Origin: a phage | Direction: 5' to 3' (one strand) | Sequence record: PZ386964.1 | Length of the DNA: 64,000 nt | In this document: positions 1-64,000 of the stretch, piece by piece | Layout of the letters: each line of letters starts with the position of its first letter | Position numbering within the stretch: position 1 is the stretch's first letter | Notes under the pieces: model-generated | Database searches by the model: none | Told to the model about the DNA's origin: nothing | The model's input: the letters and a program-made list of their open reading frames with translations, nothing else | Position numbers and translations under genes: made by a program

Positions 1-515
1 TACATGACACCTTTGCGGTCCTTGATGTCTTCGTAGGCCGCTTGCGCACAGTCGGATAAGCGAAGGCCATAATCATGAGCTACGCCGGAAAGGTAATCGA
101 CTGCGACCATGATGGTGACATCAATATCCATGCTCTGATTTTTAGCAATGGCGTCACCAAGCCGTCCGAGAGTCTTTGCCAAGCGAAGGATAAACGAGTG
201 AGGGTGGGTACCTTTGTCAGCGCAACCGCCGCCGTTGATGTCTTCGATTTTTGCACCATTTTGCGCGGCAAGGATAGTCAATACAACAAGACAATCACCA
301 ATGTCGTCCTTGATTGCGGCCTGCAGGTCACAGATGGCCTGCTCTGTATATCCAATTTCAGGGTCAAAGAACACAAGGTCATGGAGTTGATCAACGTGGT
401 CGGTTAACTCCCCAAACTCGCTGATAAGCTTCGGGTATTGGTCCTTAAGGTCGCAACCTTGGATGATGTTACGGTCAGAAGCCCACTGGCGAATGTTTGC
501 ATAAATCTGTTTCAT
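1..515 (-). CDS. MazG-like nucleoside triphosphate pyrophosphohydrolase (partial; start codon in window, 3' end runs off window start)
   Basis: Open frame on minus strand from ATG at 515-513 to position 1 (translated by hand, no stops): MKQIYANIRQWASDRN...LISEFGELTDHV...KDDIGDCLVVL; EExxE and acidic-helix motifs typical of all-alpha MazG-type NTP-PPases. Not in the ORF track because no in-window stop. ATGA overlap with upstream gene stop. Confidence 0.5.
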   Translation of the reverse strand, partial: MKQIYANIRQWASDRNIIQGCDLKDQYPKLISEFGELTDHVDQLHDLVFFDPEIGYTEQAICDLQAAIKDDIGDCLVVLTILAAQNGAKIEDINGGGCADKGTHPHSFILRLAKTLGRLGDAIAKNQSMDIDVTIMVAVDYLSGVAHDYGLRLSDCAQAAYEDIKDRKGVM

Positions 516-1030
516 TTATTTTCCTTTGATGCATTGAATTGATCGATTTTTATTTTAGCCTGATTATAAGTATCAATCAAGCTATTAACTTTATCTTTTA
601 ATCGGTTTGTTTCTGCGGCGAACTGAACAAGAAATCTGACATCTTCTTCTGATAGTCCACAGTTTCCTTCTGGGATAGAGAGGCGTCCAGTGGTCGCAGA
701 GTCGGGCACACTCCTGAGTAACTCACGGGAGCAGCTGAGTTGCTCGCGCAACTTGATATTCCCAGACTTGTAACGAGCAATAGTGTCATCAGCAACCAGT
801 TGCGCTTCCTGGCGACCTTTCTCATATGCCGATGCCGATTCAACCTGTAAAGATGCAATTTGCTCTTCGAGTGCATTTATCTTGTCCTTACGCTCATTAA
901 GCGATGTCAGATATTGGTTATCCTTGGCCAGTGATGCGTTGGTTTGCTGCAGGTCTTCAACGTATGATCCAGCGGCAAACGCGCCAACAAGGGCCATAAT
1001 CTTCAGGAGTGGTACAATTCTTTCTATCAT
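512..1030 (-). CDS. i-spanin (Rz-like): N-terminal membrane anchor plus periplasmic coiled coil
   Basis: 172 aa; N-terminal hydrophobic segment LLKIMALVGAFAAG followed by long coiled-coil-like region; contains a fully embedded out-of-frame lipoprotein ORF, the classic Rz/Rz1 architecture. Confidence 0.6.
   Translation of the reverse strand: MIERIVPLLKIMALVGAFAAGSYVEDLQQTNASLAKDNQYLTSLNERKDKINALEEQIASLQVESASAYEKGRQEAQLVADDTIARYKSGNIKLREQLSCSRELLRSVPDSATTGRLSIPEGNCGLSEEDVRFLVQFAAETNRLKDKVNSLIDTYNQAKIKIDQFNASKENK
598..825 (-). CDS. o-spanin (Rz1-like outer-membrane lipoprotein), embedded in the i-spanin gene in another frame
   Basis: Internal Met at 825 gives MRKVARKRNWLLMTLLLVTSLGISSC...: positively charged n-region, hydrophobic core and lipobox I-S-S-C; mature part short and Pro/Ser-containing. 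Confidence 0.5.
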   Translation of the reverse strand: MRKVARKRNWLLMTLLLVTSLGISSCASNSAAPVSYSGVCPTLRPLDASLSQKETVDYQKKMSDFLFSSPQKQTD

Positions 1031-1087
1031 GATGCACCAGATAAATAAAAGGCCGCCAATCGGCAGCCTTGTTGATTTGATTGTCGA

Positions 1088-1948
1088 TTAAAACTCTTCT
1101 GCGTCGGTCGGAGTTTCATTAACAGGGCCAGCGGCACCGCTTGCTTCTTCCTGCTTGCTGCGGTCAATGTTAACGTTGCCGCCAACTACATCGTTGTGGA
1201 ATGCTTTGGCGACTTCATACAGACCTTTGTCCTGCACCAGACCTTCCAGCTCAAACTTCAGAACTGACCAGGTGTTGCCATCTTTGGACTGAGACGCAGT
1301 ACCCATGCGAACGATGTTCATGAAGGTCGGCGGAGTTTTCAGGCCCTGCGGAGTCTGAACTTTCTTCTGCTGCAGCGCGGTCATCAGCATGCGAGACGGC
1401 TTGATCATGGAAGAAGTCAGAGACAGCATTGCGCTACCAAATTCACCAGTTTCTTCGTTCAACAGAATCACGAAGTGGTTACGTGTATCTGCGTAGTAAG
1501 GTGATTTCTTCTCGTGCACCTTGCCGTTCTCGTCTGGCACAAACACCTTACCGTTGATTTCAACAGCGCGGCCTGCTGCGACTTCTGCATCAACGTGCTC
1601 TTTGGTGAATTCACCTTTAAAGCCTTTATCGTCGGACTCGCGACCGCCCCAAAGGATGAAGGTGCGTTTGAATGCGCAGGGGATGATCTGCACACCTTTC
1701 TTGCCGTCATACAATTCACCAGTAACGGTGTTGTACAACATGCCAGCTTTTGCGCCAGGAACGTGTTTTGGATCATCTTCGTCGACCATCGGAGACATCT
1801 TTTGCAGCACGACGATAAAAGGAATGGCATAAGCGTCGGCATCGGCACCTTCAAAGCCAGCGCCAAAATCGGTCATGTCGACAAAATCAGCCATAGCGGA
1901 CATCTGGGTGTTTTTCACTGCAACTTCGGTAGTTTCTTTCTTAGACAT
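1088..1948 (-). CDS. hypothetical protein; possible ssDNA-binding protein (acidic C-terminal tail ending ...TDAEEF)
   Basis: 286 aa ORF; acidic C-terminus ending in Phe resembles the tails of T7 gp2.5 and bacterial SSB; sits in replication module. Function is inference. Confidence 0.3.
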   Translation of the reverse strand: MSKKETTEVAVKNTQMSAMADFVDMTDFGAGFEGADADAYAIPFIVVLQKMSPMVDEDDPKHVPGAKAGMLYNTVTGELYDGKKGVQIIPCAFKRTFILWGGRESDDKGFKGEFTKEHVDAEVAAGRAVEINGKVFVPDENGKVHEKKSPYYADTRNHFVILLNEETGEFGSAMLSLTSSMIKPSRMLMTALQQKKVQTPQGLKTPPTFMNIVRMGTASQSKDGNTWSVLKFELEGLVQDKGLYEVAKAFHNDVVGGNVNIDRSKQEEASGAAGPVNETPTDAEEF

Positions 1949-2007
1949 TTGATGTTTTCCTATAGTATCAAGTTTCGTGGCAACCTGATTTCAAGATAAA
2001 GGTTAAA

Positions 2008-2565
2008 TTACTTTTTGCTTTTAGGCAAGGTTATTTTAGCTTCTTTATACTCAAAAACGCTAATATCTTCACTAACTGGATTACCCGCTTCCAGCTGTTC
2101 TTTTACAAATGACTTCAGTGTAGCAGAATGAATGCCTTGTTTCAACGTGGCTTCAACACCATCTTCACGCAGCGCGGCAACAATCTCTTGCGCTTGCTCG
2201 ATTTCTTCGCGACCGAACTCAGCCGTGACGCTGGACTTGATCAAGCCGCCGTAACCGTTGTTGACAAGCCAATCGAATACCTTCAATTCATTTTCTTTCT
2301 TGATTGAAGCATTTACTTTTGACTCGACCTTGATTTTGGTCTTGTCTTCAAGCTTGATTTCGGACACGCCAAGCTCATCCATAACGCCAGGAAGCAGAAC
2401 AGTTTTGATTTCACTGATGCGCTGCTTTTGCATATCAGCTTCATCTTCAAGCTCTGTCAAAGCTTCTTGGCGCTCTGCCAATTCCGATACTAAGCGCGCA
2501 AGACGCTCCTGAATGCTCTCAGGAGCAACCTGCGGCAAATCATCTTCCCAATTAATATTGCTCAT
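2008..2565 (-). CDS. hypothetical protein (coiled-coil N-terminus)
   Basis: 185 aa ORF, ATGA overlap with the upstream gene, same strand as neighbours. Confidence 0.5.
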   Translation of the reverse strand: MSNINWEDDLPQVAPESIQERLARLVSELAERQEALTELEDEADMQKQRISEIKTVLLPGVMDELGVSEIKLEDKTKIKVESKVNASIKKENELKVFDWLVNNGYGGLIKSSVTAEFGREEIEQAQEIVAALREDGVEATLKQGIHSATLKSFVKEQLEAGNPVSEDISVFEYKEAKITLPKSKK

Positions 2566-2825
2566 ATTTTACCTTCTTGCATTAGCCCTTCAACACGGGT
2601 CATTTGATAACGTTCAGGTTTCCAAGCCGCCAAAGCCTTCTCAGCGCCTTTTAAAGTCTTATATGCCTTGATGCCAGGCATAATGACGGTATTCACCCCA
2701 GCACCGTTGCCATAATCAAACTCTTTTACAACGCGGAACATGCCGTCAATTTCTTTGACCAAAAGACGTTTGAACGCGATTGCGCCAGTAGCTTCATTTT
2801 TGTAACGTTCAAGGATGCGTACCAT
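2562..2825 (-). CDS. hypothetical protein
   Basis: 87 aa ORF in operon context. Confidence 0.4.
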   Translation of the reverse strand: MVRILERYKNEATGAIAFKRLLVKEIDGMFRVVKEFDYGNGAGVNTVIMPGIKAYKTLKGAEKALAAWKPERYQMTRVEGLMQEGKI

Positions 2826-2901
2826 TTTGTATTCCTCTATTTCGTTTCGATGAAGTAATTATGACTCATCTTCCGTGACAAGTCAAATTATTTTTTTGAT
2901 A

Positions 2902-4425
2902 TTAATTCATCTTTTTGCCGTCGAGGATGTGATCAGCAAGCATTGACTTCATACTGAGTGAACGCTGAATTTCTTCGTCGATGGTATCAACACCAATAAA
3001 ATCAACATACAACACGCTTGATTTGGTGCCGATGCGGTGATTTCGGTCTTCGGATTGTTTGCGCAGCTCGTTGTCGTAGTTGCAAGAATAATAAATTGCC
3101 AAGTCAGCGGCGGTAAGCGTGATTCCGATGCCTGCCGCGGCTGCGTGACACACCAACACTTGCGTTCCACCGTTCTCGACTGTGTTTTTCTGGAAGTCAT
3201 CAATCAAGAACTCGCGCTGCTCTTTTGATGTTTCACCGTTGTACACACCAGTGACCACGCCTTCAGACTCAAGCCAGTCCTTAATCTGGTTCATCTCTTC
3301 CTTAAAGATGGCCCAAACAATGAATTTGCGCTCTGGGTCGTCTTCCAGCACCCCTTCCACATAATCCTTAAAGGCTGTGAATCGTGGGTTGTCTTCCATG
3401 TAGACCATCTCATCATACACCTTAACAAAGCCTGATGTCACCTGCTTCATCTTGGTGCGAGATGCGATCATCTCAAACTTAACGTTTTCTTCTTCGCCTT
3501 TATACTCCATCAGATAATTGTACTCATTCTTGAGTTCATCATAGACATCGCGCTGCTTAGGCGACAACTCGAAGTCGATAAACTTGTACACCTTCTCTGG
3601 AAGGTCCGGCAGGTATTCCGCTTTTGTCGCGCGGAAATAGTGCGGCTCCATCAGCCGGATAAGCTTGTCAAGGTTTTTGTACATCGGTCGGCCAAACTGG
3701 TCTTTGCGCGGCACTTGCGGAATGCCATAACCGTTGCCGCCGATTTTCTTGAGAATGGCCTGCATCTCTGGGTCGTGCGCTTCAAGCAGCACTGTAAATT
3801 CAGAGTTAAATGCGCGGAACGATTTGGTGCCAAGCAAACCTGCTTCAAGGAAGTGATACTGCATGTAAATATCAGCAGGCGAGCGCGGCAGCGGCGTACC
3901 GGAAAGGATTCGACGGGCCTTTGCCAGCCGTCCCAATTCCACAACCTTGATGGAGCGTTTGGCTGTGTTATTTTTGATACGCGTCGATTCATCAATGATC
4001 ATCAAACAGCGGTACTTCTTCAGTACGGACTCAATGTGTTGATAACCGACTGGCGTGTTCACCGTGTCAATGTTGAATGAGAAGATTCGTGCAGGCACTT
4101 CGCCTTCAGGATAGTGATCAGCAAACATCTTCTCCCAAAGTGCCTTGCCCTTTTTAGTTTTCATTTTGTCATTGCCGCGCCAGTAATGACCAATCCATTT
4201 AATGGAAAGGTGCTCTGGTGCTTCACGACGAATCCAGTTTGAGTGTACACCGTTAGGAGCGATTACAACCATGGCATCAAATGCGCCAGCGGTAAAATGC
4301 TTTTCAAACTCTGCCAAAGCGGTCCAGGTTTTGCCAAGACCCTGCTCCATGAAATAAGCAAAGTATTTTCTGCGGCCTGCTTTATCAAGCGCCAATAATT
4401 GGTGGCGCATTCCTTGTGTTTTCAT
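2902..4425 (-). CDS. SNF2-family (SF2) helicase/ATPase
   Basis: 507 aa; Walker A-like GLGKT, DEST-type motif II (MIIDESTRIKN), C-terminal helicase motifs. Confidence 0.7.
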   Translation of the reverse strand: MKTQGMRHQLLALDKAGRRKYFAYFMEQGLGKTWTALAEFEKHFTAGAFDAMVVIAPNGVHSNWIRREAPEHLSIKWIGHYWRGNDKMKTKKGKALWEKMFADHYPEGEVPARIFSFNIDTVNTPVGYQHIESVLKKYRCLMIIDESTRIKNNTAKRSIKVVELGRLAKARRILSGTPLPRSPADIYMQYHFLEAGLLGTKSFRAFNSEFTVLLEAHDPEMQAILKKIGGNGYGIPQVPRKDQFGRPMYKNLDKLIRLMEPHYFRATKAEYLPDLPEKVYKFIDFELSPKQRDVYDELKNEYNYLMEYKGEEENVKFEMIASRTKMKQVTSGFVKVYDEMVYMEDNPRFTAFKDYVEGVLEDDPERKFIVWAIFKEEMNQIKDWLESEGVVTGVYNGETSKEQREFLIDDFQKNTVENGGTQVLVCHAAAAGIGITLTAADLAIYYSCNYDNELRKQSEDRNHRIGTKSSVLYVDFIGVDTIDEEIQRSLSMKSMLADHILDGKKMN

Positions 4426-4844
4426 GACAATTCCTCTAAATACTTGATGATGTGATGAATAGTTCCCTTCACGATTATCTCACGTTGAACGTCTGCAGTA
4501 TTATAACGCTTTAATTCAATAGAAGGGTGGACTAAATAAAACATCTTCTCAGAATCAACCTTAAGCAGAACAAATGATGGGTATTTCCAATCATTCCACG
4601 AAGAAAGAAAGCTGCATTGACCTTTCTCAAATGCATTTCTGAAAGGTGCAGTGGTGACCCTTGCAGGCCACGATTCAAAGAACTTCATTTCAAGCCAAAA
4701 GCCGCGCCCTTTCCGGTTGGTGCCGATTACGTCCGGCACGCCATCACCAGTCATCGACTCGATTCGTTGAAGCTTCAATACTGACTCTGAATGCTTCTTT
4801 AAAGGTACGAATATGTATTTCTGCTCACGGTTATTTGTTGCCAT
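4422..4844 (-). CDS. VRR-NUC domain nuclease (PD-(D/E)xK)
   Basis: 140 aa; GVPDVIG...GFWLEMK matches the VRR-NUC PD..(E/D)xK signature; overlaps the SNF2 gene as in many phages. Confidence 0.55.
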   Translation of the reverse strand: MATNNREQKYIFVPLKKHSESVLKLQRIESMTGDGVPDVIGTNRKGRGFWLEMKFFESWPARVTTAPFRNAFEKGQCSFLSSWNDWKYPSFVLLKVDSEKMFYLVHPSIELKRYNTADVQREIIVKGTIHHIIKYLEELS

Positions 4845-7728
4845 CTGGATACACCTGTTTGATAACGTCGACTATGAACATGTCAATGCCTTCAAGCTTG
4901 CGACCTTTCATCAGGAAGAATGCGCCGTTCCCGACGTTTTCAGCAATGTATTTCCCGTACTTCTGGAACTTTTCTGGACGAATCCTGAAGCGCATTGGCG
5001 AGTCGGTCGAGTCGTCTTTGCACATAAGGTCGATGAACTGAGTCTCAAGCTTGTTTCCGTACTGGTCAAACTCTGCGTAGCGGCCATCAGCTTGAAGACC
5101 TTTTTTAAGCTTGCCGTGCTTTGTATAGATGCCGCGCTCAAGTCGTTTACGGATGCGTGTCGCTTCGTTCTCGTCTGCAAGCACTTTCTTTGTCAACTTG
5201 CCGATTACTATTGCACGCTCGTCATCACCGACTTCCTTCATCTGGCGTATTGAAGCGCCGGACGTCACGCCAATAAGATAAGGGTCATTATACGCCCAGC
5301 CAAACTTTGTGTGCATCTCTGTAAGGTCGCCGTATTTGACTTCAGCATTGGCCAATGCATCCTTTTGCTTTTGCGTTAAGGTTCCGGCTTCACGTGCTTC
5401 GATATACTTCATCGCCTTCACCATTCCGTATCCTTTCGCGTTCATGATGCCGCCGATTAGCTTTCCGTTCGCGATGGTCCAGTTCATCGAAGAGTGATCA
5501 GGGTCGATTGGCACATAATCCACGCCTTCTTTCGCAAGTTCACGTAGTATCGCAATCGTCTGGTCTTCGTCCTTAGCAGCGCGTAAGCAGGCAGCGGCAA
5601 ATTCCAACGGGTAGTGTCGCTTAAGCCACAAAGTCCAGTAGGTCACGACCGCGTATGACACGGAGTGTGACTTGTTAAAGCCCCATGACCCGAACGTGGC
5701 CATCGCTTGCCAAAGCTTTCTTGCATCCGCTTCCGGTACACCGTTATTTATTGCTCCTGCAACGAAGTCTTCGCCAAGCTTGTTAAAGTATTCTTCACCC
5801 TTACGGCCTGACATCGCCTTACGTACAGCGGACGTTTTCGCCCAGTCAAATGAACCAATCTCTTTAACCACGGCCATGATTTGCTCTTGGTAAAGAAACA
5901 CGCCGTAAGTCTCTTTTAAGTACGGCTCAAGCTGCGGCACGTCGTATTCAATCGGCGCACGCCCTGCCGCGCGTTCAATGTATTTCTGGGCCATACCGGA
6001 CGACAACGGGCCAGGTCGACCCAAAGCTGTCAGGTTGTCGATTTTGTTAAAGTTATCGACGTGAACAAAGTTTGTTACTGAGCGTACAGCATCACCTTCA
6101 AACTGGAAGATGCCTGACATCTTGTTTTCGTTAAGAATGTCAAGGACGCTTTGATCATCAAGCTTGATTCCGTAGAGCGTTTCAGCATCAATAACGCCTG
6201 TATCAGAAATAATGCCGAGAGTACGAAGGCCCAGCGCATCAAGCTTCAAAAGGTTTAGGTATTCGCTGTCAGGCTTATCGATTTGCGCAATCCCTTCTGC
6301 AGTTACAGTACAGTAATCAGAGATTGGGTCATTACACACAATGATTCCCGCTGCGTGAACACCTGTGTGAGACGGGTGAATCTCAAGGTCACCCATGCAA
6401 CGCGCGGCGTCAGGATATTTCGCCACGAACTCTTGACCCGTGGTCGTTGTTGCAAAGGTATCCTCCAGGCCGTGACCATAACGGGCGTCACCGGATGAGT
6501 ATTCAAGCAGTGCGTTTTTAATGTTGGCTGTTTCGTGGTATCCAATGTTGAACTTCTTACCAACTTGAGCCATTACTGAGTTGGCCTTAAGCGTGTTGAT
6601 GTTGCCAAGCTTTGCAACGTTCATTTCGCCGTATTTCTCTTTAAGATAATCAAACACCATATAGCGTTTGGTATCTTCAAAGTCGATGTCGATGTCAGGA
6701 AGGTCGGCGCGGCTTACGTCAATGAATCTGGCAAACAGCAGCTTATACGGGATTGGGTCCACTTCCGTGATGCCGAGGCAATAGCAAACAAGTGAACCGG
6801 CTGATGAGCCGCGCGCAGGACCGACGAGCATTTTTGTTTTTGCGAATCGTACAAGGTCCGCTACTACCAGAAAGTATGAGTCGAAATCTTTCAGCTGAAT
6901 CTGGTGAATTTCTTCGTTGAAGCGGTCCTCATATTCCTGAGTCCATTCTTTGATGTGACCTGCTTTTAGACGGTACTCCATCCCCTCACGCGCAAGCTTT
7001 ACCATGTCACCAGCAAGGTGAATAATCGGTGCCTTACGCAATTTCAGGTCAAGTCCGACTATGCCGTTTGCTATGTCAACAGCATTGGCCGTTGCCTGAT
7101 TGAGCTCATCTTCAGTCAAGATGCCTTTAAGCTGTTTGCGCAAGTCTTCCGCGTCAACGATGCAGTGCGGCTTGACCGTGTCGCGCACTTCCCAAGCATA
7201 AGCGAAGTCAACGTGCTCAGGAGAAGGCATGTGATTGTATCCGGTTAAAACCAGCGGCCTTCCACTGCTACGATGAGCCAATGCCTGGCGCTTTGCCAAA
7301 AGGAACGACGATGGGTTGACGTCTATATAGTCGTAGTCCTCTGGCCGCAGCAACTCCACAGCACCGCCACAGAATTTAACGACGCCATCGAGCGCACCGA
7401 ACTCTGAACGGGTAAGTCCACCGCGCTGCGTTGCAAGTGTTGTAGCATTGTAAAAAGATTTTAAGTCAAGGGCCAATATCCAAGCCTTCGGTTTGAATCC
7501 CTTTTTAGGGTCCGCATCAGGGTCGATGATTGGAATCTCCATCCCAAACATAGGCTTAATATCATTTTTCTGGCATTCCTTTTCCCAGCGAACGTGACCC
7601 CATGTATTGTTATCAACTAATGCCGCGACTTCGCAACCCAACTCTTTGAGCCGTGCTATAATTTCAGGATGCCGTCCATATACTTCTTTGAACGTGTAAC
7701 CGCTGCGAACTCTCAATTGTGGAAACAT
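4831..7728 (-). CDS. DNA polymerase III alpha-type (DnaE-like) replicative polymerase
   Basis: 965 aa; N-terminal PHP-like region; motif GSSAGSLVCYCLGITEVDP corresponds to the conserved Pol III alpha GSAAGSLVAYxLGIT region. Confidence 0.7.
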   Translation of the reverse strand: MFPQLRVRSGYTFKEVYGRHPEIIARLKELGCEVAALVDNNTWGHVRWEKECQKNDIKPMFGMEIPIIDPDADPKKGFKPKAWILALDLKSFYNATTLATQRGGLTRSEFGALDGVVKFCGGAVELLRPEDYDYIDVNPSSFLLAKRQALAHRSSGRPLVLTGYNHMPSPEHVDFAYAWEVRDTVKPHCIVDAEDLRKQLKGILTEDELNQATANAVDIANGIVGLDLKLRKAPIIHLAGDMVKLAREGMEYRLKAGHIKEWTQEYEDRFNEEIHQIQLKDFDSYFLVVADLVRFAKTKMLVGPARGSSAGSLVCYCLGITEVDPIPYKLLFARFIDVSRADLPDIDIDFEDTKRYMVFDYLKEKYGEMNVAKLGNINTLKANSVMAQVGKKFNIGYHETANIKNALLEYSSGDARYGHGLEDTFATTTTGQEFVAKYPDAARCMGDLEIHPSHTGVHAAGIIVCNDPISDYCTVTAEGIAQIDKPDSEYLNLLKLDALGLRTLGIISDTGVIDAETLYGIKLDDQSVLDILNENKMSGIFQFEGDAVRSVTNFVHVDNFNKIDNLTALGRPGPLSSGMAQKYIERAAGRAPIEYDVPQLEPYLKETYGVFLYQEQIMAVVKEIGSFDWAKTSAVRKAMSGRKGEEYFNKLGEDFVAGAINNGVPEADARKLWQAMATFGSWGFNKSHSVSYAVVTYWTLWLKRHYPLEFAAACLRAAKDEDQTIAILRELAKEGVDYVPIDPDHSSMNWTIANGKLIGGIMNAKGYGMVKAMKYIEAREAGTLTQKQKDALANAEVKYGDLTEMHTKFGWAYNDPYLIGVTSGASIRQMKEVGDDERAIVIGKLTKKVLADENEATRIRKRLERGIYTKHGKLKKGLQADGRYAEFDQYGNKLETQFIDLMCKDDSTDSPMRFRIRPEKFQKYGKYIAENVGNGAFFLMKGRKLEGIDMFIVDVIKQVYPDGNK

Positions 7729-8270
7729 TATTTACTCCATATGTCATATACGCCAATTTGCTGGCAGACTTTGTGCAGTAATATTACGTCGTCTAATGCA
7801 CGGTGCTTCTGTTCATATTTTCCGAAATATAATTCATACAACTCTTGAAGCTTAACTCTTCGACCAAAAATAGGCAAGGTTTGCTCGACCGTACAAATGT
7901 TTATATCTGGAAATGATACATCACTTAATGTAAGTCCTTCGCGCTGTAGTGCATAATCAAGAATGTTTTTATCGAACGCATGGTTGTGCGCGATAGTTGC
8001 ATCAGTCTTCTTGAAGATTTCTTTTAGCTGCGGGACGAAATTGATGAACGGTGGATTGCACTCAAGGTCTTCATTTGTTAATCCGGTAATCTTTGTGATA
8101 ATTTCTTCAATCACGATTTCAGGATTAATTATGAATTCAAACGTTTCAAGAATCTCTTTGCCGTCTGTCAACAGACCTGCAAATTCAATAGGGCGCGGCT
8201 GCATCCCAAGCGGCGCTTTCGGGTGCACGGTCAATCCGGTTGTTTCGAAGTCATAAGGGAGAAATAACAC
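7728..8270 (-). CDS. DnaQ-like 3'-5' proofreading exonuclease
   Basis: 180 aa; Exo I YDFETTGL, Exo II HNHAFD, Exo III HRALDD motifs; stop/start overlap with polymerase gene. Confidence 0.7.
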   Translation of the reverse strand: MLFLPYDFETTGLTVHPKAPLGMQPRPIEFAGLLTDGKEILETFEFIINPEIVIEEIITKITGLTNEDLECNPPFINFVPQLKEIFKKTDATIAHNHAFDKNILDYALQREGLTLSDVSFPDINICTVEQTLPIFGRRVKLQELYELYFGKYEQKHRALDDVILLHKVCQQIGVYDIWSK

Positions 8271-8282
8271 ATTAGCCTCCTA

Positions 8283-8308
8283 CAAAAAGGCCGCCCATTA
8301 GGACGGCC
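8283..8308 (-). terminator. minus-strand hairpin followed by U-run (intrinsic terminator-like)
   Basis: Plus-strand AAAAA + GGCCG...CGGCC; on the minus strand this is a 5-bp GC stem followed by UUUUU, just downstream of the VOC-like gene. Confidence 0.4.
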
Positions 8309-8324
8309 ACAGATTCACGATTCG

Positions 8325-8876
8325 TTATACAGTGTACGGAGTACCGTCTTGATTCAAGCGCACGATGAACTTCAAATCGACGCCGATGATATCGCGCGTG
8401 TCAAAGATCACGTAATTGTAGCGACGTTGACCAGCAATGTTTGGATTGGTGTGGGAGTCGGTGATGACTTCCTGCGCAACCTGAATGCCTTCTTCGCTAA
8501 AGAACTTACGCCATTCAGCAAGTTCAGCGGCAGTTACGTGCATGCCAAGATGGCTAACCTGATTGTCGTGTGCATCGATATATTCGATGTTTTCGTTGAT
8601 CCAGTTGCAGCCCATTGTGTAGTCAAGGATTTCAAGCTCAAGAGGCTTACCAGCGTCGCCATCAGTACCATTGCCAGCCTGATAGTTGAAGCGCAAGTCA
8701 GCTTCATTGGTGCAATCGTCGCGACGACCTTTAAAGTCATCAGCTTCAAATACGCGACCAGTAGCAACAACATGATCATGGAACCATTCTGTCAGGCCGA
8801 TTTTAGCCAAGAAATCCTGTGCGCGCTGAGCATCTGGAATTGACAGGGCGATTTGTTCAATTTTAAAATGTGGCAT
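8325..8876 (-). CDS. VOC-family (glyoxalase/bleomycin-resistance/dioxygenase fold) protein
   Basis: 183 aa; N-terminal MPHFKIEQIALSIPD...FLAKIGL and HLGMHV segment typical of VOC beta-alpha-beta-beta-beta modules. Confidence 0.4.
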   Translation of the reverse strand: MPHFKIEQIALSIPDAQRAQDFLAKIGLTEWFHDHVVATGRVFEADDFKGRRDDCTNEADLRFNYQAGNGTDGDAGKPLELEILDYTMGCNWINENIEYIDAHDNQVSHLGMHVTAAELAEWRKFFSEEGIQVAQEVITDSHTNPNIAGQRRYNYVIFDTRDIIGVDLKFIVRLNQDGTPYTV

Positions 8877-8896
8877 TTTGTTTCCTTAATTAAATA

Positions 8897-9067
8897 TTAT
8901 TGATTAATTACTGTGTTGCCTTCGATGGAATAAGTCTCAATGGAACCGACGCGCTCGTGGTTAATCTTTGCGTTTTCGATTCTTATTACTTCAAATCCAA
9001 CGCCTTCTTGATCAATCTTCACTTCTGCCACGTCGCCAATCACTTCTACAACAACTTTGATAGTCAT
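8897..9067 (-). CDS. small hypothetical protein (56 aa)
   Basis: ATG at 9067 immediately after the SDR gene stop; hand translation MTIKVVVEVIGDVAEVKIDQEGVGFEV...; below the ORF-track length cutoff. Confidence 0.35.
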   Translation of the reverse strand: MTIKVVVEVIGDVAEVKIDQEGVGFEVIRIENAKINHERVGSIETYSIEGNTVINQ

Positions 9068-9070
9068 GAT

Positions 9071-9754
9071 TTATTTCCCAAATGGAATATCAGTACCAGA
9101 CATAAAGCGCCATGCGCCCGTAATTAAGATATGGCGAATGAAGTCAGCAATTACTTGCGGCTCAGTTTCCAATCCATTCATCAACGCCTTTTTCTGGTAT
9201 TCAGCAGCATACTCAGGAGTCCAGCCGCGAGTCGCGCAAACAGCATCTTCAATCTGTTTGGACATGCCAGTACCGCGTAGCTTGTTAGGACTAATAGAGA
9301 ATACCGTGATCCCGTATTTAGGCGTAAGCTCGTGAGCCATCTGCTTGCTAATCATGAGCGCAGCAGCCTTGGAAGCATTATAACACAAGCTGGACGTCAT
9401 AGGAATATGCGCAGCGTTGGAAACGATATTGATCACAAAACCTTTGTTGTCAATAAGACTTTTCAGCGCGGCCTGAGTCGTGTTGACGAAAGAGAAGGCG
9501 TTGGTGTGCATAACGCGATTGAACTCTTCGTAGTTAACATCTTCGAACCAGTTGTTGGAGTTGACGCCAGCGCAGTTGATCAAGCCTTCTACATCATATG
9601 GGCTTAAAATTTCTTTCATCTGTTTAGCGTCGCGGACGTCATATCCGTATGCTGAATCGATGCCAAGCACGTTATGACCGTAAGCGCCAAGGGTGTCGAA
9701 AATAGATTTACCAAGACCGGAATTGGAACCTGTTACAACAATTACTTTTTTCAT
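9071..9754 (-). CDS. short-chain dehydrogenase/reductase (SDR) family oxidoreductase
   Basis: 227 aa; N-terminal TGSNSGLGKS (TGxxxGxG nucleotide-binding motif) and YNASK catalytic YxxxK motif. Confidence 0.7.
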   Translation of the reverse strand: MKKVIVVTGSNSGLGKSIFDTLGAYGHNVLGIDSAYGYDVRDAKQMKEILSPYDVEGLINCAGVNSNNWFEDVNYEEFNRVMHTNAFSFVNTTQAALKSLIDNKGFVINIVSNAAHIPMTSSLCYNASKAAALMISKQMAHELTPKYGITVFSISPNKLRGTGMSKQIEDAVCATRGWTPEYAAEYQKKALMNGLETEPQVIADFIRHILITGAWRFMSGTDIPFGK

Positions 9755-9819
9755 TTATTTATCCTTTTTGGACTTCGTTTCGATGAGATAAATATAACTC
9801 ATCGAAACGCACAAGTAAA

Positions 9820-10692
9820 CTATTTATTGAAATTAATATTATGGGTGTTAACAAGACGTTCACACATGGCGCTGTAAACACCATCATCGTGTATAGAGTC
9901 TTCGTGCTTCAGGCCGCTGATTGCAAAGCGTGTAAGCTTGACAATCTTAAGCTCGAACAGATGCCACATGTGGTAGTCTTCCGGCGTTTTCAACGTTACT
10001 CCATTAGGGAAAAGCACCTGCATAACCTGGCCAACCATCACGGCGTTATCGCCATAGACAGCGTTGCGCTCACGGAAGGTTGCTGCCATTGCATCAAGAA
10101 TATCGGCGGCAGTTGCCGGAGATTGTTCAACTTTCACAGCCTTAGTCTCTTCTTGCCCTGTTGCACTTGGATCAATTGCTAATTGTTGCACCACTTCACC
10201 TGCCTTGCAAAGATTAAATGTAAAAGCGATTTTATTTTGAGCAACGGAATTATAATACAATGCTTCATCTTGCATCCGCGCGAGTACGTCTTGTCGGTCG
10301 TCGAATACGTTGATGATTCGATAATCGCCGTGCCGCAATGCGTGCGATAGCCATGCAGATTTCATAATAGTTGATGGACGTTTGTCGCCATAGTCTCTCA
10401 TCTTGATTGTAAATTCATCAAAAGGAAAAACATTGTCCAGACGTTCAAAAGTCGCTTGTCTGTATTTTTCTGGCCTTGCAGTCCAATATTCAACCGCCTC
10501 ACCGCGAAGAGATGCCGACTCTACTGCTGATGCAATGTGAGGATAGAACTGATCATAACCAATACCGCTGTGATAGTCATCATAGTCTGACAACGGACCT
10601 GCCACCTTGATGCGGTCTAAGCGCCAACGGTCATCAAACAGCGTTCCGTCAAGGTCGAATACGTTTAAGATTTCGCTGTTTTTAATACTCAT
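9820..10692 (-). CDS. HAD-superfamily hydrolase/phosphatase fused to a C-terminal domain of unknown function
   Basis: 290 aa; N-terminal FDLDGTLFDD = HAD motif I (DxDGT); C-terminal 100 aa unrelated. ATGA overlap with ThyX-like gene. Confidence 0.55.
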   Translation of the reverse strand: MSIKNSEILNVFDLDGTLFDDRWRLDRIKVAGPLSDYDDYHSGIGYDQFYPHIASAVESASLRGEAVEYWTARPEKYRQATFERLDNVFPFDEFTIKMRDYGDKRPSTIMKSAWLSHALRHGDYRIINVFDDRQDVLARMQDEALYYNSVAQNKIAFTFNLCKAGEVVQQLAIDPSATGQEETKAVKVEQSPATAADILDAMAATFRERNAVYGDNAVMVGQVMQVLFPNGVTLKTPEDYHMWHLFELKIVKLTRFAISGLKHEDSIHDDGVYSAMCERLVNTHNINFNK

Positions 10693-11519
10693 CCTTTTGA
10701 TACTCCATCTTTAGCAACTGGATTGTTGGTGATTGGCATCGCACTCCAAAACTGGATGCGCAACTCTTCTTGCTGTGCCGTTGTATCCATCCAATCACGA
10801 TACCAAGGGCAATGGGCTTTGCCATGACGAGGAAACGCGCATTTACCCATACCGATGCATTGCGGCTGTAATAATGGATTTGCCCACGGGTGCACCTTGA
10901 GGACTTCCGCAACCATTGCGCGGAATACTTCTTGATACTCGCCTTGAGTGCGCGTGCACAAGCGGTTTGACGCCATCTGCTGCAGCGTGCGCAAGTTGAA
11001 CTTTGCCATGATATGCGTTTGCATATTAGAAGGCAACACGGCACGTGCATCTTGAATCTCTGCACCAGCCGCGCGAAGTTCTTGATACAAAGCATCGATA
11101 GTCGCCATCGCATCATCCCACTTCTCTGCTAAGTATTGCTTTTGAAGTAAAGATTGGTGCTCTTCATCAGTCCCAAATGCTTCACATTGATCAATCAACT
11201 CTGGATTTTGGTGTGAGAATGCCTTCGGACGAATCGCATCAAATGCAGACGACTCCTGAGCGCGGCTGGTGCGTTCTTGATATGCGCCTGTGCGTGTGCG
11301 TACCATCTGATGGGTCATGTTCTTTGATACAGCTGTGATATCAAAGATATAGTCCACAAAGTCAAAAGGAGACTTGATTGTATCAAGCATGTAGCGCCAA
11401 TGCTCTTGCTTCTCTGATTCCGTCATCTCAGAGACAGGCTTACCAGTCATGCGCGTGTTCTTTGTTTCCAGCAAAAGGTCAAGTGCATCTTGGGTGTATC
11501 GAATTAATTCAACTTTCAT
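10689..11519 (-). CDS. thyX: flavin-dependent thymidylate synthase (ThyX)-like protein, divergent
   Basis: 276 aa; ThyX-like blocks FDFVDYIFDITAVS...HQMVRTRTGAYQERTSRAQ (RHR-x7-S region, here RTR) and ARAVLPSNMQTH...NLRTL...RTQGEYQEV; extra Cys/His-rich C-terminal tail. Confidence 0.6.
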   Translation of the reverse strand: MKVELIRYTQDALDLLLETKNTRMTGKPVSEMTESEKQEHWRYMLDTIKSPFDFVDYIFDITAVSKNMTHQMVRTRTGAYQERTSRAQESSAFDAIRPKAFSHQNPELIDQCEAFGTDEEHQSLLQKQYLAEKWDDAMATIDALYQELRAAGAEIQDARAVLPSNMQTHIMAKFNLRTLQQMASNRLCTRTQGEYQEVFRAMVAEVLKVHPWANPLLQPQCIGMGKCAFPRHGKAHCPWYRDWMDTTAQQEELRIQFWSAMPITNNPVAKDGVSKG

Positions 11520-11532
11520 TTTAATTGTCCTA

Positions 11533-11979
11533 TTAACGGTAATTCACTAGTTGCTGATCACCAGAGAAGGTGCAATGATAAACGAATTGTGCGTTATAAA
11601 GCAACTGAAAACTTTTCTTTGGTTCACTATTAGAACTCATTGATGTAAAGATTTCTGCACCAGAACGGTTTTCACCAATCAGATTGATAAAGCCGCCAGT
11701 TGAACGAGGCTGGACGAAAGTGAAACGTTGCATCCACGGAGTACGGTTGGCACCTTTCCCTGTGAATCCCTGAATCTGAATATTCAAACCTTCTTGCTCA
11801 TTCACACCGATGTAAGTGGTAATCTTCGCACCAGTCGTTGCTGCGGTCTTACCGTCCATCGCTTCGCAATCATAAACAGCGATTGAATCGGAAGTGCGGA
11901 TGGCAGCTTCAGTCGCTTCCATATACATGGTGCCGAGAATAGCAGTTGCGGCAAGCGTGATTCCAGTGATTCGTTTCAT
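11533..11979 (-). CDS. secreted/periplasmic hypothetical protein (signal peptide)
   Basis: 148 aa; N-terminal MKRITGITLAATAILGTMYMEA resembles a Sec signal peptide. Confidence 0.5.
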   Translation of the reverse strand: MKRITGITLAATAILGTMYMEATEAAIRTSDSIAVYDCEAMDGKTAATTGAKITTYIGVNEQEGLNIQIQGFTGKGANRTPWMQRFTFVQPRSTGGFINLIGENRSGAEIFTSMSSNSEPKKSFQLLYNAQFVYHCTFSGDQQLVNYR

Positions 11980-12044
11980 TTTCGTTTCCTCTATGAGTTC
12001 TGCTTCAATGATTAAAGTATACGCCCATTGAAGCAGAAAGCAAA

Positions 12045-13040
12045 TTATTTATTAGCAATATAAGCAAATTTTTGATAGTTATTTGCTTTGATGAGTTTTT
12101 CAACTTCAACAAGGTCATGAGCGACGTCATCAAGCAAAATGTTGCGCCAGGTAGCAAATCGACCGACACTAAACACGTTCAAATCCATGGTCAGCTGCAG
12201 GAGTAGGGCGTGTCGCAAGTCTTTCGGAATGTCGACAATCTTGCCATATTTCTGGTCGACCTTTTCAACTTCTTCAAGAGCGATGTCGCTCCATGAGAGG
12301 CCAAATGCCGTCAGCACTTCGTCAACTTCTGCGCGCAACTTGATGTCACGGTAACGAGTGATGCCGCCAGCGGCTTCAACTGCAGCTTCACTTACGCTGA
12401 CCAAAGGAATTGTTTCAATGATAAGCGTGTCACCAGTAATTGATGCGCGGTAAGTTCTGACGGAGTAGTCAGGGAAGTAAATTGTCTGATACAAATCACA
12501 CTTACGTTTAATCTTAAAGCGGTAAACGCGAATGTTTGCTTTATCAAATGAGAAATCAAGCTTTTGATCAATTCCAGCAAGCTTCATCATGACTGGCAGC
12601 GGCGACGTGTTGATGATTGGCGTCTCGCTATAGCCGCAAAGAGTATCAACCGGAGTATTAAAGAATATGCGGTCACCCAGTTTGTCGACAAGCTGATCAT
12701 AAAAGTCATCAGGTGCAATATAACGCGTTGCAGTTTTAAGCTTCATGATTGAACGACTGCCAAACTGATTGGTGACCTTCATGGAATACATATTGGCAAG
12801 GTTGATTGGGCAATGGTCGTGATAGTAGTTGCCGCGAAAATACACAGCCTTGTCAACTGTCACGGCCTTAAAGGGGATTCCGGTAATACGGCTTACTTCT
12901 TCGCCGCGAAAGCGTAGCAGCGCCTTGTGCTGTTGCGCTCGTTCCCCTGCTTCGTACACAATAGAGTTCGGGAAGTGACACGCGGTGATAAGTCCTGCCA
13001 GTCCGCCGCCGATAATCATTACAGGTTGTTTCATGTTCAT
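12045..13040 (-). CDS. FAD/NAD(P)-binding oxidoreductase
   Basis: 331 aa; N-terminal VMIIGGGLAGL dinucleotide-binding GxGxxG motif. Confidence 0.55.
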   Translation of the reverse strand: MNMKQPVMIIGGGLAGLITACHFPNSIVYEAGERAQQHKALLRFRGEEVSRITGIPFKAVTVDKAVYFRGNYYHDHCPINLANMYSMKVTNQFGSRSIMKLKTATRYIAPDDFYDQLVDKLGDRIFFNTPVDTLCGYSETPIINTSPLPVMMKLAGIDQKLDFSFDKANIRVYRFKIKRKCDLYQTIYFPDYSVRTYRASITGDTLIIETIPLVSVSEAAVEAAGGITRYRDIKLRAEVDEVLTAFGLSWSDIALEEVEKVDQKYGKIVDIPKDLRHALLLQLTMDLNVFSVGRFATWRNILLDDVAHDLVEVEKLIKANNYQKFAYIANK

Positions 13041-13064
13041 TTGTCCTTTGTGGGTGATATGAGA

Positions 13065-13093
13065 AGTATAATAGCTAAATTATTTTACAGCAA
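13065..13093 (-). promoter_or_regulatory. sigma70-like promoter (minus strand) for the oxidoreductase/ThyX operon
   Basis: Minus-strand TTGCTG -17- TATACT about 25 nt upstream of the ATG at 13040. Confidence 0.45.
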
Positions 13094-13117
13094 CAAGTCA
13101 TTTCTATTTAGTACAGA

Positions 13118-13147
13118 CGAAAAAAAGACCCACAACAAGTGTGGGTC
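13118..13147 (-). terminator. rho-independent terminator (minus strand)
   Basis: GACCCACA / TGTGGGTC 8-bp stem, 5-nt loop, followed on the minus strand by a U7 run; directly downstream of the Lys/Ala/Glu-rich gene. Confidence 0.7.
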
Positions 13148-13175
13148 AATTACCGCTATATAACCGTCCTACAGG

Positions 13176-14021
13176 TTATTCCGCTTGATCACCGTCTTCG
13201 GCATCGTCGTTGGATTCAACATCGACAAACTCGATGTGGCCCATCTCTTCCAGCTTGCTCAGGTAGGAGCGAACGGAAGCGCCAAACAGTTGATCTTTAA
13301 CTTTCTCTCCCAGCTCATCGATAGACTGCGCCACGCCAACTTCGCCTTCTTTGATCGCCGCCAGAACGCGCCCACGGGTGGAGTGCTCTTGCGGCTGGCT
13401 CAGGCCATTGCCAGTGTAGATGAAGTGAGTAGCTTTTGCACGACGCTGACCGTTTGCCTTTTTAGCAGCCTTGCGCTCTGCGATGGCTTTGCGACGTTCT
13501 TCAGCTTCTTTCTTACGCTGTTCTTTCTGCTGTTCTGCAGCTTCTTTCGCCGCAATCTTAGCAGCTTCACGCTCTGCCTTGCGTTTCGCTTTAGCTTCTT
13601 CTTTGGCCTTCTCTTTTTCGGCCTTCGCTGCAGCACGGGCCTGATCACGTTCGGCCTTTTTCGCCGCAGCTTGTTCAGCTTTCAGGCGCTTGGCTTCTTC
13701 TTTCGCCTTTGCCTTTTCAATTTCTTTAGCGGCTTTAGCGGCTTCACGCTCTGCCTTCTTAGCGGCAGCCTTTTCTGCACGCTCTTTAGCTTTCTTAGCT
13801 GCTTCTTCAGCACGCTTCTGAGCCTTCTCATCAGCAGCTTGCTTGCGTTTCAGCGCAGCTTCTTCACGCTTGGCTTGTTTTTCCTGCTCACGCTTCTGGC
13901 GTTTTTCTTCGGCTTCTTTCTTTTTAGCCAGGCGTTTTTCTTCAGCCACGCGACGACGTTCTGCTGCGGCTGCTTGTTTTTCTTCTTTAGATAATACTTT
14001 GATTGCTTCGGCCATATTCAC
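13176..14021 (-). CDS. Lys/Ala/Glu-rich charged low-complexity protein with globular acidic C-terminal domain
   Basis: 281 aa; about 180 aa of KxEEAxKK-type charged repeats then ...HFIYTGNGL...HIEFVDVESNDDAEDGDQAE. Confidence 0.5.
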   Translation of the reverse strand: MNMAEAIKVLSKEEKQAAAAERRRVAEEKRLAKKKEAEEKRQKREQEKQAKREEAALKRKQAADEKAQKRAEEAAKKAKERAEKAAAKKAEREAAKAAKEIEKAKAKEEAKRLKAEQAAAKKAERDQARAAAKAEKEKAKEEAKAKRKAEREAAKIAAKEAAEQQKEQRKKEAEERRKAIAERKAAKKANGQRRAKATHFIYTGNGLSQPQEHSTRGRVLAAIKEGEVGVAQSIDELGEKVKDQLFGASVRSYLSKLEEMGHIEFVDVESNDDAEDGDQAE

Positions 14022-14174
14022 AGTCCTTAAATAAATTAGTTTATTTTATATTCCCCGTTTGGGATAACTTAATTATGCCTTCAGTTGCCGCCAGTAGCAA
14101 CTAAAAACTATGGCGGCAATGCCACTTTAATTAAACTGATTTTCAGTTTTATTTTTCGTAAATTTACGTCAACA

Positions 14175-15359
14175 TTAACGCGCTTTCAAATCACGGTACA
14201 CGGTCAGATTCTTCTTAGCACGGGTGATAGCGGTGTACATCATCTTGGAGTACGGAACGCCGCGCAAGATTTCTTCCAGCACGCACACATTGTCCCACTC
14301 GCTGCCTTGCGATTTGTGCACCGTGATGACATAGCCATAGTCCATGCCTCCAACAGCGCGTTGCGCTTCTTTGCGCACTTCCTGATCAGTAGAGAAGGAA
14401 AGAGGATTGATCTTCACCTTTATATCTTTACCATCAGTTAATGAACGTAAGTTGACATACATTATTTCATTCGACTCATCTTCATCCCTTTCAAAGTCCG
14501 GCACTGGCTCATAGCTAATAACAATCCCTTGCTCGCCATTACAGAATCCTGGCCCGTGTTGGTTGAAGGTGCAAATAACCTTCTCACCGATTCCTGGCAT
14601 TGGCGTTATACGTCCGCTCACTTGCCGTAATAATGAATTCCATTTATCTTTGGTGCTATTATAGGAGCAAATAATTTGATCATCTTCGCCCATGAATTTC
14701 TTCAACGCAGTAACGCGCGGCGATTCTGCCAATACTTTGACGTCATCGTATTCACGCGGAGGAAGTCGGTTGCCTTGGCGCACGAAGAAGGAGGCACGGA
14801 TGATGTTGGACTCTTTCCCTTGCCGCATGATTTCTGTTAACAGAACGTCAACGGCATCTTCAGTAAAGTAGGCGGCGGCTTTTACCGGAGGGACTTGTCC
14901 AATGTCGCCTAATGCCAGCACAGGGATGCGGTGATCAAGAAGGCGCTCTGTGTCCCACTCGCCAACCATCGACGCTTCATCGAGTACAACAAGGTGCGGC
15001 CTTTCATCCAGCTTTGACTTTCTCGAAAAGATTGGCTCATTGTCGTCATTTACGCCGCGCACGTTATAGATGAACTGGTGAAGGGTCTTAGCGCCACGAC
15101 AGCCTTTTTGCTTTAATCGGCTTGCAGCCTTTCCGGTCGGCGCAATATAGATAGCGCCGTACTCACCGACACAGCGACGCACAATCTCGCGAGCAATAGA
15201 GGTTTTACCAGTCCCTGCATAGCCAGCAATGAAAAACACACGCTTCGTCGTTTTACCGTCCTGCAATCGCTTGTACCATGCAACGGCCTTCTCGATGGCA
15301 TTGATTTGTTGCGCGTTAAACTGAATCACTGGCTCATCATTAAATTCTGGAATGTTCAT
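14175..15359 (-). CDS. SF1 helicase, Dda/RecD-like
   Basis: 394 aa; Walker A GYAGTGKTS, Walker B VVLDEASMV, C-terminal VITVHKSQGSEWDNV motif. Confidence 0.7.
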   Translation of the reverse strand: MNIPEFNDEPVIQFNAQQINAIEKAVAWYKRLQDGKTTKRVFFIAGYAGTGKTSIAREIVRRCVGEYGAIYIAPTGKAASRLKQKGCRGAKTLHQFIYNVRGVNDDNEPIFSRKSKLDERPHLVVLDEASMVGEWDTERLLDHRIPVLALGDIGQVPPVKAAAYFTEDAVDVLLTEIMRQGKESNIIRASFFVRQGNRLPPREYDDVKVLAESPRVTALKKFMGEDDQIICSYNSTKDKWNSLLRQVSGRITPMPGIGEKVICTFNQHGPGFCNGEQGIVISYEPVPDFERDEDESNEIMYVNLRSLTDGKDIKVKINPLSFSTDQEVRKEAQRAVGGMDYGYVITVHKSQGSEWDNVCVLEEILRGVPYSKMMYTAITRAKKNLTVYRDLKAR

Positions 15360-15685
15360 TATAACTCCACTACGCTGTCAAGGTCCAGATATACTGGAAT
15401 AAAATGGCAATCTTCTTTTCGTTCAAACATCTCACCATCAACATGGCTGAAGAAAACAGTTGTGTTTGGTATCTTCCATCCTTTCTCGTCGCGCACTAAG
15501 TACGCCATGGATTCAACAGGGATGTACAGCGATACCGGATTTGCGGCAAAAATAAATTTGATTCTGTCTGGTTGACCCAGGAATCGCATGATTGTTAGGC
15601 TTGAATTCAATCTTGTATTAAGGAAGGACTCAACGATTCCGACGTGTGTTGCACGTTCGCGTTGCTTCGTCTCTTTTTCGTTCAT
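15359..15685 (-). CDS. hypothetical protein
   Basis: 108 aa ORF, first gene of the leftward operon; start/stop overlap with helicase gene. Confidence 0.45.
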   Translation of the reverse strand: MNEKETKQRERATHVGIVESFLNTRLNSSLTIMRFLGQPDRIKFIFAANPVSLYIPVESMAYLVRDEKGWKIPNTTVFFSHVDGEMFERKEDCHFIPVYLDLDSVVEL

Positions 15686-15788
15686 TTCAGGCGACCTTTG
15701 TTAGTGCGGAAATATTTTCTGATAGTATAATTGCAGATATAGTATAAAGCAAAGTAAATCGAAATTGTGAACTAAATGGTAAATATTG

Positions 15789-15816
15789 TTGACTTTGTAT
15801 CACTCAATATTATACT
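15789..15816 (+). promoter_or_regulatory. sigma70-like early promoter
   Basis: TTGACT -16- TATACT in the divergent intergenic region; downstream RBS GGAAAGAAAG then ATG at 15846. Confidence 0.55.
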
Positions 15817-15845
15817 GCAGGTATTGATCACCGAAGGAAAGAAAG

Positions 15846-16928
15846 ATGGCTAGTTTAAGAGAAGAAGCAAAAATAATCGAAGAGTTTTTAACAGAACTCC
15901 AAAGAGGCATTCCAGAAGATGAGCGCGTCATGACGGTGTTTGCGCCTGAAGCAACGGTACAGACTGACGAGCGCGGCAAGAAGATTAACAGCAGCTTCTG
16001 GCCTAAGCCTTGGAAGTTGGGAAAGCCGCTGATGCAACATCAGAACGGTTACGCCTGCATAAGTTCAATGCGTAAGTCTCCCAACCCAAAGACGGGTGAG
16101 ATGCGATACTGGCGTACAGAGTCGGCCTTTGGTCACGGCATGGCGATGATGGTCGACGACATCGGTCACGGTAAAGGGTCCAAAGGCGATTTAGATTTGG
16201 AATTCTTTTTTGAGCGACTGAAGCCGACTGTCATCGTCGAGACTTCACCGAACAACCACCAGCTTTGGTACTTCTTTAAAGAACCGATTGACCATCTTAT
16301 TCAGTTCAAAGCGTTCCTTGGGTCTTTCGTTAACATGGTACTCAAGAAGGGCGGCGACAACACGATTAAAGACGTAACGCGCGTGGGCCGTGTTCCTGGG
16401 TGCATCAACAACAAGCGTGTGACTCACGACGGCCCCTATAAATATGTCGATGAGAACGGCGACCCGTTCCGCTGCCGACTTGTCCATGCAGACTACTCAT
16501 TGCGCTACACCATCGAAGACATTTGTCAGGCATTTGGCTTTCACGTCGTCATGCCGCAAAAGCGTGAGATTCAAATTGACGTCGATGAATACAAGTATGA
16601 TGCTGTTTGGTATAAAATAGCCCAGCAGATTCTATCGCGCAGCAAAATGGGTGAAGGGTCTGATGGTGACGTCATCGAGAACATGTCAGGCAAGTGCCGC
16701 ATAATCTGTCCTTGGGGTGAAGAACACACCAACGGCGACCCGTATGGCGCTTACTTTCGCGGCCCTATTCCTGGTGCAGAACATGAGTTTGTGTTCGGTT
16801 GCGCCCACGACTGTCACCGGAAAGGGGAAGGCAAGAAAGGTTGGACTGCTTTTGTTGAAGCAATCGTCATGCCTTATATTGAGAATCAACTTGACATGAT
16901 AAATCGTCGTGCAGGTGGCATAAAATAG
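15846..16928 (+). CDS. primase-polymerase (prim-pol/AEP-like) replication protein with C-terminal Cys/His cluster
   Basis: 360 aa; MVDDIGHG acidic motif and VIVETSPNNHQLWYFF (S..G.HxW-type prim-pol motif); C-terminal CRIICPWGEEH...FGCAHDCH zinc-binding-like cluster. Confidence 0.45.
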   Translation: MASLREEAKIIEEFLTELQRGIPEDERVMTVFAPEATVQTDERGKKINSSFWPKPWKLGKPLMQHQNGYACISSMRKSPNPKTGEMRYWRTESAFGHGMAMMVDDIGHGKGSKGDLDLEFFFERLKPTVIVETSPNNHQLWYFFKEPIDHLIQFKAFLGSFVNMVLKKGGDNTIKDVTRVGRVPGCINNKRVTHDGPYKYVDENGDPFRCRLVHADYSLRYTIEDICQAFGFHVVMPQKREIQIDVDEYKYDAVWYKIAQQILSRSKMGEGSDGDVIENMSGKCRIICPWGEEHTNGDPYGAYFRGPIPGAEHEFVFGCAHDCHRKGEGKKGWTAFVEAIVMPYIENQLDMINRRAGGIK

Positions 16929-16929
16929 T

Positions 16930-16957
16930 TTGCTTTTATTTTCATAGCAACTATAAT
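16930..16957 (+). promoter_or_regulatory. sigma70-like promoter
   Basis: TTGCTT -16- TATAAT, followed by RBS GAGGTGA and ATG at 16987. Confidence 0.5.
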
Positions 16958-16986
16958 CATTTTATGAACTGAAGCAGAGGTGATTC

Positions 16987-17133
16987 ATGCAAAGCGAAGA
17001 ATTGAACATCGAGGTTGAATGTCTGTTAAAGTCGTTAGAACCTAAACCAGCAGAGCTTCCGACCCTTCAAGGAGTCATGGCTCACCATCAAGCGGCTGCG
17101 GCCCAACACTACTCTGAATTTGTTAAGGAATAA
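16987..17133 (+). CDS. small hypothetical protein (48 aa)
   Basis: Strong RBS GAGGTGA; hand translation MQSEELNIEVECLLKSLEPKPAELPTLQG... Confidence 0.4.
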   Translation: MQSEELNIEVECLLKSLEPKPAELPTLQGVMAHHQAAAAQHYSEFVKE

Positions 17134-17135
17134 AA

Positions 17136-17426
17136 ATGAACGAACCAAAAATGATGACCGTTGAAGAAGCACAAAATCTTCGTGTTGAAAACGAGCTTAA
17201 GCTTGTCAACCAGATTCTTCCTTTGTTTGCGGGCTACGCAGTGGAGGAAGTTGTTGGGGCAATCCTTAACGTATCCACGCATGTCGCTATGAATCTTCAG
17301 GCCGAACGATTCAATACGCTGCTGACTATTAAAAACCTTACGGTCAGTGCAACGTTCACCGTTGAGCCAGTCAATTTTGACGAAGCTTCAGCCGCGATTC
17401 AACAGCAAAGAGATCAAGAGGTGTAG
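17136..17426 (+). CDS. hypothetical protein
   Basis: 96 aa ORF, tight spacing with neighbours. Confidence 0.5.
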   Translation: MNEPKMMTVEEAQNLRVENELKLVNQILPLFAGYAVEEVVGAILNVSTHVAMNLQAERFNTLLTIKNLTVSATFTVEPVNFDEASAAIQQQRDQEV

Positions 17427-17427
17427 C

Positions 17428-17691
17428 ATGGGTGCTTTCCGTAACGAGTTCACCTGGAACGTTACCAGCAATCTCTCGACTTGTCCTAACTGTGCGAGCG
17501 ATGTTATCAAGGTGCGGCAGCATCGCAACGCGGAGGAAGGTGCCTGGGAAGATGGCGACCTTGTAGAGTGCCAGTGCTGCTCTCATGAAGGCGTTGTGGA
17601 GCTTTACGCTGGCGAAGGTTGCCCACCAGCAGAGCGCACAGCACGCGTTGAATGGGATGCAACAGACTCCATTGGTGATCCTCAACAGTAA
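17428..17691 (+). CDS. zinc-ribbon hypothetical protein
   Basis: Start at ATG 17428 with RBS AGAGGTG; CPNC...CQCC motif pair. Confidence 0.5.
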   Translation: MGAFRNEFTWNVTSNLSTCPNCASDVIKVRQHRNAEEGAWEDGDLVECQCCSHEGVVELYAGEGCPPAERTARVEWDATDSIGDPQQ

Positions 17692-17709
17692 ATTTAGGTA
17701 TAGATACTT

Positions 17710-17814
17710 ATGAAAGCCGTAAAGAAATACACATTAATCATTTCCCTTGTCATCATCCTGGGGCTATTATACATATTGGATATGACATATTATTTGGCAG
17801 GGGTGAGTGGATGA
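17710..17814 (+). CDS. small hydrophobic peptide (34 aa), putative membrane protein
   Basis: Hand translation MKAVKKYTLIISLVIILGLLYILDMTYYLAGVSG; ATGA overlap with next gene; weak RBS. Confidence 0.3.
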   Translation: MKAVKKYTLIISLVIILGLLYILDMTYYLAGVSG

Positions 17815-18101
17815 ATATTGTAATTCTTTATGGTGAAAATATCAGCGATGACGACATCGAAGTTGCCGTTGATGTTTACGGTATCGATGAGGTGAAACGT
17901 GTTGAAGAAATTAGTGGCGCAAATCTCAATGAGATTGTCAAAGAAGCTGGCTGTCCTTCGGAAGAGATTCTGGTGGTTACTAACGATGACCTGTCTTCTA
18001 TGGATCATTTGCGCCGCATCTTCACCGATTGCCAATACCTTCATGCTGTTCAATCAGTAAACAAATTGAGAAAGGCATACGCCAACCAATTTCCTTGTTG
18101 A
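17811..18101 (+). CDS. hypothetical protein
   Basis: 96 aa ORF followed by an intrinsic terminator. Confidence 0.5.
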   Translation: MNIVILYGENISDDDIEVAVDVYGIDEVKRVEEISGANLNEIVKEAGCPSEEILVVTNDDLSSMDHLRRIFTDCQYLHAVQSVNKLRKAYANQFPC

Positions 18102-18153
18102 TAGTTCACCAGTTATATTGCTTTAAATTGAGTTTTACTATATTAATATACAA

Positions 18154-18176
18154 CGCCAGAAATCTGGCGTTTATTT
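18154..18176 (+). terminator. rho-independent terminator
   Basis: CGCCAG-AAAT-CTGGCG hairpin followed by TTTATTT. Confidence 0.65.
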
Positions 18177-18237
18177 ACCGCACCCTGAAAGGATATATCC
18201 ATGCAACAATATAACAAAGCCGTATCAGGAGGATTAA

Positions 18238-19908
18238 ATGTCAATTGAACATGACAATCTTCCAGAGGATACAGGTGATGAATTTGGTGCAATCTTTGAC
18301 GAAATTCAAGACGCTGGTGTTTCAGAAGAGATGCAAGCGGCAGAGCAGCAAGGCACCAGAGCTAAAATCAGCCTCCAGCATAAGGCTGTTGAGAAAGATG
18401 CAGAGCGCATGGAATGCTACGGTGAAGAAGACTTGGTTGAAAGAGCACGCTTGCTCGCCTCACTTCAGGTAATCAAGTTCCCTCACTACAAGCCTACCAA
18501 AGATGACTTCGTTCTACAGGCAGACCGGACGAGTGACATGAACCGTTATGCGGTTTTCGACGCGTTGTTTGATAAGGGAAGTGGCATTGTTCCATTCCCT
18601 CACAAAGATACTTTTCGTGGGCGCTTAGTCGACCATCGCGGCGAAACATTCACTGACCGTACCTTGGAAGTCACAGAGATAGTTGCCGCTGTCGACGCAG
18701 CAGGACTGTCTAACCCAAACTCACGTCAGGTCGCTCAATCCTATAAGGAATGGGCCATGCGTTATCAGCGCGACGACCTGATGGACTTCTTCTACAAGAA
18801 GCTTCCTGAATGGGACGGTACTGCGCGCATTGAAAAATACCTTATCGAGCTATTCCGACCGTTCGATACAGAGTTAAACCGACAAATCGGTGTGTATTTT
18901 TGGCTATCGCTCTACAACCGCCTGACAAACCCTGGATGTCAAGCGCCAATCTCCATCGCGCTCATCGGCGGCCAGAACGCAGGGAAGAGTTATTTTAGTA
19001 AGCTACTTTGCGAAGCTATTATGAACGACCGCCACGCAACACCGATTCCGTTGAACTTGGCCGCGCAGAACTTCAACCCGTTCTTGCGAGCTATTACGGG
19101 TCGCTCAATTATCGCGAACGTTGGCGAGATGACAGGCTTTAAAAAGGCTGACATCGAAAACATGAAAGCATTCCTGACTAAGACGGAAGATGACCTGGAC
19201 TTCAAATTTGAAGATACGCAGGTTAAACCACGCCAGTGGATTGCTATCATGGACGGCAACGAATACGCAGGTATGCAGCGTGATGACACGGGCAACCGTC
19301 GTGTGTATCCTATCTTTGTTGGCCAACTCGCCGACAAGGACGGGCAACCGAACTGGTCGAAAGATTTCCAAGCCGACCTTTCCACTTTGAAAGAAGACGT
19401 TTGGCAGTTGATGGCTGAGTGCGCTGCATGGATGGAGAAGCACGGCGAAGCAGGTTACAACGCATTTGTCGGTGAAACATCTCGCATGCTTACTGAGTTC
19501 AGCAAGAACGAAATGGAACGTGCACGCGGCGTTATCCGTGATGAGATGGTCGACAACGACCTTGTTGAAGTAGTCATCACCGCGCCTTATGACCGACATC
19601 ACAGCGGACGCTGGCACATCACCAGTGGTGCAATCGCTATGGGATTCAGAGCTAAGTGCGGCAAGTCGCCTTTCTCACGTACCCTTGCGCCGCACATGTC
19701 GAAGCTTGGATTTGAGCCTGCAACCTATCGCAACCAGCGTGGTTACTTTACGCCGCTGATTAAGAATGAAGCAGGGGAATACATTTCTGACTTGATGACC
19801 ATCTTAGCGTATCTTATTCGCGATGAGTCTGACCCTGAAGATATTGACTTCTTGAAGAAGGTTATTGAACGCAAACGTTCTTTAGGAAGAGATAAGGATG
19901 AATTCTGA
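18238..19908 (+). CDS. D5/VirE-like primase-associated SF3 helicase
   Basis: 556 aa; Walker A IALIGGQNAGKS in the central region, architecture typical of phage/plasmid D5-N / VirE-family helicases. Confidence 0.5.
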   Translation: MSIEHDNLPEDTGDEFGAIFDEIQDAGVSEEMQAAEQQGTRAKISLQHKAVEKDAERMECYGEEDLVERARLLASLQVIKFPHYKPTKDDFVLQADRTSDMNRYAVFDALFDKGSGIVPFPHKDTFRGRLVDHRGETFTDRTLEVTEIVAAVDAAGLSNPNSRQVAQSYKEWAMRYQRDDLMDFFYKKLPEWDGTARIEKYLIELFRPFDTELNRQIGVYFWLSLYNRLTNPGCQAPISIALIGGQNAGKSYFSKLLCEAIMNDRHATPIPLNLAAQNFNPFLRAITGRSIIANVGEMTGFKKADIENMKAFLTKTEDDLDFKFEDTQVKPRQWIAIMDGNEYAGMQRDDTGNRRVYPIFVGQLADKDGQPNWSKDFQADLSTLKEDVWQLMAECAAWMEKHGEAGYNAFVGETSRMLTEFSKNEMERARGVIRDEMVDNDLVEVVITAPYDRHHSGRWHITSGAIAMGFRAKCGKSPFSRTLAPHMSKLGFEPATYRNQRGYFTPLIKNEAGEYISDLMTILAYLIRDESDPEDIDFLKKVIERKRSLGRDKDEF

Positions 19909-20555
19909 TGAATAAAGCAATCAACATCGCTAAATTCTTTCAACATCTTGGTGAACTGAACAAAGAAAGTGACGTTCACGGCGAAGAAATGAACCGAATG
20001 ATCTCAACCGTGTTGCGCGGCTTTGGTTATGATAAGGACTCGATCACTTGCAAGCGTACAAAGCTTGTCGATGAGTCTTATCTTTACTATGTAGAGCTTC
20101 GCATCGGGAAAGATGTGATGATCATTGACCCTAAACTGGAAGGGGCGCACTGTTTTGGCGCTCACCCTCGTGCGAGTGAATTCAAGGGTCGCGGTCGCAA
20201 CCGAATCCAAAAGCTTGATGATGCAGGCGACTTGAACATTGCTATGTTCCTCAAAGAGTTCCTTGCTCTTCCAAAGGTTGCATCATCCACGGGTCGCGAT
20301 GACCCTTGCAAGATTGGCTTCAGAACTAAAGATTTGCGCAATGCGCTACGCAAGAAGGGATTTGTGCCTTCTTATGACAACGTCGCCGCGCTGATGGCTT
20401 CAATGGAGGAAGCTGAAGCGATGGACAAGGTGCGCGGCTATTTCCTGAATACAGGCTTCACCATGTATGAATGGCACACGAAGGGATTGACTGTCGCCGA
20501 CTTCATCTATTCATTAGAGCAGAAGTATGTACGCAATATGCAGGCCACAGGATAA
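19908..20555 (+). CDS. hypothetical protein
   Basis: 215 aa ORF; ATGA overlap with helicase gene. Confidence 0.5.
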   Translation: MNKAINIAKFFQHLGELNKESDVHGEEMNRMISTVLRGFGYDKDSITCKRTKLVDESYLYYVELRIGKDVMIIDPKLEGAHCFGAHPRASEFKGRGRNRIQKLDDAGDLNIAMFLKEFLALPKVASSTGRDDPCKIGFRTKDLRNALRKKGFVPSYDNVAALMASMEEAEAMDKVRGYFLNTGFTMYEWHTKGLTVADFIYSLEQKYVRNMQATG

Positions 20556-20594
20556 TCATCATCAAAATATTTGCTTTTCTGACGAGGTGATATT

Positions 20595-20819
20595 ATGATT
20601 AATTTAGACAGGATTGAGTTAGCACTTAGTACCTTAATCAAATATTACCAGTTTGCTTTTAAGGCTAGTTTGTTTGGCTTGTTCAATCCTCATCAAGCAG
20701 CAAAGGCGCGAAGCAATGCCAACCGCCTGCGCTGCACTGGTATAGTTATCCACGACCGGATATTGACAGAGGGTAGATTCAGCCATGAATACACAAGGGA
20801 GAATAACAAAGCAACGTAG
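20595..20819 (+). CDS. hypothetical protein
   Basis: 74 aa ORF with RBS GAGGTGA. Confidence 0.35.
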   Translation: MINLDRIELALSTLIKYYQFAFKASLFGLFNPHQAAKARSNANRLRCTGIVIHDRILTEGRFSHEYTRENNKAT

Positions 20820-20994
20820 GGCTTTACAAGTCCTCATCCACTACCTGTCACGCCTTTATCCAACGGCGCACGAGCAGAATCCAGCAACTGGTCATCTGTT
20901 TAAGCGCCGTAACCTTTCGTTAAAAACATTCGCTTTAATCCAATATGACCGCTACCTGGACGGGCGCTACTGCGGCCCGAAGGATTCTCTATGA
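20785..20994 (+). CDS. hypothetical protein
   Basis: 69 aa ORF, RBS GAGGGTAG; overlaps previous ORF by 35 nt in another frame. Confidence 0.3.
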   Translation: MNTQGRITKQRRALQVLIHYLSRLYPTAHEQNPATGHLFKRRNLSLKTFALIQYDRYLDGRYCGPKDSL

Positions 20995-21269
20995 TTACTA
21001 CATACAAAGTATTCTTTGTCAAGTGCACATCATCTATTGATGACCAATTTACTGCTGGCAAGAATTATCCCGTGATTTCTGAGTCAAAGCTAGATATAAT
21101 CTTGAACGATCACGAAATCTATGAGCCGATGCCAGCGACTGCGTTTGATGTTATCGGTCACGTTCGGATTAAGACGAATGTTGAAACGATGCACGACCCG
21201 TTGTTCAAGAAGCAAATCAAGAATGCCATGCAAGACTTTTGCGCGGCCATGTTTAAATATTATAAGTGA
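20991..21269 (+). CDS. hypothetical protein
   Basis: 92 aa ORF, ATGA overlap. Confidence 0.45.
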   Translation: MITTYKVFFVKCTSSIDDQFTAGKNYPVISESKLDIILNDHEIYEPMPATAFDVIGHVRIKTNVETMHDPLFKKQIKNAMQDFCAAMFKYYK

Positions 21270-21276
21270 GTTGAAG

Positions 21277-21498
21277 ATGAGCAAGAAAACCCTTAAGGCT
21301 GGCGACCGTATCCGTTGGGTGTCAGGACAGCACATGCGTGCGGGCACCATCCTTGAGTTGGACCAATACCTTACTGATTCACGCGGTCGCAATCACTACC
21401 GCGTTCGAATCGATACGGTAAAAGAAGATGACAAGTCACTTGTTGGTGAAGTGGTCATCGTTACTCCACGTCAAATCAAGGCGGCTTGTGAAGCATGA
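21277..21498 (+). CDS. hypothetical protein
   Basis: Internal start MSKKTLKAGDRIRWVSG... chosen to avoid overlap with upstream gene. Confidence 0.45.
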   Translation: MSKKTLKAGDRIRWVSGQHMRAGTILELDQYLTDSRGRNHYRVRIDTVKEDDKSLVGEVVIVTPRQIKAACEA

Positions 21499-21650
21499 AT
21501 AAATATCAGTTTAGCGATAATAAAATCAGTAAGGCAGATGCAATCAAGCAGCTTCGCCGCGTACTTGAAGCCAGCGGTCATACGAAAGAGCGCGCACGCG
21601 TCCTAGCCAAAGAACATTATAAACGTTTTGTGTCACAAATCAGAGGTTAA
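21495..21650 (+). CDS. small hypothetical protein (51 aa)
   Basis: ATGA overlap; hand translation MNKYQFSDNKISKADAIKQLRRVLEASGHTKERARVLAKEHYKRFVSQIRG. Confidence 0.35.
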   Translation: MNKYQFSDNKISKADAIKQLRRVLEASGHTKERARVLAKEHYKRFVSQIRG

Positions 21651-21652
21651 TT

Positions 21653-22135
21653 ATGATCATCCATCGCCCTTTAATGTTAAGTAAATCAGAAGCCGCAATT
21701 ATTTTAGCGGCAGCCAGTCAATGTGACGTTCCAATTTCATTAAGGATGAAAATAAATAAATTCATCGACAGAGAGTTTGCGGATGTTGAGTCATTCGATA
21801 TTTTGCCGCCAACCAAAAGGCATGTTGAAAGAACTGTGTATCACCAATCACGTTGCGTAAAAGTTCCTATTAAAACTTATGTAGATCAAAAGCCGCGCCT
21901 TAAGCCTGTTCCGGCTGATAAAATAGAAGTCGGTGATGTTATCGTCTGCGTATATTACGGCAGTCAGATTTTCAATGCTGTTGTAGTAAGACGATACAGC
22001 ATAAACGGCTGCCAATACATGGAAGTGACAAACGCAAAGAAAGAACCTGGCAGCTTGAACGTGGCTTACGCATTAAGGGAATTCAGCAGCCCTTCTTGCA
22101 CTCTTTATAAGGTACTCGACCATGGCTCATGTTAA
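21653..22135 (+). CDS. hypothetical protein
   Basis: 160 aa ORF. Confidence 0.5.
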   Translation: MIIHRPLMLSKSEAAIILAAASQCDVPISLRMKINKFIDREFADVESFDILPPTKRHVERTVYHQSRCVKVPIKTYVDQKPRLKPVPADKIEVGDVIVCVYYGSQIFNAVVVRRYSINGCQYMEVTNAKKEPGSLNVAYALREFSSPSCTLYKVLDHGSC

Positions 22136-22469
22136 AGACGAAGTGCTGTTTGGCGCAGAGATTAAGAAGCGTGTCAGAGAAATGGCAGGAGAAGAAAGAA
22201 TGAAACCACTGCGAAAAGGTTTTGATCACATCAATGGTGTATCCGGCACTAAGGAGATGGGCGTGTTGGTGAAAGACATCCGCGTTGGCGATGTCATGGT
22301 CATCGACCGACAAGCGCGAGTCGTTATCCAGGTGCAACCGAACGATGATGAAGGGTGTGTCCTATTGAAGCTGAAGAAGCTTTCATCCAGCCCAGCAAAA
22401 GCCGTCATCAAGAAGGTCTGGCCCAAAGGATTACGCAAACTCATTCGTCGACCCGTGGAGAATGTGTGA
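22122..22469 (+). CDS. hypothetical protein
   Basis: 115 aa ORF. Confidence 0.45.
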   Translation: MAHVKDEVLFGAEIKKRVREMAGEERMKPLRKGFDHINGVSGTKEMGVLVKDIRVGDVMVIDRQARVVIQVQPNDDEGCVLLKLKKLSSSPAKAVIKKVWPKGLRKLIRRPVENV

Positions 22470-22705
22470 TGGAAGATTATATCAATTCTATGTACATGGC
22501 ATTCTATGTCGTACAACTTCCCAATGGCGCGGTATTTTATGGCGAGTATACCTTTGACGTTCAATATGACGTATCAGAGCGTACAGTGTTAACAAGGGAG
22601 TTGATTACGGACCTTAAGGACGACATCAAGCGCGTCGCGCGGCAGCAGTTCAATTTAGATGACACCGTAATCGTTCGTATCACCGGAATAACAGAGGTGC
22701 AGTAA
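22469..22705 (+). CDS. hypothetical protein
   Basis: Start moved to MEDYINSMY... (ATG overlapping upstream stop). Confidence 0.45.
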   Translation: MEDYINSMYMAFYVVQLPNGAVFYGEYTFDVQYDVSERTVLTRELITDLKDDIKRVARQQFNLDDTVIVRITGITEVQ

Positions 22706-23034
22706 TGACCCGTGATCAGATACTCGCCGCGCATGAGCGTGGATTGATAAAAGAAGTATGGAAGAAGGCCAATGCCTTTGCTGATTCTTATTACTTCTTA
22801 AAGAAGTGCATCAAGCAAAACGCAAAGATGGATAACACTGTATTGACATTCAACCTTTTGTCTAACGGAGCGAAGCTTGATGCAATATGCGGTTGCAGAA
22901 TTGCCAGTGTGATGTTTGAACGAGGTGCTCACAAAGACTCTTTCTTCTATCAATTCTCTCACCGGACGGGTGATACAAAGATAACAAGGACAAGGCACGA
23001 GATAGAGATTGACCTACTCCACTATGTAAAATGA
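22705..23034 (+). CDS. hypothetical protein
   Basis: 109 aa ORF. Confidence 0.45.
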   Translation: MTRDQILAAHERGLIKEVWKKANAFADSYYFLKKCIKQNAKMDNTVLTFNLLSNGAKLDAICGCRIASVMFERGAHKDSFFYQFSHRTGDTKITRTRHEIEIDLLHYVK

Positions 23035-23058
23035 ATATCAAAAAGGTGAGCTAAATGC

Positions 23059-23087
23059 TTGCCTTTTCTTTTATCAATACTTATACT
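23059..23087 (+). promoter_or_regulatory. sigma70-like promoter inside a conserved about 30-bp module (copy 1)
   Basis: TTGCCT -17- TATACT; the preceding AAAAGGTGAGCTAAATGCTTGCCTTTT is repeated nearly identically at about 24294-24320; followed by RBS GTGAGGTG and ATG at 23120. Confidence 0.55.
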
Positions 23088-23119
23088 CTTTTCATCAAGA
23101 CGAACAAGTGAGGTGAATT

Positions 23120-23437
23120 ATGATTTACTTAGGCATGGACGAAGACGCGAACAAAGACCTTTCAAGGGTGCCAAACGTTAAGTTAGACACAGCTGTACAC
23201 ATCAAGCCTTGGCCAATCGCCCACCCCGACGTAGTTGTACCAGTCGCGCCTGGCACGCGTTACGTGGCCATTGATGACGACGGAGTAATTCACTGTTATT
23301 CGGAAAAACCAAAGTATATAAAGCAATATCACGGTTGGTTTTTGGACGAGCACGCAATGGCGCGTTACTGCGGCGAAGTCGGGCTGGAAGGCTGGAGCTT
23401 CAAGGCTAGTGAATCGTGTGTCGAGGTGCAATTATGA
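23120..23437 (+). CDS. hypothetical protein
   Basis: 105 aa ORF downstream of promoter copy 1. Confidence 0.5.
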   Translation: MIYLGMDEDANKDLSRVPNVKLDTAVHIKPWPIAHPDVVVPVAPGTRYVAIDDDGVIHCYSEKPKYIKQYHGWFLDEHAMARYCGEVGLEGWSFKASESCVEVQL

Positions 23438-23652
23438 ACGCCGCGCTGGGTAAGTTGCCATTCAATAAGCGTAATGAGTTGCGCATGGTATCGCGCTTTC
23501 AACAAACGCATTTATCACTAATCAAGATTGCAAACAAGGCATACTCTCTAAATTGTCCTGAAGAAGAATGGAAAGAATTGAATGAGCGTCGTAAACAATT
23601 ACAAAAGGCTGCATTTAAGCTGCAGCAATATGCTATGGAGTATGCGAAATGA
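23434..23652 (+). CDS. hypothetical protein
   Basis: Start at MNAALGKL... (ATGA overlap). Confidence 0.45.
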   Translation: MNAALGKLPFNKRNELRMVSRFQQTHLSLIKIANKAYSLNCPEEEWKELNERRKQLQKAAFKLQQYAMEYAK

Positions 23653-24032
23653 GAATGAAACGCTGTCCTTATTGTCATGACGTCATGCACCTTCCGCATG
23701 AAGAGTTTGTGCAGCACATGACTAATTGTGATAAGAATCCTAAGAGCGAAAGCCAGCTTGAAGAAAGAATGTTTCTTGTGTCATTCAAAGCTTCTGCTTA
23801 TGAAGTGCAACGGGCTTACGGCGCACCAAGTACGATTTACTGTCCAACAACATTGAGAAGTGACATCGACTCAATTCAGCTTGCGGCCTGGATTAACGTT
23901 AAGGAAGGAATCACGCCGCACTTTATTGCGCGCATCCAATCTCAGATTCTACAAATCAAGCGCGAATACAACCGTGACATTACTGAAGTGAAGGTGTTGT
24001 CTATCACGCCTATGAATAAGGAGTTGCCGTGA
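23649..24032 (+). CDS. hypothetical protein (Cys/His-containing N-terminus)
   Basis: 127 aa; CPYCHDVMHLPHEEFVQHMTNC zinc-finger-like. Confidence 0.45.
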   Translation: MRMKRCPYCHDVMHLPHEEFVQHMTNCDKNPKSESQLEERMFLVSFKASAYEVQRAYGAPSTIYCPTTLRSDIDSIQLAAWINVKEGITPHFIARIQSQILQIKREYNRDITEVKVLSITPMNKELP

Positions 24033-24289
24033 ACAAGGGTCCGATGACGAAGTTGGCTGTTGCCGCGCGGAAGCTTCGACAAGCCGTTAATGGGTCGCGG
24101 CCCGTGGCGTTAACACTCGACGACGCAAAGGCACTGGTAGAGCTACTCGACGAGCACAACCGACGCAAGAATCTGGAGAACACATTACGCTGGCGCGTTA
24201 CTCCGAAAGGGCGGGAGAGTGAAAAGAAAGCTTACTTGCGACGCAAACTAAGGTCGGTCGGCCTCCACGAAGAGGCAAAGAATATTTAA
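24029..24289 (+). CDS. hypothetical protein
   Basis: 86 aa ORF. Confidence 0.45.
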   Translation: MNKGPMTKLAVAARKLRQAVNGSRPVALTLDDAKALVELLDEHNRRKNLENTLRWRVTPKGRESEKKAYLRRKLRSVGLHEEAKNI

Positions 24290-24311
24290 TTCAAAAAGGT
24301 GAGCTATATGC

Positions 24312-24339
24312 TTGCCTTTTTATTTGCCTGTATTATACT
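24312..24339 (+). promoter_or_regulatory. sigma70-like promoter inside the conserved module (copy 2)
   Basis: TTGCCT -16- TATACT, preceded by AAAAAGGTGAGCTATATGCTTGCCTTTTT; RBS GGAGA then ATG at 24368. Confidence 0.55.
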
Positions 24340-24367
24340 TAGTTCATCAAGCAAAGGAGATTTGATT

Positions 24368-24670
24368 ATGAGTTACGACGAAAGGTTTGGCAGAAGCGGA
24401 TTATTCCACGACGCTGTATACAAAGACAGCAAAGATGTTGTCTGCGCATTCAAGGTTGATTCTTACGGTACGCTGAAACCTTTTAAGGTCGGCGAAACAT
24501 ACAAGCTGTTTCACGGCTGGTTGACGCGTCGCAACAACTTGCCTGACATGGAAGTTTGGTGGATAGAACACAAGGGTCAGGCTCATCGGTGCAAGGTTGT
24601 AGAGGTGCGCGGCGTGAACTACTATCAATCTGTTATCAGCGGATTTGTTTTTAAAGAGGGTGAGCTATGA
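24368..24670 (+). CDS. hypothetical protein (shares FKVGxTYxL motif with 25890-26231)
   Basis: Start at MSYDERFG... downstream of promoter copy 2; the ORF-track N-terminal extension would run through the promoter. Confidence 0.45.
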   Translation: MSYDERFGRSGLFHDAVYKDSKDVVCAFKVDSYGTLKPFKVGETYKLFHGWLTRRNNLPDMEVWWIEHKGQAHRCKVVEVRGVNYYQSVISGFVFKEGEL

Positions 24671-24972
24671 GTACCGAAGCAATGAAGAAAAAGATTTTGA
24701 ACGCTTTGCAAGAAGCCGTGAACTGTGGTGCCATTAAAGTATTTCATGAATTGCAATTTGGTGAAGGTGACGCGGTAGAATTTTACAGCAATAAAGACGG
24801 TCTTGCGACAATTTTCTTTTCAGAGCAAAGGGTTGGTGAGTGTATCCTGCAAATTGGTGGATATAGGCTTGTCGTCGACGATGCATTCATCACCTGCGCT
24901 GATGGCCTTGATCCGATGTTGACGCTTGAGCGTCGCGGCATCCGTGTTGCAACATTTGGAGGGAAGTTATGA
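24667..24972 (+). CDS. hypothetical protein
   Basis: 101 aa ORF. Confidence 0.45.
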   Translation: MSTEAMKKKILNALQEAVNCGAIKVFHELQFGEGDAVEFYSNKDGLATIFFSEQRVGECILQIGGYRLVVDDAFITCADGLDPMLTLERRGIRVATFGGKL

Positions 24973-25154
24973 GCACTGAAGTCCATAACGCATCAGCATT
25001 GGTCAGCTTCTACCGTAACAAAGGTGTGTCGCTCGTTAAAACGCCGCAAGGGATGTTGTTCTTTGGAACGCGATTCCTTAAGGCTTCGGAGCGTGAAACG
25101 CTGTCCAAGTTCGACCAGAAAACATTACACGCAGTATGGAGAAGACAGCAATGA
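24969..25154 (+). CDS. hypothetical protein
   Basis: 61 aa ORF. Confidence 0.35.
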   Translation: MSTEVHNASALVSFYRNKGVSLVKTPQGMLFFGTRFLKASERETLSKFDQKTLHAVWRRQQ

Positions 25155-25387
25155 CATCCAACCTTAAAGCCCGTTTGTTATTCATCAAGCCGCATGTGCC
25201 GTATAAGATTAGCAAGCGCACCTGGCTGAACATCTACAACCGCAGTGGCGACCGCTGCTTGTACAAGGCAAAGCGACGCAAGAAGGTCTATTTAAAAGCG
25301 GTAATGTCGCAGCCCGTCGATGCATTTAACATCGGCGAAAATGAATTGTCAATCGGCTATCAAATTGAACTCGGAGTAAAGAAATGA
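25151..25387 (+). CDS. hypothetical protein
   Basis: Start at MTSNLKAR... with RBS GGAGAAG. Confidence 0.4.
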   Translation: MTSNLKARLLFIKPHVPYKISKRTWLNIYNRSGDRCLYKAKRRKKVYLKAVMSQPVDAFNIGENELSIGYQIELGVKK

Positions 25388-25890
25388 AAATCGAACAACT
25401 CGAAGCAGTATTGGAAATGGCCGTAAAGGCAGGCGCAATCAAAAGCTATCGTCGCGAGAAGTCCGACGATGCTGCGCACTTTTGTCGCAACTTCTATATC
25501 GTCGGCAACCTTAACGACCACTACACTATCGAGTGGTATATAAATATAATGACGCTTAAGTCGCGCACCATGGAGCTTTGGTGTGATGACATTTGCTTAT
25601 CCAACACCCATCCATCCTACGACGTTGCGTTAGCATTCTATTACGGAAGCCGTCAACCTGTCGCCCACATCGGTGAGAAGTATGAGCACTTGAAGGAGAA
25701 GCCAACGAAAAATGACGGATGGATTGATTGGGACAGCGGCGAGAATCCGGTGCCTGGTAAGAAGGTCATGTATAAGTTGCGCGACGGCGATGAATCAAGA
25801 AAGCCTGTTCTTTCAGATGATTTGAGATGGGAGATGGTTGACGATTCTTATGCAGCTGACATCATTGCTTATCGGGTCGTGGAGGAATAA
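25384..25890 (+). CDS. hypothetical protein; C-terminal domain paralogous to 27060-27479
   Basis: C-terminus DWDSGENPVPGKKVMYKL...IIAYRVVEE matches WFGGANPVPGKMVEFEL...IIAYRVVKEG in the other gene. Confidence 0.5.
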   Translation: MKIEQLEAVLEMAVKAGAIKSYRREKSDDAAHFCRNFYIVGNLNDHYTIEWYINIMTLKSRTMELWCDDICLSNTHPSYDVALAFYYGSRQPVAHIGEKYEHLKEKPTKNDGWIDWDSGENPVPGKKVMYKLRDGDESRKPVLSDDLRWEMVDDSYAADIIAYRVVEE

Positions 25891-26231
25891 TGAAAGAGCA
25901 AGAAGGCCGTGAGCTGACATTCGATGAACAGATGGCCGAACTTCAGCGCACATCGCCGCTGCGCGGTAAGGTTGTTGACATCGAGGCAAGCGAATCCAAT
26001 CTCACCCAGTGGCGGCTCAAGTGCACCAGCACAAGCAAGGATATGTTAAGCTTCAAAGTCGGTCAGACTTATTTGCTTTATGAGGCAAAAGGACTTATTA
26101 TTGATGGAAGGCAAATTGTCTTCACAGTCGTCAACGGCACGCGTTGGTTTGTGAAGCGTGGTGTCGAGGGTCGTGACATTTTTGTCGCAGGCTTTCCAGA
26201 AACAAGATTCCAATTGGAGAAGGTTAAATGA
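25890..26231 (+). CDS. hypothetical protein
   Basis: 113 aa ORF. Confidence 0.45.
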   Translation: MKEQEGRELTFDEQMAELQRTSPLRGKVVDIEASESNLTQWRLKCTSTSKDMLSFKVGQTYLLYEAKGLIIDGRQIVFTVVNGTRWFVKRGVEGRDIFVAGFPETRFQLEKVK

Positions 26232-26560
26232 AATTGAAATGGTACGTGGACCCTGAGCCGACAGGCTCATACAGGTCATTCCAACGTCGCGGCTGGCCGA
26301 TTTGTTACAGCGGCAATCCCGATAAAGAAGATTGCGAGATGATCGCCGCGATAGTAAGTCTTAACCATGACGGCTATGAAGGCCACTACGCGAGAGCAAC
26401 CAACCTTCGGCTCAAGGTGCGCATTCATTTCAAGGTCGCAGGCGAGGACCGCACCGGACTCTCCAAGGAAGAGTTCAGCAGCATCGCTGAAGCAAAGGCA
26501 TGGCTCAAGGCGTTCTATAAGAACAACCCTAAATTCTATCCAACTAAGGGTGCATCATGA
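26228..26560 (+). CDS. hypothetical protein
   Basis: 110 aa ORF. Confidence 0.45.
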   Translation: MKLKWYVDPEPTGSYRSFQRRGWPICYSGNPDKEDCEMIAAIVSLNHDGYEGHYARATNLRLKVRIHFKVAGEDRTGLSKEEFSSIAEAKAWLKAFYKNNPKFYPTKGAS

Positions 26561-27063
26561 CTAACAAAACGCAACGCATCAATTTTGAAGGCAAAGAATA
26601 TGAAATAGATGCTCGTGCAAAGTTTATCGCACGGGATTCTAACGGCACCGTCTGGACGTATGAAGAGAAGCCTGCATGGAACGAGCGACATGGCCAGTGG
26701 GTTGGCCAGTGGGGATATGCAATCGGCGATTCACTTTGGTGCAAGCAAATTGGCGATGGTAAAATTTTCGAAGAAAACAGACCAGCGTCACGTGATTCAT
26801 TAAAAGAAGTCGCAACAATCAAGGTGCAAGAACGAATGGCATCGACCAACCAATACTACGCAGTCGGGCAGCGTGACATCGAGCAACTCGACGAGGGCGG
26901 CTATTATACGCGCCACATCTATGCCATAACGCATGAAGGACTCTACAGCAAGTCGGACATCGCCGCTGAACTGGCCCATCGTGACTTGCAAATTGACATG
27001 TTGCGTCTAGCTCTTGAGAAGCAAACACAAATCGCTATTGGAATTTTGGAGAAGTTAAAATGA
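26557..27063 (+). CDS. hypothetical protein
   Basis: 168 aa ORF. Confidence 0.45.
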   Translation: MTNKTQRINFEGKEYEIDARAKFIARDSNGTVWTYEEKPAWNERHGQWVGQWGYAIGDSLWCKQIGDGKIFEENRPASRDSLKEVATIKVQERMASTNQYYAVGQRDIEQLDEGGYYTRHIYAITHEGLYSKSDIAAELAHRDLQIDMLRLALEKQTQIAIGILEKLK

Positions 27064-27479
27064 TCCAACGTTATGATGTAGACTATTGCACGCAGCACGC
27101 CTGCACTTGTGAAATGGAAAAGGATGATGAAGGCGGTTACGTTGAGTATGAAGCTTATGCCGCGCTGGAAGCGAAATACAGTGAAGCGCAACGCGAGTTG
27201 GTTGCATTACGCTCACAGGTCCGTGATGCGTCGGCGCTCGTTAAGCAGTTGCACGACGTTGTTGCTACTATAGGCGTGGATGATGATGCGCCGAAGGAGG
27301 AAGCGTGGACCGTGTGGTTTGGTGGCGCGAATCCGGTGCCTGGGAAGATGGTTGAGTTTGAATTACTCAACGGTTATAAATCAAAAGAGGCCGTTCCTTC
27401 GGATAGTTTGACATGGGATAAAGTCACAAGCCCGACTGGTGCAAAGATCATTGCTTATCGGGTCGTTAAGGAGGGGTGA
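27060..27479 (+). CDS. hypothetical protein; C-terminal domain paralogous to 25384-25890
   Basis: Shared NPVPGK...IIAYRVV C-terminal motif. Confidence 0.5.
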   Translation: MIQRYDVDYCTQHACTCEMEKDDEGGYVEYEAYAALEAKYSEAQRELVALRSQVRDASALVKQLHDVVATIGVDDDAPKEEAWTVWFGGANPVPGKMVEFELLNGYKSKEAVPSDSLTWDKVTSPTGAKIIAYRVVKEG

Positions 27480-28015
27480 TGGGCGGCTTTTGGCGTAAAG
27501 CGAAATACTCTAAAGAGTTGCATTACTTCTTAAAAGATGAAGGCATAAGCATTTGCGGCAGGTATAAAAGGGATGGCAATTCAACTTTGCAAATTGACAA
27601 GAAGGCCGATTGGTTGCTCAAGGAAGAGTGCACCGTTTGCCGCGAGCGTTTAGATAGAAAAGTGAAAACGGTTGACTACATAAAGGAGCTTCAAAGCAGG
27701 TGCAAAAGTCCGCAGGAGTTCGCCATTGCTCTTTGGGGTGATCACCCTGAATTAAGAAAGGAATGGTTAAAGACTGATGCGATCAACTCTATTTTTAAAA
27801 TGAAGTATATGACTACCGCCAGATATAAAATGGAAAAATCAGTCATTAAGAAGGTATTATCTTATTGGAGGGATACGGTTGACATTGTAAAAATAAAGAA
27901 ATACCAAAAGGAAGTATTGCTGGAATTGGAAAGGATTGGTTATAAAGTCACCAATAAAATGATAGAGGAAGAGATAAAAAGACGGACTGACAAAGGATTG
28001 ATGCCTAAATTGTAG
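27476..28015 (+). CDS. hypothetical protein (Cys-containing, Lys-rich)
   Basis: 179 aa ORF, last gene of the rightward early block. Confidence 0.45.
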   Translation: MMGGFWRKAKYSKELHYFLKDEGISICGRYKRDGNSTLQIDKKADWLLKEECTVCRERLDRKVKTVDYIKELQSRCKSPQEFAIALWGDHPELRKEWLKTDAINSIFKMKYMTTARYKMEKSVIKKVLSYWRDTVDIVKIKKYQKEVLLELERIGYKVTNKMIEEEIKRRTDKGLMPKL

Positions 28016-28119
28016 CTAATAAACGGACGCTGCTTTACGTGTTTTGAATAATGGGATGTGTACAATGGGTCGCTTTATGCGGCCTTTTGTCGTTTTTGTT
28101 GGAAATTTTGAAGTGAGTG

Positions 28120-28710
28120 GCGTGGACCGTGGTGGTTTGAGGCTTGGTTGATACGTATGGAATTTAGGATATTGTGGATGAAAATAATAAATAAAATGGA
28201 AATTTGTATTTATTTTTGGAGTATGAGCATTTGATTTTGGATTTTAGTGTGCGGATTTTGGAGAGTGAACCGTGGTGTGTGGTGGCGAAAGCCGCGCCGT
28301 GCCTGGATTCTATGGTTGAAGAGTACACTCTTACGGATAGGTTTTTATCCGTATCATGGCGCTAGGGTGCGCCGCGCCTGGATTTGTACACTGAATCTTA
28401 CGGATGATACGGATGATACGCCATTTTTCCTTATTGTAACCAGAATTATTTCAAAAATTAATTAACTCCATTTTGAATTAATTTAAATTAATTTTTTCTA
28501 CATCCTCATACTTATGTTAATTTATATATTTAACGTATTATCCGTAAGATATAAGTAAAAACAAAGACTTGCGGCAATACGGATGATACGTCATGATACG
28601 CTTCAACCAGCCAACTGCGGCTAAGTCATTGATTTGCATAACAAGCGGCGAAAGGGATGGATTTCTTTTATACGTATCAAACAGTACACCACGCACCACG
28701 GTCCGTTATC
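28120..28710. repeat. iteron-rich, AT-rich noncoding region 1
   Basis: Multiple copies of ACGGATGATACG / CGTATCATCCGTA in both orientations (about 28329-28358, 28396-28422, 28545-28557, 28575-28601); GATTTTGGA x3 at about 28241-28260; GGACCGTGGTG at 28124/28267 and its reverse complement at about 28687-28704; AT-rich core 28440-28540. Confidence 0.6.
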
Positions 28711-28765
28711 CATTCAGCACTATGATTTGTGTACGTTTATAGCCATAATGAACATCAATCTGCAC

Positions 28766-28794
28766 TTGAATATAATGTCCATCCATTGTATAAT
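28766..28794 (+). promoter_or_regulatory. sigma70-like promoter
   Basis: TTGAAT -17- TATAAT upstream of the gene starting at 28830. Confidence 0.4.
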
Positions 28795-28829
28795 TCACAC
28801 TATTAATTTGCACTATGGGATTTTGCACT

Positions 28830-29303
28830 ATGAGTCAAGATTATGTAGCGATGCCTGAAGACTTTGAAGACCCGCGATTTGCAGAGCACAATCAGGCTTT
28901 ATTCGATGAGTTCATTGACCTTGTTATTCAGGGCCATGACATGCGCGCAGCTTTTGCACTAGTATTTGGAATGGAAGTTGCAACGGATAACTACACTGGC
29001 CAGCGAATCCTTTGCGCGCAACGCAATCCATACTACAAGATGCGCTTCAAAAAGCGTATGGAAGAGATGCCACTCAAGGATTTGTGGAGCGTAAAAGGTG
29101 CAATTCACAATTTGGTCAAGCTTGTGCGTGATCCAGAAGTCGCGGCATCAGCCAAGCTTAATGCTATTCGTGAACTGAATATCATCTACGGCATCACGAT
29201 GATTGATGAAAACGGCAATAGTAAAATGGGCCGTTCTATGGACGATTTCTACAAGGATTTTGGAGAGGCGGCCAAAGAAGGTGAGCAATTCTCCCGCCAC
29301 TAG
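28830..29303 (+). CDS. hypothetical helix-rich protein; candidate DNA-binding protein (small-terminase-like or regulator)
   Basis: 157 aa from ATG 28830; start codon lies inside a copy of the TTTGCACTATG motif; helix-rich sequence FIDLVIQGHDMRAAFALVFG, KLNAIRELNIIYGI. Function is inference. Confidence 0.45.
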   Translation: MSQDYVAMPEDFEDPRFAEHNQALFDEFIDLVIQGHDMRAAFALVFGMEVATDNYTGQRILCAQRNPYYKMRFKKRMEEMPLKDLWSVKGAIHNLVKLVRDPEVAASAKLNAIRELNIIYGITMIDENGNSKMGRSMDDFYKDFGEAAKEGEQFSRH

Positions 29304-29417
29304 CCAATTTGCACTATAAAACGGCCCTAGAACACATTTTCTCCACTTCTAGGGCCATCGGTAATACGACGGGGAAGGTTACAACCATAAACGCGTTAGA
29401 AAGTGTATTATTATAAG

Positions 29418-29681
29418 TCATCTTTTAGTCACTTTCCGTAACAATTTACGACCTTCAACCGTCCAATCGAACGACTCCACCAGCAGATTTGCACCATAAC
29501 CCAAGACGATGCGCCCTTTCTCGTTATCGACCCGCCAACAAGTCTCGAATAGCATTCGATTTGCACTATTAACTATTGCCGCAACGCGCGTTGGGTAAGC
29601 GCAATTTGCACTATGGTCATAAAGGGATAAGGTGCGACCACTTCCGATGGACAACGTAGCAATGAGAATAAGCGTATTCAT
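29418..29681 (-). CDS. hypothetical protein
   Basis: 87 aa ORF; contains three antisense copies of the 11-mer motif, so coding status is uncertain. Confidence 0.3.
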   Translation of the reverse strand: MNTLILIATLSIGSGRTLSLYDHSANCAYPTRVAAIVNSANRMLFETCWRVDNEKGRIVLGYGANLLVESFDWTVEGRKLLRKVTKR

Positions 29682-29731
29682 AAGCCACCAATTTGCACTA
29701 TGAAAAGCGACCCCGAAGGGCCGCCATTCAA

Positions 29732-30358
29732 TTAGATGATTTGGAATGTGTAGGATTTATTACCGAACTCGAAGTTCAAGCGCCCAGCTTCCTTAAGCTT
29801 CATGCGGAAGCGAATATGCTTGCTATCCGGTAGGCCCAGCGCGGCGAACGCTACGCGGACCGATTTGAACTCTCCTACACCCTCGACCATAACGCCGTTA
29901 CGGGTGAGACGCTTTTGCGCCACTTCCTTATTGTCCCAACTTTTTGCAATGCCTTCGCTATTCGAACGGCGATGGGAAGGAGTTCCATTTTGCACTACGC
30001 AATTTGCACTATCGTTTAAACCGCTCTTAACGAAGGCTTCATACTCTTCGTCGGTCATCGCGTCGAGTTCTTCCTGAGTCGGCTCGGCCTTTTTAACTAC
30101 CGCACGCGCCTTATGCGTTTTTACATCGCTGGACACTTCCTCGCGCGGCTTCGCGTCGGGGATGGGCGATTCGTTGGACGGCTCATCGAGCGCGTTTAAG
30201 GACTCGATTAACGCGATTACGCGAGTCTCGGCGGTCCGGCGGTCCGCAAACTTCTTAATCGGCTTCGAACCGGAATTTGCATTATAAAATGCAACGAGGT
30301 CGGCGGTCTTAGTTGCGATAACGTCGCCGCTAGTCGAGAAACGATTTAAGCTAACCAT
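29732..30358 (-). CDS. hypothetical protein
   Basis: 208 aa ORF with protein-like composition; contains three antisense copies of the motif. Confidence 0.4.
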   Translation of the reverse strand: MVSLNRFSTSGDVIATKTADLVAFYNANSGSKPIKKFADRRTAETRVIALIESLNALDEPSNESPIPDAKPREEVSSDVKTHKARAVVKKAEPTQEELDAMTDEEYEAFVKSGLNDSANCVVQNGTPSHRRSNSEGIAKSWDNKEVAQKRLTRNGVMVEGVGEFKSVRVAFAALGLPDSKHIRFRMKLKEAGRLNFEFGNKSYTFQII

Positions 30359-30438
30359 AATAAACTCCTATTTGTTAGGGCGCTAGGCGCGAAAGAATTT
30401 TATTAAAGCGCCGCGCACGACGCTCTAAAAATCCTCTC

Positions 30439-30723
30439 TTACGCTTCGACGAGGGAGAAGGTCTCAAATTCTTCTTCGCCCATAACGAGTAAGATATTAC
30501 CGATTTCGACCGCTTCGAAGAAGTATCCGTTAACGTTTACTTCGAAGGCTTCGCGGTCCGATTCCGGTAGCGCCGCGTAAAGTTTAAAAGCCTCGGCGAC
30601 CGTTACCCCACCCGCCTCGATAGTTTGGTCTACGTTCGCGGCGTAGACTTCGGATAAATTTTGTTTAACGCCGTAGTTCTCGACGATAGCGTTACGAATA
30701 GAAGAAACGTTAAGAATAGCCAT
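30439..30723 (-). CDS. small acidic hypothetical protein (cassette A; paralog of 31358-31648)
   Basis: 94 aa; N-terminus AILNVSSIRNAIVE..VYAANVDQTIE aligns with ITLAAIRNARAE..VYLFNVDATIEE of cassette B; homologous promoter, 5'-UTR hairpin and RBS. Confidence 0.5.
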   Translation of the reverse strand: MAILNVSSIRNAIVENYGVKQNLSEVYAANVDQTIEAGGVTVAEAFKLYAALPESDREAFEVNVNGYFFEAVEIGNILLVMGEEEFETFSLVEA

Positions 30724-30740
30724 TTTAAACTCCTAGTTGG

Positions 30741-30770
30741 GAGAGGCGTTAACGACCTATTCGTTAACTC
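30741..30770 (-). promoter_or_regulatory. 5'-UTR stem-loop of cassette A (GUUAACGA-AUAGG-UCGUUAAC)
   Basis: Minus-strand reading gagTTAACGAataggTCGTTAAcgcctc; homologous to the cassette B hairpin with two compensatory base-pair changes; followed by CCAACTAGGAG RBS. Confidence 0.55.
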
Positions 30771-30791
30771 ATCCCGTCCCGATATGAGTAC

Positions 30792-30819
30792 ATTATAATA
30801 TAGTGTAGAAAAAAGTAAA
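30792..30819 (-). promoter_or_regulatory. sigma70-like promoter of cassette A (minus strand)
   Basis: Minus-strand TTTACT -16- TATAAT, preceded by CGAAAAAGTGCTTTACT shared with cassette B. Confidence 0.45.
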
Positions 30820-30862
30820 GCACTTTTTCGATAAAAATGAGATAAATTATTTTATCTTTTTC

Positions 30863-30890
30863 TTTACTTCTTCGTACACTCGCATATACT
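30863..30890 (+). promoter_or_regulatory. sigma70-like promoter of middle gene (cassette C), divergent from cassette A promoter
   Basis: TTTACT -16- TATACT with shared TTTACTTCTTCGTACACT and TTTATATCGAGA elements. Confidence 0.45.
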
Positions 30891-30946
30891 TGTTTATATC
30901 GAGACGGGCGATGTCCCTTCCTTCTACTAGCATCGGGAGCTTTATT

Positions 30947-31249
30947 ATGACTACTTTAATCTCTTCCATCCTTACTTACGACGAAGACCGCTTAACCGTT
31001 CGCTCTCTTATCGCCGCCGTTAACGCGGAACTAGAATCTAGCGCCATTAAGGTCCGCGCGGTCGCCTTCATCGGCCTTTCCTTCGACGATATGAAGTATG
31101 CCGAACGTAGCGCTATCCGCTTCGCGAAGACCGACGACGAAGCCGTTACCCTTATCGAGACGGTTACGCCGCGCGGCGAAGCGTTAATTATCGTCGAGTA
31201 TATCGACGTAGAAGGCGATAAGGCTTATAAATATTTTATCGCAGAATAA
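30947..31249 (+). CDS. small acidic hypothetical protein (cassette C)
   Basis: Start at MTTLISSILTYDEDRL... with RBS GGGAG; the ORF-track N-terminal extension overlaps the promoter. Confidence 0.45.
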   Translation: MTTLISSILTYDEDRLTVRSLIAAVNAELESSAIKVRAVAFIGLSFDDMKYAERSAIRFAKTDDEAVTLIETVTPRGEALIIVEYIDVEGDKAYKYFIAE

Positions 31250-31260
31250 CGAAAAAGTGC

Positions 31261-31289
31261 TTTACTTCTTCGTACACTAAGACTATAAT
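31261..31289 (+). promoter_or_regulatory. sigma70-like promoter of cassette B
   Basis: TTTACT -17- TATAAT; upstream CGAAAAAGTGCTTTACT is the reverse complement of 30812-30830. Confidence 0.45.
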
Positions 31290-31310
31290 GTTTTATATCG
31301 AGAGGGGGAT

Positions 31311-31336
31311 GAGGTAGCGAATAGGTCGCTACCCTC
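31311..31336 (+). promoter_or_regulatory. 5'-UTR stem-loop of cassette B (GGUAGCGA-AUAGG-UCGCUACC)
   Basis: gagGTAGCGAataggTCGCTACcctc; same loop AUAGG as cassette A, stem differs at two positions with compensatory partner changes; followed by CCAACTAGGAG RBS and ATG 31358. Confidence 0.55.
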
Positions 31337-31357
31337 CCGACCAACTAGGAGATTATT

Positions 31358-31648
31358 ATGATTACTTTAGCCGCTATCCGTAACGCTCGCGCCGAAACTT
31401 CCGAAAACTCTAACGTATTTGGCGAAAAACTTAAAAACGTTTATCTCTTTAACGTAGATGCGACTATCGAGGAGCTTCATAGTCCTATCGATTTTAGCGA
31501 ATTTACGGAACTCGAAGAGGAAGATATTTCTACCTTCCGCGTTACTATCGAAGGCAAGGTTTATTTTGCTACGGAGTTCGGCGGCGAATATCTCGCGGTA
31601 TCCGAAGGCGAAGGCCGTTACTCTTTCTTTAAAATCGTCTCCTTATAA
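31358..31648 (+). CDS. small acidic hypothetical protein (cassette B; paralog of 30439-30723)
   Basis: 96 aa; paralogous to cassette A protein; followed by a strong terminator. Confidence 0.5.
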   Translation: MITLAAIRNARAETSENSNVFGEKLKNVYLFNVDATIEELHSPIDFSEFTELEEEDISTFRVTIEGKVYFATEFGGEYLAVSEGEGRYSFFKIVSL

Positions 31649-31668
31649 TACCCTTCCGTTATTAATAG

Positions 31669-31693
31669 GCCGCGCTTAGTCGCGGCTTTTCTT
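31669..31693 (+). terminator. rho-independent terminator
   Basis: GCCGCG-CTTAGT-CGCGGC hairpin followed by TTTTCTT. Confidence 0.65.
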
Positions 31694-31813
31694 CGTCCCT
31701 ATCTCGATGCGCTTCTCCGCGAAAACTCCTTTATCCTTCCCTTCTTCGTCGCATAATCTTCATCGAGATGCGCCTTAGTTCGCATAACAGGTATTACGTT
31801 AAATGGAGAACAT

Positions 31814-32078
31814 CGCGTAAGTCCTTGTTTTATATAGACACCTATATCGGACCGTTAGGGCGGGTCGCGTAAGTCGTTGTTTTATAAAGGCGCAAAACTT
31901 TCCCTTCGTTCCGAACTAAAACGAGAAATATGCCGACCCTTCGCCGGAAAATAGTACGCATGCGAAATTACATGCATCTAGAATAATCCCCACCGATATT
32001 ATCCTACACGCAATCATTCGCTTTCGAATCATTATGCTTCATATTATTATGCGTCGAATCATTCGCTTTCGAATTGTA
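31814..32078. repeat. noncoding repeat block: 23-bp direct repeats and two copies of an imperfect palindrome
   Basis: CGCGTAAGTC(C/G)TTGTTTTATA at about 31814 and 31866; AATCATTCGCTTTCGAAT at about 32012 and 32057; further GAATTTGCAGTACACT copies at about 32164 and 32261. Confidence 0.5.
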
Positions 32079-32347
32079 ACGCTGGAAACTGTAACGTCGA
32101 TTGATTATTGCGTTCGTGTGGTTTTTATGGCATGGGTCTTTTGGTGCGTTTTGCTACTTGATGGAATTTGCAGTACACTAATCAAAATACGACACATTTG
32201 GTCCACTAACTTTTCAAAGAAAAAGTCCTAGACAGTACCGTACTATTTTGTACCCACAGGAAATTTGCAGTACACTCCTGTGCGGCAGGCAAAATAAAGG
32301 GCCGCACCAAGCGACCCACGATTCACGGTTAAATCAACAAGCACCCA

Positions 32348-32728
32348 CTATTCACTCTTATGGGCATCACCAAAGCCATCCGCAATCTGGCTGATCAGCG
32401 ATTCAATGGACACAGTTTTACCAATTGATCGAGCGGTAATAGCAAGCATATTATCAATCAAACCGCGATTGACTTCACATGTTCCAGGCTTTGATTCATC
32501 TCCAGGACAACCAAAAAGCTGGTCGCGCAAACTTTCGAGGGAACGCTCAATATTTTCCAGCTTCTCTTCTAAATCGGATTGGCGACGTAAAACCCATGTT
32601 AAGTCGCGGTTGCCGACTTCCAATCCATTATAATCGCAAGATGGAACGTCAATTTTGATACTGGAACCAAAAGCAGTACCGCTGCCTTTAGTATATGTGT
32701 GGCTAATAGAATCATTTTTATTTGACAT
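32348..32728 (-). CDS. hypothetical protein (last gene of tail-fibre operon)
   Basis: Start at internal MSNKNDSISHTY... (RBS AAAGGT); the longer ORF-track start would include a small hairpin. Confidence 0.4.
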   Translation of the reverse strand: MSNKNDSISHTYTKGSGTAFGSSIKIDVPSCDYNGLEVGNRDLTWVLRRQSDLEEKLENIERSLESLRDQLFGCPGDESKPGTCEVNRGLIDNMLAITARSIGKTVSIESLISQIADGFGDAHKSE

Positions 32729-32822
32729 ATCATTACCTTTAATATTTGGGTGATTAACAATAACTATAATAAAGCCGCATAGCGCGGCATTCAAATCGAT
32801 TTATTAATCGTGACGATTGGAT

Positions 32823-32918
32823 TTACTTATCCAACCAATCAATAAGCGCAATCATGGCTACAACAAATACTGCACTTATTGCTAATATGATCAAAAACAT
32901 CACGAAATCAACGTTCAT
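32823..32918 (-). CDS. small single-pass hydrophobic peptide (31 aa)
   Basis: MNVDFVMFLIILAISAVFVVAMIALIDWLDK; its ATG overlaps the stop of the upstream gene in another frame. Confidence 0.3.
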   Translation of the reverse strand: MNVDFVMFLIILAISAVFVVAMIALIDWLDK

Positions 32919-33144
32919 CAATCGATACCAATTGTGCAGGGTCGCCGGATACCGTTGCGCCGATGATACCCATCTGAGAGAAAAATTCTGAATAAACTTC
33001 CTTCCAGTACTTGCGCGCAGCTTTCTGGGCTTGACCTTTTCGCTTGTAGCTTTTACCTTGAAAGATGAAGCGGTCTTTTGGAGCGTAATACTCCACCACA
33101 CCTTCCAGCCATTGTAAGAATGCTACTGATTCATTTTGATTCAT
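32908..33144 (-). CDS. hypothetical protein
   Basis: 78 aa ORF with protein-like composition (MNQNESVAFLQWLEGVVEYYAPKDRF...). Confidence 0.4.
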   Translation of the reverse strand: MNQNESVAFLQWLEGVVEYYAPKDRFIFQGKSYKRKGQAQKAARKYWKEVYSEFFSQMGIIGATVSGDPAQLVSIDER

Positions 33145-33151
33145 GTCAACC

Positions 33152-33607
33152 TCAATATTTTAATAAGAAAGCACCCAACCAACTTTCCTCAACCTCGCGA
33201 CCAGTAGCCACACGGTCGGTCTTGGCTATGGGTCTGGATTCGCCGCAGGGCAATCCGTCTTGTAGCTGTGTACTATTGCCAATTCTCACCATGACCTTTC
33301 CATCAGGGTCGATATAAGCGCGACAACCCATTATTTCGAGACGTTGTAGACACTGGCGAATCGTTTTCAGCCTTTCACCGGACCGGATAGAGCGTGGTCG
33401 CGACCGCTGACCGTTCTTATTCACTGTCCGCTTCACAACCGGAATCTCATTGGTGCGTTGCGCTTTCGGTCGGTAGTAGGCTTCTTCTCCAGGAGTCGCA
33501 CCTGGTGTCAATTCGCGCTTGAGAGCCTTTTCAATATCGATGATCATAATTATGCCGCTGCAGCGTAAACAATTGCATAAGCGATTCCAAACAGCGCGAC
33601 GATGCAT
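33152..33607 (-). CDS. hypothetical protein (start uncertain)
   Basis: ORF-track start is a TTG; first ATG at 33607, alternative ATG at 33547; Arg/Lys-rich central region. Confidence 0.35.
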   Translation of the reverse strand: MHRRAVWNRLCNCLRCSGIIMIIDIEKALKRELTPGATPGEEAYYRPKAQRTNEIPVVKRTVNKNGQRSRPRSIRSGERLKTIRQCLQRLEIMGCRAYIDPDGKVMVRIGNSTQLQDGLPCGESRPIAKTDRVATGREVEESWLGAFLLKY

Positions 33608-33640
33608 ACCGTGCCCCAAAATGCAAAGCGTCGTGATTCT

Positions 33641-33850
33641 TTATCCATTGTCCACCGCCCCAATATCAATTAAGAACTTGTGCAAGTCGCCTTTCTTATT
33701 AAGCTTTTGCATAGTTTTGATATCATCAAGTGATATGCCTTGATTGCTTTGTTGTTTGTCAATGCAGACAATGCCGCCTTTCTTAGCCTTGATTGTCATG
33801 CCTTTGGCTTCAATACTTTTTACAAAATCGGACAACACTTTAATTTCCAT
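33641..33850 (-). CDS. hypothetical protein
   Basis: Start at MEIKVLSDF... with RBS GTGAGGTG. Confidence 0.4.
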   Translation of the reverse strand: MEIKVLSDFVKSIEAKGMTIKAKKGGIVCIDKQQSNQGISLDDIKTMQKLNKKGDLHKFLIDIGAVDNG

Positions 33851-33931
33851 AAAACACCTCACTTGTTAACGTATAATGAGTATAACTTAATAGCGCATAA
33901 AGTAAAGGCGCTTTTCAGCGCCTTGAGTGAA

Positions 33932-36214
33932 TTATTTTGCTGCTTTCAGCGCGGCTATCTCTGCCTTGAGTTCATCAATCTGATCCATCAATGCGAGAAT
34001 AGCCTCGTGGTGCAATGCCGCTGCCACTCCGTAAGTGTCGACTGACTTGACATCCTTGACCACGGTCCCATCAGCCAGTTCCATATCACCTGAAACAGAA
34101 ACGGCTTCTGGGAAATCAACCTCAACATCTTGAGCCACGAATCCAAAACCTACTTTCGCGCCGTCAGTTTTCAATCGCCATGACACGCCATTAATCCTTT
34201 TCATCTTGGTCAATGGGTCTTGAATCTTGACAATCTCATCCTTGATTCTGACGTCTGAAGAAGTACCCCAACCGCCAGCGCAAACAGCATTACCTGCTTG
34301 CAGGAATTGGAAATACTTGTTGGTGCCTGCACCGCCAGCAGTAGTGGTCATTATGGTTACATCGCCATTACGCTCAGAATATACCCGACCATACGTTGCT
34401 GTGTTGGCACTGTTCTTAAAATCGATGAACGATTGGTTGTTGGTGTTCCCAATGAACGTCGCTTGACCACCACGCGATATAAGCTGCCCTCTTGCATCAA
34501 CGTTTCCAGAGCTAGTGATCAAGTTACTTGGAACAATCAAGTTGCCGTTGTCGACAAAATCGAATGCCTGGCTGGCGGCAGTAGTTAAATTGGTAACTGT
34601 CAATCGCATATAATAATTGCCACCGATAACAGCGCGAATGCGCATGCGACCTTCAGCCTCGACAGCAGTCCCCACTCGATACTCCGACATGACGCTGCCG
34701 CCGTCAGCGGTCGTGCCTGGACCCGGAATTGCCGCATCACCGTTTATAACAGACCATTGCGTATTCGCGGCAACAAACCCACCCGATGCACGAATAACCC
34801 AAACGCCAACAAAGTTACGCGGAAGTATGTTGTCAGTTATTGAGTTGCGACCGTAAACAGGACTTGATCTTGAAGCCCTAAAATTTATGTCGAATGACGC
34901 GCTTACTCCAGGGTGACTTGAGTTCCATTGGTTCATAGGAGTTGATTCAGACTTGCCATTCATCCCTAATGCGCCTGACGCATTGTCATATGCAGCGGCT
35001 TGGAATCCATAAAAACTAGGGATTTCACCAATTATGTTAGGTGCCGCTGCAGCGAATATCAGCCCATCGTCACCAGAGTTGCCGCCATCACCTCTTCCAA
35101 ACAATGCTTGGATAGAACCAGTTTGAACGCCGTTCTTATCAGGCACGCGAAATGTCGTTGTGCCGTTACCCAGAGAATACTTGCCGCGCTTTGTAGGGTC
35201 CGCAAGCCAGTCAGAATCGGCAATAGGGGAAAGCATTTGAGCATATGCCCAAAGCTCAGGCCAGTCTGCACGGTTAAGCAATTGCCCATCGGCAACAACT
35301 TCGTATGGTTGAATATAAGCGCGACTGTCACGCAGATGGAAATCACCTACACCATAGTTCATGACGCCGTTCATGCTTGGTCCAACGGTGCCTGTGTTTA
35401 CTAAGTTCTCAACCCAACGCTTGGTTGCAGCATCATAATCGTTAACAGGATCACCAGCCAGCGGAGTTGAACCTTGTGGACGAATGTTTAACCATGCTTG
35501 AGCATTATCCGCCGAACCAGTGCCGCCCATGGAAGTTGGAACGATGTTTTGATCAGCGACAGAACCAAACCCAAATGTTGTTTTCATTCCCTGAACTGTC
35601 GTTTGCCCTGTTCCGCCGTTGGCAATTGGAATTACATCCTTATCTGTATATATTTTGCGCCACTGAAACCAAGTCTGAGATTCGGCAGAGTATGCGCGCG
35701 CATATATTATTCCACTATCCCAAACGGAATATCTTTGAACGCAAGATTCAGTCAACACTCCTGTTTGTAACACTTCTAAAACGCCAGCCTTCTGAACAGG
35801 ATAATTTAAAGAAGGTGAAGCATTCGCATTGCCCTCCTGAAAATACTTACCGAACCATGAACCAGTCAAAGCATTAAGGTTTATCCCAGATGGAATTGCT
35901 CCAAAATTCCTCTCAGTATTAGTAAGAGTTGCGGCAGTGGTTCGAATAGAAAGCAAATCGCCAGCCGCCCATGCACGCGCTGCAGTACCTTCCTGTGCAC
36001 GCTGCACGGTTAGAACGTTCCCAACCACGGCTGTTACTGTGACGATTTCGAATTGGAGGCCTGTTGCAGCGTCGACAATTGTCGCCACTACACGCTCGTT
36101 TGCGCCCAAAGTCGGAAAGCCCGACCCTGAGCGAATTGTGATTGTGGTGTCTGAAGTCGTCGTTGGTTGAGCCAGCGCGACCTCAAAGTTGTTTTTGAAT
36201 ATTAGCCTTGGCAT
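33932..36214 (-). CDS. tail fibre/tailspike protein with C-terminal intramolecular chaperone (peptidase S74-like) domain
   Basis: 760 aa; Gly/Thr/Ser/Asn-rich beta-type sequence; C-terminal ...SSDVRIKDE...GVSWRLKTD...VAQDVE... and terminal coiled coil ELKAEIAALKAAK match the auto-cleaving chaperone domain of endosialidase-type fibres. Confidence 0.65.
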   Translation of the reverse strand: MPRLIFKNNFEVALAQPTTTSDTTITIRSGSGFPTLGANERVVATIVDAATGLQFEIVTVTAVVGNVLTVQRAQEGTAARAWAAGDLLSIRTTAATLTNTERNFGAIPSGINLNALTGSWFGKYFQEGNANASPSLNYPVQKAGVLEVLQTGVLTESCVQRYSVWDSGIIYARAYSAESQTWFQWRKIYTDKDVIPIANGGTGQTTVQGMKTTFGFGSVADQNIVPTSMGGTGSADNAQAWLNIRPQGSTPLAGDPVNDYDAATKRWVENLVNTGTVGPSMNGVMNYGVGDFHLRDSRAYIQPYEVVADGQLLNRADWPELWAYAQMLSPIADSDWLADPTKRGKYSLGNGTTTFRVPDKNGVQTGSIQALFGRGDGGNSGDDGLIFAAAAPNIIGEIPSFYGFQAAAYDNASGALGMNGKSESTPMNQWNSSHPGVSASFDINFRASRSSPVYGRNSITDNILPRNFVGVWVIRASGGFVAANTQWSVINGDAAIPGPGTTADGGSVMSEYRVGTAVEAEGRMRIRAVIGGNYYMRLTVTNLTTAASQAFDFVDNGNLIVPSNLITSSGNVDARGQLISRGGQATFIGNTNNQSFIDFKNSANTATYGRVYSERNGDVTIMTTTAGGAGTNKYFQFLQAGNAVCAGGWGTSSDVRIKDEIVKIQDPLTKMKRINGVSWRLKTDGAKVGFGFVAQDVEVDFPEAVSVSGDMELADGTVVKDVKSVDTYGVAAALHHEAILALMDQIDELKAEIAALKAAK

Positions 36215-36252
36215 TTTACGGTCCTCGTTTTGTCGACAACCGTATTATAACC

Positions 36253-36594
36253 TTAATTTCTTTTGAGAGGAATATGACGGTGGCTGCCATTATTTGGTTT
36301 AATAATGAGCATAAAAACGATTAGAAAGATGATGGCTGATATACTTAATTCAATCAGCGCGGCTTGAGATATAGATTGATCTTCATGATACTGCTTTTGC
36401 ATTTCTGCTTTCTTCTGAGCGCAAACTTCAGGCGATATATAATCACCTTTTGAGTTGCCATAATAAATTTCGCCGTTTTCAGAAATCAGTCTGCCACAAA
36501 TATCCGTTTCAGCCTGTGCGCTTGACATCATAATAACAGTTCCGATGATAGCGGCGATAGTCCAGATTAACAGTTGTGATAAAGTGTCGTTCAT
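36253..36594 (-). CDS. secreted/membrane hypothetical protein
   Basis: Start at MNDTLSQLLIWTIAAIIGTVIMMSSAQA (signal-peptide-like), C-terminal hydrophobic segment AIIFLIVFMLII. Confidence 0.4.
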   Translation of the reverse strand: MNDTLSQLLIWTIAAIIGTVIMMSSAQAETDICGRLISENGEIYYGNSKGDYISPEVCAQKKAEMQKQYHEDQSISQAALIELSISAIIFLIVFMLIIKPNNGSHRHIPLKRN

Positions 36595-36790
36595 AATAAC
36601 CTCTTTAAATTCCCTTCCCATTTCGGGAAGGGTGATGATTATTTTACGCGAAAGAATAGGCGCGTGCCACACAGCGAGTCCCAACGGCCCTCACCATCCC
36701 ATATCGACCCAACACCAGCAGCGATTGGGCCAGCAGAATTGGCGGCATTGGCCCAAGCAAGACGTTTCAACTTCCAACTGCACCAACGAT

Positions 36791-37024
36791 TCACAGTTCA
36801 TCTCCAGATTGCAGAACAAGTCCCGCATAGAGGATTGCCAAGGCCAAAGGTGCACCACCACCAGCCTCTCTATTCTCTTTGATTTGAAGAGTATCCTTAA
36901 GGAATTGCAACTGAACGTTGAATTCATTTTCAATTCCAAGAACCCCAGCCAATTCTTTTACAGAATCTGCACATGCCTTATCTAGCACTTCTTTTGGTAC
37001 TTTTAAAGTTAATTCACTTACCAT
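36791..37024 (-). CDS. hypothetical protein
   Basis: Start at MVSELTLKVPK...; C-terminal hydrophobic stretch. Confidence 0.35.
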   Translation of the reverse strand: MVSELTLKVPKEVLDKACADSVKELAGVLGIENEFNVQLQFLKDTLQIKENREAGGGAPLALAILYAGLVLQSGDEL

Positions 37025-37235
37025 TTTCTTTCCACTCCACAAATGTGCTGCCGCTCGCTTCTCTGTTTAGCAGGTATCTGCCGCGCATACCATGAAGGCT
37101 GAATTCAGCCGTCGATGGATTAGATTTTGAAAGCCATATAGGCTGCCCGTCGAATGGACCGCCTACGCATGTATATTTCGCTTTTGGCTCACTCCTTTTG
37201 GGCCGTTTTGCCCTCTCTTTTATTGATAGTCTCAT
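37014..37235 (-). CDS. hypothetical protein
   Basis: 73 aa ORF. Confidence 0.35.
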   Translation of the reverse strand: MRLSIKERAKRPKRSEPKAKYTCVGGPFDGQPIWLSKSNPSTAEFSLHGMRGRYLLNREASGSTFVEWKENGK

Positions 37236-37450
37236 CAGTCTTCACCTTGAGATTCCAGACAAGTAAGGACAAGCCACGTCATCGGAAGAATCAAAACCAG
37301 AGAAATGAGGGACCAGATAGACCAGCACAAGATGACAGACTTGAATGTGTGAACGTCGCCAAACGCAGCAGTAAAACAGAATCCCATTACAAATGCAATA
37401 GCTGTGGAATGGTTATCTATGGCTTTGATGGCACGGTCGATGAGTTTCAT
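37235..37450 (-). CDS. small membrane protein (two predicted TM segments); holin-like candidate
   Basis: 71 aa; hydrophobic segments AIAFVMGFCFTAAF and SIWSLISLVLILPMTWLVLT; RBS GGAAGGT; first gene after the minus-strand promoter. Confidence 0.4.
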   Translation of the reverse strand: MKLIDRAIKAIDNHSTAIAFVMGFCFTAAFGDVHTFKSVILCWSIWSLISLVLILPMTWLVLTCLESQGED

Positions 37451-37476
37451 ATTACCTCCGGTTTTGAGTTAATATG

Positions 37477-37504
37477 ATTATAACGCAGACTTTCAGAAAG
37501 GCAA
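37477..37504 (-). promoter_or_regulatory. sigma70-like promoter for the leftward tail-fibre operon
   Basis: Minus-strand TTGCCT -16- TATAAT about 27 nt upstream of ATG 37450. Confidence 0.5.
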
Positions 37505-37520
37505 ACTTTTTGTGAATTTT

Positions 37521-37551
37521 AATCAAAAAAATGGCCAGAAAAAATCTGGCC
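37521..37551 (-). terminator. hairpin with U-run on the minus strand (terminator-like)
   Basis: GGCCAGA-AAAAA-TCTGGCC stem-loop; plus-strand A7 precedes it, so on the minus strand it is followed by U7. Confidence 0.4.
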
Positions 37552-37627
37552 GAAAGATCACCCTTTATCCACTACTAAGCTGGAATCATAATTTTACTTG
37601 ATATAGCTTGTACAAGCAAACTATAAT

Positions 37628-39088
37628 ATGAATAAAATATTAACACATAATTGGAAATTCATGTACCAGTTGAATCCTGCTTTAAAAGAAGTCTGGAAGA
37701 CAAAAGCGCGATACAAAGTAATATACGGCGGTCGTGCATCTTCCAAATCGCACGATGCCGCTGGTTTTGCTATTTATTTGGCGGCAAACTTCAAATTAAA
37801 ATTCCTTTGCGTTCGACAATTCCAGAACAAGATTTCTGAATCTGTATATACTCTATTAAAAGATAAAATAGAGATTTCTGATTTTAAAGATGAGTTCAAT
37901 TTATTAAAGAACTCTATCGAGCATAAAAGAACTAAATCTGAATTTCTATTTTACGGTATCGCACGTAACGTTGATGAAATTAAATCAACGGAAGGCGTTG
38001 ATGTTCTTTGGCTGGAAGAAGCGCACGCACTTACTGAAGAACAGTGGGACATTATTGAGCCGACAATCCGTAAAGAAGGGTCAGAAATATGGATCATCTT
38101 TAACCCTGATGAAGAGGCCGATTTCGTCTACCAAAACTTTGTTATGCGACCGCCGAAGAATGCCATAGTTAAAAAGATAAACTGGCAAGACAACCCATTC
38201 TTGTCGCAAACAATGCTGGATGTTATCGCAGGCATGTACGAGCGCGACCCGAAAAAGGCAGAGCACGTTTATGGCGGCGTGCCGAAGACTGGTGGCGATA
38301 AATCTGTAATCAACCGTGCATTCGTTAAGGCCGCGCTAAATCTCCACAAACATCCTACGCTGGGGTGGAGTTTGTCAGGGTCCAACCGTATAGGCTTTGA
38401 CGTAGCGGACGATGGCGACGACCTTAACGCCACTGCATTCGTCACAGGAAACGTATTGCGCGGCATCAAGACGTGGGAAGGTCTGGAAGATGAATTGTTG
38501 AAATCGGCAAGCGGAGTTTGGAAAGATGCGCTTACATTTGGCGCTTCTATAACTTATGACGCCATCGGTGTCGGCGCTTTTGCTGGTTCAAAATTTGATG
38601 AACTGAACGAGTATGCAATACATGAAAATCCATCATTTCCAAGAATCGAATTTAATGCGTTCAATGCGCAAGGGTCTGTTGATGATCCTGATGACGTTTT
38701 TCTTGAATTACCACACGTTGAAATACTCAATAAAGACCATTTCGCAAACATAAAAGCGCAAAAGTGGACTGAAATTGCAGAGAGATTCAGAAAGACATAC
38801 GAATATGCAACTGGGCAAGCCGTATATCCGACTGATGAATTGATTTCAATCGACACCGATGGCATACCGGAACTTGGGATTCCAGCTTGGACTACTGAAG
38901 AGATTGAGACGTTTCTTTTTGAGATGTCAGCGCCGCGCAAAGACACTTCTGTTCTTGGCAAGTTCAAAGTTGAATCCAAAAAGGATATGGCAAAGCGTGG
39001 AGTCAAATCACCTAACAAAGCGGACGCAGCAATCATGGCATTGATGAAACCAATCGTTGCAGCATCCGGCTTCTTCTCTAACCTTTAA
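37628..39088 (+). CDS. terL: terminase large subunit
   Basis: 486 aa; Walker A VIYGGRASSKSH, Walker B-like DVLWLEEAH, C-terminal nuclease-like region with acidic residues. No obvious RBS before ATG 37628, so start is uncertain. Confidence 0.7.
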   Translation: MNKILTHNWKFMYQLNPALKEVWKTKARYKVIYGGRASSKSHDAAGFAIYLAANFKLKFLCVRQFQNKISESVYTLLKDKIEISDFKDEFNLLKNSIEHKRTKSEFLFYGIARNVDEIKSTEGVDVLWLEEAHALTEEQWDIIEPTIRKEGSEIWIIFNPDEEADFVYQNFVMRPPKNAIVKKINWQDNPFLSQTMLDVIAGMYERDPKKAEHVYGGVPKTGGDKSVINRAFVKAALNLHKHPTLGWSLSGSNRIGFDVADDGDDLNATAFVTGNVLRGIKTWEGLEDELLKSASGVWKDALTFGASITYDAIGVGAFAGSKFDELNEYAIHENPSFPRIEFNAFNAQGSVDDPDDVFLELPHVEILNKDHFANIKAQKWTEIAERFRKTYEYATGQAVYPTDELISIDTDGIPELGIPAWTTEEIETFLFEMSAPRKDTSVLGKFKVESKKDMAKRGVKSPNKADAAIMALMKPIVAASGFFSNL

Positions 39089-39091
39089 CAA

Positions 39092-39331
39092 TCAAAGCAT
39101 TCCGTGCTGAAGGTCAAGCTTTCTTGCGGCAAACGACCTGGCACGGAATCGCTTACCCGCTCTTACCGCCTGCCGAATCTTCTTTTGCATACACTTACGG
39201 TCAAAATCGTTGCGGTCAACGGCTTCGAGTAAATCCCGACGCAAAGCACCTAGTGTCGCCTTTTCGGATAATTCTACGCCCAGCGCGGCTGCAACGTCTT
39301 TCAAAACATCGAGTTCGGTTAACGTTCTCAC
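39092..39331 (-). CDS. hypothetical small basic protein
   Basis: 79 aa; Arg-rich C-terminus; second gene of an opposite-strand two-gene unit. Confidence 0.4.
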   Translation of the reverse strand: MRTLTELDVLKDVAAALGVELSEKATLGALRRDLLEAVDRNDFDRKCMQKKIRQAVRAGKRFRARSFAARKLDLQHGML

Positions 39332-39744
39332 TTGATAATCCCCTTGATGTCTGATTCTGCCATAAAGATTGGAGTGCCGCCGCCAGGAACAATCGAGCGC
39401 GTTACTTTGTCGAACATATCGTTTTCTTCAACTTGAATACGATAAAATTTATTCTTGGATGAAGATGGGCACAATCCCATGAATTTACCAATGCCGCGAA
39501 CGCATTCATCTTCAAAGTATACTGTTTCACCTTGAATGGATTCGATGTTTTCAACCGGATACACCTTGCGACCTAAAAGCCACTCATCCATGGTCGCCTG
39601 CAACACGTTTCGCGCATCCAAAATCCAAGGGTCAACTGTGGCACCTTCATATCGCGCAGCAGTGGCTTTTGCCAGCTCTTCATATTCGCATACGTTTACT
39701 ACTTCGCCTTGATGAAGGACGACAAATACAATTGTTGTGCTCAT
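39328..39744 (-). CDS. hypothetical protein
   Basis: 138 aa; strong RBS AAAGGAG; own minus-strand promoter. Confidence 0.45.
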   Translation of the reverse strand: MSTTIVFVVLHQGEVVNVCEYEELAKATAARYEGATVDPWILDARNVLQATMDEWLLGRKVYPVENIESIQGETVYFEDECVRGIGKFMGLCPSSSKNKFYRIQVEENDMFDKVTRSIVPGGGTPIFMAESDIKGIIK

Positions 39745-39771
39745 TTCAATCTCCTTTCGTTTGGTTAACTA

Positions 39772-39800
39772 AAATATAACTCAAAATGATACAAAAGCAA
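39772..39800 (-). promoter_or_regulatory. sigma70-like promoter (minus strand) for 39744-39092 unit
   Basis: Minus-strand TTGCTT -17- TATATT. Confidence 0.4.
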
Positions 39801-39839
39801 AATATTTTATGAACTATTTATGATTACTATACATATCAT

Positions 39840-39868
39840 TTGCTTACAAACACATGAATATTTATAAT
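39840..39868 (+). promoter_or_regulatory. sigma70-like promoter upstream of portal gene
   Basis: TTGCTT -17- TATAAT; RBS AGGTGG then ATG 39907. Confidence 0.5.
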
Positions 39869-39906
39869 ATAGATTGATTCCCTTTCACTGTCAGGTGGCG
39901 TTAACA

Positions 39907-42282
39907 ATGAAAATTCTTGGCATAAAACTCTGGGAGAAGACGCAACCAGAAGCCGAACCAGCGGAGATGCCGCCAGGCGACCCATTGGCACCGTTTGAAC
40001 GCCTTGAAAGGCGCGGCAGCGGTCAACGCTGGGAAAAGACTGAAAGCAATCGACCGACCTTTAAAACGGTTGATGACTTCCCTTTATATGAGCCTGATAT
40101 TAACGGGGACGGTGTTGCAATCATCAAAGGTCGCTCAGTAGATTCAGCAACCGTATCCAAAAAAGTTATGGATAATGCCTTAAAGAACATCAGTTCAGAA
40201 GGGCAGGTGAATCCATACACAGTGCCTATTCAGTTGCAAAACTGGTACTTATCGCAATCATTTATCGGATATCAAGCTTGCGCAATTATCGCGCAGCACT
40301 GGCTGGTGAACAAGGCTTGTTCCATGGTAGGCCGCGATGCGGTCCGTAAAGGCTGGGAAGTCAAATCCAGTTCTGAGTCGGAATTGTCAGTACAGGCCAG
40401 CGAACGCCTAAAGCAAATTGATAAAGAATTTAATATCAAAGAGCACTTAGTTGAAGCCGAACGATTCAAGAATATTTTTGGCATTCGCGTCATCATATTT
40501 GACGTGCGCAGCGATGACCCAGAATATTATAGCAAACCTTTTAACATCGATGGTGTGACAAAAGGGTCTTATAAGGGAATTATTCAGGTTGACCCTTATT
40601 GGATGATGCCATTCTTGACGTCTGAAAACACCGCCGACCCTGCATCACAGCACTTCTATGATCCAGAATACTGGGTGATCAGCGGACAACGTTATCACCG
40701 CAGCCACCTCATCATCTTGCGCAATGATGAGCCAGCTGATATTCTCAAGCCGACTTATATTTACGGCGGCATTCCTCTGACTCAGCAGATTTATGAACGC
40801 ATCTATGCCGCTGAGCGTACCGCCAACGAAGCGCCATTGCTGGCGATGTCCAAGCGTACAACCACGCTGCGGACCGACGTTGACAAGGCGATTGCCAATG
40901 AGAGGTCTTTTGCTGAACGTCTGATGATGTGGATTAAGTACCGCGACAACTATGCAGTCAAAGTGCTTGGTCAAAAAGAAGAGATGGACCAGTTCGACAT
41001 CAACTTGTCAGACTTCGATAGCATCATCATGAACCAGTACCAGCTGGTGGCTGCAATCGCAAAAGTTCCGTCAACCAAACTGCTTGGGACTTCGCCAAAA
41101 GGCTTTAACGCCACTGGTGAATTTGAGATGGTCAGCTATCACGAAGAGTTGGAAACGTGCCAGCAACATGACCTGACAAAAATTCTCGACCGCCATTATA
41201 AAATCCTTCTCAAATCAGAAGGGGTGGAAGTCGATGTTAAGGTTGCATGGGAACCAGTTGGCTCACTTACTGCCACTCAACTTGCAGAAATCAACGACAA
41301 GCGAGCTAACACTGGCAAAACTCTCATTGATGCTGGAGTCATTTCTCCTGATGAAGAGCGCGACCGCATCAAAGACGACAAAAACAGCGGCTACAACCGT
41401 CTGCCGGAAGACGCAGCAGAAGAAACCCCAGGGATGTCTCCAGAGAATATGGCATTGCTTGGCAAGTCTGCTGGTGAAGTCTTGCAAGGTAAGGCCGATA
41501 TTGAACAGGCGAAAGCTGATGTCGTTAAGATGGGCGGCCAGTTCTATAGCGAAACAGGTATCATGCCAGAAGGTGCCGCGCGTGGTGAGTTGGCGGAAAA
41601 CCCTGACAGAGCGCCTGTCGAAATCAACATGGACGATACCGATGATGAATCAAGCCATCAGGTTGATGTCCTAATGCAGTTGAAAGAAGGTCTGGAGGGT
41701 ATTGCTGATTACTACCTAAAAGAAGGTCAGGATGTGGATTTTGACCCTCAAAAAGATTCAAGGTCGGTGCAACCGTCTACCCTTCCAAGCGTCAAAGGTA
41801 ATGTCGTTAACTTACGACACAACGTTGGAAAGATGGACGCAGCATCATTACCTAAGATGAAGTTGCACGGGCTGATTCTTGGCATTGAGAATCCTCGCAA
41901 CAGCATTCGTAGAGGTAACAGTCTTGACGGTGAATGGGCCGTGAAGATGCCGCACCATTACGGATTCATCAAGGGCACCAAGGGCGCGGACGGCGATGAA
42001 GTAGACTGCTTTGTGGGTCCAAATATGAAGTCGCCGAAAGTCTTTATCGTTAACCAGAACGATAACTACTCTGGCGAGTTTGATGAACACAAGTGCATGC
42101 TTGGATTCGATTCAGCAGAAGAAGCGAAAGAAGCTTATCAAGCATCATTTGGTAACGGTTGGAACGGATTCGACTCAATCCACGAATTGGATGTTAACTC
42201 ATTCAAAGAGTGGTTGAAGGGTGATTGCTCTCAAGCATACGGAGCACTCAATAATCCTACTAATTCACCGAAGCAAGGTTGA
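39907..42282 (+). CDS. portal protein (putative) with C-terminal extension
   Basis: 791 aa from ATG 39907 (the ORF-track start is a TTG inside the RBS); position between terL and the Mu-F-like gene; C-terminal about 150 aa contains HHYGFIKGTKGADGDEVDCFVGP. Confidence 0.5.
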   Translation: MKILGIKLWEKTQPEAEPAEMPPGDPLAPFERLERRGSGQRWEKTESNRPTFKTVDDFPLYEPDINGDGVAIIKGRSVDSATVSKKVMDNALKNISSEGQVNPYTVPIQLQNWYLSQSFIGYQACAIIAQHWLVNKACSMVGRDAVRKGWEVKSSSESELSVQASERLKQIDKEFNIKEHLVEAERFKNIFGIRVIIFDVRSDDPEYYSKPFNIDGVTKGSYKGIIQVDPYWMMPFLTSENTADPASQHFYDPEYWVISGQRYHRSHLIILRNDEPADILKPTYIYGGIPLTQQIYERIYAAERTANEAPLLAMSKRTTTLRTDVDKAIANERSFAERLMMWIKYRDNYAVKVLGQKEEMDQFDINLSDFDSIIMNQYQLVAAIAKVPSTKLLGTSPKGFNATGEFEMVSYHEELETCQQHDLTKILDRHYKILLKSEGVEVDVKVAWEPVGSLTATQLAEINDKRANTGKTLIDAGVISPDEERDRIKDDKNSGYNRLPEDAAEETPGMSPENMALLGKSAGEVLQGKADIEQAKADVVKMGGQFYSETGIMPEGAARGELAENPDRAPVEINMDDTDDESSHQVDVLMQLKEGLEGIADYYLKEGQDVDFDPQKDSRSVQPSTLPSVKGNVVNLRHNVGKMDAASLPKMKLHGLILGIENPRNSIRRGNSLDGEWAVKMPHHYGFIKGTKGADGDEVDCFVGPNMKSPKVFIVNQNDNYSGEFDEHKCMLGFDSAEEAKEAYQASFGNGWNGFDSIHELDVNSFKEWLKGDCSQAYGALNNPTNSPKQG

Positions 42283-42283
42283 T

Positions 42284-43135
42284 ATGGCTTTTAAAGCTTC
42301 GAGAAAACGTGAACGCCGCTCACCCGATAGAATCGGGCGCGGCAGTCCGATAGTACCATCAAATGCTATTGCGATGGCCTACCGTCGTGAGATGAAAGGT
42401 CTTTGCTATGCGATGATTGATGACTATCAGGAAGGCATTTCAGAATGGCTTGACAAGAAGCAGGTGCAAAAGTTTTTTGCGCAAGACTCTGCTGATTCGA
42501 CATTCCAGACCCTTATGAAAAGGCTGCAGCTGAAATGGGCAAAGGCTTTTGCACGTGTTGGGTCAAAGATTGCCGCCGATTTTATCAAATCGGTCGAAAA
42601 GGGCGCTACTTCTGCTACATTCGCCAGCCTTAAGTCAGCAGGCATAGAAGCGCCAAAGGCCACATATAACAAATTCGTTGAGAACACTCTTAGAACAAGC
42701 GAGACGTTCAACACGACTCTAGTGACTAAGGTCGGCGAGGACATTCACAACAGAGTGTACGAAGCAGTCATGCTTTCGTTGACTTCGCCCGACCCAGCCC
42801 AGCAAGGAACGTCAGGCATTCAGGCGGCGTTGCGAAACGTAAAACACTTCTCTGCAAAGAGAGTCGACTTAATCGCTAAAGACCAAACGAGCAAATTGTA
42901 TTGCGTTCTAAGCGATGAAAGGATGCGCCAGAATGGAGTCGAAGAATTTGAGTGGGCGCACTCAGGAGCAGGAAAGGAGCCGCGAATCTCTCATGAGCAC
43001 GTCGACGGAATGAGATTCAAACTTGATGACAAGCGCCTATGGGAAGTTGGCGGCGAATTGAAGTTCAAAAAGGGTGACATCGGTCCTCCTGGATGGGCAA
43101 TACACTGCAAGTGCAGAAAAATACCAATCATTTGA
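42284..43135 (+). CDS. head morphogenesis protein (Mu gpF / SPP1 gp7 family)
   Basis: C-terminal GPPGWAIHCKCRKIP matches the conserved H-x-x-C-R-C motif of this family; start at MAFKASRKR. Confidence 0.6.
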   Translation: MAFKASRKRERRSPDRIGRGSPIVPSNAIAMAYRREMKGLCYAMIDDYQEGISEWLDKKQVQKFFAQDSADSTFQTLMKRLQLKWAKAFARVGSKIAADFIKSVEKGATSATFASLKSAGIEAPKATYNKFVENTLRTSETFNTTLVTKVGEDIHNRVYEAVMLSLTSPDPAQQGTSGIQAALRNVKHFSAKRVDLIAKDQTSKLYCVLSDERMRQNGVEEFEWAHSGAGKEPRISHEHVDGMRFKLDDKRLWEVGGELKFKKGDIGPPGWAIHCKCRKIPII

Positions 43136-43142
43136 GGTCATT

Positions 43143-44063
43143 ATGACGATACCAATCAGCACGTTTCCTCTATCTGGACAAACGCCAGTATTGCCTGCTG
43201 TATATGCTAACGGTTTGGCGATTGTTTCAGATTTTACATCCGACAAAAACTTGATTGTTCCATTGAGTCCGCCATTGGCGTCTGGATACAATTCAGTTGG
43301 TCAATTCTTTATGATCGGTAATGACGGCGATTCTACCAGCAAGCCGAATCTGACACTTTCAGTTCCCAAAATGAACATAACAGACGTGCAGAGTGGTTTA
43401 ACTGCATCTACAATCACCATCGCTTTTGGCGAAGCAGTGATTATAGGCATGGAGTCTGGAGGGTCCAAGAATGCTGTCGCCGTTAAGGTAGTCAAATCCA
43501 GTGGAAACCAATACACGCTACCAGCGGCAACGGCTTCTGTTCTTGGAGGCGTCAAAATAGGAAGTGGCATAAGCGTTGCAGGTGACGGCACAATTAGCGT
43601 GACTCAATACTCGTTACCGATTGCATCAGCGTCAACCTTGGGCGGCGTAAAGGTAGGTACGACACTATCAATTGATGGTTCTGGTGTTCTTAATGCAGCA
43701 GCAAGCAACGTCCAGAATGCCACTAATGGTGTCAGCAATCCTCCAACAACTTTGGTAAATCTGGCAACCTTAAACCTTCCTGCAGGAAAGTGGCTGGTCA
43801 CGGCAAGTCAGTTGACTGTCGCGACAGCAGGAATTCAAGCGAATACCGGAATTACAGTCAAATTGTCAACAAGTAATTCAGATATTACGGATGATGCATT
43901 TACGATGTCGGCTGGCATTCGGGCTGCAGGTCGTTTCGGCGGCAATATTCCAACAAAGATAATTACTCTTGCCGCGCCTGGCAACGTGTATCTAAACTAT
44001 CAATGCACAGACGCATTGACATCTACCGTTTACGGACAGATCACTGCAATTAAGTTGAACTAA
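43143..44063 (+). CDS. structural protein with tandem LGGVK(I/V)G repeats (fibre-like)
   Basis: TLPAATASVLGGVKIGSGISVAGDGTISV and SLPIASASTLGGVKVGTTLSIDGSGVL repeats; Thr/Ser/Gly-rich. Confidence 0.4.
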   Translation: MTIPISTFPLSGQTPVLPAVYANGLAIVSDFTSDKNLIVPLSPPLASGYNSVGQFFMIGNDGDSTSKPNLTLSVPKMNITDVQSGLTASTITIAFGEAVIIGMESGGSKNAVAVKVVKSSGNQYTLPAATASVLGGVKIGSGISVAGDGTISVTQYSLPIASASTLGGVKVGTTLSIDGSGVLNAAASNVQNATNGVSNPPTTLVNLATLNLPAGKWLVTASQLTVATAGIQANTGITVKLSTSNSDITDDAFTMSAGIRAAGRFGGNIPTKIITLAAPGNVYLNYQCTDALTSTVYGQITAIKLN

Positions 44064-44073
44064 AGAGGAAGTT

Positions 44074-44211
44074 ATGCAAAAGATTATTCAGTCACGTTAC
44101 GTTAAAGTGCGAAATATTAATTGCAACTCTTTGCTTTCTTGGAAATGGGCTGTTTACGACTCGATGCTGATTGGCGTTTTAGTTGCTGGAGTGCTTTTTA
44201 ATATTCACTGA
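44074..44211 (+). CDS. small hypothetical membrane peptide (45 aa)
   Basis: Strong RBS AGAGGAAG; C-terminal hydrophobic LIGVLVAGVLF. Confidence 0.3.
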   Translation: MQKIIQSRYVKVRNINCNSLLSWKWAVYDSMLIGVLVAGVLFNIH

Positions 44212-44253
44212 ATCGCCTGGCAATGGATTGCCGCAGGATTTTACGCGTATAAT

Positions 44254-44521
44254 GACGTATCATCCGTATCAAGTAAGTAGTTGTTTTCGAAAGAATCTTA
44301 CGGGTGATACGGATGATACGCGTTGCCGCGATACTTTATAGGAATTCAAATAAATTAATTTAAAATTATATATCTAATTTAATTTTATTTTTTTATAAAC
44401 TCTTATATATGAAAAGTATCCGTATCATCCGTATCATCCGTAGCACACCAGTGATAGCGCGGCTTATACACCGATACGGATAAAAATACGCCTCATTTTA
44501 TCCGTATCATCCGTATCACAC
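44254..44521. repeat. iteron-rich, AT-rich noncoding region 2 (same 9-bp unit as region 1)
   Basis: CCGTATCAT units: 44254-44273, 44297-44322 (inverted), tandem copies 44416-44444 and 44496-44521, degenerate copy 44471-44492; AT-rich core 44340-44410. Confidence 0.6.
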
Positions 44522-44575
44522 TAATTAAGTCGCGGCTATATCGGTTGTTATACATATTCAAACCATAATTATTGT

Positions 44576-44604
44576 TTGCCTAAGTTTTTTTCATTAGATA
44601 TAAT
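44576..44604 (+). promoter_or_regulatory. sigma70-like promoter for the head/tail structural operon
   Basis: TTGCCT -17- TATAAT, about 25 nt upstream of the protease/scaffold gene. Confidence 0.55.
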
Positions 44605-44633
44605 ACACAATACTTATTTGAGGGTGGATGCGA

Positions 44634-46049
44634 ATGCAAACGGCACGCGAAATTGACAAAAATGGATTCTTGACGATTGTGGGTTGTCCCATTTCGTCAT
44701 TTGGCATTTTTGATTATTCTGCAGGTCAGGTTGGACTTGATGGTGATCCGAATCGCATCGTAAAAGTTTATCGCCCAGAGTCAGCGGTGAAAGACCCCGA
44801 AGCGATAGATTCATTCAAAAATATCCCTTTCATCGACAATCACGAAATGCTTTCTGGATTCGAAGGTGATGAGGATAACACAGCACCCGAAGAGTATGGC
44901 GTTGATGGCGTTCTAACTGGCAATGTTTATTATGACAAGCCATGGATGCGCGGCGACCTTAAAGTGTTTAGCCGTCGTCTTAAGAAGGCCATTGATTCTG
45001 GAAAGGCTGATTTGTCTTTGGGCTATGACTGTGAATTCATCATACAGTCTGGAGAGTTTGACGGGCAGCCGTATGAAGTGGTACAAACAACTCTTCGCGG
45101 CAACCATATTGCTCTCGTGGACGTTGGTCGAGTACCAGGTGCACGGGTGCTGGATGGTCGTTGCTTTGACCATCTTTGTTTGACGACTGTAACACCATCC
45201 AACGAGGATTTAGACATGCCAAAACCGTTAAAAGGTAAAGCGCGTGATAATGCTGTTGAACAGCTGAAATCACTGATCCCTGCGCTCGAACAATTTCTGA
45301 ATGAAGAGAGCACCGAAGCTGCTCATCAGGACGAAGTTGAAGTGAAAGCAGAAGAGAAGGATTCAACCGAAGAACGTGAAGAAGTGATGGTTGATCCAGA
45401 AGTTAAAGCAGAAGCTGAAGAGACTCCAGAAGGTGAAGAGAAGTTTGAAGTTGAAACTGAATCTCACGCTGGCGGCGAACTTCCGCAACTGATCAGCCAA
45501 ATCGAAGCACTTATTGCAAAACTGAAAGGTGGCGCGGTAGGTGATGAAGAAGAAGTTGAAGCCGAAGTCAAAGACGAAGAAGAAATTGAAGTCAAGGCTG
45601 AAGATGTATCACCTTGCGACAAAGCTGAAGATGTGGTTAGCGGCCTGCAAAACAGCAACGTAAAGGGGGCTTCGGTCGAAAAAGATGACAAACCGACAAA
45701 AGCGGCGAAAGCGTCGCCAGGTCCAGCAAAAGGGGAACACTCAATGGCATCTGATTCAGCAGTTGCTGCTTTCTACGCTGATTCTGCTCGTAAGAATAGC
45801 CTCTACCAGCGCCTGTCTAAAGTTGTTGGTGCCTTTGATCATGCAACTATGGACTCCAAGTCCGTAGCGAAATATGGCGCTAAAAAGTTAGGCTTGAAGT
45901 GCGTTGATGGTGCTGAGTTTGACGTTGTGGATAATTATCTGCGCGGCGTTGAACACGGTCAAAAACAGCGTGTAGTCGCAAAACAAAAGGCCGCTGCGGA
46001 TTCTGCAGCAACTGACGAAGCATTTGAAGCTTGGTTGAAAGGGGAATAA
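44634..46049 (+). CDS. prohead protease / scaffolding protein (putative fusion)
   Basis: N-terminal globular domain followed by a long Glu/Lys-rich acidic region typical of scaffold proteins; sits between portal/F-like genes and the capsid gene. Alternative start at 44628. Confidence 0.45.
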   Translation: MQTAREIDKNGFLTIVGCPISSFGIFDYSAGQVGLDGDPNRIVKVYRPESAVKDPEAIDSFKNIPFIDNHEMLSGFEGDEDNTAPEEYGVDGVLTGNVYYDKPWMRGDLKVFSRRLKKAIDSGKADLSLGYDCEFIIQSGEFDGQPYEVVQTTLRGNHIALVDVGRVPGARVLDGRCFDHLCLTTVTPSNEDLDMPKPLKGKARDNAVEQLKSLIPALEQFLNEESTEAAHQDEVEVKAEEKDSTEEREEVMVDPEVKAEAEETPEGEEKFEVETESHAGGELPQLISQIEALIAKLKGGAVGDEEEVEAEVKDEEEIEVKAEDVSPCDKAEDVVSGLQNSNVKGASVEKDDKPTKAAKASPGPAKGEHSMASDSAVAAFYADSARKNSLYQRLSKVVGAFDHATMDSKSVAKYGAKKLGLKCVDGAEFDVVDNYLRGVEHGQKQRVVAKQKAAADSAATDEAFEAWLKGE

Positions 46050-46051
46050 AC

Positions 46052-46669
46052 ATGACTTTCCAAACTAGTGTAGGCCGTCAATATACAACTGGCTTTCCTG
46101 GCGACATCGTTCGCGACGGCCCACAGCGTGGGAAGCCAGGTCGAATCGTTAGCGCCAACGAAGGGGCAAACGTAAACGCCATCAGCCGTGTGTTCGGTTT
46201 TAAGGCTGACGTATCTTTAATGGGTACTGGTCAAACCAAAACCTTGGGCGCGCAGGACTTTGAAGTTGAACTGGGCGGCACCAATTACTACGGCGTCCTC
46301 GGCAACAGCAAGCGTTACGCTCTGTATGGCAACTCTACTGGTCCTTTGGGCGCCAGCATGGTTCTGCCTCAATATAGCGAAGGCGAGTTCTACGACATGT
46401 GCACGGGCCTCGTAGTTGAAGTATTCAACCCAAGCACCAGCCCGCAGACGCTTAACTATGGCGATTTGCTCGCTTATGTACCTAAAGGCATCTCCAGCAC
46501 GGATAACCCGAACAACTTGCCTATCGGTGCAATTATCGCCTATACTGGCTCACTGCCAACTGGCATGGTTGCCATTCCAGGCGGTATCGTGATTGACCCG
46601 ACTGCTATTGCCCTTTCCGGCCCAAGCGTCCAGTCTTCCACTTATACCATTGTACAATTGACTCGTTAA
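46052..46669 (+). CDS. head-associated structural protein (hypothetical)
   Basis: 205 aa, between scaffold and major capsid genes. Confidence 0.4.
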   Translation: MTFQTSVGRQYTTGFPGDIVRDGPQRGKPGRIVSANEGANVNAISRVFGFKADVSLMGTGQTKTLGAQDFEVELGGTNYYGVLGNSKRYALYGNSTGPLGASMVLPQYSEGEFYDMCTGLVVEVFNPSTSPQTLNYGDLLAYVPKGISSTDNPNNLPIGAIIAYTGSLPTGMVAIPGGIVIDPTAIALSGPSVQSSTYTIVQLTR

Positions 46670-46683
46670 TAGGCAGGTGAATA

Positions 46684-47823
46684 ATGACTCGCATTAGCCA
46701 AACACACTCTCGCCTCCCAGCGAGCAAGGTGCGCCCTTTTGATATGCAATCCGTTACCGACGCGGCTGTTTCCCAGCTTGCTCGTATCGGTATTGTGTTT
46801 GATTCCGCGATTGTGCGTGATCAGATTGAGCACTTAAACCGTGCAGGCGCTTTCCGCGTAGGTGACGCCGCGTTTACCGCGCCGCAGACCACGCCATCAA
46901 TCCCGACCCCGCTGCAGTTCCTGCAACAGTGGCTGCCTGGCTTCGTCAAAATCATGACCGCTGCCCGTAAAATTGACGAGCTGGTTGGTATTGACACCGT
47001 TGGTCAGTGGGAAGATGCAGAAATCGTTCAGGGCATCGTTGAACCAGCTGGCACCGCAGTTGAATATGGTGATTTCACCTCTATTCCTCTGGCAAGTTGG
47101 AACGTGAACTTTGAACGTCGTTCCATCGTTCGCGGTGAAATGGGCATGGCAGTCGGCATGCTGGAAGAAGGCCGCGCGTCTGCGATGCGTCTGAACTCCG
47201 CAGAGACCAAGCGCCAGCAGGCTGCTGTATCTCTGGAAATCATGCGTAACGCAATCGGCTTCTATGGTTGGTACAACGGGAACAACCGCACGTTCGGCTT
47301 CCTGAATGATCCAAACCTGCCAGCGGCGATGACTTCAAACACCACTTCCGGCTGGGCTACTGCGACCTTCCAACAGGTGACTGCAGACATCCGTTTGATG
47401 GTTCGTCAAATTCGTGTAAACTCTCAGGATCAGATTGATCCAGAGAAGGTTGACATGACTCTGGCGTTGCCGACCAACTCTATTGATTGGCTGTCAAACA
47501 CCACCGACTTCGGTATTTCTGTACGTGACTGGATCACCCAGACTTATCCGAAGATGAAGATCAAATCTGCACCGGAACTCAACGGCGCACTTGGCAGTGA
47601 CCCGACTTTCCTGAACGTGGCATATCTGTACGCTGATCACATCGATTCCTCAATTGATGGCTCAAGCGATGATGGTTCCGTATTCAGTCAGCTGGTCCAG
47701 ACTAAGTTCATGACTCTGGGCGTTGAGAAACGTGCCAAGAGCTACGTTGAAGACTACGCAAACGCAACAGCAGGCGTTCTGCTCAAGCGTCCTTTCGCAG
47801 TCGTCCGTATGACTGGTATCTAA
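46684..47823 (+). CDS. major capsid protein (putative)
   Basis: 379 aa; position after protease/scaffold; followed by strong hairpin at 47849-47878. Confidence 0.5.
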
Positions 47824-47848
47824 TTGCTGTGATTACACAGTAAAACAC

Positions 47849-47878
47849 ATGGGGCGTGGTCGAAAGGCTTCGCCCCAT
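47849..47878 (+). terminator. strong hairpin after capsid gene (no clear U-run)
   Basis: ATGGGGCG...CGCCCCAT 8-bp stem with 14-nt loop. Confidence 0.4.
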
Positions 47879-47938
47879 ATCAATAGACCTCAAGGGCTGT
47901 AGGGGCTTATCTGAGGCTTATATAAATAGGACTACAAA

Positions 47939-48403
47939 ATGCCAAAATACATCGTTTCAACTATGTCTATGTCAGTCAACTACACTTTCTATACGGAAGT
48001 GAAAGAAAACCCGAACGCAAAAGCTGGTTCAGGCGCTCTTCCAAACATTCGCAAACAGATTCTGATTAAAGGCGGCGCTGGCCTTACTTCGGCAACCTCC
48101 GGCTTTGGTGAAATGGCAAAAGGCGCTGATGGTGCACCTTTGTGGACTCCTGAAGGAATCGTCACCGTTGTAAGCGATGCTGATTTTGAACATTTAAAAG
48201 ATCATCACGTATTCAAGCAACACCTTGAAAAAGGTCTGGTTAAAGTCGTGAACCACGACATTGTTGGCAATCACAAAGCTGTCGCTAAAGAAGTGCGCGG
48301 CATGTCAGATGACCCATTCGCACCTATGACGCGTGAGACGGCTGACAAGCGCATTAAGGTTAAATTGAGCGGCGACCAAGAAGATGATTTGTTCCGCGTT
48401 TAA
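47939..48403 (+). CDS. hypothetical structural protein
   Basis: 154 aa; TATAAATA sequence at 47921-47928 upstream. Confidence 0.45.
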   Translation: MPKYIVSTMSMSVNYTFYTEVKENPNAKAGSGALPNIRKQILIKGGAGLTSATSGFGEMAKGADGAPLWTPEGIVTVVSDADFEHLKDHHVFKQHLEKGLVKVVNHDIVGNHKAVAKEVRGMSDDPFAPMTRETADKRIKVKLSGDQEDDLFRV

Positions 48404-48417
48404 ATAAGGTGAATGCC

Positions 48418-48873
48418 ATGTCATTAGATTACGAAAAGTTCAGAATAAAATTTCCACAGTTTGCTGATCAGGTGAAATTCCCTGACGCAACGCTTCAAGT
48501 ATTCTATGACATGGCATGTGAATTTATTGAATCACAAGACAGTCCTTGTCGTGTTTTAAATGGCAGTAAATTGGAGCTGGCATTGGAATATATGACGGCT
48601 CATCTTTTATGCATAGCCGCAGACCAACAGGTGTCTGTGTCTTCTGGCGACGGAGTTGAACAAGGCGGCTTCGTGACTGGTGCAACAATCGGTGACATCA
48701 CCGTGAATAAGGTAGCGCCGCCTGCGAGTGATGGTTGGGAATACTGGCTGTCAAGCACTCCTTATGGTATGGCGCTTTGGGCGCTTCTGCAAGCACTGGC
48801 TGTCGGCGGCTTGTCGTTTGGCGGTCTTCCAGAGCGCGAAGGATTCCGTAAAATTGGTGGGGTATTCTGGTGA
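48418..48873 (+). CDS. hypothetical structural protein (head-tail joining region)
   Basis: Start at MSLDYEKF... with RBS AAGGTGA. Confidence 0.45.
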   Translation: MSLDYEKFRIKFPQFADQVKFPDATLQVFYDMACEFIESQDSPCRVLNGSKLELALEYMTAHLLCIAADQQVSVSSGDGVEQGGFVTGATIGDITVNKVAPPASDGWEYWLSSTPYGMALWALLQALAVGGLSFGGLPEREGFRKIGGVFW

Positions 48874-49256
48874 GGATTCCTGGCGTAAACTTATATCGAG
48901 TTGCGACAAAGGTCATCGGTCGCCAACCGATTCAATATTACATGTACAAGGGGCGCACTCTTGATAAAATGCGCAACTACGTTACCACTTATGAAGAACC
49001 AATCACCCTGCTTGCTTCGGTGCAGGCTGTACTTCGAAATCAATACGTTGAGCTTGGATTAGAGCTTCAAAAGAACTATGTCAAAATCTGGGTAGACAAA
49101 GACATTGTTGACCTTGACCGCGACGCTTCCGGCGACTATTTTGTGTTTGGTGGGAAAACGTATAAAATGGAAGATGAAACGACATGGTTTGACCAAGATG
49201 GTTGGACGTCTTGCCTTGCCGTGGAAGTAAAACAAAGCTTTCCAGTGTCTACTTGA
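48870..49256 (+). CDS. hypothetical structural protein
   Basis: 128 aa, overlapping start/stop. Confidence 0.45.
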   Translation: MRIPGVNLYRVATKVIGRQPIQYYMYKGRTLDKMRNYVTTYEEPITLLASVQAVLRNQYVELGLELQKNYVKIWVDKDIVDLDRDASGDYFVFGGKTYKMEDETTWFDQDGWTSCLAVEVKQSFPVST

Positions 49257-49263
49257 GGTGCAT

Positions 49264-49839
49264 ATGACAGATGTCGACCTGATTGACATGCTGGCAACGC
49301 GAATTGAAGAAGGTCTGGCGGCGTATAGTCGTGCAGACCTTTCTGCTGTTCCGGTCCAGAAAAAGTATCAACCGACTCAACAGGGTATTCCGACTGGTGA
49401 CCAAATTTGGTTTAACCTTTTATTCTCAGTTCCGTTTGGATGGTCCATGAGGAAAAGTGAATTTGTCAATGATGAGTCTCAATTTGTAAACGGAAAATTC
49501 AAAGATATTGAAGATCAAATATACGCTACACGTTTTCAAATCAGCGGCTTATTTCCAGAAGTTCCTGGCAATCCAGAAAAGCCTACTGCTAATGACGTGT
49601 TGACTTATTTGGCAAGATTTATAACTCATAAAGCTAATCTGAGAGATTGGTTCAAAAAGCACCAAGCTTCAGTATATCGAATCGACATGAATAATAATGA
49701 AAAGTTTTATGATGACATGTCTCAATTCGAATCATTCCCTTCTTTTGATTTAGTAATACTTCACAGAAACGCAATTTCAATTGATACTCCTGCAGTGGCA
49801 AGAGCTGTTAATAATGATTTGGGTGACGTTCCGGTGTAA
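49264..49839 (+). CDS. hypothetical structural protein
   Basis: 191 aa; alternative GTG start at 49258. Confidence 0.45.
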   Translation: MTDVDLIDMLATRIEEGLAAYSRADLSAVPVQKKYQPTQQGIPTGDQIWFNLLFSVPFGWSMRKSEFVNDESQFVNGKFKDIEDQIYATRFQISGLFPEVPGNPEKPTANDVLTYLARFITHKANLRDWFKKHQASVYRIDMNNNEKFYDDMSQFESFPSFDLVILHRNAISIDTPAVARAVNNDLGDVPV

Positions 49840-49840
49840 T

Positions 49841-50326
49841 ATGACAAAATCAAAAATGATAGAAAAACAGATTAAGGCACTTCAATCTATGAAGGGTCTT
49901 ACTGTTGAGGCAGGATGGTTTGATTCTACCAGATACCCTTCAGAAACTGGTGGAGAAGGCATACTGGTGTCAGAAGTCGCGCGGCTTAACGAGTTTGGTC
50001 ACATAGCCGTTTTGAACTTTGGACAAGGCCCAGTCAGGGTAGAAGTGCCACCCAGACCATTCATGAGATATGCCTATGAATTATTCGTTAGTGAGCGCAG
50101 TGAAATAGAGAATAAAATTGCTAAAAAAATTTTTTCCGGTAAAATAGACGCTAGACAGGCATTGGGTCAAATTGGGCTTGCGATGGAAGCAAAGATTGTC
50201 GAATCAATTAAAAACGGACCGTGGCAACCAAACGCCAGATATACTGTCCGTGTGAAGGGATTCGACAAGCCTTTGATTCACACTAGCCTCATGTGGCAAT
50301 CTGTCAGCAGCCAAGTCATTAAATAA
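49841..50326 (+). CDS. virion morphogenesis / tail completion-like protein
   Basis: 161 aa immediately upstream of the sheath gene. Confidence 0.4.
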   Translation: MTKSKMIEKQIKALQSMKGLTVEAGWFDSTRYPSETGGEGILVSEVARLNEFGHIAVLNFGQGPVRVEVPPRPFMRYAYELFVSERSEIENKIAKKIFSGKIDARQALGQIGLAMEAKIVESIKNGPWQPNARYTVRVKGFDKPLIHTSLMWQSVSSQVIK

Positions 50327-50338
50327 GAGGACACCGAC

Positions 50339-51877
50339 GTGATCAGTCAATCTCGTTATATTAAAATTGTATCAGGGGTCGGAGCAGGCGCGGCTGTTGC
50401 AGTTCGCAAACTGTCGCTTCGCGTCATGACTTCTAATACAGTTCTGCCGCCCGGCATTGTAGCAGAATTTTCAACGGCTGATGCTGTTGGATCATATTTC
50501 GGTTATTCTTCCGAGGAATATAAGCGCGCAGCATTATATTTTGGATTCATCAGCAAGCAAATTAACTCGCCTGATTCAATCAGCTTCTCGCGTATTGTTT
50601 CAACTGCGATTCCAGCAATGGTAATCGGTGATACTGAGCCTAAAGTGCTTGCTACGTTTCAAGCATTCACTGGCGCTATCTTAAGCATCACTTACGATGG
50701 CACAGACTACCTGACTGACGCAATTAACCTTTCAGCGGCGACAAGTCTGGCGAATGTTGCTGAACTTCTGGAGACGGCAATCAATACTAAATTTGCAGCA
50801 GAAGGTGGCACATCGGTGCCTGCACTTGCTGATGCAGAAGTGTATTGGAACGCTAACACTCAGCAGTTCACGCTGGAAGCAGCGCCGTCGACCGCTGGTG
50901 CAGGAAATCTGTCTATCAACGTCACAGGCCAACCGACCGACCCGTCTCAAGCATTGGGTTGGACCACCACTGGAACCGTAACTGTTGCAGGCCAGGGCGT
51001 TTCAAGTCCGGTAGAAGCAATCGCAGCATCTGTGGAAATCTCCAACAACTTTGGCTCATTCCTTTTTGCTGGGGCTGACCGAACTCTGGAAGAAATTACC
51101 GCTGTGGCAGCGTGGACTCATTCGCAGAATAATATGTACATGTATTTATTCTCGACTTCGTTCGCCAATATCGGGTCATACTACACCGCTCTGAAAGGGT
51201 ACTCAGGTGTTGGCATGATGATTCGCGCAACTAACCTTGCCAACGATTACATCGACCAAGCGCCTGCTGAAATCCTCGCGGCAACAAACTATAATACTGT
51301 GAATGCAACTCAAAACTACATGTATTATCAGTTTGACACTCGCAACGTGACTGTTTCAACTGACTCTCGCGCAGATACTGCTGATCAAAACCGTGCCAAC
51401 TACATCGGCGCTACTCAGCAGGCCGGACAAACATTGGCGTTCTTCCAGCGCGGTGTATTGATGGGCGGGTCAACTGCAGCAGTTGATATGAACACTTATG
51501 CCAACGAAATGTGGCTCAAGTCTGCTATTACATCTCAGCTGTTTAGCATGTTCTTGAATCTGGGTCGCGTGCCTGCTAACGAAGAAGGGAAAGCGACTGT
51601 ACAAGCCATGATTCAGGTTGCTGTGGATAACGCAAAAGTAAACGGCACCATCTCTGTTGGCAAGGCGCTGACTGAGATTCAGAAACAATACATCACGCAA
51701 ACTTCCGGTGACAACACTGCTTGGCGACAGGTTGAAACTATCGGTTACTGGCTGACTGTAGATTTTGATACTGAAACCACTTCCGATGGGCGCACCGAAT
51801 ACTATGCAACATACACGCTAATCTACTCTAAAGATGATGCTGTGCGTCGCGTTGAAGGTCGTGACGTTCTTATCTAA
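50339..51877 (+). CDS. tail sheath protein (putative)
   Basis: 512 aa; GTG start with RBS AAGAGGA; size and position upstream of tube-like genes. Confidence 0.5.
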   Translation: MISQSRYIKIVSGVGAGAAVAVRKLSLRVMTSNTVLPPGIVAEFSTADAVGSYFGYSSEEYKRAALYFGFISKQINSPDSISFSRIVSTAIPAMVIGDTEPKVLATFQAFTGAILSITYDGTDYLTDAINLSAATSLANVAELLETAINTKFAAEGGTSVPALADAEVYWNANTQQFTLEAAPSTAGAGNLSINVTGQPTDPSQALGWTTTGTVTVAGQGVSSPVEAIAASVEISNNFGSFLFAGADRTLEEITAVAAWTHSQNNMYMYLFSTSFANIGSYYTALKGYSGVGMMIRATNLANDYIDQAPAEILAATNYNTVNATQNYMYYQFDTRNVTVSTDSRADTADQNRANYIGATQQAGQTLAFFQRGVLMGGSTAAVDMNTYANEMWLKSAITSQLFSMFLNLGRVPANEEGKATVQAMIQVAVDNAKVNGTISVGKALTEIQKQYITQTSGDNTAWRQVETIGYWLTVDFDTETTSDGRTEYYATYTLIYSKDDAVRRVEGRDVLI

Positions 51878-51883
51878 ATAATT

Positions 51884-51901
51884 GCCGCCGTCACTGGCGG
51901 C
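51884..51901 (+). terminator. hairpin after sheath gene (weak terminator/attenuator)
   Basis: GCCGCC-GTCACT-GGCGGC; no U-run. Confidence 0.3.
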
Positions 51902-51924
51902 CATCTCTCTGAGAGGAATCTGTA

Positions 51925-52392
51925 ATGATTAACGTTTCCGGTTTTGGCGCTTCGATTCGTTTAGTGGCATCAAACACTTTTCCAAATGGTGTAACTCTTT
52001 CTGATTTCGCAGATGATGCTGATCCGATTGACGCGCCTGATCTTCAAATCTCTGAAGCAGCAATGGGATTGAACGGTGACCTGGTAGTCTGGAACCGTGC
52101 CAACCCTCTTGAAGTAGGCGTCAACATCATCCCTACTTCTGAAAGCGATGTGAACTTAGATGTTCTGGCAGCGGCTAACCGTGTAGGCAAGCGCAAGAAC
52201 TCTGCGAAAGACGTGATCACCCTTATTCTGACCTATCCTTCTGGCATGGTCATCACACTGAACAAGGGCACTTTGACGACTGGTTCAGTGATTCCTGGCA
52301 TCCAGTCTCAGGGTCGTGTAAAAACACGTCAATATCGCTTTAAGTTTGAGAACGTAGTCAAAACTGGCGTGAGCAACCAAGAGATTTTATAA
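51925..52392 (+). CDS. tail tube protein (putative), paralog 1
   Basis: 155 aa; N-terminus MINVSGFGASIRLVA nearly identical to that of 53343-53840. Confidence 0.45.
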   Translation: MINVSGFGASIRLVASNTFPNGVTLSDFADDADPIDAPDLQISEAAMGLNGDLVVWNRANPLEVGVNIIPTSESDVNLDVLAAANRVGKRKNSAKDVITLILTYPSGMVITLNKGTLTTGSVIPGIQSQGRVKTRQYRFKFENVVKTGVSNQEIL

Positions 52393-52721
52393 TGTATCAA
52401 ATACCACTTGACAGCGTACCTAACCAGAATATCAGCTTTAACGTTGACGGTGCTTATTGGCAGCTGCACATATTCGCCGCAATTGAGCACATGTGCGCAG
52501 ATGTTTACCGCAATGGCGAACTGTTGATTCAGGGGGTGCGTTGTTTTGGTGGTATACCAATGGTGCCTTATAAATATCTCATGATTGGGTACGGCAACTT
52601 TATTTTTGACAGCGTACCCGATTATGAGAATTTTAACTCTGGCGGCTGTAATTTATATTACATGTCAGAATCTGAGTTGGCTGAATTCCAGAAGACTGCT
52701 GAAGCGGAGTTTGCAATTTGA
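52392..52721 (+). CDS. hypothetical tail protein
   Basis: 109 aa. Confidence 0.4.
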   Translation: MYQIPLDSVPNQNISFNVDGAYWQLHIFAAIEHMCADVYRNGELLIQGVRCFGGIPMVPYKYLMIGYGNFIFDSVPDYENFNSGGCNLYYMSESELAEFQKTAEAEFAI

Positions 52722-53074
52722 CAACTCTAACGATTGAAGTTAATGATAACAACGACCTGTTTCTGCCTGATGGAAGAAATTTGAATATTCTGTCAGGAGA
52801 GAAGGCTATGGTACAAGTCATCAAGGCGGCGCATCAAATGCGACTTGGTGAAGACTTGTACGATGTTGAAAACGGAGTCGATTATTTAGGCACTGTTTTC
52901 AAATCGCCCGTTGATGAAGACGGTGCGAGAAAGTCGATTGCAGATGCTATTCTGAAGAAAGCAGACGTTGCCGGAATCGACTCATTGACTGTCACCATCC
53001 AAAACGGTATTCTTGGATTCACCGCTGAAGTGGTGACTATTTATGGCGAACGTATAAAGGTGAGTAATCAATAA
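52718..53074 (+). CDS. hypothetical tail protein
   Basis: 118 aa. Confidence 0.4.
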   Translation: MTTLTIEVNDNNDLFLPDGRNLNILSGEKAMVQVIKAAHQMRLGEDLYDVENGVDYLGTVFKSPVDEDGARKSIADAILKKADVAGIDSLTVTIQNGILGFTAEVVTIYGERIKVSNQ

Positions 53075-53340
53075 TGGCACAAGTAATTCATTTTGCTAAT
53101 GGCGTCATGAAATTTGGCGAAAAATTTGAAGACGCATCGGAATTATTCAACAAGACTTCAAAGCCTGTTGCGGAGAAGAAAGAACAGGTCGAAGAGAAGA
53201 CATTAGAGTCAAAAGTTGATTTTGATTCAATGAGCGTCTCTGAATTGAAGGCTTATGCAAAGGAACATGAGATTGACATCAAAGGTCTTTCTTATAAGGA
53301 TGAAATTCTTGCGGCAGTTAAATCTGCATCTGCGGAGTAA
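53074..53340 (+). CDS. hypothetical protein with C-terminal HeH/SAP-like motif
   Basis: 88 aa; MSVSELKAYAKEHEIDIKGLSYKDEILAAV. Confidence 0.4.
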   Translation: MAQVIHFANGVMKFGEKFEDASELFNKTSKPVAEKKEQVEEKTLESKVDFDSMSVSELKAYAKEHEIDIKGLSYKDEILAAVKSASAE

Positions 53341-53342
53341 AT

Positions 53343-53840
53343 ATGGTCAATATTAGTGGATTTGGCACAAGCATTAGAATTGTCGCTCTTCAATCTTTTC
53401 CTGTTGGGCTGAATATCAGTTCTTTGTCTGATGACCAGGATTCGCTAATTATTGAGGAAGTTGAATCAGTAGGCTATCAACTTACTTATGACGGCGGCAT
53501 TTGTATTTACGACAAGGCCGCCGTCGTTCGCGTATCCATTGCGGTGATCCCAAACACTGAAGACGACATAAACCTAAAGCTTTTGCTTTCCGCTCGTAAA
53601 GGCGGATTCAAGTGGCTTCCTATACAGGATGTCACGTCAATGCTTATTACATATCCTGATGGCGGCAGAGTGGCATTCTCTAACGGAACGATAATCAGCG
53701 GTCCGCTTGGCGACTCCATTGAGCAATCAGGCCGTCGCAAGACAAACCGATACACATTTGTGTTTGCCAGCTACGGCGGCGCACAGAGCACATCGCAAAT
53801 TGCAAAAGGCGTGGTGCAGAGCATATTGGGGTCAATTTAA
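53343..53840 (+). CDS. tail tube protein (putative), paralog 2
   Basis: 165 aa; MVNISGFGTSIRIVA...; shared internal blocks with 51925-52392. Confidence 0.45.
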   Translation: MVNISGFGTSIRIVALQSFPVGLNISSLSDDQDSLIIEEVESVGYQLTYDGGICIYDKAAVVRVSIAVIPNTEDDINLKLLLSARKGGFKWLPIQDVTSMLITYPDGGRVAFSNGTIISGPLGDSIEQSGRRKTNRYTFVFASYGGAQSTSQIAKGVVQSILGSI

Positions 53841-54373
53841 TGGCTATCGATTTATTGTCATATAGTCTTTCCAACAGAAGCTTCACAATAAGAAGCTTCA
53901 ACCTTGGGGAAGTGTCAACGCTTGGTTGGGCAATTGTTAACGTTAAAATAAGACTCCAAGCAAAGATATTCAAGAACCAAAGGGAAGATGGAAGCTATAT
54001 TGTCGATGGCAGAGTCAAAATGCCTAGAATATTGACTGTGACTGTAATAGCACAGACAAAAAGCGCATCCGACGCAATCGCAAAGATGTTGCAGAACAGG
54101 TCCACGATATACACAATAAATTCTCGTGGGCTAATATTTGAACGTATGGTGCTGCAAAATAACAATTTCAGCCAAGATGCTGACAATATAACTTCACAAC
54201 CCATACAACTGGTATTCCACGAGATATTAACACAGCAGGATGTGTCTATTCAAACAGCGCAAGCAGCCGACTCTACTGTCATTGAGCGCGGCATCGCTTA
54301 TATAAAAGAAACTACTGCCAGCGTCACTGGCGTTGCAACAAAGGTGATGAATGGCATCAAGGGGATGTTCTGA
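53840..54373 (+). CDS. hypothetical tail protein
   Basis: 177 aa. Confidence 0.4.
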   Translation: MAIDLLSYSLSNRSFTIRSFNLGEVSTLGWAIVNVKIRLQAKIFKNQREDGSYIVDGRVKMPRILTVTVIAQTKSASDAIAKMLQNRSTIYTINSRGLIFERMVLQNNNFSQDADNITSQPIQLVFHEILTQQDVSIQTAQAADSTVIERGIAYIKETTASVTGVATKVMNGIKGMF

Positions 54374-54933
54374 TGGACTTTGTTTCGATTCTGCTTTCTG
54401 GTCAATCTCTGACCATAACGAATGAGTCGACAGGGCTTCCTGTCTGGACAAGGCTTTCTCCAGTGTCTGCAGAAATAACATCACCAGCAGAAACTACTCA
54501 ATTTCCACTTGCTGGAACGGCGATGCAGGTGGTGGAAGTATCAAGCACATCCTCAGTAAGCAATTTACAGGCGGCAAAAGTTATTATGCCAGCGCACATG
54601 GCGCTAAACGTAATTTGCAATGACCAATCGACTATTGAAAACATAATTAATGCATTCGACAATGATGAAGTTACATTTTCAATAACTTCTCGAAGCATAA
54701 TTGCAAGCAAAATGTCGATGTCTGATGTTGAAATAACTCAGTCAGAAGAAAACCTGAATGGAGTCTCAATTGTAATAACATTTGAACAGACGTCATTTAG
54801 TATTCAAGGAAGCTTTGACCCTAAACAGTCCGCAGACGAATCGTCAAATGGAGTTGCTATTAAAGAACCAGTCAGTTTGACTACAACTGTGAGTTCGTTA
54901 TATAATAAAATAAAATCAACGGTAGGAATATAA
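54373..54933 (+). CDS. hypothetical tail protein
   Basis: 186 aa. Confidence 0.4.
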   Translation: MDFVSILLSGQSLTITNESTGLPVWTRLSPVSAEITSPAETTQFPLAGTAMQVVEVSSTSSVSNLQAAKVIMPAHMALNVICNDQSTIENIINAFDNDEVTFSITSRSIIASKMSMSDVEITQSEENLNGVSIVITFEQTSFSIQGSFDPKQSADESSNGVAIKEPVSLTTTVSSLYNKIKSTVGI

Positions 54934-54934
54934 A

Positions 54935-55351
54935 ATGAAGATCACCAATAAACAAACTGGTCGTAAAGTAGAAATTAAAATCAGCAAAATGACTGCGATG
55001 GAAGGTTGGAACATACAGCGCCGATTCATCGAATTTGCGATGTCAAAAGACCCTGCCTTTCGTTCAGAATACACAATGGAAGTATTAAGCTTTGCGAAGG
55101 TTGAACTTGATGTCGGGCAAGAAATTCCTCTGAGCACTGGCGCACTTATTGACAACCATCTTGGCGACTGGGAAAACTTAAAATTGGTTTTCGAAGCAGT
55201 GTTGATGGAAAACGGAATCAACCCAGAGACTCACGCTGAACGTGAAGGATACTGGGAACAAGCCGGCGGCGAAATGGCTGCAGCATTTATTGGCGAATCG
55301 ATGCGATTAATCGCGCCATTCCTCAGCGGCGAGACTCCAAACAAGGGGTAA
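54935..55351 (+). CDS. tail assembly chaperone-like protein
   Basis: 138 aa directly upstream of the tape-measure gene. Confidence 0.35.
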   Translation: MKITNKQTGRKVEIKISKMTAMEGWNIQRRFIEFAMSKDPAFRSEYTMEVLSFAKVELDVGQEIPLSTGALIDNHLGDWENLKLVFEAVLMENGINPETHAEREGYWEQAGGEMAAAFIGESMRLIAPFLSGETPNKG

Positions 55352-55354
55352 ACT

Positions 55355-57535
55355 GTGTCTGACTCATTAGAAAAATTTGTTCTTCAATATACGGTGGACT
55401 TGAAAGAGTCCATCAATCGTCTTGAGCAATTGCAAGATAAGGTTGATCAGACAAACAAAAAGGCAAAGGCCGCTGGTAAGGACTTCACCGGAGCATTCAA
55501 AGATGTGTTTGGTGAGTTGAAGCCTCTCACAGCTGAACTGGGGTCTATTGACGGAATCCTTGCGCGGCTTACTTATCGCTTTGCCGCGCTTGTGCCTGTT
55601 GTCGCAGGATTGGCTGTCGTTGTCAAATCCATTGTTGATGTTCGAAAAGAATATGAAGCGCAAAGGAAGCTGGGATTTGAAGCAGGTCTTTCACCAATCG
55701 GAGTGGAACAACTACAGCGACAATTGAATGAAAGTTCAGGCGGAGTTCTTGGTGCGCAAGGGTCAAGGGATTTGATCAGCAAAGCTTCTAATCTCGCATT
55801 CAACGCATACACCAACCCAGATGTGATGAACAAGGACAACTTGTTGCTGAACAAGATGGGCACCAGTCCTTTCAACAGTAACGGCGGCATCAAAGACACA
55901 AACCAGCTTCTTGATGAAATTGGCACAAAGCTGAGAAGTGTGAATGAGCAAACCGCTCGTGCTATTGGTGCTCTGGCAGGTTTTACCGCCGATGAAGTCC
56001 GTGCGCTTCGTGAGCGAAATCAATCAGTCAAAGAAAGTACCCGTATAAGCGACGAAGAAACCGCGAAGCTGCAAAGACAGCAGGCCGCGCTTGAAACGAT
56101 ACGAAACAGCATGGGCCAAATTCAAGAAGACTGGCGACGCATTGAACTGGTAATCGGTGAGAACGTGATGCCTGCATTCTCGACGCTTGTCAGCAAAACC
56201 GCCGATACAGTCGAAGGATTCCAGATGATGTTCCAAAGAATGTCTGATGGATGGTCCGAATTTGTCGACAATTTCATTGCTGACTTGAAGCACCCGTTTG
56301 ATAAACAGGCGGCTGTCAACGAGCGCCACGAGCGTGCCGTTGACAGATGGATCACACAGATGGCAGACGGCGATGTGAAACGTCAGAGGAACCAGGAGCA
56401 AAACGCGGCTGAACAACGTTCTGCGCAAGCACTTTTCACTCGCGACATCAACCTGTTTTCAAGTGCTGTTTCAACTTTTGCTGGCGTCATTGATGAGCGA
56501 CAAGCGTGGGCTGCATGGGCTGGTGAGATAGGACGAAGTGCAGGCCAATCCGCGATGCCTGGAACGCCAGCACTAAGCACTGGTGCGACCGTAGGCAACA
56601 ACTTGGGGTCAGGCAATCCGACTGCATATGACTCAATCTATGAGGAAGCCTCCAAGCGTTATGGAATCCCTGTTGCAATGATGAAGGCCGTCACAGAAGT
56701 CGAATCTGGATTCAACCCTAATGCTGTGAGCGGAGCAGGCGCGACCGGATTGATGCAGATAATGCCTTCCAACTTCAAGGGACTTGGCATCACAGACGGT
56801 AACGACCCAAGGCAAAACATTATGGGCGGCGCTCAACTTCTCAAGGAATATTTAACCGCTGCCAATGGCGATTGGAATCTTGCTCTGACTATGTATCACG
56901 GTGGATATGACCGAAGCGGATGGGGAAAGAACACTCGTGCATATCCTGGCAAGGTGATGGCCGCTCTCGACCGACAGGCGAATGGAGAATACGCCACGGG
57001 AGCGCCGCAAGGTGCACCAGTGACTCCAGTCCTTAGCGGTAGCGGAGCAGAAGTGCCGAAAGGCAGCTACGCACCAGTACAAGGCCAATCCCGCCAAACG
57101 GTGCAATACCGACAGTTGCAAGAAGCAATTGCAGGATACCTCAACGTGCCAGTTGAGCAGTTGATGCAAGGGCAAGTTAACAAAGGTGATATTGACTTTG
57201 CTCAAACTTACCTTAAACTTGGAACGCAAAGGGATTATATTAAAAACATGCAGCTGGCTTCAACCCCAGGTGTAAGACCGAACATTCAGGCCGAAGCGAT
57301 GAAGAACGCTCGTCTTGCGGCGTTCCAGCTTGAGGCATTCCAAAAATACGGCGGCGACCTTTCCGCGAATAGTCGACCTGGTGGGCGTGATATTACTATG
57401 GGTCAGAAAAACGTTGTCATCAACGTCAACGGCGCTCAAGACCCACGCAGCACGGCATTCGAGACAAAACGAGTGCTTGAACAAGATGATATCAACGACA
57501 TAAACAACCTTACTGCTACACCTTTGAAGTGGTGA
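55355..57535 (+). CDS. tail tape measure protein with lytic transglycosylase (SLT) domain
   Basis: 726 aa; GTG start; coiled-coil-rich N-terminal half; C-terminal EVESGFNPNAVSGAGATGLMQIMPSNF matches the SLT catalytic ES...GLMQ motif. Confidence 0.6.
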   Translation: MSDSLEKFVLQYTVDLKESINRLEQLQDKVDQTNKKAKAAGKDFTGAFKDVFGELKPLTAELGSIDGILARLTYRFAALVPVVAGLAVVVKSIVDVRKEYEAQRKLGFEAGLSPIGVEQLQRQLNESSGGVLGAQGSRDLISKASNLAFNAYTNPDVMNKDNLLLNKMGTSPFNSNGGIKDTNQLLDEIGTKLRSVNEQTARAIGALAGFTADEVRALRERNQSVKESTRISDEETAKLQRQQAALETIRNSMGQIQEDWRRIELVIGENVMPAFSTLVSKTADTVEGFQMMFQRMSDGWSEFVDNFIADLKHPFDKQAAVNERHERAVDRWITQMADGDVKRQRNQEQNAAEQRSAQALFTRDINLFSSAVSTFAGVIDERQAWAAWAGEIGRSAGQSAMPGTPALSTGATVGNNLGSGNPTAYDSIYEEASKRYGIPVAMMKAVTEVESGFNPNAVSGAGATGLMQIMPSNFKGLGITDGNDPRQNIMGGAQLLKEYLTAANGDWNLALTMYHGGYDRSGWGKNTRAYPGKVMAALDRQANGEYATGAPQGAPVTPVLSGSGAEVPKGSYAPVQGQSRQTVQYRQLQEAIAGYLNVPVEQLMQGQVNKGDIDFAQTYLKLGTQRDYIKNMQLASTPGVRPNIQAEAMKNARLAAFQLEAFQKYGGDLSANSRPGGRDITMGQKNVVINVNGAQDPRSTAFETKRVLEQDDINDINNLTATPLKW

Positions 57536-57539
57536 TAAT

Positions 57540-58412
57540 TTGAAAAAGAGAATCCTTAAAGTCACCTTATCTATGCCGGATGGCACAAGCCAAGTGCTTG
57601 ATGAAGGATTGATGCTTAGGTGCCGAATCAAAAAGGCAGCACTTTCCGTTCAGAATAAGGCCACGATTGAAGTCGCAGGATTGACAGGGTACTTGAGAGA
57701 GTACCTGCTTTCCAACTTTACGGCATTCAACAAACGTCTGCGTGATCAAGGTCAGCTGGAGGCGAACTACGTCAATGTGACTATTGAAGCTGGATACAGA
57801 GAGGGGAACGTAATCAGCAGCAACTTGGTATACAAGGGACAGGTGACGACAGTTGAGATAACAGCGCCGCCGCCGAATATAGTCATCAGAATCACTTGTT
57901 ACACCAACCAAATAAACAGAACTAAGTTCATTACTCAAGCTGCACCATCCAACCCGACTTTCAAAGAGTTCGTGGAGTGGTCGGCAAAGCAAATGGATAT
58001 TGATACTGTTATATGCGATACTTCGATTAACAATCAGCGTCTTGTTAACCCAGGCCGCACAACATATGTTGCAGCAGCGTTGCTTCTTGAGATTCAGAAC
58101 TATCAAAGGAACTCTATTGCGGCATATATCGATGATGATACGCTCATCGTTAAGGATAAAGACAAAATTCTTAATCCAGAACAGATCACGGTCATTGAGG
58201 AATTTGTCGGAATACCGATGTGGAACGAGTGGGGTGCAGACTTCACTTGTATGTATAACGCAGATTTGAAGCTTGCACAAGGTGTTAAATTCAAATCAGT
58301 CTTAAACCCAAGCTTGAACGACACCACATTTGTCATCATGCAACTTGAATATGATTTAGCAAGTCGTGATGATATATTTACGGTGACGGGCGGCGTTGCA
58401 CCATCGGCATAA
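57540..58412 (+). CDS. tail/baseplate protein (hypothetical)
   Basis: 290 aa; probable TTG start. Confidence 0.4.
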   Translation: MKKRILKVTLSMPDGTSQVLDEGLMLRCRIKKAALSVQNKATIEVAGLTGYLREYLLSNFTAFNKRLRDQGQLEANYVNVTIEAGYREGNVISSNLVYKGQVTTVEITAPPPNIVIRITCYTNQINRTKFITQAAPSNPTFKEFVEWSAKQMDIDTVICDTSINNQRLVNPGRTTYVAAALLLEIQNYQRNSIAAYIDDDTLIVKDKDKILNPEQITVIEEFVGIPMWNEWGADFTCMYNADLKLAQGVKFKSVLNPSLNDTTFVIMQLEYDLASRDDIFTVTGGVAPSA

Positions 58413-58414
58413 AT

Positions 58415-58936
58415 ATGAGAAAGAATAAAATAATCGACTTGTTTGGCGTGACTTATGAAATTCATCAATTCAGCGCAATAGACGCGTTTGAAATGGTTGA
58501 TGCTATAAGCATATTAACTCCACTTGAATTATTAAGTGAATGTCATGTTATTAAATATGACGGAACTAAAGTCAGATTAAACTCTGAGAAGGCCATCAGT
58601 GAAGAAGTGAAAAGTGTGCCAAATCACTTGCCGCCAAACCTTGTATTGAAAGTTCTAATGGAAGCGGTAAAGAAGCACAATTTTGGATTCCTCAGTGATT
58701 GGAAAGGCACTAAGATTCCGAATAGATTCTTGGCTGACGTTCCGACCGTAGAGCCTAATTATCTTGAGCCGATGGTTGCAAGCCTAATAAACAATGGTCT
58801 TGCTTCGTTAAAAGAATTGGAAGAATATTATTCATTGCGTGATGCATTCGCTATGTTTGATGGACTAATAGCAAAATCACTTAATGAAGCCTACTCAAAC
58901 GAAGCTGCCATTAAAGAATCAAAGTCAAATCGCTAA
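58415..58936 (+). CDS. hypothetical tail protein
   Basis: 173 aa. Confidence 0.4.
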   Translation: MRKNKIIDLFGVTYEIHQFSAIDAFEMVDAISILTPLELLSECHVIKYDGTKVRLNSEKAISEEVKSVPNHLPPNLVLKVLMEAVKKHNFGFLSDWKGTKIPNRFLADVPTVEPNYLEPMVASLINNGLASLKELEEYYSLRDAFAMFDGLIAKSLNEAYSNEAAIKESKSNR

Positions 58937-58993
58937 AATATTGCTTATAGACTCCTTATAGATTATAATTTGTTGATCAGATATAAGGAGTCT

Positions 58994-59722
58994 ATGATGG
59001 CAGAAAAGTTAACCCAACTTACAAGCCCCAACCAAACTGACAAATCAAGTATGTTTGCCGCGCTGCAGGGAATGCTGGACCGTGGCAAGTATACCACTGA
59101 CGGCATGATTCCTGCACAAGTAATATCTTATGACCGCAAACAGAATTTAGCAGTCATAAAGCCTGTTATTCATTTCGTAAGTCTTGATGATAAACCAATA
59201 GAACGTCAACCATTGGTGTCAATTCCTGTATTGGCAATCGGCGGCGGCGGCTTCGTAATCAACTTCCCTTTGAAAGAAGGTGATTTGGGCTGGATATTCG
59301 CTGGCGACCGCGAGTTGTCGACATTCCTTGAAGAATTGAAGCCGACCGCGCCTACCAATGGTCGCGTGAAAACTTTCGCTGATGGACTGTTCATACCAGA
59401 TGTATTCCGAAAATACACCATAAGCGGAGAGGATGCAGACTCAATGGTAATCCAGTCACTCAGCGGCGCTGTCCGAATCGCATTAAGTGATGACTCGATA
59501 AACATAACCGCATCAGCTGGGGTAAACGTGAAAACACCAATTACCACTATCGACCAACAATTGATAGTGAATGGAAAGGCAACATTTAATGGTGGTATAG
59601 AAGGGAAAGAAGGAACGACGGCAACGCTTCCGACTGGCACAACAATCGGCGGCACAAATGTATCCACTCACGGTCACATAGGTAACGGACCTGGAAACAG
59701 AACTGGGGATATGATAGAATGA
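58994..59722 (+). CDS. baseplate central spike / gpV-like protein
   Basis: Start after RBS AAGGAG; Gly-rich beta region and C-terminal STHGHIGNG apex-like motif. Confidence 0.45.
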   Translation: MMAEKLTQLTSPNQTDKSSMFAALQGMLDRGKYTTDGMIPAQVISYDRKQNLAVIKPVIHFVSLDDKPIERQPLVSIPVLAIGGGGFVINFPLKEGDLGWIFAGDRELSTFLEELKPTAPTNGRVKTFADGLFIPDVFRKYTISGEDADSMVIQSLSGAVRIALSDDSINITASAGVNVKTPITTIDQQLIVNGKATFNGGIEGKEGTTATLPTGTTIGGTNVSTHGHIGNGPGNRTGDMIE

Positions 59723-60990
59723 GTGCACAATATTCTTACATAGTAAGCACTGGTGTAATAACCATCGACACAGCCGATTTGCTGGCTGATGTTCAAAGTG
59801 AATGGATTGAGTCATTAGGGGTCGGGCTTGACGTTGATGCCTCGACACCGCAAGGCACCCTAATCGCAACAGAGACTTTGGCAAGGACTTCAGTCATGAA
59901 GAATAATGCCGAGCTGGGAAGTCTCATCAACCCAAATTATTCGTATGGCGTATACCTTGATGCCATCGCGGCATTGCTTGGGATTGAGCGAACTAAAAAC
60001 ATCAGCACGATGCTGAAAGGAATTACAGCAGAAGGAACGCCGCTGTTGGAGATTCCTGCTGGAAGTTTGCTGACGGATTCAAACGGTACATACTGGTATG
60101 TTCTGGAAGACGTTCAAATCACTTCGACTGGCAAGACAAGCAACATGACTCTTGCATCAAAAGAGTATGGCTCATTTACTGTTGCGCCTGATGAAGAGTT
60201 TACCGTGGTGCAAGGTTATGACGTAATCGGATGGTCAAGAACGTATTCAACGTCAGCAACGACGACTGTGCCAGGCACCCAATACATGGGCGACGGAGCG
60301 TTAAAGGCCGCTCGCGTTAAGCGTCTTTACCAACAGGGCATTGCATCGCTTGGTGCCATTCGCGCTCGTGCCATGTCGGTCGACGGCGTGGAATCGGTGA
60401 TGGTCGTGGAGAACGACACGGGATTACCTGGAACGGTACGCGGTATCACCTTTTCAACGCCTAACGGTGTATGGGTGTGCGCAAGCGGGACGTTTGATAA
60501 GCAAGTTTTTGCTGAGACTATTTTCAAAGCGAAGATGGGCGGCCAGCCGTGGGACTTTGGTGCGACAAATCAGGGCAATCCAGTCAACTCTCCTGATGGA
60601 ATAGAAGTTGTAGACGAAGAATCACAACTGTCTTATTTTGTGAAGTTCAACACTGCAGTAATATATGACTTGTATGTTGACATTACTGTTTCAAGAGGCA
60701 CAGCAACCGCCGATGCGGAATCTATTATTGCCGCTGTGTTGAATTACGGCAATGGCAATTTTAACGGTGAGCAAGGATATGCAGTAGGTCAATCTCAATC
60801 TTCTTTTGAAATTGCTTCAGCAGTGTCTTGCGAGTATCCAGGCTTGTATATTAAAGATTGCAAAATTGCAGCAGTGAAAAGCGGACAGGCAGCGCCAAAT
60901 TATCCATCCGATTACGGCAGCGAGTGGATTGCCAATCCTTGGGATAAGGCGAATACTATGCGCGGCTTCATCAACGTTAAATTTGTGTGA
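59719..60990 (+). CDS. baseplate J-like protein
   Basis: 423 aa; size and position after the spike gene. Confidence 0.45.
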   Translation: MSAQYSYIVSTGVITIDTADLLADVQSEWIESLGVGLDVDASTPQGTLIATETLARTSVMKNNAELGSLINPNYSYGVYLDAIAALLGIERTKNISTMLKGITAEGTPLLEIPAGSLLTDSNGTYWYVLEDVQITSTGKTSNMTLASKEYGSFTVAPDEEFTVVQGYDVIGWSRTYSTSATTTVPGTQYMGDGALKAARVKRLYQQGIASLGAIRARAMSVDGVESVMVVENDTGLPGTVRGITFSTPNGVWVCASGTFDKQVFAETIFKAKMGGQPWDFGATNQGNPVNSPDGIEVVDEESQLSYFVKFNTAVIYDLYVDITVSRGTATADAESIIAAVLNYGNGNFNGEQGYAVGQSQSSFEIASAVSCEYPGLYIKDCKIAAVKSGQAAPNYPSDYGSEWIANPWDKANTMRGFINVKFV

Positions 60991-60996
60991 GGAACT

Positions 60997-63735
60997 ATGC
61001 AAAAGTTTGACACAAACCTGTTGCAAAACCTTAAGTGGATGCAGAACAATGCACCAAACATCACGTCTTTGGTGCAAAAGAAAAGTGACTGGTATGAAAG
61101 ATACCAAGATCAGTTTTGGACTGACTGGTACAACAACATTTTCAACATTGACACTTGTGATGCAATGGGCATTTATATTTGGTGCGACATTCTTTGCATA
61201 CCAAGAGACTTTGTGGACTTAAGCAATTATGAGCACAACTGGGCGTTTGGACCGACGCGTGACAACTTTGAAGGTGCGGACAACATCGGCGGCAACTTCT
61301 TTGGTGCTGGCGGTAAGGTTGTAAAGAATATCGAAGAAGCGCGCATACTTCTTAAGCTTCGTTATCTGACGCTCACAAGTGATGGCCGCATCGAAAGTAT
61401 CAACCGCATGCTTAAGTGGATTTTCAACCGTGGAGAGGCTTGGGATTACTCTTCATCACGCTACGCATATGTGACCGACAATACTCAAGGCGCGGTGTCT
61501 TCGTCTGAATCAACCAATGGTTCATTCCTTCTGTACGACTGGCAAGGGTCAACTGAGATTCAGCACGATTATAAGCAGATACTTTTAAGCCATGGCAACA
61601 ACGCCGGACTGACCATAAGCGGAGTGTCAGGCACAGTGTCACGTATGGCTCACCCAGATTGGTACTCATGGGGGAACGGTTCCGGCACAGGTCTTGTAGG
61701 CGGCGACGCAAGACAGTATGGTGGGCCTGATTACTATGGACAGTTGTGTGGTGATTACCCAGGCGAGGCCATAGAGAATTTCGCGAACGCAGTAAGGGTC
61801 GTAAAGACGGCTTCAAGCGGTGAGCCTGTGTATTCTTTGGCCAATAATCCAAGCGCCAAATCAATTCCGCTTCCTTCGCAGGCTGGCGTAAACGTTTGCT
61901 ATAGCTTCTACATAAAGGTGCTTTCTGAAAACGTCGCTTCTGTTTCTGTCACAGAGAATAGTGATGCATCGAGTAATGGAAAGCTGTTTGACCCCGTTAC
62001 TGGACAGTTCAACTTGGACCCGTCTTTGAGCTACTTCATTACAGGCAAGTTTGATGGAGTGAGAAGGGAATCAAGCCGTGGTGGCATAAAAGCAATCGGC
62101 GGCGATTGGTATCGAATCTGGATTGTAGAGCAGACGGCAACCGCTGCTTCTGGAGTAAGTACCAGCTTTTCAATAGAGTTGAAGGCAACTGCCGCTGGAT
62201 CAACTCAAACTCGTGAATTGCCTGAAGGGTCTGATGCTCTTTTGTTTGGATACTCGATTTGCGTCTGCGACCCTGTTCAGAATCCAAATGGACCTGAGCC
62301 TTATTTTTATGGAACGCAAAACCCTCCTTCTGACGGAACAGCAATCCTGTCTGTAACGGCGGGAACGCTCAACAACATCTCCTGTGCAAACGGACCGCTG
62401 ACGACAAGAAACGGTGTGGTTGGCGAGTCATTCATGCAACCTGGCTCATCACTTGCATACTCTGGCTCAATCGGCGGCTACCCGTACCCAGGGAACGCCA
62501 CATTGATTGCAGAGACTGACGGCATCAGACGCTCATGGAACGTTAGCAGGCTTGATGGAGTACCGCCGCCGCCGACCGCTGACTATTACATGGAATACGT
62601 CATCGGACCTTATTTCGCCAACAACCTGTCAGACAACTTTAAGACGCTAGTTGGCGACAGGAATGAAGGATTCTTGCCAGCAAATGCCGGAATACGCTGG
62701 CAGCTTTACCAAGAAGTCGCAGACTTATCTGATATTGATTTGACTGTCAGCGACATAACGGACACGCGAGTAGGATTTGAAACGGAAGGTGTTGCATGGA
62801 TCAATACTGATGGCATCATCAGAGTTGGCGGCATTAACGAGTGGCCACTGAACAATTTCAACGGTGTGATACGCCAGCTTGAATCTTTGAAAGGTGTGAA
62901 CCAAGTCGTCGATGGCGCCCTTGTCAACGACTATTCAATCTCAAAAGCATCAAGAGATGACTTTGGCCGTGAAATACCGCGCGCAGCCATCACAAACTAT
63001 TGGCGATATACTCAGCCTAATGATGGAACTTCATTTGGCAATATCGTTAAGGACGGCGCAAACACAGTTACGGCAACGCCAATAAGCGGAGCACCCAACC
63101 AGTTCCCATCATTCAAGCTTTCCGCTACAATAGGGACTGTGCCAACGTCCGGTTATGCACGCGCCGTTCTCGCAACAAAATATACTGGAACGCTTACTGG
63201 TCCTTTATCATTCATTGCGATAGTCAAAAACAACACGGTTAACGGTCAAAAACTTTTCGTAACTGTACCGGATGGGATGGGCGGCTATATCCCTAAATTC
63301 TACAACATAGGCGCAGGTGATTTGCAACGTATCGAAATTGACCTTGCCGCTGAGATTGTTGAAGGCGCTACCTGGGATGGATCAACTGGCGGCATCAGCA
63401 TCGGCTTGATATCAGGAAAAGATTTGCCGACCGAAGTTGGTACGACTCTTGACCTTGATATTTTGAGCTTAATGCTTGTGTCTGGCGATACGATGAATGC
63501 GCTTGCAATTTCAACAAGCGAAGATTTCGCAAAGAAAACTGCGACTTCTATATACATCAAAAACCCAGGATCACTTGCCACTGGAGTTCAATTGATTGCT
63601 TCTAATGGTGATGTTGTAGCAACAGTAAACTTTCCGAGAAGTGCTGCTGGCGGTTATGTTTCAAGCATGAACATAACTGACTTAACTGGTGATTGGGCAT
63701 CGACCCTTTTATCAAAAATTAAATACATCGTGTAG
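60997..63735 (+). CDS. baseplate wedge / tail fibre protein (large)
   Basis: 912 aa; Gly/Ser/Thr/Asn-rich. Confidence 0.45.
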   Translation: MQKFDTNLLQNLKWMQNNAPNITSLVQKKSDWYERYQDQFWTDWYNNIFNIDTCDAMGIYIWCDILCIPRDFVDLSNYEHNWAFGPTRDNFEGADNIGGNFFGAGGKVVKNIEEARILLKLRYLTLTSDGRIESINRMLKWIFNRGEAWDYSSSRYAYVTDNTQGAVSSSESTNGSFLLYDWQGSTEIQHDYKQILLSHGNNAGLTISGVSGTVSRMAHPDWYSWGNGSGTGLVGGDARQYGGPDYYGQLCGDYPGEAIENFANAVRVVKTASSGEPVYSLANNPSAKSIPLPSQAGVNVCYSFYIKVLSENVASVSVTENSDASSNGKLFDPVTGQFNLDPSLSYFITGKFDGVRRESSRGGIKAIGGDWYRIWIVEQTATAASGVSTSFSIELKATAAGSTQTRELPEGSDALLFGYSICVCDPVQNPNGPEPYFYGTQNPPSDGTAILSVTAGTLNNISCANGPLTTRNGVVGESFMQPGSSLAYSGSIGGYPYPGNATLIAETDGIRRSWNVSRLDGVPPPPTADYYMEYVIGPYFANNLSDNFKTLVGDRNEGFLPANAGIRWQLYQEVADLSDIDLTVSDITDTRVGFETEGVAWINTDGIIRVGGINEWPLNNFNGVIRQLESLKGVNQVVDGALVNDYSISKASRDDFGREIPRAAITNYWRYTQPNDGTSFGNIVKDGANTVTATPISGAPNQFPSFKLSATIGTVPTSGYARAVLATKYTGTLTGPLSFIAIVKNNTVNGQKLFVTVPDGMGGYIPKFYNIGAGDLQRIEIDLAAEIVEGATWDGSTGGISIGLISGKDLPTEVGTTLDLDILSLMLVSGDTMNALAISTSEDFAKKTATSIYIKNPGSLATGVQLIASNGDVVATVNFPRSAAGGYVSSMNITDLTGDWASTLLSKIKYIV

Positions 63736-63745
63736 AGGAACGGCA

Positions 63746-64000
63746 ATGCCAACACTTATTAACAGACCTTTCGCGCAAAGCGGTGATGTATCCGTGGTGC
63801 CGGATGCAAGCCCAAGCGGTTATGTGAACTTCCAGCGCGGCTACACCCCTGACTATGCACTTGCTCTGGAAGCTGGAAACGTCGCCGCGAAAGCGGTTGA
63901 ACGTGAGTCGATGAACTGGTTGTTGAATCTGATCACCGACAACCTGATGTTCATCCAGGACCACGGCGCTCAACAGTATTTCTCGTCTGACTTGAAGCCA
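63746..64000 (+). CDS. tail fibre-like protein (partial, runs off window end)
   Basis: ATG at 63746; open frame to window end (MPTLINRPFAQSGDVSVVPDASPSGYVNFQRGY...). Confidence 0.35.
   Translation, partial: MPTLINRPFAQSGDVSVVPDASPSGYVNFQRGYTPDYALALEAGNVAAKAVERESMNWLLNLITDNLMFIQDHGAQQYFSSDLKP

What the first reader, a model, noticed from the sequence alone, without database searches (positions are those of the whole stretch)
8325..13040. Unusual enzyme cluster (VOC, SDR, HAD-fusion, ThyX-like, FAD oxidoreductase, secreted protein) inside the replication operon
Five genes with metabolic-enzyme signatures are co-transcribed with the replisome genes on the minus strand. This exceeds what is needed for simple dNTP supply and is the kind of gene set seen in phage DNA hypermodification or cofactor pathways. 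A MazG-like pyrophosphohydrolase at 1-515 lies in the same leftward block.
Basis: inference. Interest (0 to 1): 0.55.

Follow-up and report, generated by a model that had tools for sequence, protein, structure and literature searches.

The report
Candidate thymidine-hypermodification cassette in a coliphage
A compact cassette of enzyme genes in this E. coli phage is the best candidate for making an unusual chemical decoration of thymine in the phage's DNA, and the genome's own sequence shows that restriction sites survive only where a "TG" step covers them.

Summary
The window is a Wifcevirus (about 96% identical to FEC19 and Bas99). The six genes exist at the stated coordinates.

They split into three groups:
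- A trio kept in every related locus: a UGM/PPO-like flavoprotein, a divergent ThyX, and a HAD phosphatase fused to a DUF6378-like helical domain.
- An SDR plus VOC-like pair that is gained and lost as a unit.
- Two small genes found only in Wifcevirus.

Terminator-like hairpins bracket the cassette, so co-transcription with the replisome genes is not shown.

A 2025 preprint found sugar-derived hypermodified thymidine at TG motifs in the sister genus Pbunavirus, with no genes assigned. BASEL reported Wifcevirus as resistant to all tested restriction systems except EcoP1_I, with no known protection mechanism.

My own analysis shows a TG-linked footprint in this window:
- All 105 GATC sites are TGATC on at least one strand (about 50 unflanked sites expected).
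- 13 of 14 EcoRI and 6 of 6 EcoRV sites are T-flanked.
- None of 16 TG/CA-containing 6-mer palindromes is strongly depleted, against 21 of 48 others.
- Only AGACC (EcoP1_I) lacks TG cover.

No canonical hypermodification gene is present. The cassette is therefore the leading candidate, but this rests on elimination and conservation, not on proof.

The parts
12045..13040 (-). 331-aa flavoprotein-like enzyme (UGM / protoporphyrinogen-oxidase / amine-oxidase fold); first gene of the cassette; part of the conserved trio
11533..11979 (-). 148-aa protein with signal-peptide-like N-terminus; Wifcevirus-only insert
   Evidence: The translation is. It has no family hit. It is present only in the 3 Wifcevirus loci among the 57 complete intervals.
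10689..11519 (-). Divergent ThyX-family flavoenzyme (RTR instead of RHR; Ile at the His53 position; Cys-rich C-terminal extension); part of the conserved trio
   Evidence: Pfam Thy1 E=3.4e-29. TIGR02170 scores 78.3, below its cutoff of 87.9. Alignment to T. maritima ThyX is. None of 67 clade members matches RHR at the motif: 62 match R-x-R with x = T, S or N, and 5 did not match the search pattern. All have Ile at the His53 position.
10168..10692 (-). HAD phosphatase domain (T4 PNK 3'-phosphatase type), N-terminal part of the 290-aa fusion protein
9820..10125 (-). C-terminal four-helix domain of the fusion (DUF6378-like), extremely conserved; part of the conserved trio
   Evidence: AF2 predicts helices at 195-280 with pLDDT 88. 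There are 1618 representatives, many as stand-alone proteins. Nine of 10 homologs give sub-threshold DUF6378 hits, E from 2e-5 to 0.15. It is a separate ORF in some loci. The domain boundary is approximate.
9071..9754 (-). Classical NAD(P)-dependent short-chain dehydrogenase/reductase; accessory module with the VOC-like gene
   Evidence: adh_short E=2.6e-31. TGxxxGxG and the N-S-Y-K residues are readable. The best PDB matches are generic FabG proteins at about E=1e-12. It co-occurs with the VOC gene in 37 loci, each occurs alone in 1, and both are absent in 18.
8897..9067 (-). 56-aa ORF of unknown function; Wifcevirus-only
   Evidence: No family hit. It was found in 2 of 57 complete intervals.
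8325..8876 (-). VOC (glyoxalase/dioxygenase)-superfamily-like protein, last gene of the cassette; accessory module with the SDR
   Evidence: Glyoxalase_4 E=0.0039, below threshold. Eight of 30 homologs hit it, best E=6.7e-6. Homologs are 53-83% identical. It is absent from Pseudomonas phages. Lys replaces the usual last metal-binding Glu (by reading).
13127..13147 (-). Terminator-like hairpin plus T-run upstream of the cassette
   Evidence: 8-bp stem with 5 G-C pairs, followed by TTTTTTT.
13079..13106 (-). Weak sigma-70-like promoter match between that hairpin and the first gene
   Evidence: 9 of 12 positions match. The number of such matches in the region is not above chance.
8289..8308 (-). 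Terminator-like hairpin plus T-run directly after the last gene of the cassette
   Evidence: 8-bp stem with 7 G-C pairs, followed by TTTTT.

Best explanation
The cassette at 13040-8325 (minus strand) is the leading candidate for the machinery behind a thymidine hypermodification of this phage's DNA in TG context.

Shown here or in the literature:
- The phage is a Wifcevirus.
- Its relatives in Pbunavirus carry sugar-derived hypermodified T at TG.
- This genome shows a TG-specific protection footprint.
- The trio of flavoprotein, divergent ThyX and HAD-DUF6378-like protein is invariably linked across the lineage. It recurs in one phage from a different taxonomic family.
- The genome has no other recognisable modification enzyme.

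Inferred mechanism:
- The ThyX-clade enzyme keeps the dUMP-binding arginines but has lost the two canonical histidines. It would build or activate the C5 substituent of a uracil/thymine nucleotide through flavin chemistry.
- The UGM-like flavoprotein would handle or activate the sugar-derived donor, or recycle flavin.
- The HAD domain would remove a phosphate left on a phosphosugar-derived adduct or nucleotide intermediate.
- In clades that carry them, including this phage, the SDR and VOC-like enzymes would tailor the side chain by oxidation or reduction followed by epimerisation or isomerisation.

The enzyme that gives TG specificity is not identified. The 148-aa secreted protein and the 56-aa ORF are probably unrelated passengers.
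For: 1. Identity. The region is 96.7% identical in nucleotides to FEC19 and 95.6% to Bas99.

2. Literature.
- F8 and 14-1 virion DNA has modified thymidines of 362 and 390 u. They replace about a quarter of T, in TG motifs. The genes are unknown.

3. Footprint in the window.
- GATC: 0 of 105 sites lack a TG flank, against 49.9 expected. 47 sites are TGATCA against 10.1 expected, p about 1e-20.
- EcoRI: 13 of 14 sites are flanked. EcoRV: 6 of 6.
- Strongly depleted 6-mer palindromes: 0 of 16 with TG/CA against 21 of 48 without, p=6e-4.
- Controls: F8 (experimentally TG-modified) gives 1/15 against 12/38. T7 gives 7/16 against 25/48 and T1 gives 7/16 against 16/48.
- Bas99: 0 of 104 GATC sites unflanked. 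Serratia and Pantoea relatives: 1/67, 9/81 and 0/28.

4. The footprint predicts the published phenotype.
- EcoKI (GTGC) and EcoCFT_II contain TG/CA.
- I deduced EcoCFT_II as CACAG. Among the 5-mers with 90-94 occurrences in the assembled Bas99 genome, it is the only one that also occurs 81 times in T7, the two published site counts.
- AGACC has no TG/CA, and only 22% of its sites are flanked.

5. Linkage.
- Of the 80 IMG/VR loci fetched plus the phiKTN6 locus, 57 hold the complete flavoprotein-to-exonuclease interval. ThyX is present in 57/57, the DUF6378-like domain in 57/57 and HAD in 53/57.
- SDR and VOC are both present in 37, each alone in 1, and both absent in 18.
- All three trio genes also occur in Rhizobium phage RHph_Y65 (Kleczkowskaviridae) in a different gene context.

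6. Elimination. No Pfam or PHROG functional hit beyond primase and helicase in 45 other non-structural ORFs. The remainder of the Bas99 genome is structural genes or small hypothetical ORFs.

7. ThyX clade. None of 67 members matches RHR at the motif and all have Ile at the His53 position. R78, R80, R90, R147, R174, Q75 and E86 are kept.

Against: - No experiment or computation links any cassette gene to the modification.
- The trio sits in a vertically inherited replication module, so synteny alone is weak. Only one out-of-lineage example was examined, and that phage shows no palindrome avoidance, so its footprint could not be tested.
- TG specificity needs a DNA-reading enzyme, and none of these proteins has a recognisable DNA-binding domain.
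- F8 and 14-1 make different adducts, yet their trio proteins are 97.3% (flavoprotein), 93.8% (ThyX) and 84.6% (HAD fusion) identical.
- The ThyX could simply be a thymidylate synthase, and the HAD domain a nucleotidase or end-healing phosphatase.
- The VOC assignment is below threshold.
- No Wifcevirus virion DNA chemistry has been published in the library searched.
Confidence: 0.5

Rival explanations
1. These are ordinary nucleotide-supply and repair genes plus unrelated auxiliary genes. ThyX makes dTMP. The HAD protein is a nucleotidase or a 3'-phosphatase that heals nicked nucleic acids. The flavoprotein is a redox helper. SDR and VOC are auxiliary metabolic genes. The TG-context modification, if present, would be encoded by unrecognised small ORFs elsewhere in the genome.
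For: The Thy1 domain is solid and the dUMP-binding arginines are conserved. The HAD domain is closest to the T4 PNK phosphatase. The genes sit among replication genes. Public annotations use these names. The trio proteins of F8 and 14-1 are nearly identical although their adducts differ.
Against: The whole ThyX clade lacks the RHR histidine and the His53 equivalent and scores below the NCBIfam equivalog cutoff. The flavoprotein and the DUF6378-like domain are linked to this ThyX in every complete locus and in one phage from a different family. No alternative enzyme candidate exists in the genome at Pfam or PHROG sensitivity.
Confidence: 0.3
2. The cassette is a sugar or cofactor pathway aimed at the host rather than at DNA. 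A UGM-like enzyme, an SDR, a VOC epimerase, a sugar-phosphate phosphatase and a secreted protein would remodel envelope glycans, or would make a folate or flavin-type cofactor.
For: The top structural match is UGM. The HAD fold also matches sugar-phosphate phosphatases such as GmhB. SDR and VOC enzymes are common in sugar tailoring (established knowledge). A signal-peptide protein lies inside the cassette.
Against: The secreted protein is Wifcevirus-only. No glycosyltransferase or transporter was found. The cassette is invariably paired with a pyrimidine-C5 enzyme and placed in the replication block. The Pbunavirus adducts are themselves sugar-derived, so sugar enzymes fit the DNA reading as well.
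Confidence: 0.1
3. There is no DNA modification in this phage. The TG-linked pattern reflects site avoidance shaped by mutational or codon biases. Restriction resistance would come from an unidentified protein inhibitor.
For: TG and CA are mildly over-represented (odds ratio about 1.15). TT/AA-containing palindromes are also spared, as they are in T7 and T1. No chemistry data exist for Wifcevirus.
Against: The rule is absolute for GATC (0 of 105 and 0 of 104 unflanked against about 50 expected) and holds on both strands. It is absent in T7 and T1 and present in the experimentally modified F8. It predicts the published result for all six tested RM systems, including the odd EcoP1_I sensitivity. 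A single inhibitor covering type I, II and III enzymes is unlikely.
Confidence: 0.1

Closest known systems
Pbunavirus TG-motif thymidine hypermodification (Yee et al. 2025, bioRxiv 10.1101/2025.03.31.646159)
   Same: Pbunavirus is the sister genus. Homologs of the flavoprotein, ThyX and HAD-DUF6378-like genes occur in the same order next to the exonuclease and PolIII genes. Both genomes spare TG/CA-containing palindromes from avoidance.
   Different: Pbunavirus lacks the SDR, the VOC-like gene, the 148-aa gene and the 56-aa gene. The chemistry of any Wifcevirus adduct is unknown. In Pbunavirus the genes responsible have not been assigned either.
5-hmdU-based thymidine hypermodification pathways (phages M6, ViI, PhiW-14, PaMx11, SP10; Lee et al. 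2021, PMC8989533)
   Same: Both are phage-encoded, give partial replacement of T and protect against restriction. A flavoenzyme takes part in one branch (PaMx11 gp47).
   Different: None of the defining genes was found here: ThyA-type dUMP hydroxymethylase, 5-HMUDK P-loop kinase, aGPT-Pplase amino-acid:DNA transferase, or TET/JBP. The PaMx11 flavoenzyme is MnmC-like, not UGM/PPO-like.
ThyX, flavin-dependent thymidylate synthase (Pfam PF02511)
   Same: The Thy1 domain and the dUMP-contacting residues R78, R80, R90, R147, R174, Q75 and E86 are conserved.
   Different: RHR becomes R(T/S/N)R. The His53 equivalent is Ile, Tyr91 is Ala or Val, and His178 is Arg in the window, F8 and XcP1 ThyX (not conserved in the other aligned members). 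The protein scores below the equivalog cutoff. Wifcevirus, Pbunavirus and XcP1 carry a Cys-rich C-terminal extension.
UDP-galactopyranose mutase / protoporphyrinogen oxidase / amine oxidase flavoenzymes
   Different: The phage protein is much smaller (331 aa against 390-510). It has no Pfam GLF or Amino_oxidase hit and only 11-17% identity to these top matches. The substrate is unknown.
T4 polynucleotide kinase/phosphatase (Pnkp)
   Same: The HAD phosphatase domain has the same sub-type.
   Different: There is no kinase domain. Instead the HAD domain is fused to a DUF6378-like helical domain, which is a separate ORF in some relatives.

Membership tests
5-hmdU-type thymidine hypermodification system (Lee et al. 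2018/2021) | ThyA-family dUMP hydroxymethylase (or a TET/JBP dioxygenase) to supply 5-hmdU | tested here: not met
   No Thymidylat_synt or TET_JBP hit in the 19 leftward-block proteins or in 45 other ORFs. The 4 kb of genome outside the window is ligase, endolysin and small ORFs in Bas99.
5-hmdU-type thymidine hypermodification system (Lee et al. 2018/2021) | 5-HMUDK P-loop DNA-base kinase and aGPT-Pplase transferase | tested here: not met
   No such Pfam or PHROG hits. The only P-loop proteins are helicases and the VapE-type primase.
Pbunavirus-type TG-context thymidine hypermodification | Non-canonical thymidine derivative in virion DNA | not testable with these tools
   This needs LC-MS or restriction digests of virion DNA.
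Pbunavirus-type TG-context thymidine hypermodification | Protection of TG-containing or TG-overlapped restriction sites | tested here: met
   The test is indirect. It agrees with the BASEL phenotypes.
ThyX thymidylate synthase | Thy1 domain above the Pfam gathering score | tested here: met
   102.4 bits against a cutoff of 24.8.
ThyX thymidylate synthase | ThyX signature RHRxxxxxxxS, and a score above the NCBIfam equivalog cutoff | tested here: not met
   The motif reads RTR...T. TIGR02170 scores 78.3, below 87.9. None of 67 clade members matches RHR.
ThyX thymidylate synthase | CH2-THF- and NADPH-dependent dTMP synthesis | not testable with these tools
   This needs an enzyme assay or thyA complementation.
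UDP-galactopyranose mutase (GLF) | GLF domain or family-level sequence match | tested here: not met
   No Pfam or NCBIfam hit. The profile search against PDB matches only the GxGxxG segment.
UDP-galactopyranose mutase (GLF) | Fold similarity | tested here: met
Classical SDR | TGxxxGxG cofactor motif and the N-S-Y-K catalytic residues | tested here: met
   VTGSNSGLG, NCAG, IVSNAA and YNASK are readable. adh_short E=2.6e-31.
VOC (glyoxalase/dioxygenase) superfamily | Family-level profile match and paired beta-alpha-beta-beta-beta modules with metal ligands | tested here: inconclusive
   The window protein scores 17.9 bits against a cutoff of 27. Eight of 30 homologs match, best E=6.7e-6. The profile finds no PDB relative. 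Lys replaces the last metal ligand.
HAD phosphatase, PNKP type | DxDxT, S/T, K and DD motifs and a family match | tested here: met
Single operon with the replisome genes | No terminator between the cassette and its neighbours | tested here: not met
   Terminator-like hairpins lie at 13147-13127 and 8308-8289 on the coding strand. Read-through cannot be excluded.

The most novel reading that the evidence does not exclude
The histidine-less ThyX clade may not be a thymidylate synthase. It could be a flavin-dependent C5-alkylating enzyme that transfers a sugar-derived carbon instead of folate methylene. The UGM-like flavoprotein would supply the known flavin-N5-sugar iminium chemistry, and the HAD domain would remove the phosphate of a phosphosugar donor. 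The products would be C-C-linked polyol or C-glycoside thymidine analogues.

The published masses fit this arithmetic (my calculation):
- dU 228 + pentose 150 + 2H - H2O = 362 (F8).
- dU 228 + hexose 180 - H2O = 390 (14-1).

The same formulae also fit O-linked 5-hmdU adducts, so the masses do not decide between the two. SDR plus VOC would create a further adduct variant in the lineages that carry the pair, including Wifcevirus and its Serratia, Pantoea and Xanthomonas relatives.
Probability: 0.12. Interest if true: 0.92.

Novelty: new variant of a known kind. Interest (0 to 1): 0.72.

Why it matters
Pbunavirus phages are among the most used therapeutic Pseudomonas phages. Their thymidine hypermodification was found only in 2025 and has no assigned genes. 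This analysis does four things:

- It narrows the candidates to a conserved three-gene core plus an optional two-gene tailoring module.
- It predicts that the E. coli Wifceviruses are modified in the same TG context.
- It explains a puzzle in the BASEL data, where these phages resist every tested RM system except EcoP1_I.
- It offers an E. coli K-12-compatible system (Bas98-101) in which each gene can be knocked out.

If the ThyX paralogue is the key enzyme, this would be a biosynthetic route to hypermodified thymidine unrelated to the 5-HMUDK/aGPT-Pplase pathways. The flank-dependent site-avoidance test is also a cheap way to detect motif-specific DNA modification from sequence alone.

Tried and rejected
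- Single-sequence and profile searches against PDB sequences gave nothing useful for the flavoprotein, the VOC-like protein or the C-terminal domain of the HAD fusion.
- I suspected a MazG-like or DUF1599-type relationship for that domain from memory but could not test it.
- Comparing F8 with 14-1, which carry different adducts, pointed to no clear determinant. The most divergent protein in the region, ORF070 (62% identity), has no recognisable enzyme motifs (by reading; not scanned).
- Rhizobium phage RHph_Y65 carries the trio and was meant as an out-of-lineage footprint test. It shows almost no palindrome avoidance (4 of 52), so the test was uninformative.
- Pfam and PHROG scans of 45 other ORFs found no further enzyme.
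- Literature searches found no paper assigning genes to the Pbunavirus modification, and no restriction or LC-MS data for Wifcevirus DNA.
- At the 4-mer level, T-flank enrichment holds only for GATC and not for GGCC, GCGC or GTAC. Palindromes that start with GT (GTCGAC, GTTAAC, GTATAC) show no flank enrichment.

Full report
**What the window is.** The region 8000-13300 is 96.7% identical to Escherichia phage FEC19 and 95.6% to ManiWeber_Bas99. More distant matches are Pseudomonas Pbunavirus and Serratia, Xanthomonas and Pantoea myophages. The window is therefore almost a whole Wifcevirus genome.

On the minus strand, in transcription order:
- Dda-like helicase, 14175-15359.
- A Lys/Ala/Glu-rich 281-aa protein, 13176-14021.
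- The cassette, 13040-8325.
- RNase T-type exonuclease, 7728-8270.
- PolIII-alpha, 4831-7728, followed by helicase genes, spanins and a MazG-like gene at the window edge.

The VOC call is the weakest: 17.9 bits against a cutoff of 27 for the window protein, but 8 of 30 homologs hit Glyoxalase_4 with a best E of 6.7e-6.

Co-transcription with the replisome is not shown. Two of the best terminator-like hairpins in the region lie on the coding strand immediately before the first cassette gene (13147-13127) and immediately after the last (8308-8289).

**What each protein is.**

*Flavoprotein, 331 aa.*
- It has no Pfam, NCBIfam or PDB sequence relative.
- It belongs to a family of about 1954 proteins; the named members are phage proteins and many hits lie on contigs of about 65-73 kb.
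- The AF2 model (pLDDT 84.5) is a two-domain FAD fold.

*ThyX homolog.*
- It is a solid Thy1-domain protein (E=3.4e-29) but falls below the NCBIfam equivalog cutoff (78.3 against 87.9).
- Alignment with T. maritima ThyX shows that the dUMP-contacting residues R78, R80, R90, R147, R174, Q75 and E86 are kept. RHR becomes RTR, the His53 equivalent is Ile, Tyr91 is Ala and His178 is Arg.
It is consistent with the PDB alignment.
- In 67 distinct ThyX ORFs next to the flavoprotein gene, the motif is RTR (48), RSR (12) or RNR (2). Five did not match the search pattern. None is RHR, and the His53 position is always Ile.

*HAD fusion, 290 aa.*
- The C-terminal domain is a very conserved four-helix bundle.
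- That domain has 1618 representatives in the 1.84-billion-protein library. Many are stand-alone proteins of about 100-190 aa. Nine of 10 homologs tested give consistent but sub-threshold DUF6378 matches.

*SDR.* It is an intact classical SDR with no specific relative.

*Small ORFs.* The 148-aa and 56-aa ORFs have no relatives outside Wifcevirus.

**Conservation pattern.** I fetched 80 IMG/VR loci that encode a flavoprotein homolog and searched their ORFs with the window proteins. Of these loci plus the phiKTN6 locus, 57 hold the complete flavoprotein-to-exonuclease interval:

| Gene or domain | Loci with it |
|---|---|
| ThyX | 57/57 |
| DUF6378-like domain | 57/57 |
| HAD domain | 53/57 |
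| SDR | 38 |
| VOC-like | 38 |

- SDR and VOC are both present in 37 loci, each is alone in 1, and both are absent in 18.
- The gene order is constant: flavoprotein, ThyX, HAD-DUF, then SDR and VOC where present, then exonuclease and PolIII.
- HAD and the helical domain are separate ORFs in some loci.
- Pbunavirus (phiKTN6, F8, 14-1) has only the trio.
- The taxonomically unrelated 206-kb Rhizobium phage RHph_Y65 also has all three, scattered over 6 kb among other genes.

The cassette is thus a conserved trio, an optional two-gene module, and Wifcevirus-only passengers.

**Literature that changes the picture.**
- Yee et al. (bioRxiv 2025) showed that Pbunavirus F8 and 14-1 DNA, long thought unmodified, contains thymidine derivatives of 362 and 390 u. 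They describe these as a tetrose sugar-alcohol derivative and a cyclised aldopentose derivative. The derivatives replace about a quarter of T, in TG context. F8 DNA resists enzymes whose sites contain TG. The paper stresses that these phages lack known modification genes.
- Humolli et al. [quoted passage not shown] The exception is EcoP1_I, which the authors call a notable exception.
- No paper in the library assigns genes or reports Wifcevirus DNA chemistry.

**New evidence from the sequence itself.** If T in TG is modified, sites covered by TG should escape the selection that purges restriction sites. That is what the window shows.

*GATC.*
- GATC is depleted overall, 105 sites against 259 expected.
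- Every one of the 105 sites is TGATC on at least one strand: 47 are TGATCA, 58 have one flank, and 0 are unflanked against 49.9 expected.
- TGATCA is 47 against 10.1 expected, p about 1e-20.

*Palindromes built on G-starting 4-mer cores (GATC, GGCC, GCGC, GTAC).*
- Six-mers with an A, C or G flank are nearly absent, 26 observed against 142 expected.
- The T-flanked versions are at or above expectation, 103 against 85.

*Strongly depleted 6-mer palindromes* (observed/expected below 0.25 under a dinucleotide model):

| Genome | With TG/CA | Without |
|---|---|---|
| Window | 0/16 | 21/48 (p=6e-4) |
| F8 (experimentally modified) | 1/15 | 12/38 |
| T7 | 7/16 | 25/48 |
| T1 | 7/16 | 16/48 |

*GATC rule in relatives* (unflanked sites out of all GATC sites):

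| Genome | Unflanked / total GATC sites |
|---|---|
| Bas99 | 0/104 |
| Serratia phage MTx | 1/67 |
| Pantoea phage Kyle | 0/28 |
| MyoSmar-like Serratia phage | 9/81 |
| T1 | 159/235 |

The rule is only mild in Pseudomonas and Xanthomonas phages.

*The tested RM systems.*
- EcoRI sites are T-flanked in 13 of 14 cases and EcoRV sites in 6 of 6.
- EcoKI sites contain GTGC.
- EcoCFT_I is stated to be nearly identical to EcoAI. From memory, EcoAI recognises GAG(N7)GTCA, which contains CA.
- I deduced EcoCFT_II as CACAG. Among the 5-mers with 90-94 occurrences in the assembled Bas99 genome, it is the only one that also occurs 81 times in T7, the two published site counts. It contains TG/CA.
- AGACC (EcoP1_I) has no TG/CA. 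Only 22% of its 68 sites are followed by A, below the background of 32%.

TG-context protection therefore predicts the published outcome for all six RM systems.

*Caveats.*
- TT/AA palindromes are also spared, but that is true of T7 and T1 too.
- GT-starting palindromes show no flank effect.
- The footprint shows protection, not its chemistry.

**Linking the cassette to the modification.** This step is inference by elimination and conservation.
- The rest of the genome is structural genes, replication genes and small ORFs. None gives a Pfam or PHROG functional hit.
- None of the hallmark genes of known thymidine hypermodification is present: ThyA-type hydroxymethylase, 5-HMUDK, aGPT-Pplase or TET/JBP (for the definitions).
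- The trio is shared by Wifcevirus and Pbunavirus.
- The trio combines a pyrimidine-C5 flavoenzyme that has lost two canonical histidines (by recall, the ones involved in folate and FAD binding), a flavoprotein whose nearest structure acts on a nucleotide sugar, and a phosphatase. That fits a sugar-derived thymidine adduct.
- The SDR/VOC pair looks like a tailoring module.

**Arguments against the link.**
- Nothing here explains TG specificity.
- The trio proteins of F8 and 14-1 are nearly identical although their adducts differ.
- Synteny within one lineage is weak evidence.
- The single out-of-lineage phage could not be tested for a footprint.

**Verdict and probabilities.**
- About 0.8 that this phage's DNA is modified in TG context.
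- About 0.5 that the trio takes part in making the modification.
- Lower for the specific roles proposed for each protein.

The system is not a member of the known 5-hmdU/aGPT-Pplase pathways. If it is real, it is a new variant of thymidine hypermodification with a different enzymology.

Noticed in passing
window 1-64000 (whole window); also Bas99 assembled from L004+L001+L005: Every GATC is TGATC on at least one strand: 0 of 105 unflanked in the window and 0 of 104 in Bas99, against about 50 expected. TGATCA is 4.7-fold over expectation. The same rule appears in the Serratia and Pantoea relatives examined, but not in T1.
   Followed up: yes
window, all EcoRI (14) and EcoRV (6) sites: 13 of 14 GAATTC sites and 6 of 6 GATATC sites are preceded by T or followed by A. 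The same holds for GACGTC (12 of 13) and GCGCGC (16 of 16). GT-starting palindromes (GTCGAC, GTTAAC, GTATAC) show no such enrichment, which is unexplained.
   Followed up: partly
Bas99 genome and T7 (L089): The recognition site of the BASEL test system EcoCFT_II can be deduced as CACAG/CTGTG. Among the 5-mers with 90-94 occurrences in Bas99, it is the only one that also matches the published T7 count of 81. This resolves why Wifcevirus resists EcoCFT_II but not EcoP1_I (AGACC, no TG/CA).
   Followed up: yes
window 13176-14021 (-): This is a 281-aa protein with long Lys/Ala/Glu-rich repeats that resemble histone H1 or AlgP, plus a C-terminal globular part. Public records annotate it as 'TolA' and its Pbunavirus homolog as a structural protein. 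It lies directly upstream of the cassette and could be a packaged DNA-binding protein.
   Followed up: no
window 10689-10900 (-), C-terminus of the ThyX homolog: The ThyX homolog has a Cys/His-rich extension (CIGMGKCAFPRHGKAHCPWY). Its three Cys are conserved in Pbunavirus and Xanthomonas phage XcP1, and the extension is absent from RHph_Y65 and other clade members. It may be a metal site.
   Followed up: partly
window 8325-8876 (-): The VOC-like protein is among the most conserved of the cassette (53-83% identity across phages of several host genera). Lys replaces the usual C-terminal metal-binding Glu, and Gln replaces the first His. Distant homologs occur in Microbacterium phages.
   Followed up: partly
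L003 (Rhizobium phage RHph_Y65) 6950-7912 and 12243-12965: The public names look wrong. gp191, 'polysaccharide deacetylase', is the UGM-like flavoprotein homolog. gp205, 'phosphoheptose isomerase', is a HAD plus DUF6378-like protein.
   Followed up: partly
window, whole: Several words are strongly depleted regardless of TG: CCCGG/CCGGG (2 against 53 expected), CTAG (31 against 132), CCGAG and G/C homopolymer 5-mers. Twelve 6-mer palindromes are entirely absent, including CCCGGG, GGATCC, AGATCT, CTCGAG and CGGCCG.
   Followed up: no
window 512-1030 (-) with embedded 598-876 (-): An Rz-like spanin gene carries an embedded out-of-frame ORF. Bas99 annotates the embedded ORF as o-spanin.
   Followed up: no
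L006 3031-4227 and L007 13997-15301 (Pbunavirus ORF070): ORF070 is the most divergent protein between F8 and 14-1 in this region (62% identity, 398 against 434 aa), with a mosaic middle part. Its function is unknown, and it has not been excluded as a determinant of their different adducts.
   Followed up: no

What the first reader, a model, noticed from the sequence alone, without database searches (positions are those of the whole stretch)
13176..14021. Lys/Ala/Glu-rich repeat protein in its own promoter-gene-terminator unit
About 180 residues of charged KxEEAxKK-type repeats, followed by a small globular domain and acidic tail. The gene ends in the clearest intrinsic terminator in the window (13118-13147), suggesting high, independently controlled expression. 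Candidates include a histone-H1-like DNA-coating protein, an internal virion protein, or a TolA-like spacer.
Basis: seen in the sequence. Interest (0 to 1): 0.45.

Follow-up and report, generated by a model that had tools for sequence, protein, structure and literature searches.

The report
Charged-rod, winged-helix phage protein
This is a real, expressed gene of a Wifcevirus (a PB1-like E. coli phage) that encodes a roughly 27-nm single alpha-helix with a continuous lysine/arginine stripe, a small winged-helix domain and an acidic tail; databases wrongly call it "TolA", and it is most likely a DNA-associated architectural protein whose function has never been tested.

Summary
It has its own sigma70-like promoter and a canonical terminator. 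The window is a Wifcevirus, and the protein is 100% identical to vB_Eco4M-7 gp83, ECML-117 gp81 and WFC_00071. The gene is real: across 8 genomes the helix region shows 512 synonymous against 14 non-synonymous codon differences, and published mass spectrometry found the protein in CsCl-purified particles.

Residues 10-188 are predicted as one long helix. It has no discrete repeats and no hydrophobic seam. Its Lys/Arg residues recur every 3.68 residues (11/3), forming one basic face. This periodicity appears in 24 of 27 family members. Residues 197-265 fold as a winged helix preceded by a basic arm, and the tail is acidic.

The family (PHROG 4765) is small and phage-restricted. The gene nearly always follows a Dda-like helicase, and the promoter and terminator arrangement is conserved family-wide. 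All three TolA tests failed.

The best reading, which is inferred, is an abundant DNA-binding architectural protein, possibly packaged with the genome. The function is untested.

The parts
13176..14015 (-). Coding sequence of the 279-aa protein (ATG at 14015-14013, stop at 13178-13176). The alternative GTG start at 14021 is two codons upstream.
   Evidence: ORF list and sequence. Orthologs are annotated with the same ATG. PHROG 4765 matches at E 2.4e-84. Codon differences in the helix region are 512 synonymous against 14 non-synonymous. The identical protein was detected by MS (PMC7048862).
13452..13988 (-). Residues 10-188: a long Ala/Lys/Glu/Arg-rich single alpha-helix, about 27 nm if straight. 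A continuous Lys/Arg stripe occupies hendecad positions 0, 3, 4 and 7. Glu/Asp lie on the other faces.
   Evidence: The single-sequence AF2 model gives helix 10-188 with pLDDT above 90 over residues 21-170. Lys/Arg periodicity is 3.68 residues, power 18.2 against a shuffle maximum of 11.5. 44 of 66 Lys/Arg but only 2 of 40 Glu/Asp sit on the four stripe positions. The same period is found in 24 of 27 family members and in most of the 35 IMG/VR loci.
13428..13451 (-). Residues 189-196: a flexible basic arm, G-x-R-R-x-K/R-A/S-T. It reads GQRRAKAT here and G-x-RRP(K/R)AT in most relatives. It links the helix to the globular domain.
   Evidence: R192 is invariant and R191 and T196 are nearly invariant in 23 diverse sequences. 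pLDDT is low (51-58) in the MSA-based model. The resemblance to AT-hook or N-terminal-arm motifs is inference only.
13221..13427 (-). Residues 197-265: a winged-helix-type domain. The elements are b1 197-200, H1 213-222, b2 229-231, H2 232-243, H3 248-257 (the sequence 'VRSYLSKLEE') and b3 261-264.
13179..13220 (-). Residues 266-279: an acidic, disordered C-terminal tail (DVESNDDAEDGDQAE).
   Evidence: Net charge over residues 263-279 is -8. pLDDT is below 50. Most family members carry an acidic tail.
14024..14028 (-). Shine-Dalgarno sequence AAGGA, 9-13 nt upstream of the ATG.
   Evidence: Read directly from the sequence. Invariant in 8 Wifcevirus genomes.
14072..14100 (-). Sigma70-like promoter: TTGCTA (14100-14095), a 17-nt spacer, then CATAAT (14077-14072).
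   Evidence: Consensus scan, 9 of 12 matches. Invariant in 8 Wifceviruses. An equivalent TTGC(C/T)N-17-NATAAT element has its -10 box ending 46-59 nt before the start codon in about 15 of 22 related loci from several host genera. It has not been mapped experimentally.
14085..14119 (.). A perfect 9-bp inverted repeat, TTGCCGCCA / TGGCGGCAA, with 17 nt between the arms. It brackets the -35 hexamer. Candidate operator or RNA hairpin.
   Evidence: Found by the repeat finder. In most other Wifceviruses one arm differs by A>G, which would give a U.G pair in RNA. Relatives have unrelated inverted repeats in the same gap. Its function is untested.
13120..13147 (-). Intrinsic terminator: GACCCACA-cttgt-TGTGGGTC followed by T7.
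   Evidence: -12.1 kcal/mol. Annotated as a terminator in the Mansfield, WFC and WFH records. An equivalent terminator with an unrelated stem sequence lies downstream of 22 of 24 homologs.

Best explanation
The gene encodes an abundant nucleic-acid-associated architectural protein of the PB1-like phage lineage (Wifcevirus, Pbunavirus, Kylevirus, Myosmarvirus, Carpasinavirus and others).

Proposed mechanism:
- The C-terminal winged-helix domain, together with the flexible G-x-RR-x-K/R arm, anchors the protein on DNA.
- The 180-residue helix is a rigid monomeric rod. One face is a continuous Lys/Arg stripe that lies against the phosphate backbone of the same duplex or a neighbouring one. The opposite face is Glu/Ala.
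- The acidic tail competes with DNA for the basic surfaces, or recruits a partner, as acidic tails do in SSBs and HMGB1.
- The gene is transcribed as its own unit inside the replication module, directly after the Dda-like helicase. The protein coats or organises replicating phage DNA, and some of it is carried into the capsid with the genome.

Shown here: the architecture, the Lys/Arg stripe, conservation and synteny, the conserved promoter-gene-terminator arrangement, expression of the protein, and its co-purification with particles.

Inferred only: DNA binding, coating or bridging of DNA, the role of the tail, and true packaging.
For: - The H3 sequence 'SVRSYLSKLEEMGH-I-F' matches the recognition-helix-plus-wing pattern of ArsR/MarR-type wHTH proteins (my own knowledge). 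R249 and K254 on H3, S212 and R214 at the start of H1, and R192 in the arm are invariant across 23 diverse sequences. R191 in the arm is nearly invariant.
- The Lys/Arg stripe has a period of 3.68 residues, power 18.2 against a shuffle maximum of 11.5. 44 of 66 Lys/Arg but only 2 of 40 Glu/Asp lie on that face.
- The stripe is the feature conserved family-wide, in 24 of 27 members, while the helix sequence, its length (75-270 aa) and the N-terminus all vary. The helix itself therefore looks like a polyanion-binding element, not a spacer between two domains.
- There is no hydrophobic seam: 11 large hydrophobic residues in 190, and no significant Ala periodicity. AF2 predicts one continuous helix.
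- Context: the Dda-like helicase lies upstream on the same strand in 33 of 35 IMG/VR loci. A 331-aa partner gene and ThyX lie downstream.
- The gene has its own promoter-like element and a conserved terminator, which fits high, decoupled expression.
- In CsCl-purified vB_Eco4M-7, MS found 7 peptides, equal to the 7 tryptic peptides of 7-35 aa that the protein can yield. The score of 1197.6 ranks 7th of 33, above portal, capsid and sheath proteins.
- The homolog is the only 'putative structural protein' outside the structural module in the part of the JG024 record read, 30-66 kb.
- It was not reported among the proteins of DNA-free LiCl ghosts of Pbunavirus SCUT-S1. That is what a DNA-bound internal protein would show.
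Against: - No DNA-binding assay exists for any family member.
- Foldseek against PDB gives no significant match (best E 0.17).
- Overall charge is not conserved: net -23 to +17 and pI 4.8-9.9. Simple polycation-type DNA coating cannot be the shared mechanism.
- The virion MS lists also contain obviously non-structural proteins (helicase, glyoxalase-like, FabG-like). In ECML-117 the protein scored only 3.21 with 2 peptides.
- There is no 22-24-residue super-period that would match the DNA helical repeat.
Confidence: 0.4

Rival explanations
1. Replisome or recombination adaptor. The winged helix is a protein-binding module, as in RPA32C, and the acidic tail is a docking peptide, as in SSB tails. 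The rigid helix tethers the Dda-like helicase, polymerase or primase to another site. Any DNA contact would be secondary.
Against: Nothing conserved sits at the N-terminal end of the helix, so a two-ended tether lacks its second end. The conserved Lys/Arg stripe is unexplained by a pure spacer role. A dedicated promoter and terminator, plus high abundance in particle preparations, are unusual for a stoichiometric replisome adaptor.
Confidence: 0.2
2. A packaged internal protein that is ejected with the genome. Its elongated shape, one 1-nm helix plus a roughly 7-kDa domain, would let it pass the roughly 37-angstrom tail-tube lumen. It would act at the start of infection, for example by protecting incoming DNA. 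Its location in the replication module would be incidental.
For: It was detected in CsCl-purified particles of two Wifceviruses. Pbunavirus and related records annotate the homolog as 'putative structural protein'. The homolog was not listed for DNA-free ghosts. The tail-tube lumen is about 37 angstroms in Pa193 (PMC11456595).
Against: The same MS lists include clear non-structural proteins, and the ECML-117 signal is marginal. The gene lies with early/middle replication genes, not the structural module. No capsid-targeting or protease-processing signal was identified. The cryo-EM studies of E217 and Pa193 do not mention it in the passages read.
Confidence: 0.15
3. A sequence-specific transcription regulator, possibly an autorepressor or a middle/late gene factor, that binds the inverted repeat overlapping its own promoter.
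For: The domain has a wHTH fold. A 9-bp inverted repeat brackets the -35 hexamer. Every relative examined has some inverted repeat in the same intergenic gap. The upstream gap is 98% identical among Wifceviruses. Phage-specific promoters of unknown factor dependence exist in 14-1 (PMC10914365).
Against: The inverted repeats are unrelated in sequence and spacing between genera, although the recognition helix is nearly invariant. One arm is imperfect in most Wifceviruses. A 180-residue striped helix and very high abundance are not features of a classical repressor.
Confidence: 0.1
4. A TolA-like, envelope-spanning protein, as the GenBank annotations say.
For: Only the Ala/Lys/Glu composition of the helix resembles TolA domain II. 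Several records name it 'TolA protein'.
Against: BLASTP against E. coli TolA gives E 0.17 with composition correction. There is no PF06519 TolA C-terminal domain. There is no TM anchor: maximum hydropathy is 0.61 against 2.45 in TolA. TolA domain II lacks the 3.68-residue Lys/Arg periodicity, with power 1.7.
Confidence: 0.02
5. The ORF is a translation artefact of low-complexity DNA.
For: A 269-aa ORF is also open on the opposite strand.
Against: Codon differences are 512 synonymous against 14 non-synonymous. Homologs are conserved in 357 phage records. MS peptides were found. An RBS, promoter and terminator are present.
Confidence: 0.01

Closest known systems
PHROG 4765 / PB1 ORF66 / 14-1 gp67 / Pa193 gp84 / vB_Eco4M-7 gp83 (uncharacterised phage family, annotated as 'TolA protein', 'putative structural protein' or 'hypothetical')
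   Same: True homologs. They share the architecture, the synteny and the conserved C-terminal domain, at 37-100% identity.
   Different: Nothing differs; the window protein is a member. The family has no assigned function, and no characterisation turned up in the literature searched.
Linker histone H1/H5 (winged-helix globular domain plus a long Lys/Ala-rich tail)
   Same: Both combine a winged-helix domain with a long Lys/Ala-rich segment that could lie on DNA. Both are abundant. This is the best 'works like' analogy.
   Different: No sequence or profile match: Pfam finds nothing, and Foldseek to the yeast H1 globular domain gives E 3.0. The domain order is reversed. The segment is 21% Glu and preformed as a helix with segregated charge faces. 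An acidic tail is present. Overall basicity is not conserved.
ER/K single alpha-helix (SAH) domains (myosin VI/X, caldesmon, MAP7) and engineered (EAAAK)n rigid linkers
   Same: All are long, monomeric, highly charged helices without a hydrophobic seam.
   Different: By my own knowledge, classical SAHs interleave Glu and Lys to maximise i to i+4 salt bridges. Here E to K at i+4 is at the low end of the spacings counted (13 pairs), and the charges are segregated into a basic face and an acidic/Ala face with 11/3 periodicity. No second domain is conserved at the far end.
E. coli TolA (domain II)
   Same: Ala/Lys/Glu-rich helical composition.
   Different: The window protein has no TM anchor, no TolA domain III and no significant similarity. 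TolA domain II shows no hendecad Lys/Arg periodicity.
KfrA of IncP plasmids (N-terminal wHTH plus a long Ala-rich helical tail) and H-NS-type proteins (helical oligomerisation region plus a DNA-binding domain with an AT-hook-like arm). Both are recalled from my own knowledge and were not tested beyond Pfam.
   Same: A small DNA-binding domain is fused to a long Ala-rich charged helix. Both have an architectural rather than enzymatic role.
   Different: No Pfam KfrA_N or H-NS hit at E<=1. The domain order is opposite. Those helices form coiled-coil oligomers, whereas this one has no hydrophobic seam.

Membership tests
PHROG 4765 (PB1 ORF66-like phage proteins) | Significant full-length profile match. 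| tested here: met
   E 2.4e-84, residues 1-279 against profile positions 14-271 of 294.
PHROG 4765 (PB1 ORF66-like phage proteins) | Conserved C-terminal domain motifs (G-x-RR-x-K/R-A/S-TH, PQ-x-x-S-x-RG, V/I-RS-Y/F-LSKLEE) and a position directly downstream of the Dda-like helicase. | tested here: met
   Alignments A1 and A3. Synteny holds in 7 annotated genera and 33 of 35 IMG/VR loci.
TolA (Tol-Pal system) | N-terminal transmembrane anchor (domain I). | tested here: not met
   Maximum 19-residue Kyte-Doolittle hydropathy is 0.61, and that peak lies in the C-terminal domain. TolA reaches 2.45 at residues 14-32.
TolA (Tol-Pal system) | C-terminal TolA domain III (Pfam PF06519). | tested here: not met
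   E. coli TolA hits PF06519 at 2e-38. The window protein and PB1 ORF66 hit no Pfam family at E<=1.
TolA (Tol-Pal system) | Sequence similarity beyond composition. | tested here: not met
   BLASTP with compositional adjustment gives a best E of 0.17 over 70 residues of low-complexity helix.
Linker histone H1/H5 | Linker_histone globular domain (Pfam PF00538) recognisable by sequence or by a specific fold match. | tested here: not met
   No Pfam hit. Foldseek to yeast Hho1p GII gives E 3.0, probability 0.15. Only generic winged-helix similarity was found.
Linker histone H1/H5 | Strongly basic, Glu-poor tail on the C-terminal side of the globular domain. | tested here: not met
   The long segment is N-terminal, 21% Glu, and followed by an acidic tail. 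Family pI ranges from 4.8 to 9.9.
Winged helix-turn-helix fold (structural class, not a family) | Three-helix bundle with a beta-sheet wing; structural matches to known wH domains. | tested here: met
Winged helix-turn-helix fold (structural class, not a family) | DNA binding through helix 3 and the wing. | not testable with these tools
   Only conservation of R249, K254, S212, R214 and R192, with R191 nearly invariant. Needs EMSA or a structure with DNA.
ER/K single alpha-helix (SAH) | Long helix that is stable as a monomer and has no hydrophobic seam. | tested here: inconclusive
   AF2 predicts a single helix 10-188 with pLDDT above 90 over residues 21-170. Large hydrophobics make up 6%, with no significant Ala periodicity. 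The monomeric state was not measured.
ER/K single alpha-helix (SAH) | Interleaved Glu to Lys/Arg i,i+4 (and i,i+3) salt-bridge pattern. | tested here: not met
   E to K pairs at i+4 number 13, at the low end of spacings 1-6. Charges are segregated into faces.
KfrA (IncP plasmid) | KfrA_N wHTH domain (Pfam PF11740) at the N-terminus. | tested here: not met
   No Pfam family at E<=1. The wH domain here is C-terminal.

The most novel reading that the evidence does not exclude
The family may be a previously unrecognised kind of phage chromatin protein. In this reading, a preformed, rigid helix of about 27 nm carries a near-straight Lys/Arg stripe with 11/3 periodicity. The stripe lines or bridges DNA duplexes, and the winged helix with its basic arm anchors the protein. 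The protein is loaded onto replicating DNA next to the Dda-type helicase and is packaged and injected with the genome. It would act as a viral 'histone' for a lineage of therapeutic phages. It might also stand in for the SSB or nucleoid-type function that is not annotated in the replication-module stretches read.
Probability: 0.2. Interest if true: 0.7.

Novelty: new variant of a known kind. Interest (0 to 1): 0.45.

Why it matters
- The gene is conserved across Pbunavirus, Wifcevirus and related genera. tblastn finds the C-terminal domain in 357 phage records. These include phages cited as used in therapy or in experimental cocktails (PMC11990801; PMC10329688).
- It is apparently one of the more abundant non-structural or virion-associated products. 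Even so, public records label it 'TolA', 'structural protein' or 'hypothetical'.
- Correcting the TolA label removes a misleading annotation.
- The charge-segregated hendecad helix fused to a winged helix is an unusual design. It gives concrete, cheap experiments: EMSA, stripe charge-reversal, and quantitative virion proteomics.
- If the protein coats or travels with the genome, it bears on how these phages package DNA, on how they resist restriction (Wifceviruses are notably restriction-resistant, PMC11990801), and on how their DNA is seen by host defences.

Tried and rejected
Family and sequence searches that returned nothing useful:
- Pfam, NCBIfam and PADLOC scans of the whole protein and of the C-terminal domain. 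The best hit was the Csa3 wHTH at E 0.017.
- PDB sequence and profile searches gave only sub-threshold hits: YejK at 0.72 and PefI at 0.93.
- Foldseek against PDB gave nothing significant. BFVD returned only the protein's own family. The afdb50 library was unavailable.

Searches with limited yield:
- The word-indexed protein search returned only 1 and then 7 mostly truncated homologs. The exhaustive representative search gave 29 clusters.
- The search for related loci failed with the 23-sequence alignment and worked with the 7-sequence one.

Repeat and periodicity tests:
- Tandem Repeats Finder found no real DNA repeat.
Between genera the helix length varies from 75 to 270 aa.
- A search for a 22-24-residue super-period matching the DNA pitch found none.
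- Heptad or Ala-seam coiled-coil periodicity was not significant.

Literature:
- No paper characterises the protein.
- Ceyssens et al. 2009 (14-1 virion MS) is not held.
- Supplements of the Pa193 cryo-EM/MS paper and of the 14-1 ONT-cappable-seq paper are not held.
- The Gabija/F8 paper concerns a different gene, Gam.

Motif search: TTGCCGCCA in the window is too short to be informative.
Full report
**Identity of the window and the gene**

The 1.4-kb region around the finding is 95-98% identical to 29 Wifcevirus genomes, which are E. coli/Shigella myoviruses such as WFC, WFH, ECML-117, vB_Eco4M-7, Mansfield and Bas98-101. The BASEL study describes these as distant relatives of Pseudomonas Pbunavirus (PMC11990801).

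The ORF lies on the minus strand. The mechanical ORF starts at a GTG at 14021. The ATG at 14015 has an AAGGA Shine-Dalgarno sequence 9-13 nt upstream, and every annotated ortholog uses it. The product is 279 aa.

Neighbours on the same strand:
- A Dda/RecD-like SF1 helicase upstream (14175-15359; AAA_30 and UvrD_C_2 domains).
- A 331-aa protein downstream with no Pfam match (12045-13040). The Mansfield record annotates it, from HHpred, as UDP-galactopyranose-mutase-like.
- A 148-aa ORF and then ThyX further downstream.
- A RepB-type primase transcribed divergently at 15846.

The gene therefore sits inside the replication and nucleotide-metabolism module.

**Is it a real gene?**

Yes, on three grounds.
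- Eight Wifcevirus orthologs are all exactly 279 aa. Summed over all pairs, the helix-coding part shows 512 synonymous and only 14 non-synonymous codon differences. The C-terminal part shows 219 and 57.
- The window protein is 100% identical to vB_Eco4M-7_83, ECML-117 gp81 and WFC_00071.
- Necel et al. (PMC7048862) detected those first two products by LC-MS/MS in CsCl-purified phage. For vB_Eco4M-7 they report 7 peptides, 25.8% coverage and a score of 1197.6.

An in-silico digest shows the protein can yield only seven tryptic peptides of 7-35 residues, covering 32.6% of the sequence, because the helix is cut into very small fragments. The observed seven peptides are therefore close to saturation. 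The 269-aa ORF on the opposite strand is the usual mirror image of low-complexity coding DNA.

**Anatomy**

*The helix (residues 1-190).* This part is 30% Ala, 24% Lys, 21% Glu and 11% Arg, with net charge +25 and only 11 large hydrophobic residues. AlphaFold2 without an alignment predicts one uninterrupted helix from residue 10 to 188, with pLDDT above 90 over residues 21-170. At 0.15 nm per residue that is about 27 nm.
- There is no discrete repeat. Tandem Repeats Finder reports only two trivial hits at the DNA level.
- The real regularity is a 3.68-residue periodicity of Lys/Arg. The observed power is 18.2; 2000 shuffles gave a mean maximum of 4.8 and an absolute maximum of 11.5.
- Written in rows of 11, Lys/Arg occupy positions 0, 3, 4 and 7 (44 of 66 Lys/Arg). 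These positions are neighbours on an 11/3 helical wheel. Only 2 of 40 Glu/Asp fall there.
- The phase drifts by only about 90 degrees over the whole segment at period 11/3.
- The helix therefore has one continuous, nearly straight basic face, with the acidic and Ala residues on the rest of the surface.
- Ala and hydrophobic residues show no significant periodicity, so a classical coiled-coil seam is absent.
- This is also not the interleaved i to i+4 Glu-Lys pattern of textbook ER/K single alpha-helices. E to K at i+4 is at the low end of the spacings counted.

*The C-terminal part.* An alignment of seven sequences gave an AF2 model with pLDDT of about 90 for residues 196-265. The elements are:
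- b1, residues 197-200
- H1, residues 213-222
- b2, residues 229-231
- H2, residues 232-243
- H3, residues 248-257
- b3, residues 261-264

In 23 diverse sequences the following are invariant or nearly so:
- R191 and R192 in the flexible arm before b1 (motif G-x-RR-x-K/R-A/S-T-H; 'RRP(K/R)' in most relatives)
- T196 and H197
- Q209
- S212 and R214 at the start of H1
- R249, L252, K254 and L255 in H3 ('VRSYLSKLEE')

This is the pattern expected of a recognition helix plus an N-terminal arm, but that reading is an inference. Residues 266-279 form a disordered acidic tail.

**The family**
- PHROG 4765 (unknown function) matches at E 2e-84.
- tblastn with the C-terminal 93 residues finds 357 phage records. 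Of these, 293 are Pseudomonas phages, mostly Pbunavirus (PB1 ORF66, 14-1 gp67, Pa193 gp84, JG024 ORF68), at about 53% identity. Others include Pantoea Kyle (63%), Serratia MTx, P. syringae tabernarius, Xanthomonas XcP1, Burkholderia phages and Aeromonas Gekk3-15 (37%).
- An exhaustive HMMER search of 1.84 billion cluster representatives found only 29 at E<=0.001, and wherever the matched protein extends upstream the domain lies at its C-terminal end. The family is small and, so far, seen only in phages.
- Among 27 full-length members the Lys/Arg period is 3.62-3.70 in 24, with power 7.6-27.5. Most of the 35 IMG/VR loci show the same period.
- Other features vary: the helix sequence, its length (75-270 residues), the N-terminal peptide (often His-rich, such as 'MSHTHHH' or 'MHKHHNHDHN'), and the total charge (net -23 to +17, pI 4.8-9.9).
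- The conserved features are the basic stripe, the winged-helix domain with its arm, and usually an acidic tail.

**Transcription unit**

The terminator is GACCCACA-cttgt-TGTGGGTC followed by T7, at -12.1 kcal/mol. It is one of the four or five best in the window and ties for the longest T-run.

The arrangement is conserved across the family:
- 22 of 24 non-redundant homolog loci have a hairpin of -8.3 kcal/mol or stronger followed by a T-run within 160 nt downstream. The stem sequences are all different.
- Upstream, the window has TTGCTA-17-CATAAT at 14100-14072. Individual promoter scores are no better than shuffles. However, in about 15 of 22 loci the best match is TTGC(C/T)N-17-NATAAT with the -10 box ending 46-59 nt before the start codon. 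These loci come from phages of different host genera.
- The intergenic gaps are about 100-185 nt upstream and 80-200 nt downstream in most loci.
- The upstream gap is 98% identical among eight Wifceviruses.
- A 9-bp perfect inverted repeat (14085-14093 and 14111-14119) brackets the -35 hexamer. Relatives have unrelated inverted repeats in the same gap.

**What it is not**

The 'TolA protein' label in many records is a composition artefact.
- BLASTP against E. coli TolA gives E 0.17.
- TolA has the PF06519 domain and an N-terminal TM anchor. The phage protein has neither.
- TolA domain II lacks the 3.68-residue periodicity, with power 1.7.
- No Pfam, NCBIfam or PADLOC family is matched. That excludes Linker_histone and KfrA_N at the sequence level.

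**Most likely function**

Three observations point to the helix as a binding surface for a linear polyanion:
- Nothing conserved sits at the N-terminal end of the helix, so a spacer role is unlikely.
- The helix's one conserved property is a basic face.
- It is attached through a basic arm to a winged helix with conserved Arg and Lys on helix 3.

Given the position in the replication module and the co-purification with DNA-filled particles, DNA is the most economical candidate. I therefore favour an abundant DNA-associated architectural protein, with confidence 0.4. In this model the winged helix and arm anchor the protein, the stripe lies on the backbone of the same or an adjacent duplex, and the acidic tail modulates binding or recruits a partner.

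The proteomics fits carriage with the genome but does not prove it.
- For: the vB_Eco4M-7 score ranks 7th of 33 proteins. The homolog is the only 'putative structural protein' outside the structural module in the 30-66 kb part of the JG024 record that was read. It is absent from the list for DNA-free SCUT-S1 ghosts.
- Against: the same lists contain a helicase, a glyoxalase-like protein and a FabG-like protein. The ECML-117 signal is marginal.

The rival readings are:
- a replisome adaptor, with the winged helix as a protein-binding module and an SSB-like acidic tail (0.2)
- a packaged and ejected internal protein as its primary role (0.15)
- a promoter-specific regulator (0.1)
- TolA-like (0.02)
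- artefact (0.01)

Evidence weighing against the main model:
- Overall basicity is not conserved.
- No super-period matches the DNA pitch.
- Winged helices also bind proteins.
- No experiment on any family member was found in the searchable literature.

**Novelty and score**

The gene family is already catalogued, though unnamed and mis-annotated, so the gene itself is not new. This analysis adds three things: the rejection of the TolA label, the winged-helix assignment, and the family-wide hendecad Lys/Arg stripe with its conserved stand-alone transcription unit.

The design, a winged helix plus a long charge-segregated rod plus an acidic tail, is a variant of the known theme of a small DNA-binding domain fused to a long charged segment (H1, KfrA, H-NS). 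It belongs to none of those families. Interest is 0.45. It is a solid, experimentally tractable lead in a therapeutically used phage lineage, but the function remains inferred.

Noticed in passing
window 12045-13040 (-), with 10689-11519 (ThyX) and genes further downstream: The 331-aa gene directly downstream has no Pfam match. The Mansfield record annotates it, from HHpred, as FAD-dependent and UDP-galactopyranose-mutase-like. It is the conserved downstream partner of the finding in 32 of 35 related loci. It sits in a run with ThyX, a PNK/HAD phosphatase, a FabG-like reductase and a glyoxalase-like protein. This may be a nucleotide or DNA-modification cluster. The BASEL study reports considerable restriction resistance for Wifceviruses (PMC11990801).
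   Followed up: partly
window 11533-11979 (-): A 148-aa ORF inside the replication module begins with a signal-peptide-like N-terminus (MKRITGITLAATAILGTMYMEA...). It has no Pfam match. A secreted or membrane protein is unexpected among replication genes.
   Followed up: no
window 14085-14119: A perfect 9-bp inverted repeat (TTGCCGCCA, 17 nt, TGGCGGCAA) brackets the -35 hexamer of the gene's promoter. In most other Wifceviruses the right arm reads TGGCGGCGA, which would give a U.G pair in RNA. It could be an operator or an RNA element.
   Followed up: partly
window 14016-14174, compared with loci L001 and L012-L017: The 159-nt intergenic region upstream of the gene is 98% identical in eight Wifceviruses. 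That is at least as conserved as the flanking coding DNA, which is 95-98% identical. It includes two A/T-rich palindromes at 14123-14153 and 14157-14168. This suggests dense regulatory content.
   Followed up: partly
homologs P0010, P0015, P0019, P0020, P0022, P0029; L009:1691-2833 (tabernarius); L011:1970-2860 (Gekk3-15): Many family members start with a short His-rich peptide such as MSHTHHH, MSHGHHNHG, MHKHHNHDHN or NHDHQHNHQHNH. The Wifcevirus protein lacks it. It may be a metal-binding or pH-sensing N-terminal tag.
   Followed up: no
window 13185-13994 (+): A 269-aa Phe/Leu/Ser-rich ORF is open on the strand opposite the gene. It is the mirror artefact of the Lys/Glu/Ala codons and is not a gene.
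   Followed up: yes
vB_Eco4M-7 and ECML-117 virion MS tables (PMC7048862): Several products of this replication and metabolism cluster appear in CsCl-purified particle proteomes: the glyoxalase-like gp77, two unknowns gp70 and gp71, the FabG-like gp76 of ECML-117, and a DNA helicase. Either the preparations carry lysate proteins or these phages package non-structural proteins.
   Followed up: no
window 15686-15845: This divergent intergenic region lies between the leftward helicase operon and the rightward RepB-type primase gene. It contains a good sigma70-like promoter (TTGACT-16-TATACT, 15789-15816, + strand). It is probably a control region, or possibly an origin region, of the replication module.
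   Followed up: no

What the first reader, a model, noticed from the sequence alone, without database searches (positions are those of the whole stretch)
28805..30285. About ten same-orientation copies of an 11-mer (CAATTTGCACTATG) within 1.5 kb, including inside opposite-strand ORFs
Seven exact TTTGCACTAT cores (28807, 28822, 29308, 29560, 29605, 29692, 30003) and three one-mismatch variants (29488, 29989, 30276) are all on the plus strand; several lie inside minus-strand ORFs. Two copies overlap the alternative start codons of the plus-strand gene 28830-29303, which encodes a helix-rich protein. Nucleotide-level conservation across coding and noncoding DNA implies a DNA or RNA recognition site. 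Candidates: packaging (pac) repeats for a small terminase (terL at 37628 has no adjacent small-subunit gene), operator arrays, or a partition/centromere-like site.
Basis: partly seen in the sequence, partly recalled or inferred. Interest (0 to 1): 0.7.

Follow-up and report, generated by a model that had tools for sequence, protein, structure and literature searches.

The report
Oriented repeat array beside phage small-terminase gene
A 12-base DNA word is repeated about a dozen times, always in the same direction, around the small-terminase gene at the left end of this E. coli phage's terminal repeat. The array is conserved in a whole clade of related phages, so it is the best candidate yet for the DNA signal this terminase family reads when it packages the genome.

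Summary
**Observation confirmed.** TTTGCACTAT occurs 7 times exactly in the window, against 0.31 expected. With one mismatch allowed, 11 of 12 hits lie in 28807-30285, and all are on the + strand.

**Context.**
- The window is a Wifcevirus, an E. coli myophage related to PB1.
- ORF 28830-29303 is the small terminase (TerS): E=7e-34 to the solved E217 TerS.
- The array starts about 250-340 bp inside the left physical end of the genome (window 28470). That point is the left border of a roughly 3.7-kb direct terminal repeat.

**Conservation.** The same core, rATYYGCACTAy, forms + strand-only arrays of 7-14 copies around terS in seven further lineages: Pantoea phage Kyle and six metagenomic contigs. 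Their TerS is only 42-68% identical to this one. The array is absent from every relative outside that TerS clade, including Pbunavirus (headful packaging) and Myosmarvirus (which has a terminal repeat).

**Best reading, not shown experimentally.** The array is probably an expanded, one-directional recognition site for TerS, comparable to lambda cosB. It would mark the left end and set the direction of packaging.

**Rivals.**
- An operator array for another phage protein.
- A polar signal read by a DNA translocase.
- Origin iterons.
- An RNA-level element.

**Novelty.** The motif appears in none of the papers searched. I rate it a new variant of a known kind, of moderate to high interest.

The parts
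28470..32141 (+). Direct terminal repeat (DTR), present once in this collapsed assembly. 28470 is the left physical end of the virion DNA.
   Evidence: Position 1 of both Mansfield (PhageTerm) and WFC maps to window 28470. The Mansfield DTR end (3673) maps to 32141, whereas the WFC record end maps to 32222.
28830..29303 (+). terS, the small terminase subunit of the E217/Pbunavirus type.
   Evidence: phmmer E=7.3e-34 to PDB 7UXE. The AlphaFold model matches 7uxe_A with Foldseek E=1.4e-5. The Mansfield orthologue is annotated as TerS.
28712..28723 (+). Array copy ATTCAGCACTAT (weak 5' half), 113 bp upstream of the terS ATG.
   Evidence: Present in 7 of the 12 Wifcevirus genomes, with an orthologous copy at -112 in L025.
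28805..28816 (+). Array copy AATTTGCACTAT. It lies just downstream of a sigma70-like -10 element, and its following G completes the ATG at 28815.
28820..28831 (+). Array copy ATTTTGCACTAT, overlapping the terS start codon at 28830.
28951..28962 (+). Array copy CTTTTGCACTAG inside terS (+126).
   Evidence: Conserved in all 12 Wifcevirus genomes, and found at +126 in L025.
29306..29317 (+). Array copy AATTTGCACTAT, 3 bp after the terS stop codon and ahead of a bidirectional terminator hairpin.
29486..29497 (+). Array copy GATTTGCACCAT. Other Wifcevirus genomes have ...GCACTAT here. It is preceded by a Chi complement, TCCACCAGC, at 29476, and lies inside the minus-strand 87-aa gene.
29558..29569 (+). 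Array copy GATTTGCACTAT inside the 87-aa gene. Its reverse complement encodes the invariant N-S-A residues.
29603..29614 (+). Array copy AATTTGCACTAT inside the 87-aa gene.
29690..29701 (+). Array copy AATTTGCACTAT, in the intergenic gap between the 208-aa and 87-aa genes. It is the last copy of the core array.
29987..30012 (+). Two accessory copies, ATTTTGCACTAC and AATTTGCACTAT, 14 bp apart inside the 208-aa gene.
   Evidence: Absent from ECML-117 and Eco4M-7, which carry a divergent allele of this gene.
30274..30285 (+). Accessory variant copy AATTTGCATTAT inside the 208-aa gene.
32165..32184 (+). Right-end box AATTTGCAGTACACTAATCA, starting 24 bp beyond the right DTR border. It shares its 5' half with the array motif.
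   Evidence: Kyle has AATTTCACAGTACACTAATCAG starting 24 bp beyond its DTR end. MTx has GATTTCACAC 21 bp beyond its DTR end.
32262..32276 (+). Second copy of the right-end box, AATTTGCAGTACACT.
   Evidence: (repeat D19).
28683..28689 (+). AGTACAC box 213 bp inside the left end. A further copy lies at 28322, 148 bp outside it.
   Evidence: Four of the five AGTACAC sites in the window lie within 250 bp of a DTR border. Kyle has them at 183, 205 and 3635.

Best explanation
The repeats are most likely recognition sites for the phage's own small terminase, TerS. They would form an expanded, one-directional packaging-recognition array at the left end of the direct terminal repeat, playing the role of lambda cosB or an SPP1/P1 pac site.

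**Proposed mechanism**
1. TerS is a ring oligomer; the E217 homologue is a decamer. Its N-terminal helix-turn-helix domains bind the asymmetric word rATTTGCACTAy.
2. Because all copies point the same way and all lie to the right of the left-end cut site (28470), bound TerS marks this side of the concatemer junction as the start of the genome.
3. TerS then hands the DNA to TerL for the left-end cut and for rightward translocation.
4. In Wifcevirus, L025, L026/L028 and L027, copies overlying the terS promoter, 5' UTR and start codon would in addition let TerS limit its own synthesis.

**Shown here**
- The array is real, unique in the genome, strand-pure, clade-conserved, and located next to the genome end and around terS.
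- The encoded protein is a TerS.

**Inferred**
- That TerS is the protein reading the motif.
- That binding directs cutting and the direction of packaging.
- That TerS autoregulates.
For: 1. **Gene identity.** The gene embedded in the array is TerS: E=7e-34 to 7UXE, a fold match, and the Mansfield annotation. TerL lies 8.3 kb away.
2. **Position.** The array begins 243-337 bp inside the left genome end. Two independent sources, WFC and Mansfield/PhageTerm, place that end at the same base.
3. **Uniqueness.** TTGCACTA occurs 9 times in the region and 0 times elsewhere in 64 kb on either strand.
4. **Conservation across lineages.** The same core, orientation and position (about -110 to +1200 from the terS ATG) are found in:
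   - Kyle: 14 copies, p=7e-18 across the whole genome;
   - L025, L026, L027 and L028: 10, 9, 7 and 11 copies;
   - L150 and L151: 13 and 9 copies.

   Individual copies turn over between lineages. What is kept is therefore the array, not particular bases.
5. **A prediction that held.** I predicted presence or absence of the array from a TerS helix-3 signature, [QKR]R-NPYY versus E-x-NP, before reading the DNA. It was right for 5 of 5 new loci. Three of these have TerS about as distant from this one as Kyle's, and lack the array.
6. **A direct test is still open.** The review PMC9611059 reports no appreciable in-vitro DNA binding by TerS of the headful relative E217, and Pbunavirus has no fixed ends. 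Those phages lack the array.
7. **Precedent.** TerS sites made of short repeats in or next to terS are established for lambda cosB/Nu1, SPP1 pac, P1 pac and P22 pac (established knowledge; review read).
8. **Nearby end signals.** Related conserved boxes sit at a fixed 24-bp offset from the right DTR border in two genera.
Against: - No binding or packaging data exist for any of these phages.
- The array spans 1-1.5 kb with irregular spacing (10-486 bp, median 87 bp) and no helical phasing. Known TerS sites are compact, at most about 300 bp.
- The motif is essentially invariant while TerS diverges to 42% identity. This needs a very conserved recognition surface, or a different reader such as a host factor.
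- The array-bearing TerS form one monophyletic clade. The TerS-signature correlation is therefore a single evolutionary event, not independent evidence.
- Myosmarvirus has the same DTR layout but lacks this motif.
- The left-end cut site is flanked more closely by a different repeat, TACGGATGATACG.
- Within Wifcevirus the motif columns are not significantly more conserved than their surroundings: 7.3% versus 11.4% variable, p about 0.14-0.2.
Confidence: 0.5

Rival explanations
1. The repeats are an operator or roadblock array for a phage DNA-binding protein other than TerS. Bound sites would shut off terS or the convergent early genes (87-aa and 208-aa) at the early-to-late switch, or would protect the first-entering DNA end.
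For: - Copies at 28805-28831 lie immediately downstream of sigma70-like promoters at 28749-28794 and cover the terS start codon.
- L025 has three tandem copies in the same place.
- The array covers two early genes on the opposite strand.
- The neighbouring genes are of unknown function, so a DNA-binding protein cannot be excluded.
Against: - The Kyle subclade (Kyle, L150, L151) has no copies at the terS promoter; its first copies are at +120 to +270.
- No copies lie in the divergent promoter region 30724-30946 that should drive the early genes.
- Strict single orientation over 1 kb is unusual for operators.
- The 208-aa protein is also conserved in relatives that lack the array.
Confidence: 0.15
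2. The repeats are a polar signal read by a translocating machine. One possibility is the packaging motor on its second pass through the DTR, which would arm the terminal cut at the right DTR border, like a multi-copy cosQ. The other is a host or phage helicase-nuclease entering at the left end, by analogy with Chi.
For: - Orientation purity is absolute: none of roughly 80 sites across 8 lineages lies on the minus strand within the arrays.
- The copies are dispersed and unphased, as expected for sites met one after another.
- True Chi complements (CCACCAGC), oriented to act on RecBCD entering from the left end, are interleaved with the motif in Kyle, L026, L028, L150 and L151, and are sometimes fused to it.
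- The right-end box shares the AATTTGCA half of the motif.
Against: - The motif does not match Chi, KOPS or any polar signal I know of. This rests on my own knowledge, not on a database test.
- Known polar signals are spread along whole replicons, not confined to 1 kb.
- There is no candidate reader other than the terminase.
Confidence: 0.13
3. The repeats are iterons of a phage replication origin, bound by the phage initiator or helicase loader.
For: - Direct repeats inside coding DNA have a precedent in lambda ori within gene O (established knowledge).
- An AT-rich element lies nearby at 28440-28500.
- In more distant relatives, terS follows the primase/helicase genes.
Against: - The AT-rich element is flanked by a different repeat, TACGGATGATACG. 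That repeat recurs with the same architecture at 44.25-44.52 kb and is the better origin candidate.
- The motif is 12 bp with irregular spacing of 10-486 bp, not regularly spaced 17-22-bp iterons.
- The VapE-like helicase gene is 9 kb away.
- The replication genes are conserved in relatives that lack the array.
Confidence: 0.07
4. The element acts in RNA. Either AUUUGCACUAU in a rightward late transcript, or its complement in the leftward early mRNAs, is a target for an RNA-binding protein or an endoribonuclease.
For: - Several copies lie in transcribed regions.
- One lies a few nucleotides upstream of the ribosome-binding site of the 87-aa gene, and two lie on the terS 5' UTR and start codon.
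Against: - Copies at -113 (window) and at -112 and -72 (L025) lie upstream of the predicted terS promoter.
- On either strand's RNA only part of the array would be transcribed in sense.
- No Rfam match, and the flanks show no conserved structure.
Confidence: 0.05

Closest known systems
Lambda cosB (R1-R3 sites bound by gpNu1/TerS), lying next to cosN and the Nu1 gene
   Same: - Short repeated TerS-type sites lie on one side of the end-forming cut, between the left end and the terS gene or overlapping it.
- That one-sided placement gives packaging its direction.
- terS is the first gene at the left genome end: about 190 bp in for lambda, 360 bp here.
   Different: - Lambda has three 16-bp sites in about 120 bp, with mixed orientation and an IHF site. 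Here there are 10-14 copies of a 12-mer, all in one orientation, spread over 1-1.5 kb and running through terS and two opposite-strand genes.
- The ends here are 3.7-kb direct repeats, not 12-nt cohesive ends.
- Binding has not been shown.
pac sites of SPP1 (pacL/pacR boxes bound by G1P), P1 (seven TGATCA/G hexamers bound by PacA) and P22/Sf6 (pac inside the terS gene)
   Same: - Repeated short boxes in or beside the terS gene that nucleate the terminase (review).
- Each is unique in its genome.
   Different: - Those phages package by headful from pac and give permuted genomes. This clade has fixed ends with a long DTR.
- Their sites span about 22-270 bp.
- P1 and SPP1 boxes flank the cut on both sides, whereas here all copies lie on one side.
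E217/Pbunavirus TerS (PDB 7UXE)
   Same: - The protein is homologous: 41% identity, E=7e-34, and the same fold.
- terS is far from terL in both.
   Different: - Pbunavirus packages by headful with no fixed ends.
- E217 TerS showed no appreciable DNA binding in vitro.
- Pbunavirus LMA2 has no such array.
- Its helix 3 ends in E-S-NPYY, where the array-bearing clade has [QKR]-R-NPYY.
T7-type concatemer-junction signals (pacB and the short repeats SRL/SRR next to the terminal repeat)
   Same: - A DTR phage with short repeated sequences next to the terminal repeat that are implicated in concatemer processing (established knowledge).
   Different: - T7 has a 160-bp repeat.
- Its short repeats lie outside the repeat.
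- No TerS-site assignment exists for T7.
- The proteins are unrelated.
Chi (GCTGGTGG) as a polar, orientation-dependent signal
   Same: - Strict single orientation relative to a DNA end.
- Co-located and co-oriented with genuine Chi complements in sister lineages.
   Different: - A different sequence.
- Confined to about 1 kb.
- No known nuclease reads it.

Membership tests
Small terminase subunit, E217/Pbunavirus type (applies to ORF 28830-29303) | Significant sequence similarity to an experimentally characterised TerS | tested here: met
   phmmer E=7.3e-34 over residues 3-147 against 7UXE. Also hits phrog_4783 at 8.6e-75.
Small terminase subunit, E217/Pbunavirus type (applies to ORF 28830-29303) | TerS fold: an N-terminal helical DNA-binding domain, long oligomerisation helices and a short C-terminal beta element | tested here: met
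   The AlphaFold model (pLDDT 73.6) has helices at 22-33, 38-46, 56-65, 67-79, 88-100 and 106-119, followed by two strands. The best PDB match is 7uxe_A at E=1.4e-5, and the next matches are the PaP3 and NV1 TerS.
Small terminase subunit, E217/Pbunavirus type (applies to ORF 28830-29303) | A partner large terminase encoded in the same genome | tested here: met
   ORF 37628-39088 matches PF04466 Terminase_3 at E=3e-37.
Small terminase subunit, E217/Pbunavirus type (applies to ORF 28830-29303) | Ring oligomer that is required for packaging | not testable with these tools
   Needs biochemistry or genetics.
TerS recognition site (pac/cosB type) | Lies at or next to the DNA end where packaging starts | tested here: met
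   The first copies lie 243-337 bp inside the left end (28470), as mapped from WFC and Mansfield.
TerS recognition site (pac/cosB type) | Lies in or adjacent to the terS gene and is unique in the genome | tested here: met
   The array spans -113 to +865 (core) and up to +1446 from the terS ATG. There are no other TTGCACTA sites in 64 kb.
TerS recognition site (pac/cosB type) | Compact size, tens to about 300 bp, as in lambda cosB, SPP1 pac, P1 pac and P22 pac | tested here: not met
   The core array is about 1 kb and the full array 1.5 kb, with a median spacing of 87 bp.
TerS recognition site (pac/cosB type) | Specific binding by TerS, and necessity or sufficiency for packaging | not testable with these tools
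   No binding or transduction data exist, and the motif appears in none of the papers searched.
Iteron-type replication origin | Regularly spaced 17-22-bp direct repeats next to an AT-rich unwinding element and an initiator gene | tested here: not met
   The motif is a 12-mer with irregular spacing of 10-486 bp. The AT-rich element at 28440-28500 is flanked by a different repeat. The helicase gene is 9 kb away.
Plasmid or phage partition centromere (parC/parS) | An adjacent ParA/ParB or ParM/ParR gene pair | tested here: not met
   No Par-type Pfam or PHROG hits in any neighbouring ORF. The genus is described as virulent.
Promoter family (sigma70 or phage-specific) | Motif lies upstream of, and co-oriented with, several transcription units | tested here: not met
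   Most copies lie inside genes on the opposite strand, and none lies upstream of the structural genes. The flanks show no conserved -35 element or spacing.
Chi-like polar sequence | Identity to the host Chi sequence, and genome-wide distribution | tested here: not met
   The sequence differs from GCTGGTGG, and the motif is confined to 1.5 kb. Only the single-orientation property is shared.

The most novel reading that the evidence does not exclude
The array may not be a static docking site. It could instead be a new kind of polar DNA signal specific to phages with long terminal repeats. The sites would be read one after another by a moving machine: either the terminase motor re-entering the repeat at the end of a packaging round, or an end-entering helicase-nuclease. 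In that case the number and direction of copies would determine where the 3.7-kb repeat ends, how it is duplicated, or how the first-entering end survives. This would be the first sequence element shown to govern formation of a long direct terminal repeat.
Probability: 0.13. Interest if true: 0.85.

Novelty: new variant of a known kind. Interest (0 to 1): 0.62.

Why it matters
- **An unknown DNA target.** How small terminases recognise viral DNA is still poorly understood. For the E217/PB1 TerS family, which includes widely used therapeutic Pseudomonas phages, no DNA target is known, and the solved protein did not bind DNA in vitro (review).
- **A concrete candidate.** Here the fixed-end relatives of that family carry a precise, conserved 12-base candidate target. 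It comes in a natural series of 7-14 copies across eight lineages.
- **Directly testable.** EMSA, footprinting or cryo-EM of TerS with rATTTGCACTAy DNA becomes an obvious experiment.
- **A natural comparison.** The clade contrasts sequence-specific DTR packaging with non-specific headful packaging, using homologous proteins.
- **Long repeats.** The two borders of the 3.7-kb repeat also carry conserved boxes. Together these give an entry point to how long direct terminal repeats are defined, which is unknown for almost all such phages.
- **Practical use.** The array is a candidate packaging signal for engineering Wifcevirus-based transducing particles.

Tried and rejected
1. **Promoter reading.** Rejected.
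   - The motif has no conserved -35 element or spacing.
   - Most copies are antisense to the local genes.
   - No structural gene carries the motif.
2. **Known RNA families.** No Rfam hit at E<=1 in 27800-32600.
3. **Helical phasing of the copies.** No periodicity at 10-11.5 bp. Weak signals at 13 and 15 bp (p of 0.02-0.05) are uncorrected for multiple tests.
4. **Extra conservation inside the genus.** Not significant; there is too little divergence among the genomes.
5. **Looking for unrelated phages with the same array.** I scanned IMG/VR for TTGCACTA-N4-34-TTGCACTA. It returned only chance pairs and Ala/Leu-rich coding tandem repeats (L095, L059, L092, L032, L081), none with a TerS homologue.
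6. **IMG/VR searches with TerS.** These returned only Wifcevirus and Kyle themselves.
7. **Equivalent arrays in more distant relatives.**
   - LMA2, XcP1, Hera/MTx, Maja, Gekk3-15 and L152-L154 have no GCACTA array. They carry only small lineage-specific repeats.
   - MTx has a weak AACCCA enrichment, 9 copies on the + strand.
8. **Neighbouring proteins as alternative readers.** No Pfam or PDB matches for the 87-aa and 208-aa proteins. Both are also present in genomes without the array.
9. **The E217 TerS primary paper (PMC10026623).** It is not held in the library.
10. **Host-factor consensus sites** (IHF, Fis, DnaA, MarA/SoxS marbox, Tus). I compared these from memory only and found no convincing match. 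This is a lead that was not followed by any database test.
Full report
**1.

- Exact TTTGCACTAT occurs 7 times in the 64-kb window, all on the + strand and all between 28807 and 30012. The shuffle expectation is 0.31, with a maximum of 2.
- With one mismatch there are 12 hits. Eleven lie in 28807-30285, all on the + strand; the outlier is at 250.
- The total with one mismatch is not unusual (6.3 expected). The clustering and strand purity are.
- In an unbiased strand-specific k-mer test, TTGCACTA occurs 9 times in 28470-30700 and nowhere else on either strand, p about 1e-16.
- A position matrix built from 61 sites in six genomes gives the unit (A/G)A-T-T/C-T/C-G-C-A-C-T-A-(T/C). The flanks carry no information.
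- Further copies belong to the array:
  - ATTCAGCACTAT at 28712;
  - TTTTGCACTAG at 28953, inside the + strand gene;
  - a weak one at 28757.
- Copies do lie inside genuine minus-strand genes. The 87-aa ORF is a conserved protein, and the 208-aa ORF belongs to phrog_4730.

**2. What the locus is.**

- The window is a Wifcevirus, an E. coli myophage distantly related to Pseudomonas PB1-like phages.
- ORF 28830-29303 is the small terminase:
  - E=7.3e-34 to the solved TerS of phage E217, PDB 7UXE;
  - a predicted fold whose best PDB match is 7uxe_A;
  - the Mansfield orthologue is annotated as TerS.
- TerL is at 37628-39088.
- Two independently finished genomes, WFC (both repeats in the record) and Mansfield (PhageTerm), start at the same base. 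That base maps to window 28470.
- The direct terminal repeat (DTR) runs to 32141 by Mansfield, or to 32222 by the WFC record end.
- The array therefore occupies the left third of a roughly 3.7-kb DTR. It starts 243-337 bp from the left physical end and surrounds terS.

**3. Conservation beyond the genus is the key evidence.**

| Lineage | TerS identity to window | + strand copies | Notes |
|---|---|---|---|
| Pantoea phage Kyle (Kylevirus, DTR 1-3603) | 42% | 14 GCACTA at 477-1478 | 19(+)/11(-) across 69.6 kb, p=7e-18; consensus aTT[TC]GCACTA[CT] |
| L025 | 68% | 10 | metagenomic contig |
| L026 | 51% | 9 | metagenomic contig |
| L027 | 47% | 7 | metagenomic contig |
| L028 | 54% | 11 | metagenomic contig |
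| L150 | 43% | 13 | none on the minus strand |
| L151 | 52% | 9 | none on the minus strand |

- In every lineage the array spans roughly -110 to +1200 relative to the terS ATG.
- Individual copies are only partly orthologous between lineages. Selection therefore maintains the array rather than particular positions.
- Some copies are written into coding sequence on either strand. Examples are the invariant N-S-A of the 87-aa protein and the H-Y-P-P-A tail of TerS in Kyle and L026.
- Within Wifcevirus the core copies from -20 to +865 are present in all 12 genomes examined, and the weak -113 copy in 7 of them. The three copies inside the 208-aa gene are missing from ECML-117 and Eco4M-7, which carry a divergent allele.
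- Within the genus, divergence is too low to show extra constraint.

**4. Where the array is absent.**

- No such array exists around terS in any of these:
  - Pbunavirus LMA2;
  - Xanthomonas XcP1;
  - Burkholderia Maja;
  - Aeromonas Gekk3-15;
  - Serratia Hera/MTx;
  - three metagenomic lineages (L152-L154) whose TerS is about as distant from the window's (42-44%) as Kyle's.
- Before reading the DNA of the five new loci, I predicted presence or absence from a TerS signature at the end of predicted helix 3. The array-bearing clade has [QKR]-R-NPYY; the others have E-x-NP. The prediction was right five times out of five.
- The array-bearing TerS are monophyletic, so this counts as one evolutionary event and not as independent proof.
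- Pbunaviruses package by headful with permuted ends. A review reports that E217 TerS did not bind DNA appreciably in vitro.
- Myosmarvirus, the sister group, has the same layout: a 3.56-kb DTR with terS 377 bp from the left end. It lacks this motif and shows only a weak AACCCA enrichment instead.

**5. Surroundings that bear on function.**

- *Left end.*
  - The left end lies at the dyad centre of an AT-rich palindrome flanked by inverted TACGGATGATACG repeats.
  - The same module recurs at 44.25-44.52 kb, where no genome end forms.
  - That module alone therefore cannot specify the end. The adjacent GCACTA array is what distinguishes the left-end copy.
- *Right border.*
  - Two boxes, AATTTGCAGTACACT, lie at 32165 and 32262. 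They share their 5' half with the array motif.
  - The first starts 24 bp beyond the Mansfield DTR end.
  - Kyle has AATTTCACAGTACACTAATCAG exactly 24 bp beyond its DTR end. MTx has GATTTCACAC 21 bp beyond its own.
- *AGTACAC boxes.* These cluster at both borders: 4 of the 5 in the window and 3 of the 6 in Kyle. By my own binomial estimate, made after seeing the pattern, this is about 3e-7 and 6e-5.
- *terS promoter.* Sigma70-like promoters at 28749-28794 place the copies at 28805-28831 on the terS transcription start, 5' UTR and start codon.

**6. Mechanism.**

The best-supported reading is an expanded, unidirectional TerS recognition array. It would be the functional counterpart of lambda cosB or an SPP1/P1 pac site.

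- TerS subunits bind the asymmetric 12-mers.
- Because all sites lie to the right of the cut and point the same way, they define which side of the concatemer junction is packaged, and in which direction.
- Copies on the terS promoter add autoregulation in some lineages. This fits the reported dose sensitivity of TerS.

*Shown:* the anatomy, uniqueness, orientation, conservation, proximity to the genome end, and TerS identity.

*Inferred:* which protein reads the motif, and the consequences of binding.

*Against this reading:*

- the array is 1-1.5 kb long with irregular, unphased spacing;
- the motif is invariant despite TerS divergence;
- it is absent from Myosmarvirus.

I put this explanation at about 0.5.

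**7. Rivals.**

- **An operator or roadblock array for another phage protein (0.15).** The Kyle subclade has no copies at the terS promoter, and the early-gene promoter region has none, which weakens this.
- **A polar signal read by a translocating motor or nuclease (0.13).** Absolute orientation purity supports it. So does interleaving with correctly oriented Chi complements in Kyle, L026, L028, L150 and L151. No reader is known.
- **Origin iterons (0.07).** The TACGGATGATACG/AT-rich modules are the better origin candidates.
- **An RNA-level element (0.05).** Some copies lie upstream of the promoter, and there is no Rfam hit.
- **Chance or a coding by-product.** Excluded by the statistics and by cross-lineage conservation.

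**8. Comparison with what is known, and novelty.**

- The protein is a member of the E217-type TerS family. Sequence, fold and partner TerL were all tested and met.
- The DNA element works like a cosB or pac site in position, uniqueness and association with terS. It fails the compactness criterion, and TerS binding is untested. I therefore file it as a new variant of a known kind, not as a member.
- The motif string appears only in unrelated papers of the library, as primers and the like. The Wifcevirus, Mansfield and MyoSmar papers do not mention it.

**9. Verdict.**

This is a real, strongly non-random, clade-conserved cis-element at the packaging end of the genome.

Its interest lies in giving the E217/PB1 TerS family its first candidate DNA target. 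It also gives long-DTR phages a set of testable border signals.

The function remains unproven. Interest 0.62.

Noticed in passing
window 28329-28603 and 44245-44520: TACGGATGATACG repeats, both direct and inverted, flank an AT-rich palindrome. Its dyad centre (about 28472) coincides with the left genome end at 28470. The same architecture, with 8 copies, recurs in the intergenic region before the DUF2213 head gene at 44628. It looks like an origin or a late-promoter module. Lineage-specific versions exist in L025-L028 and Kyle.
   Followed up: partly
window 32165-32184 and 32262-32276; Kyle (L004) 3627-3648; MTx (L149) 3587-3596: Conserved right-end boxes (AATTTGCAGTACACT...) start 21-24 bp beyond the right border of the terminal repeat in three genera. 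They probably belong to the right-end cutting signal.
   Followed up: partly
window 28322, 28683, 32172, 32269 (+ strand); Kyle 183, 205, 3635: The 7-mer AGTACAC is rare in these genomes but clusters within 250 bp of both DTR borders.
   Followed up: partly
Kyle (L004) 253-1970; L026 323-1824; L028 411-1836; L150; L151; MTx (L149) 179-1276; window 29476: Complements of the E. coli Chi site (CCACCAGC) cluster on the + strand in the first 1-2 kb of the DTR in several relatives. In Kyle, 9 of the 15 in the genome lie there (p=3e-13). This orientation would act on RecBCD entering at the left end. Wifcevirus itself has only one copy there, fused to an array copy.
   Followed up: partly
window 28066-28088 and 32296-32318: Two near-identical terminator hairpins (87% complementary arms) bracket the terminal repeat on opposite strands, as if to insulate it from outside transcription.
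   Followed up: no
window 29732-30358 (minus strand); L013 (ECML-117) and L018 (Eco4M-7): The 208-aa early gene (phrog_4730) exists as two strongly divergent alleles within the genus. One allele lacks the three accessory motif copies.
   Followed up: partly
MTx (L149) 69-1678: The Myosmarvirus DTR lacks the GCACTA array. It does have AACCCA 9 times on the + strand in its first 1.7 kb, against 13(+)/7(-) in the next 48 kb. This may be an analogous array with a different word.
   Followed up: partly
window 39874-42282: The portal protein (PF06381) carries a C-terminal inorganic-pyrophosphatase-like domain (PF18823, E=2.8e-46).
   Followed up: no
window 30721-30775 / 31306-31360 and 30862-30880 / 31260-31278: Long inverted and direct repeats duplicate the promoter and 5' regions of small genes inside the DTR. 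These include a TTTACT-N16/17-TATAAT promoter-like unit that occurs three times.
   Followed up: no
Logan/ENA contigs listed: Hundreds of near-identical Wifcevirus contigs of about 68 kb exist in public read sets and in E. coli and Salmonella assemblies. Many contigs of about 3.2-4.4 kb appear to be the terminal repeat assembled on its own.
   Followed up: no
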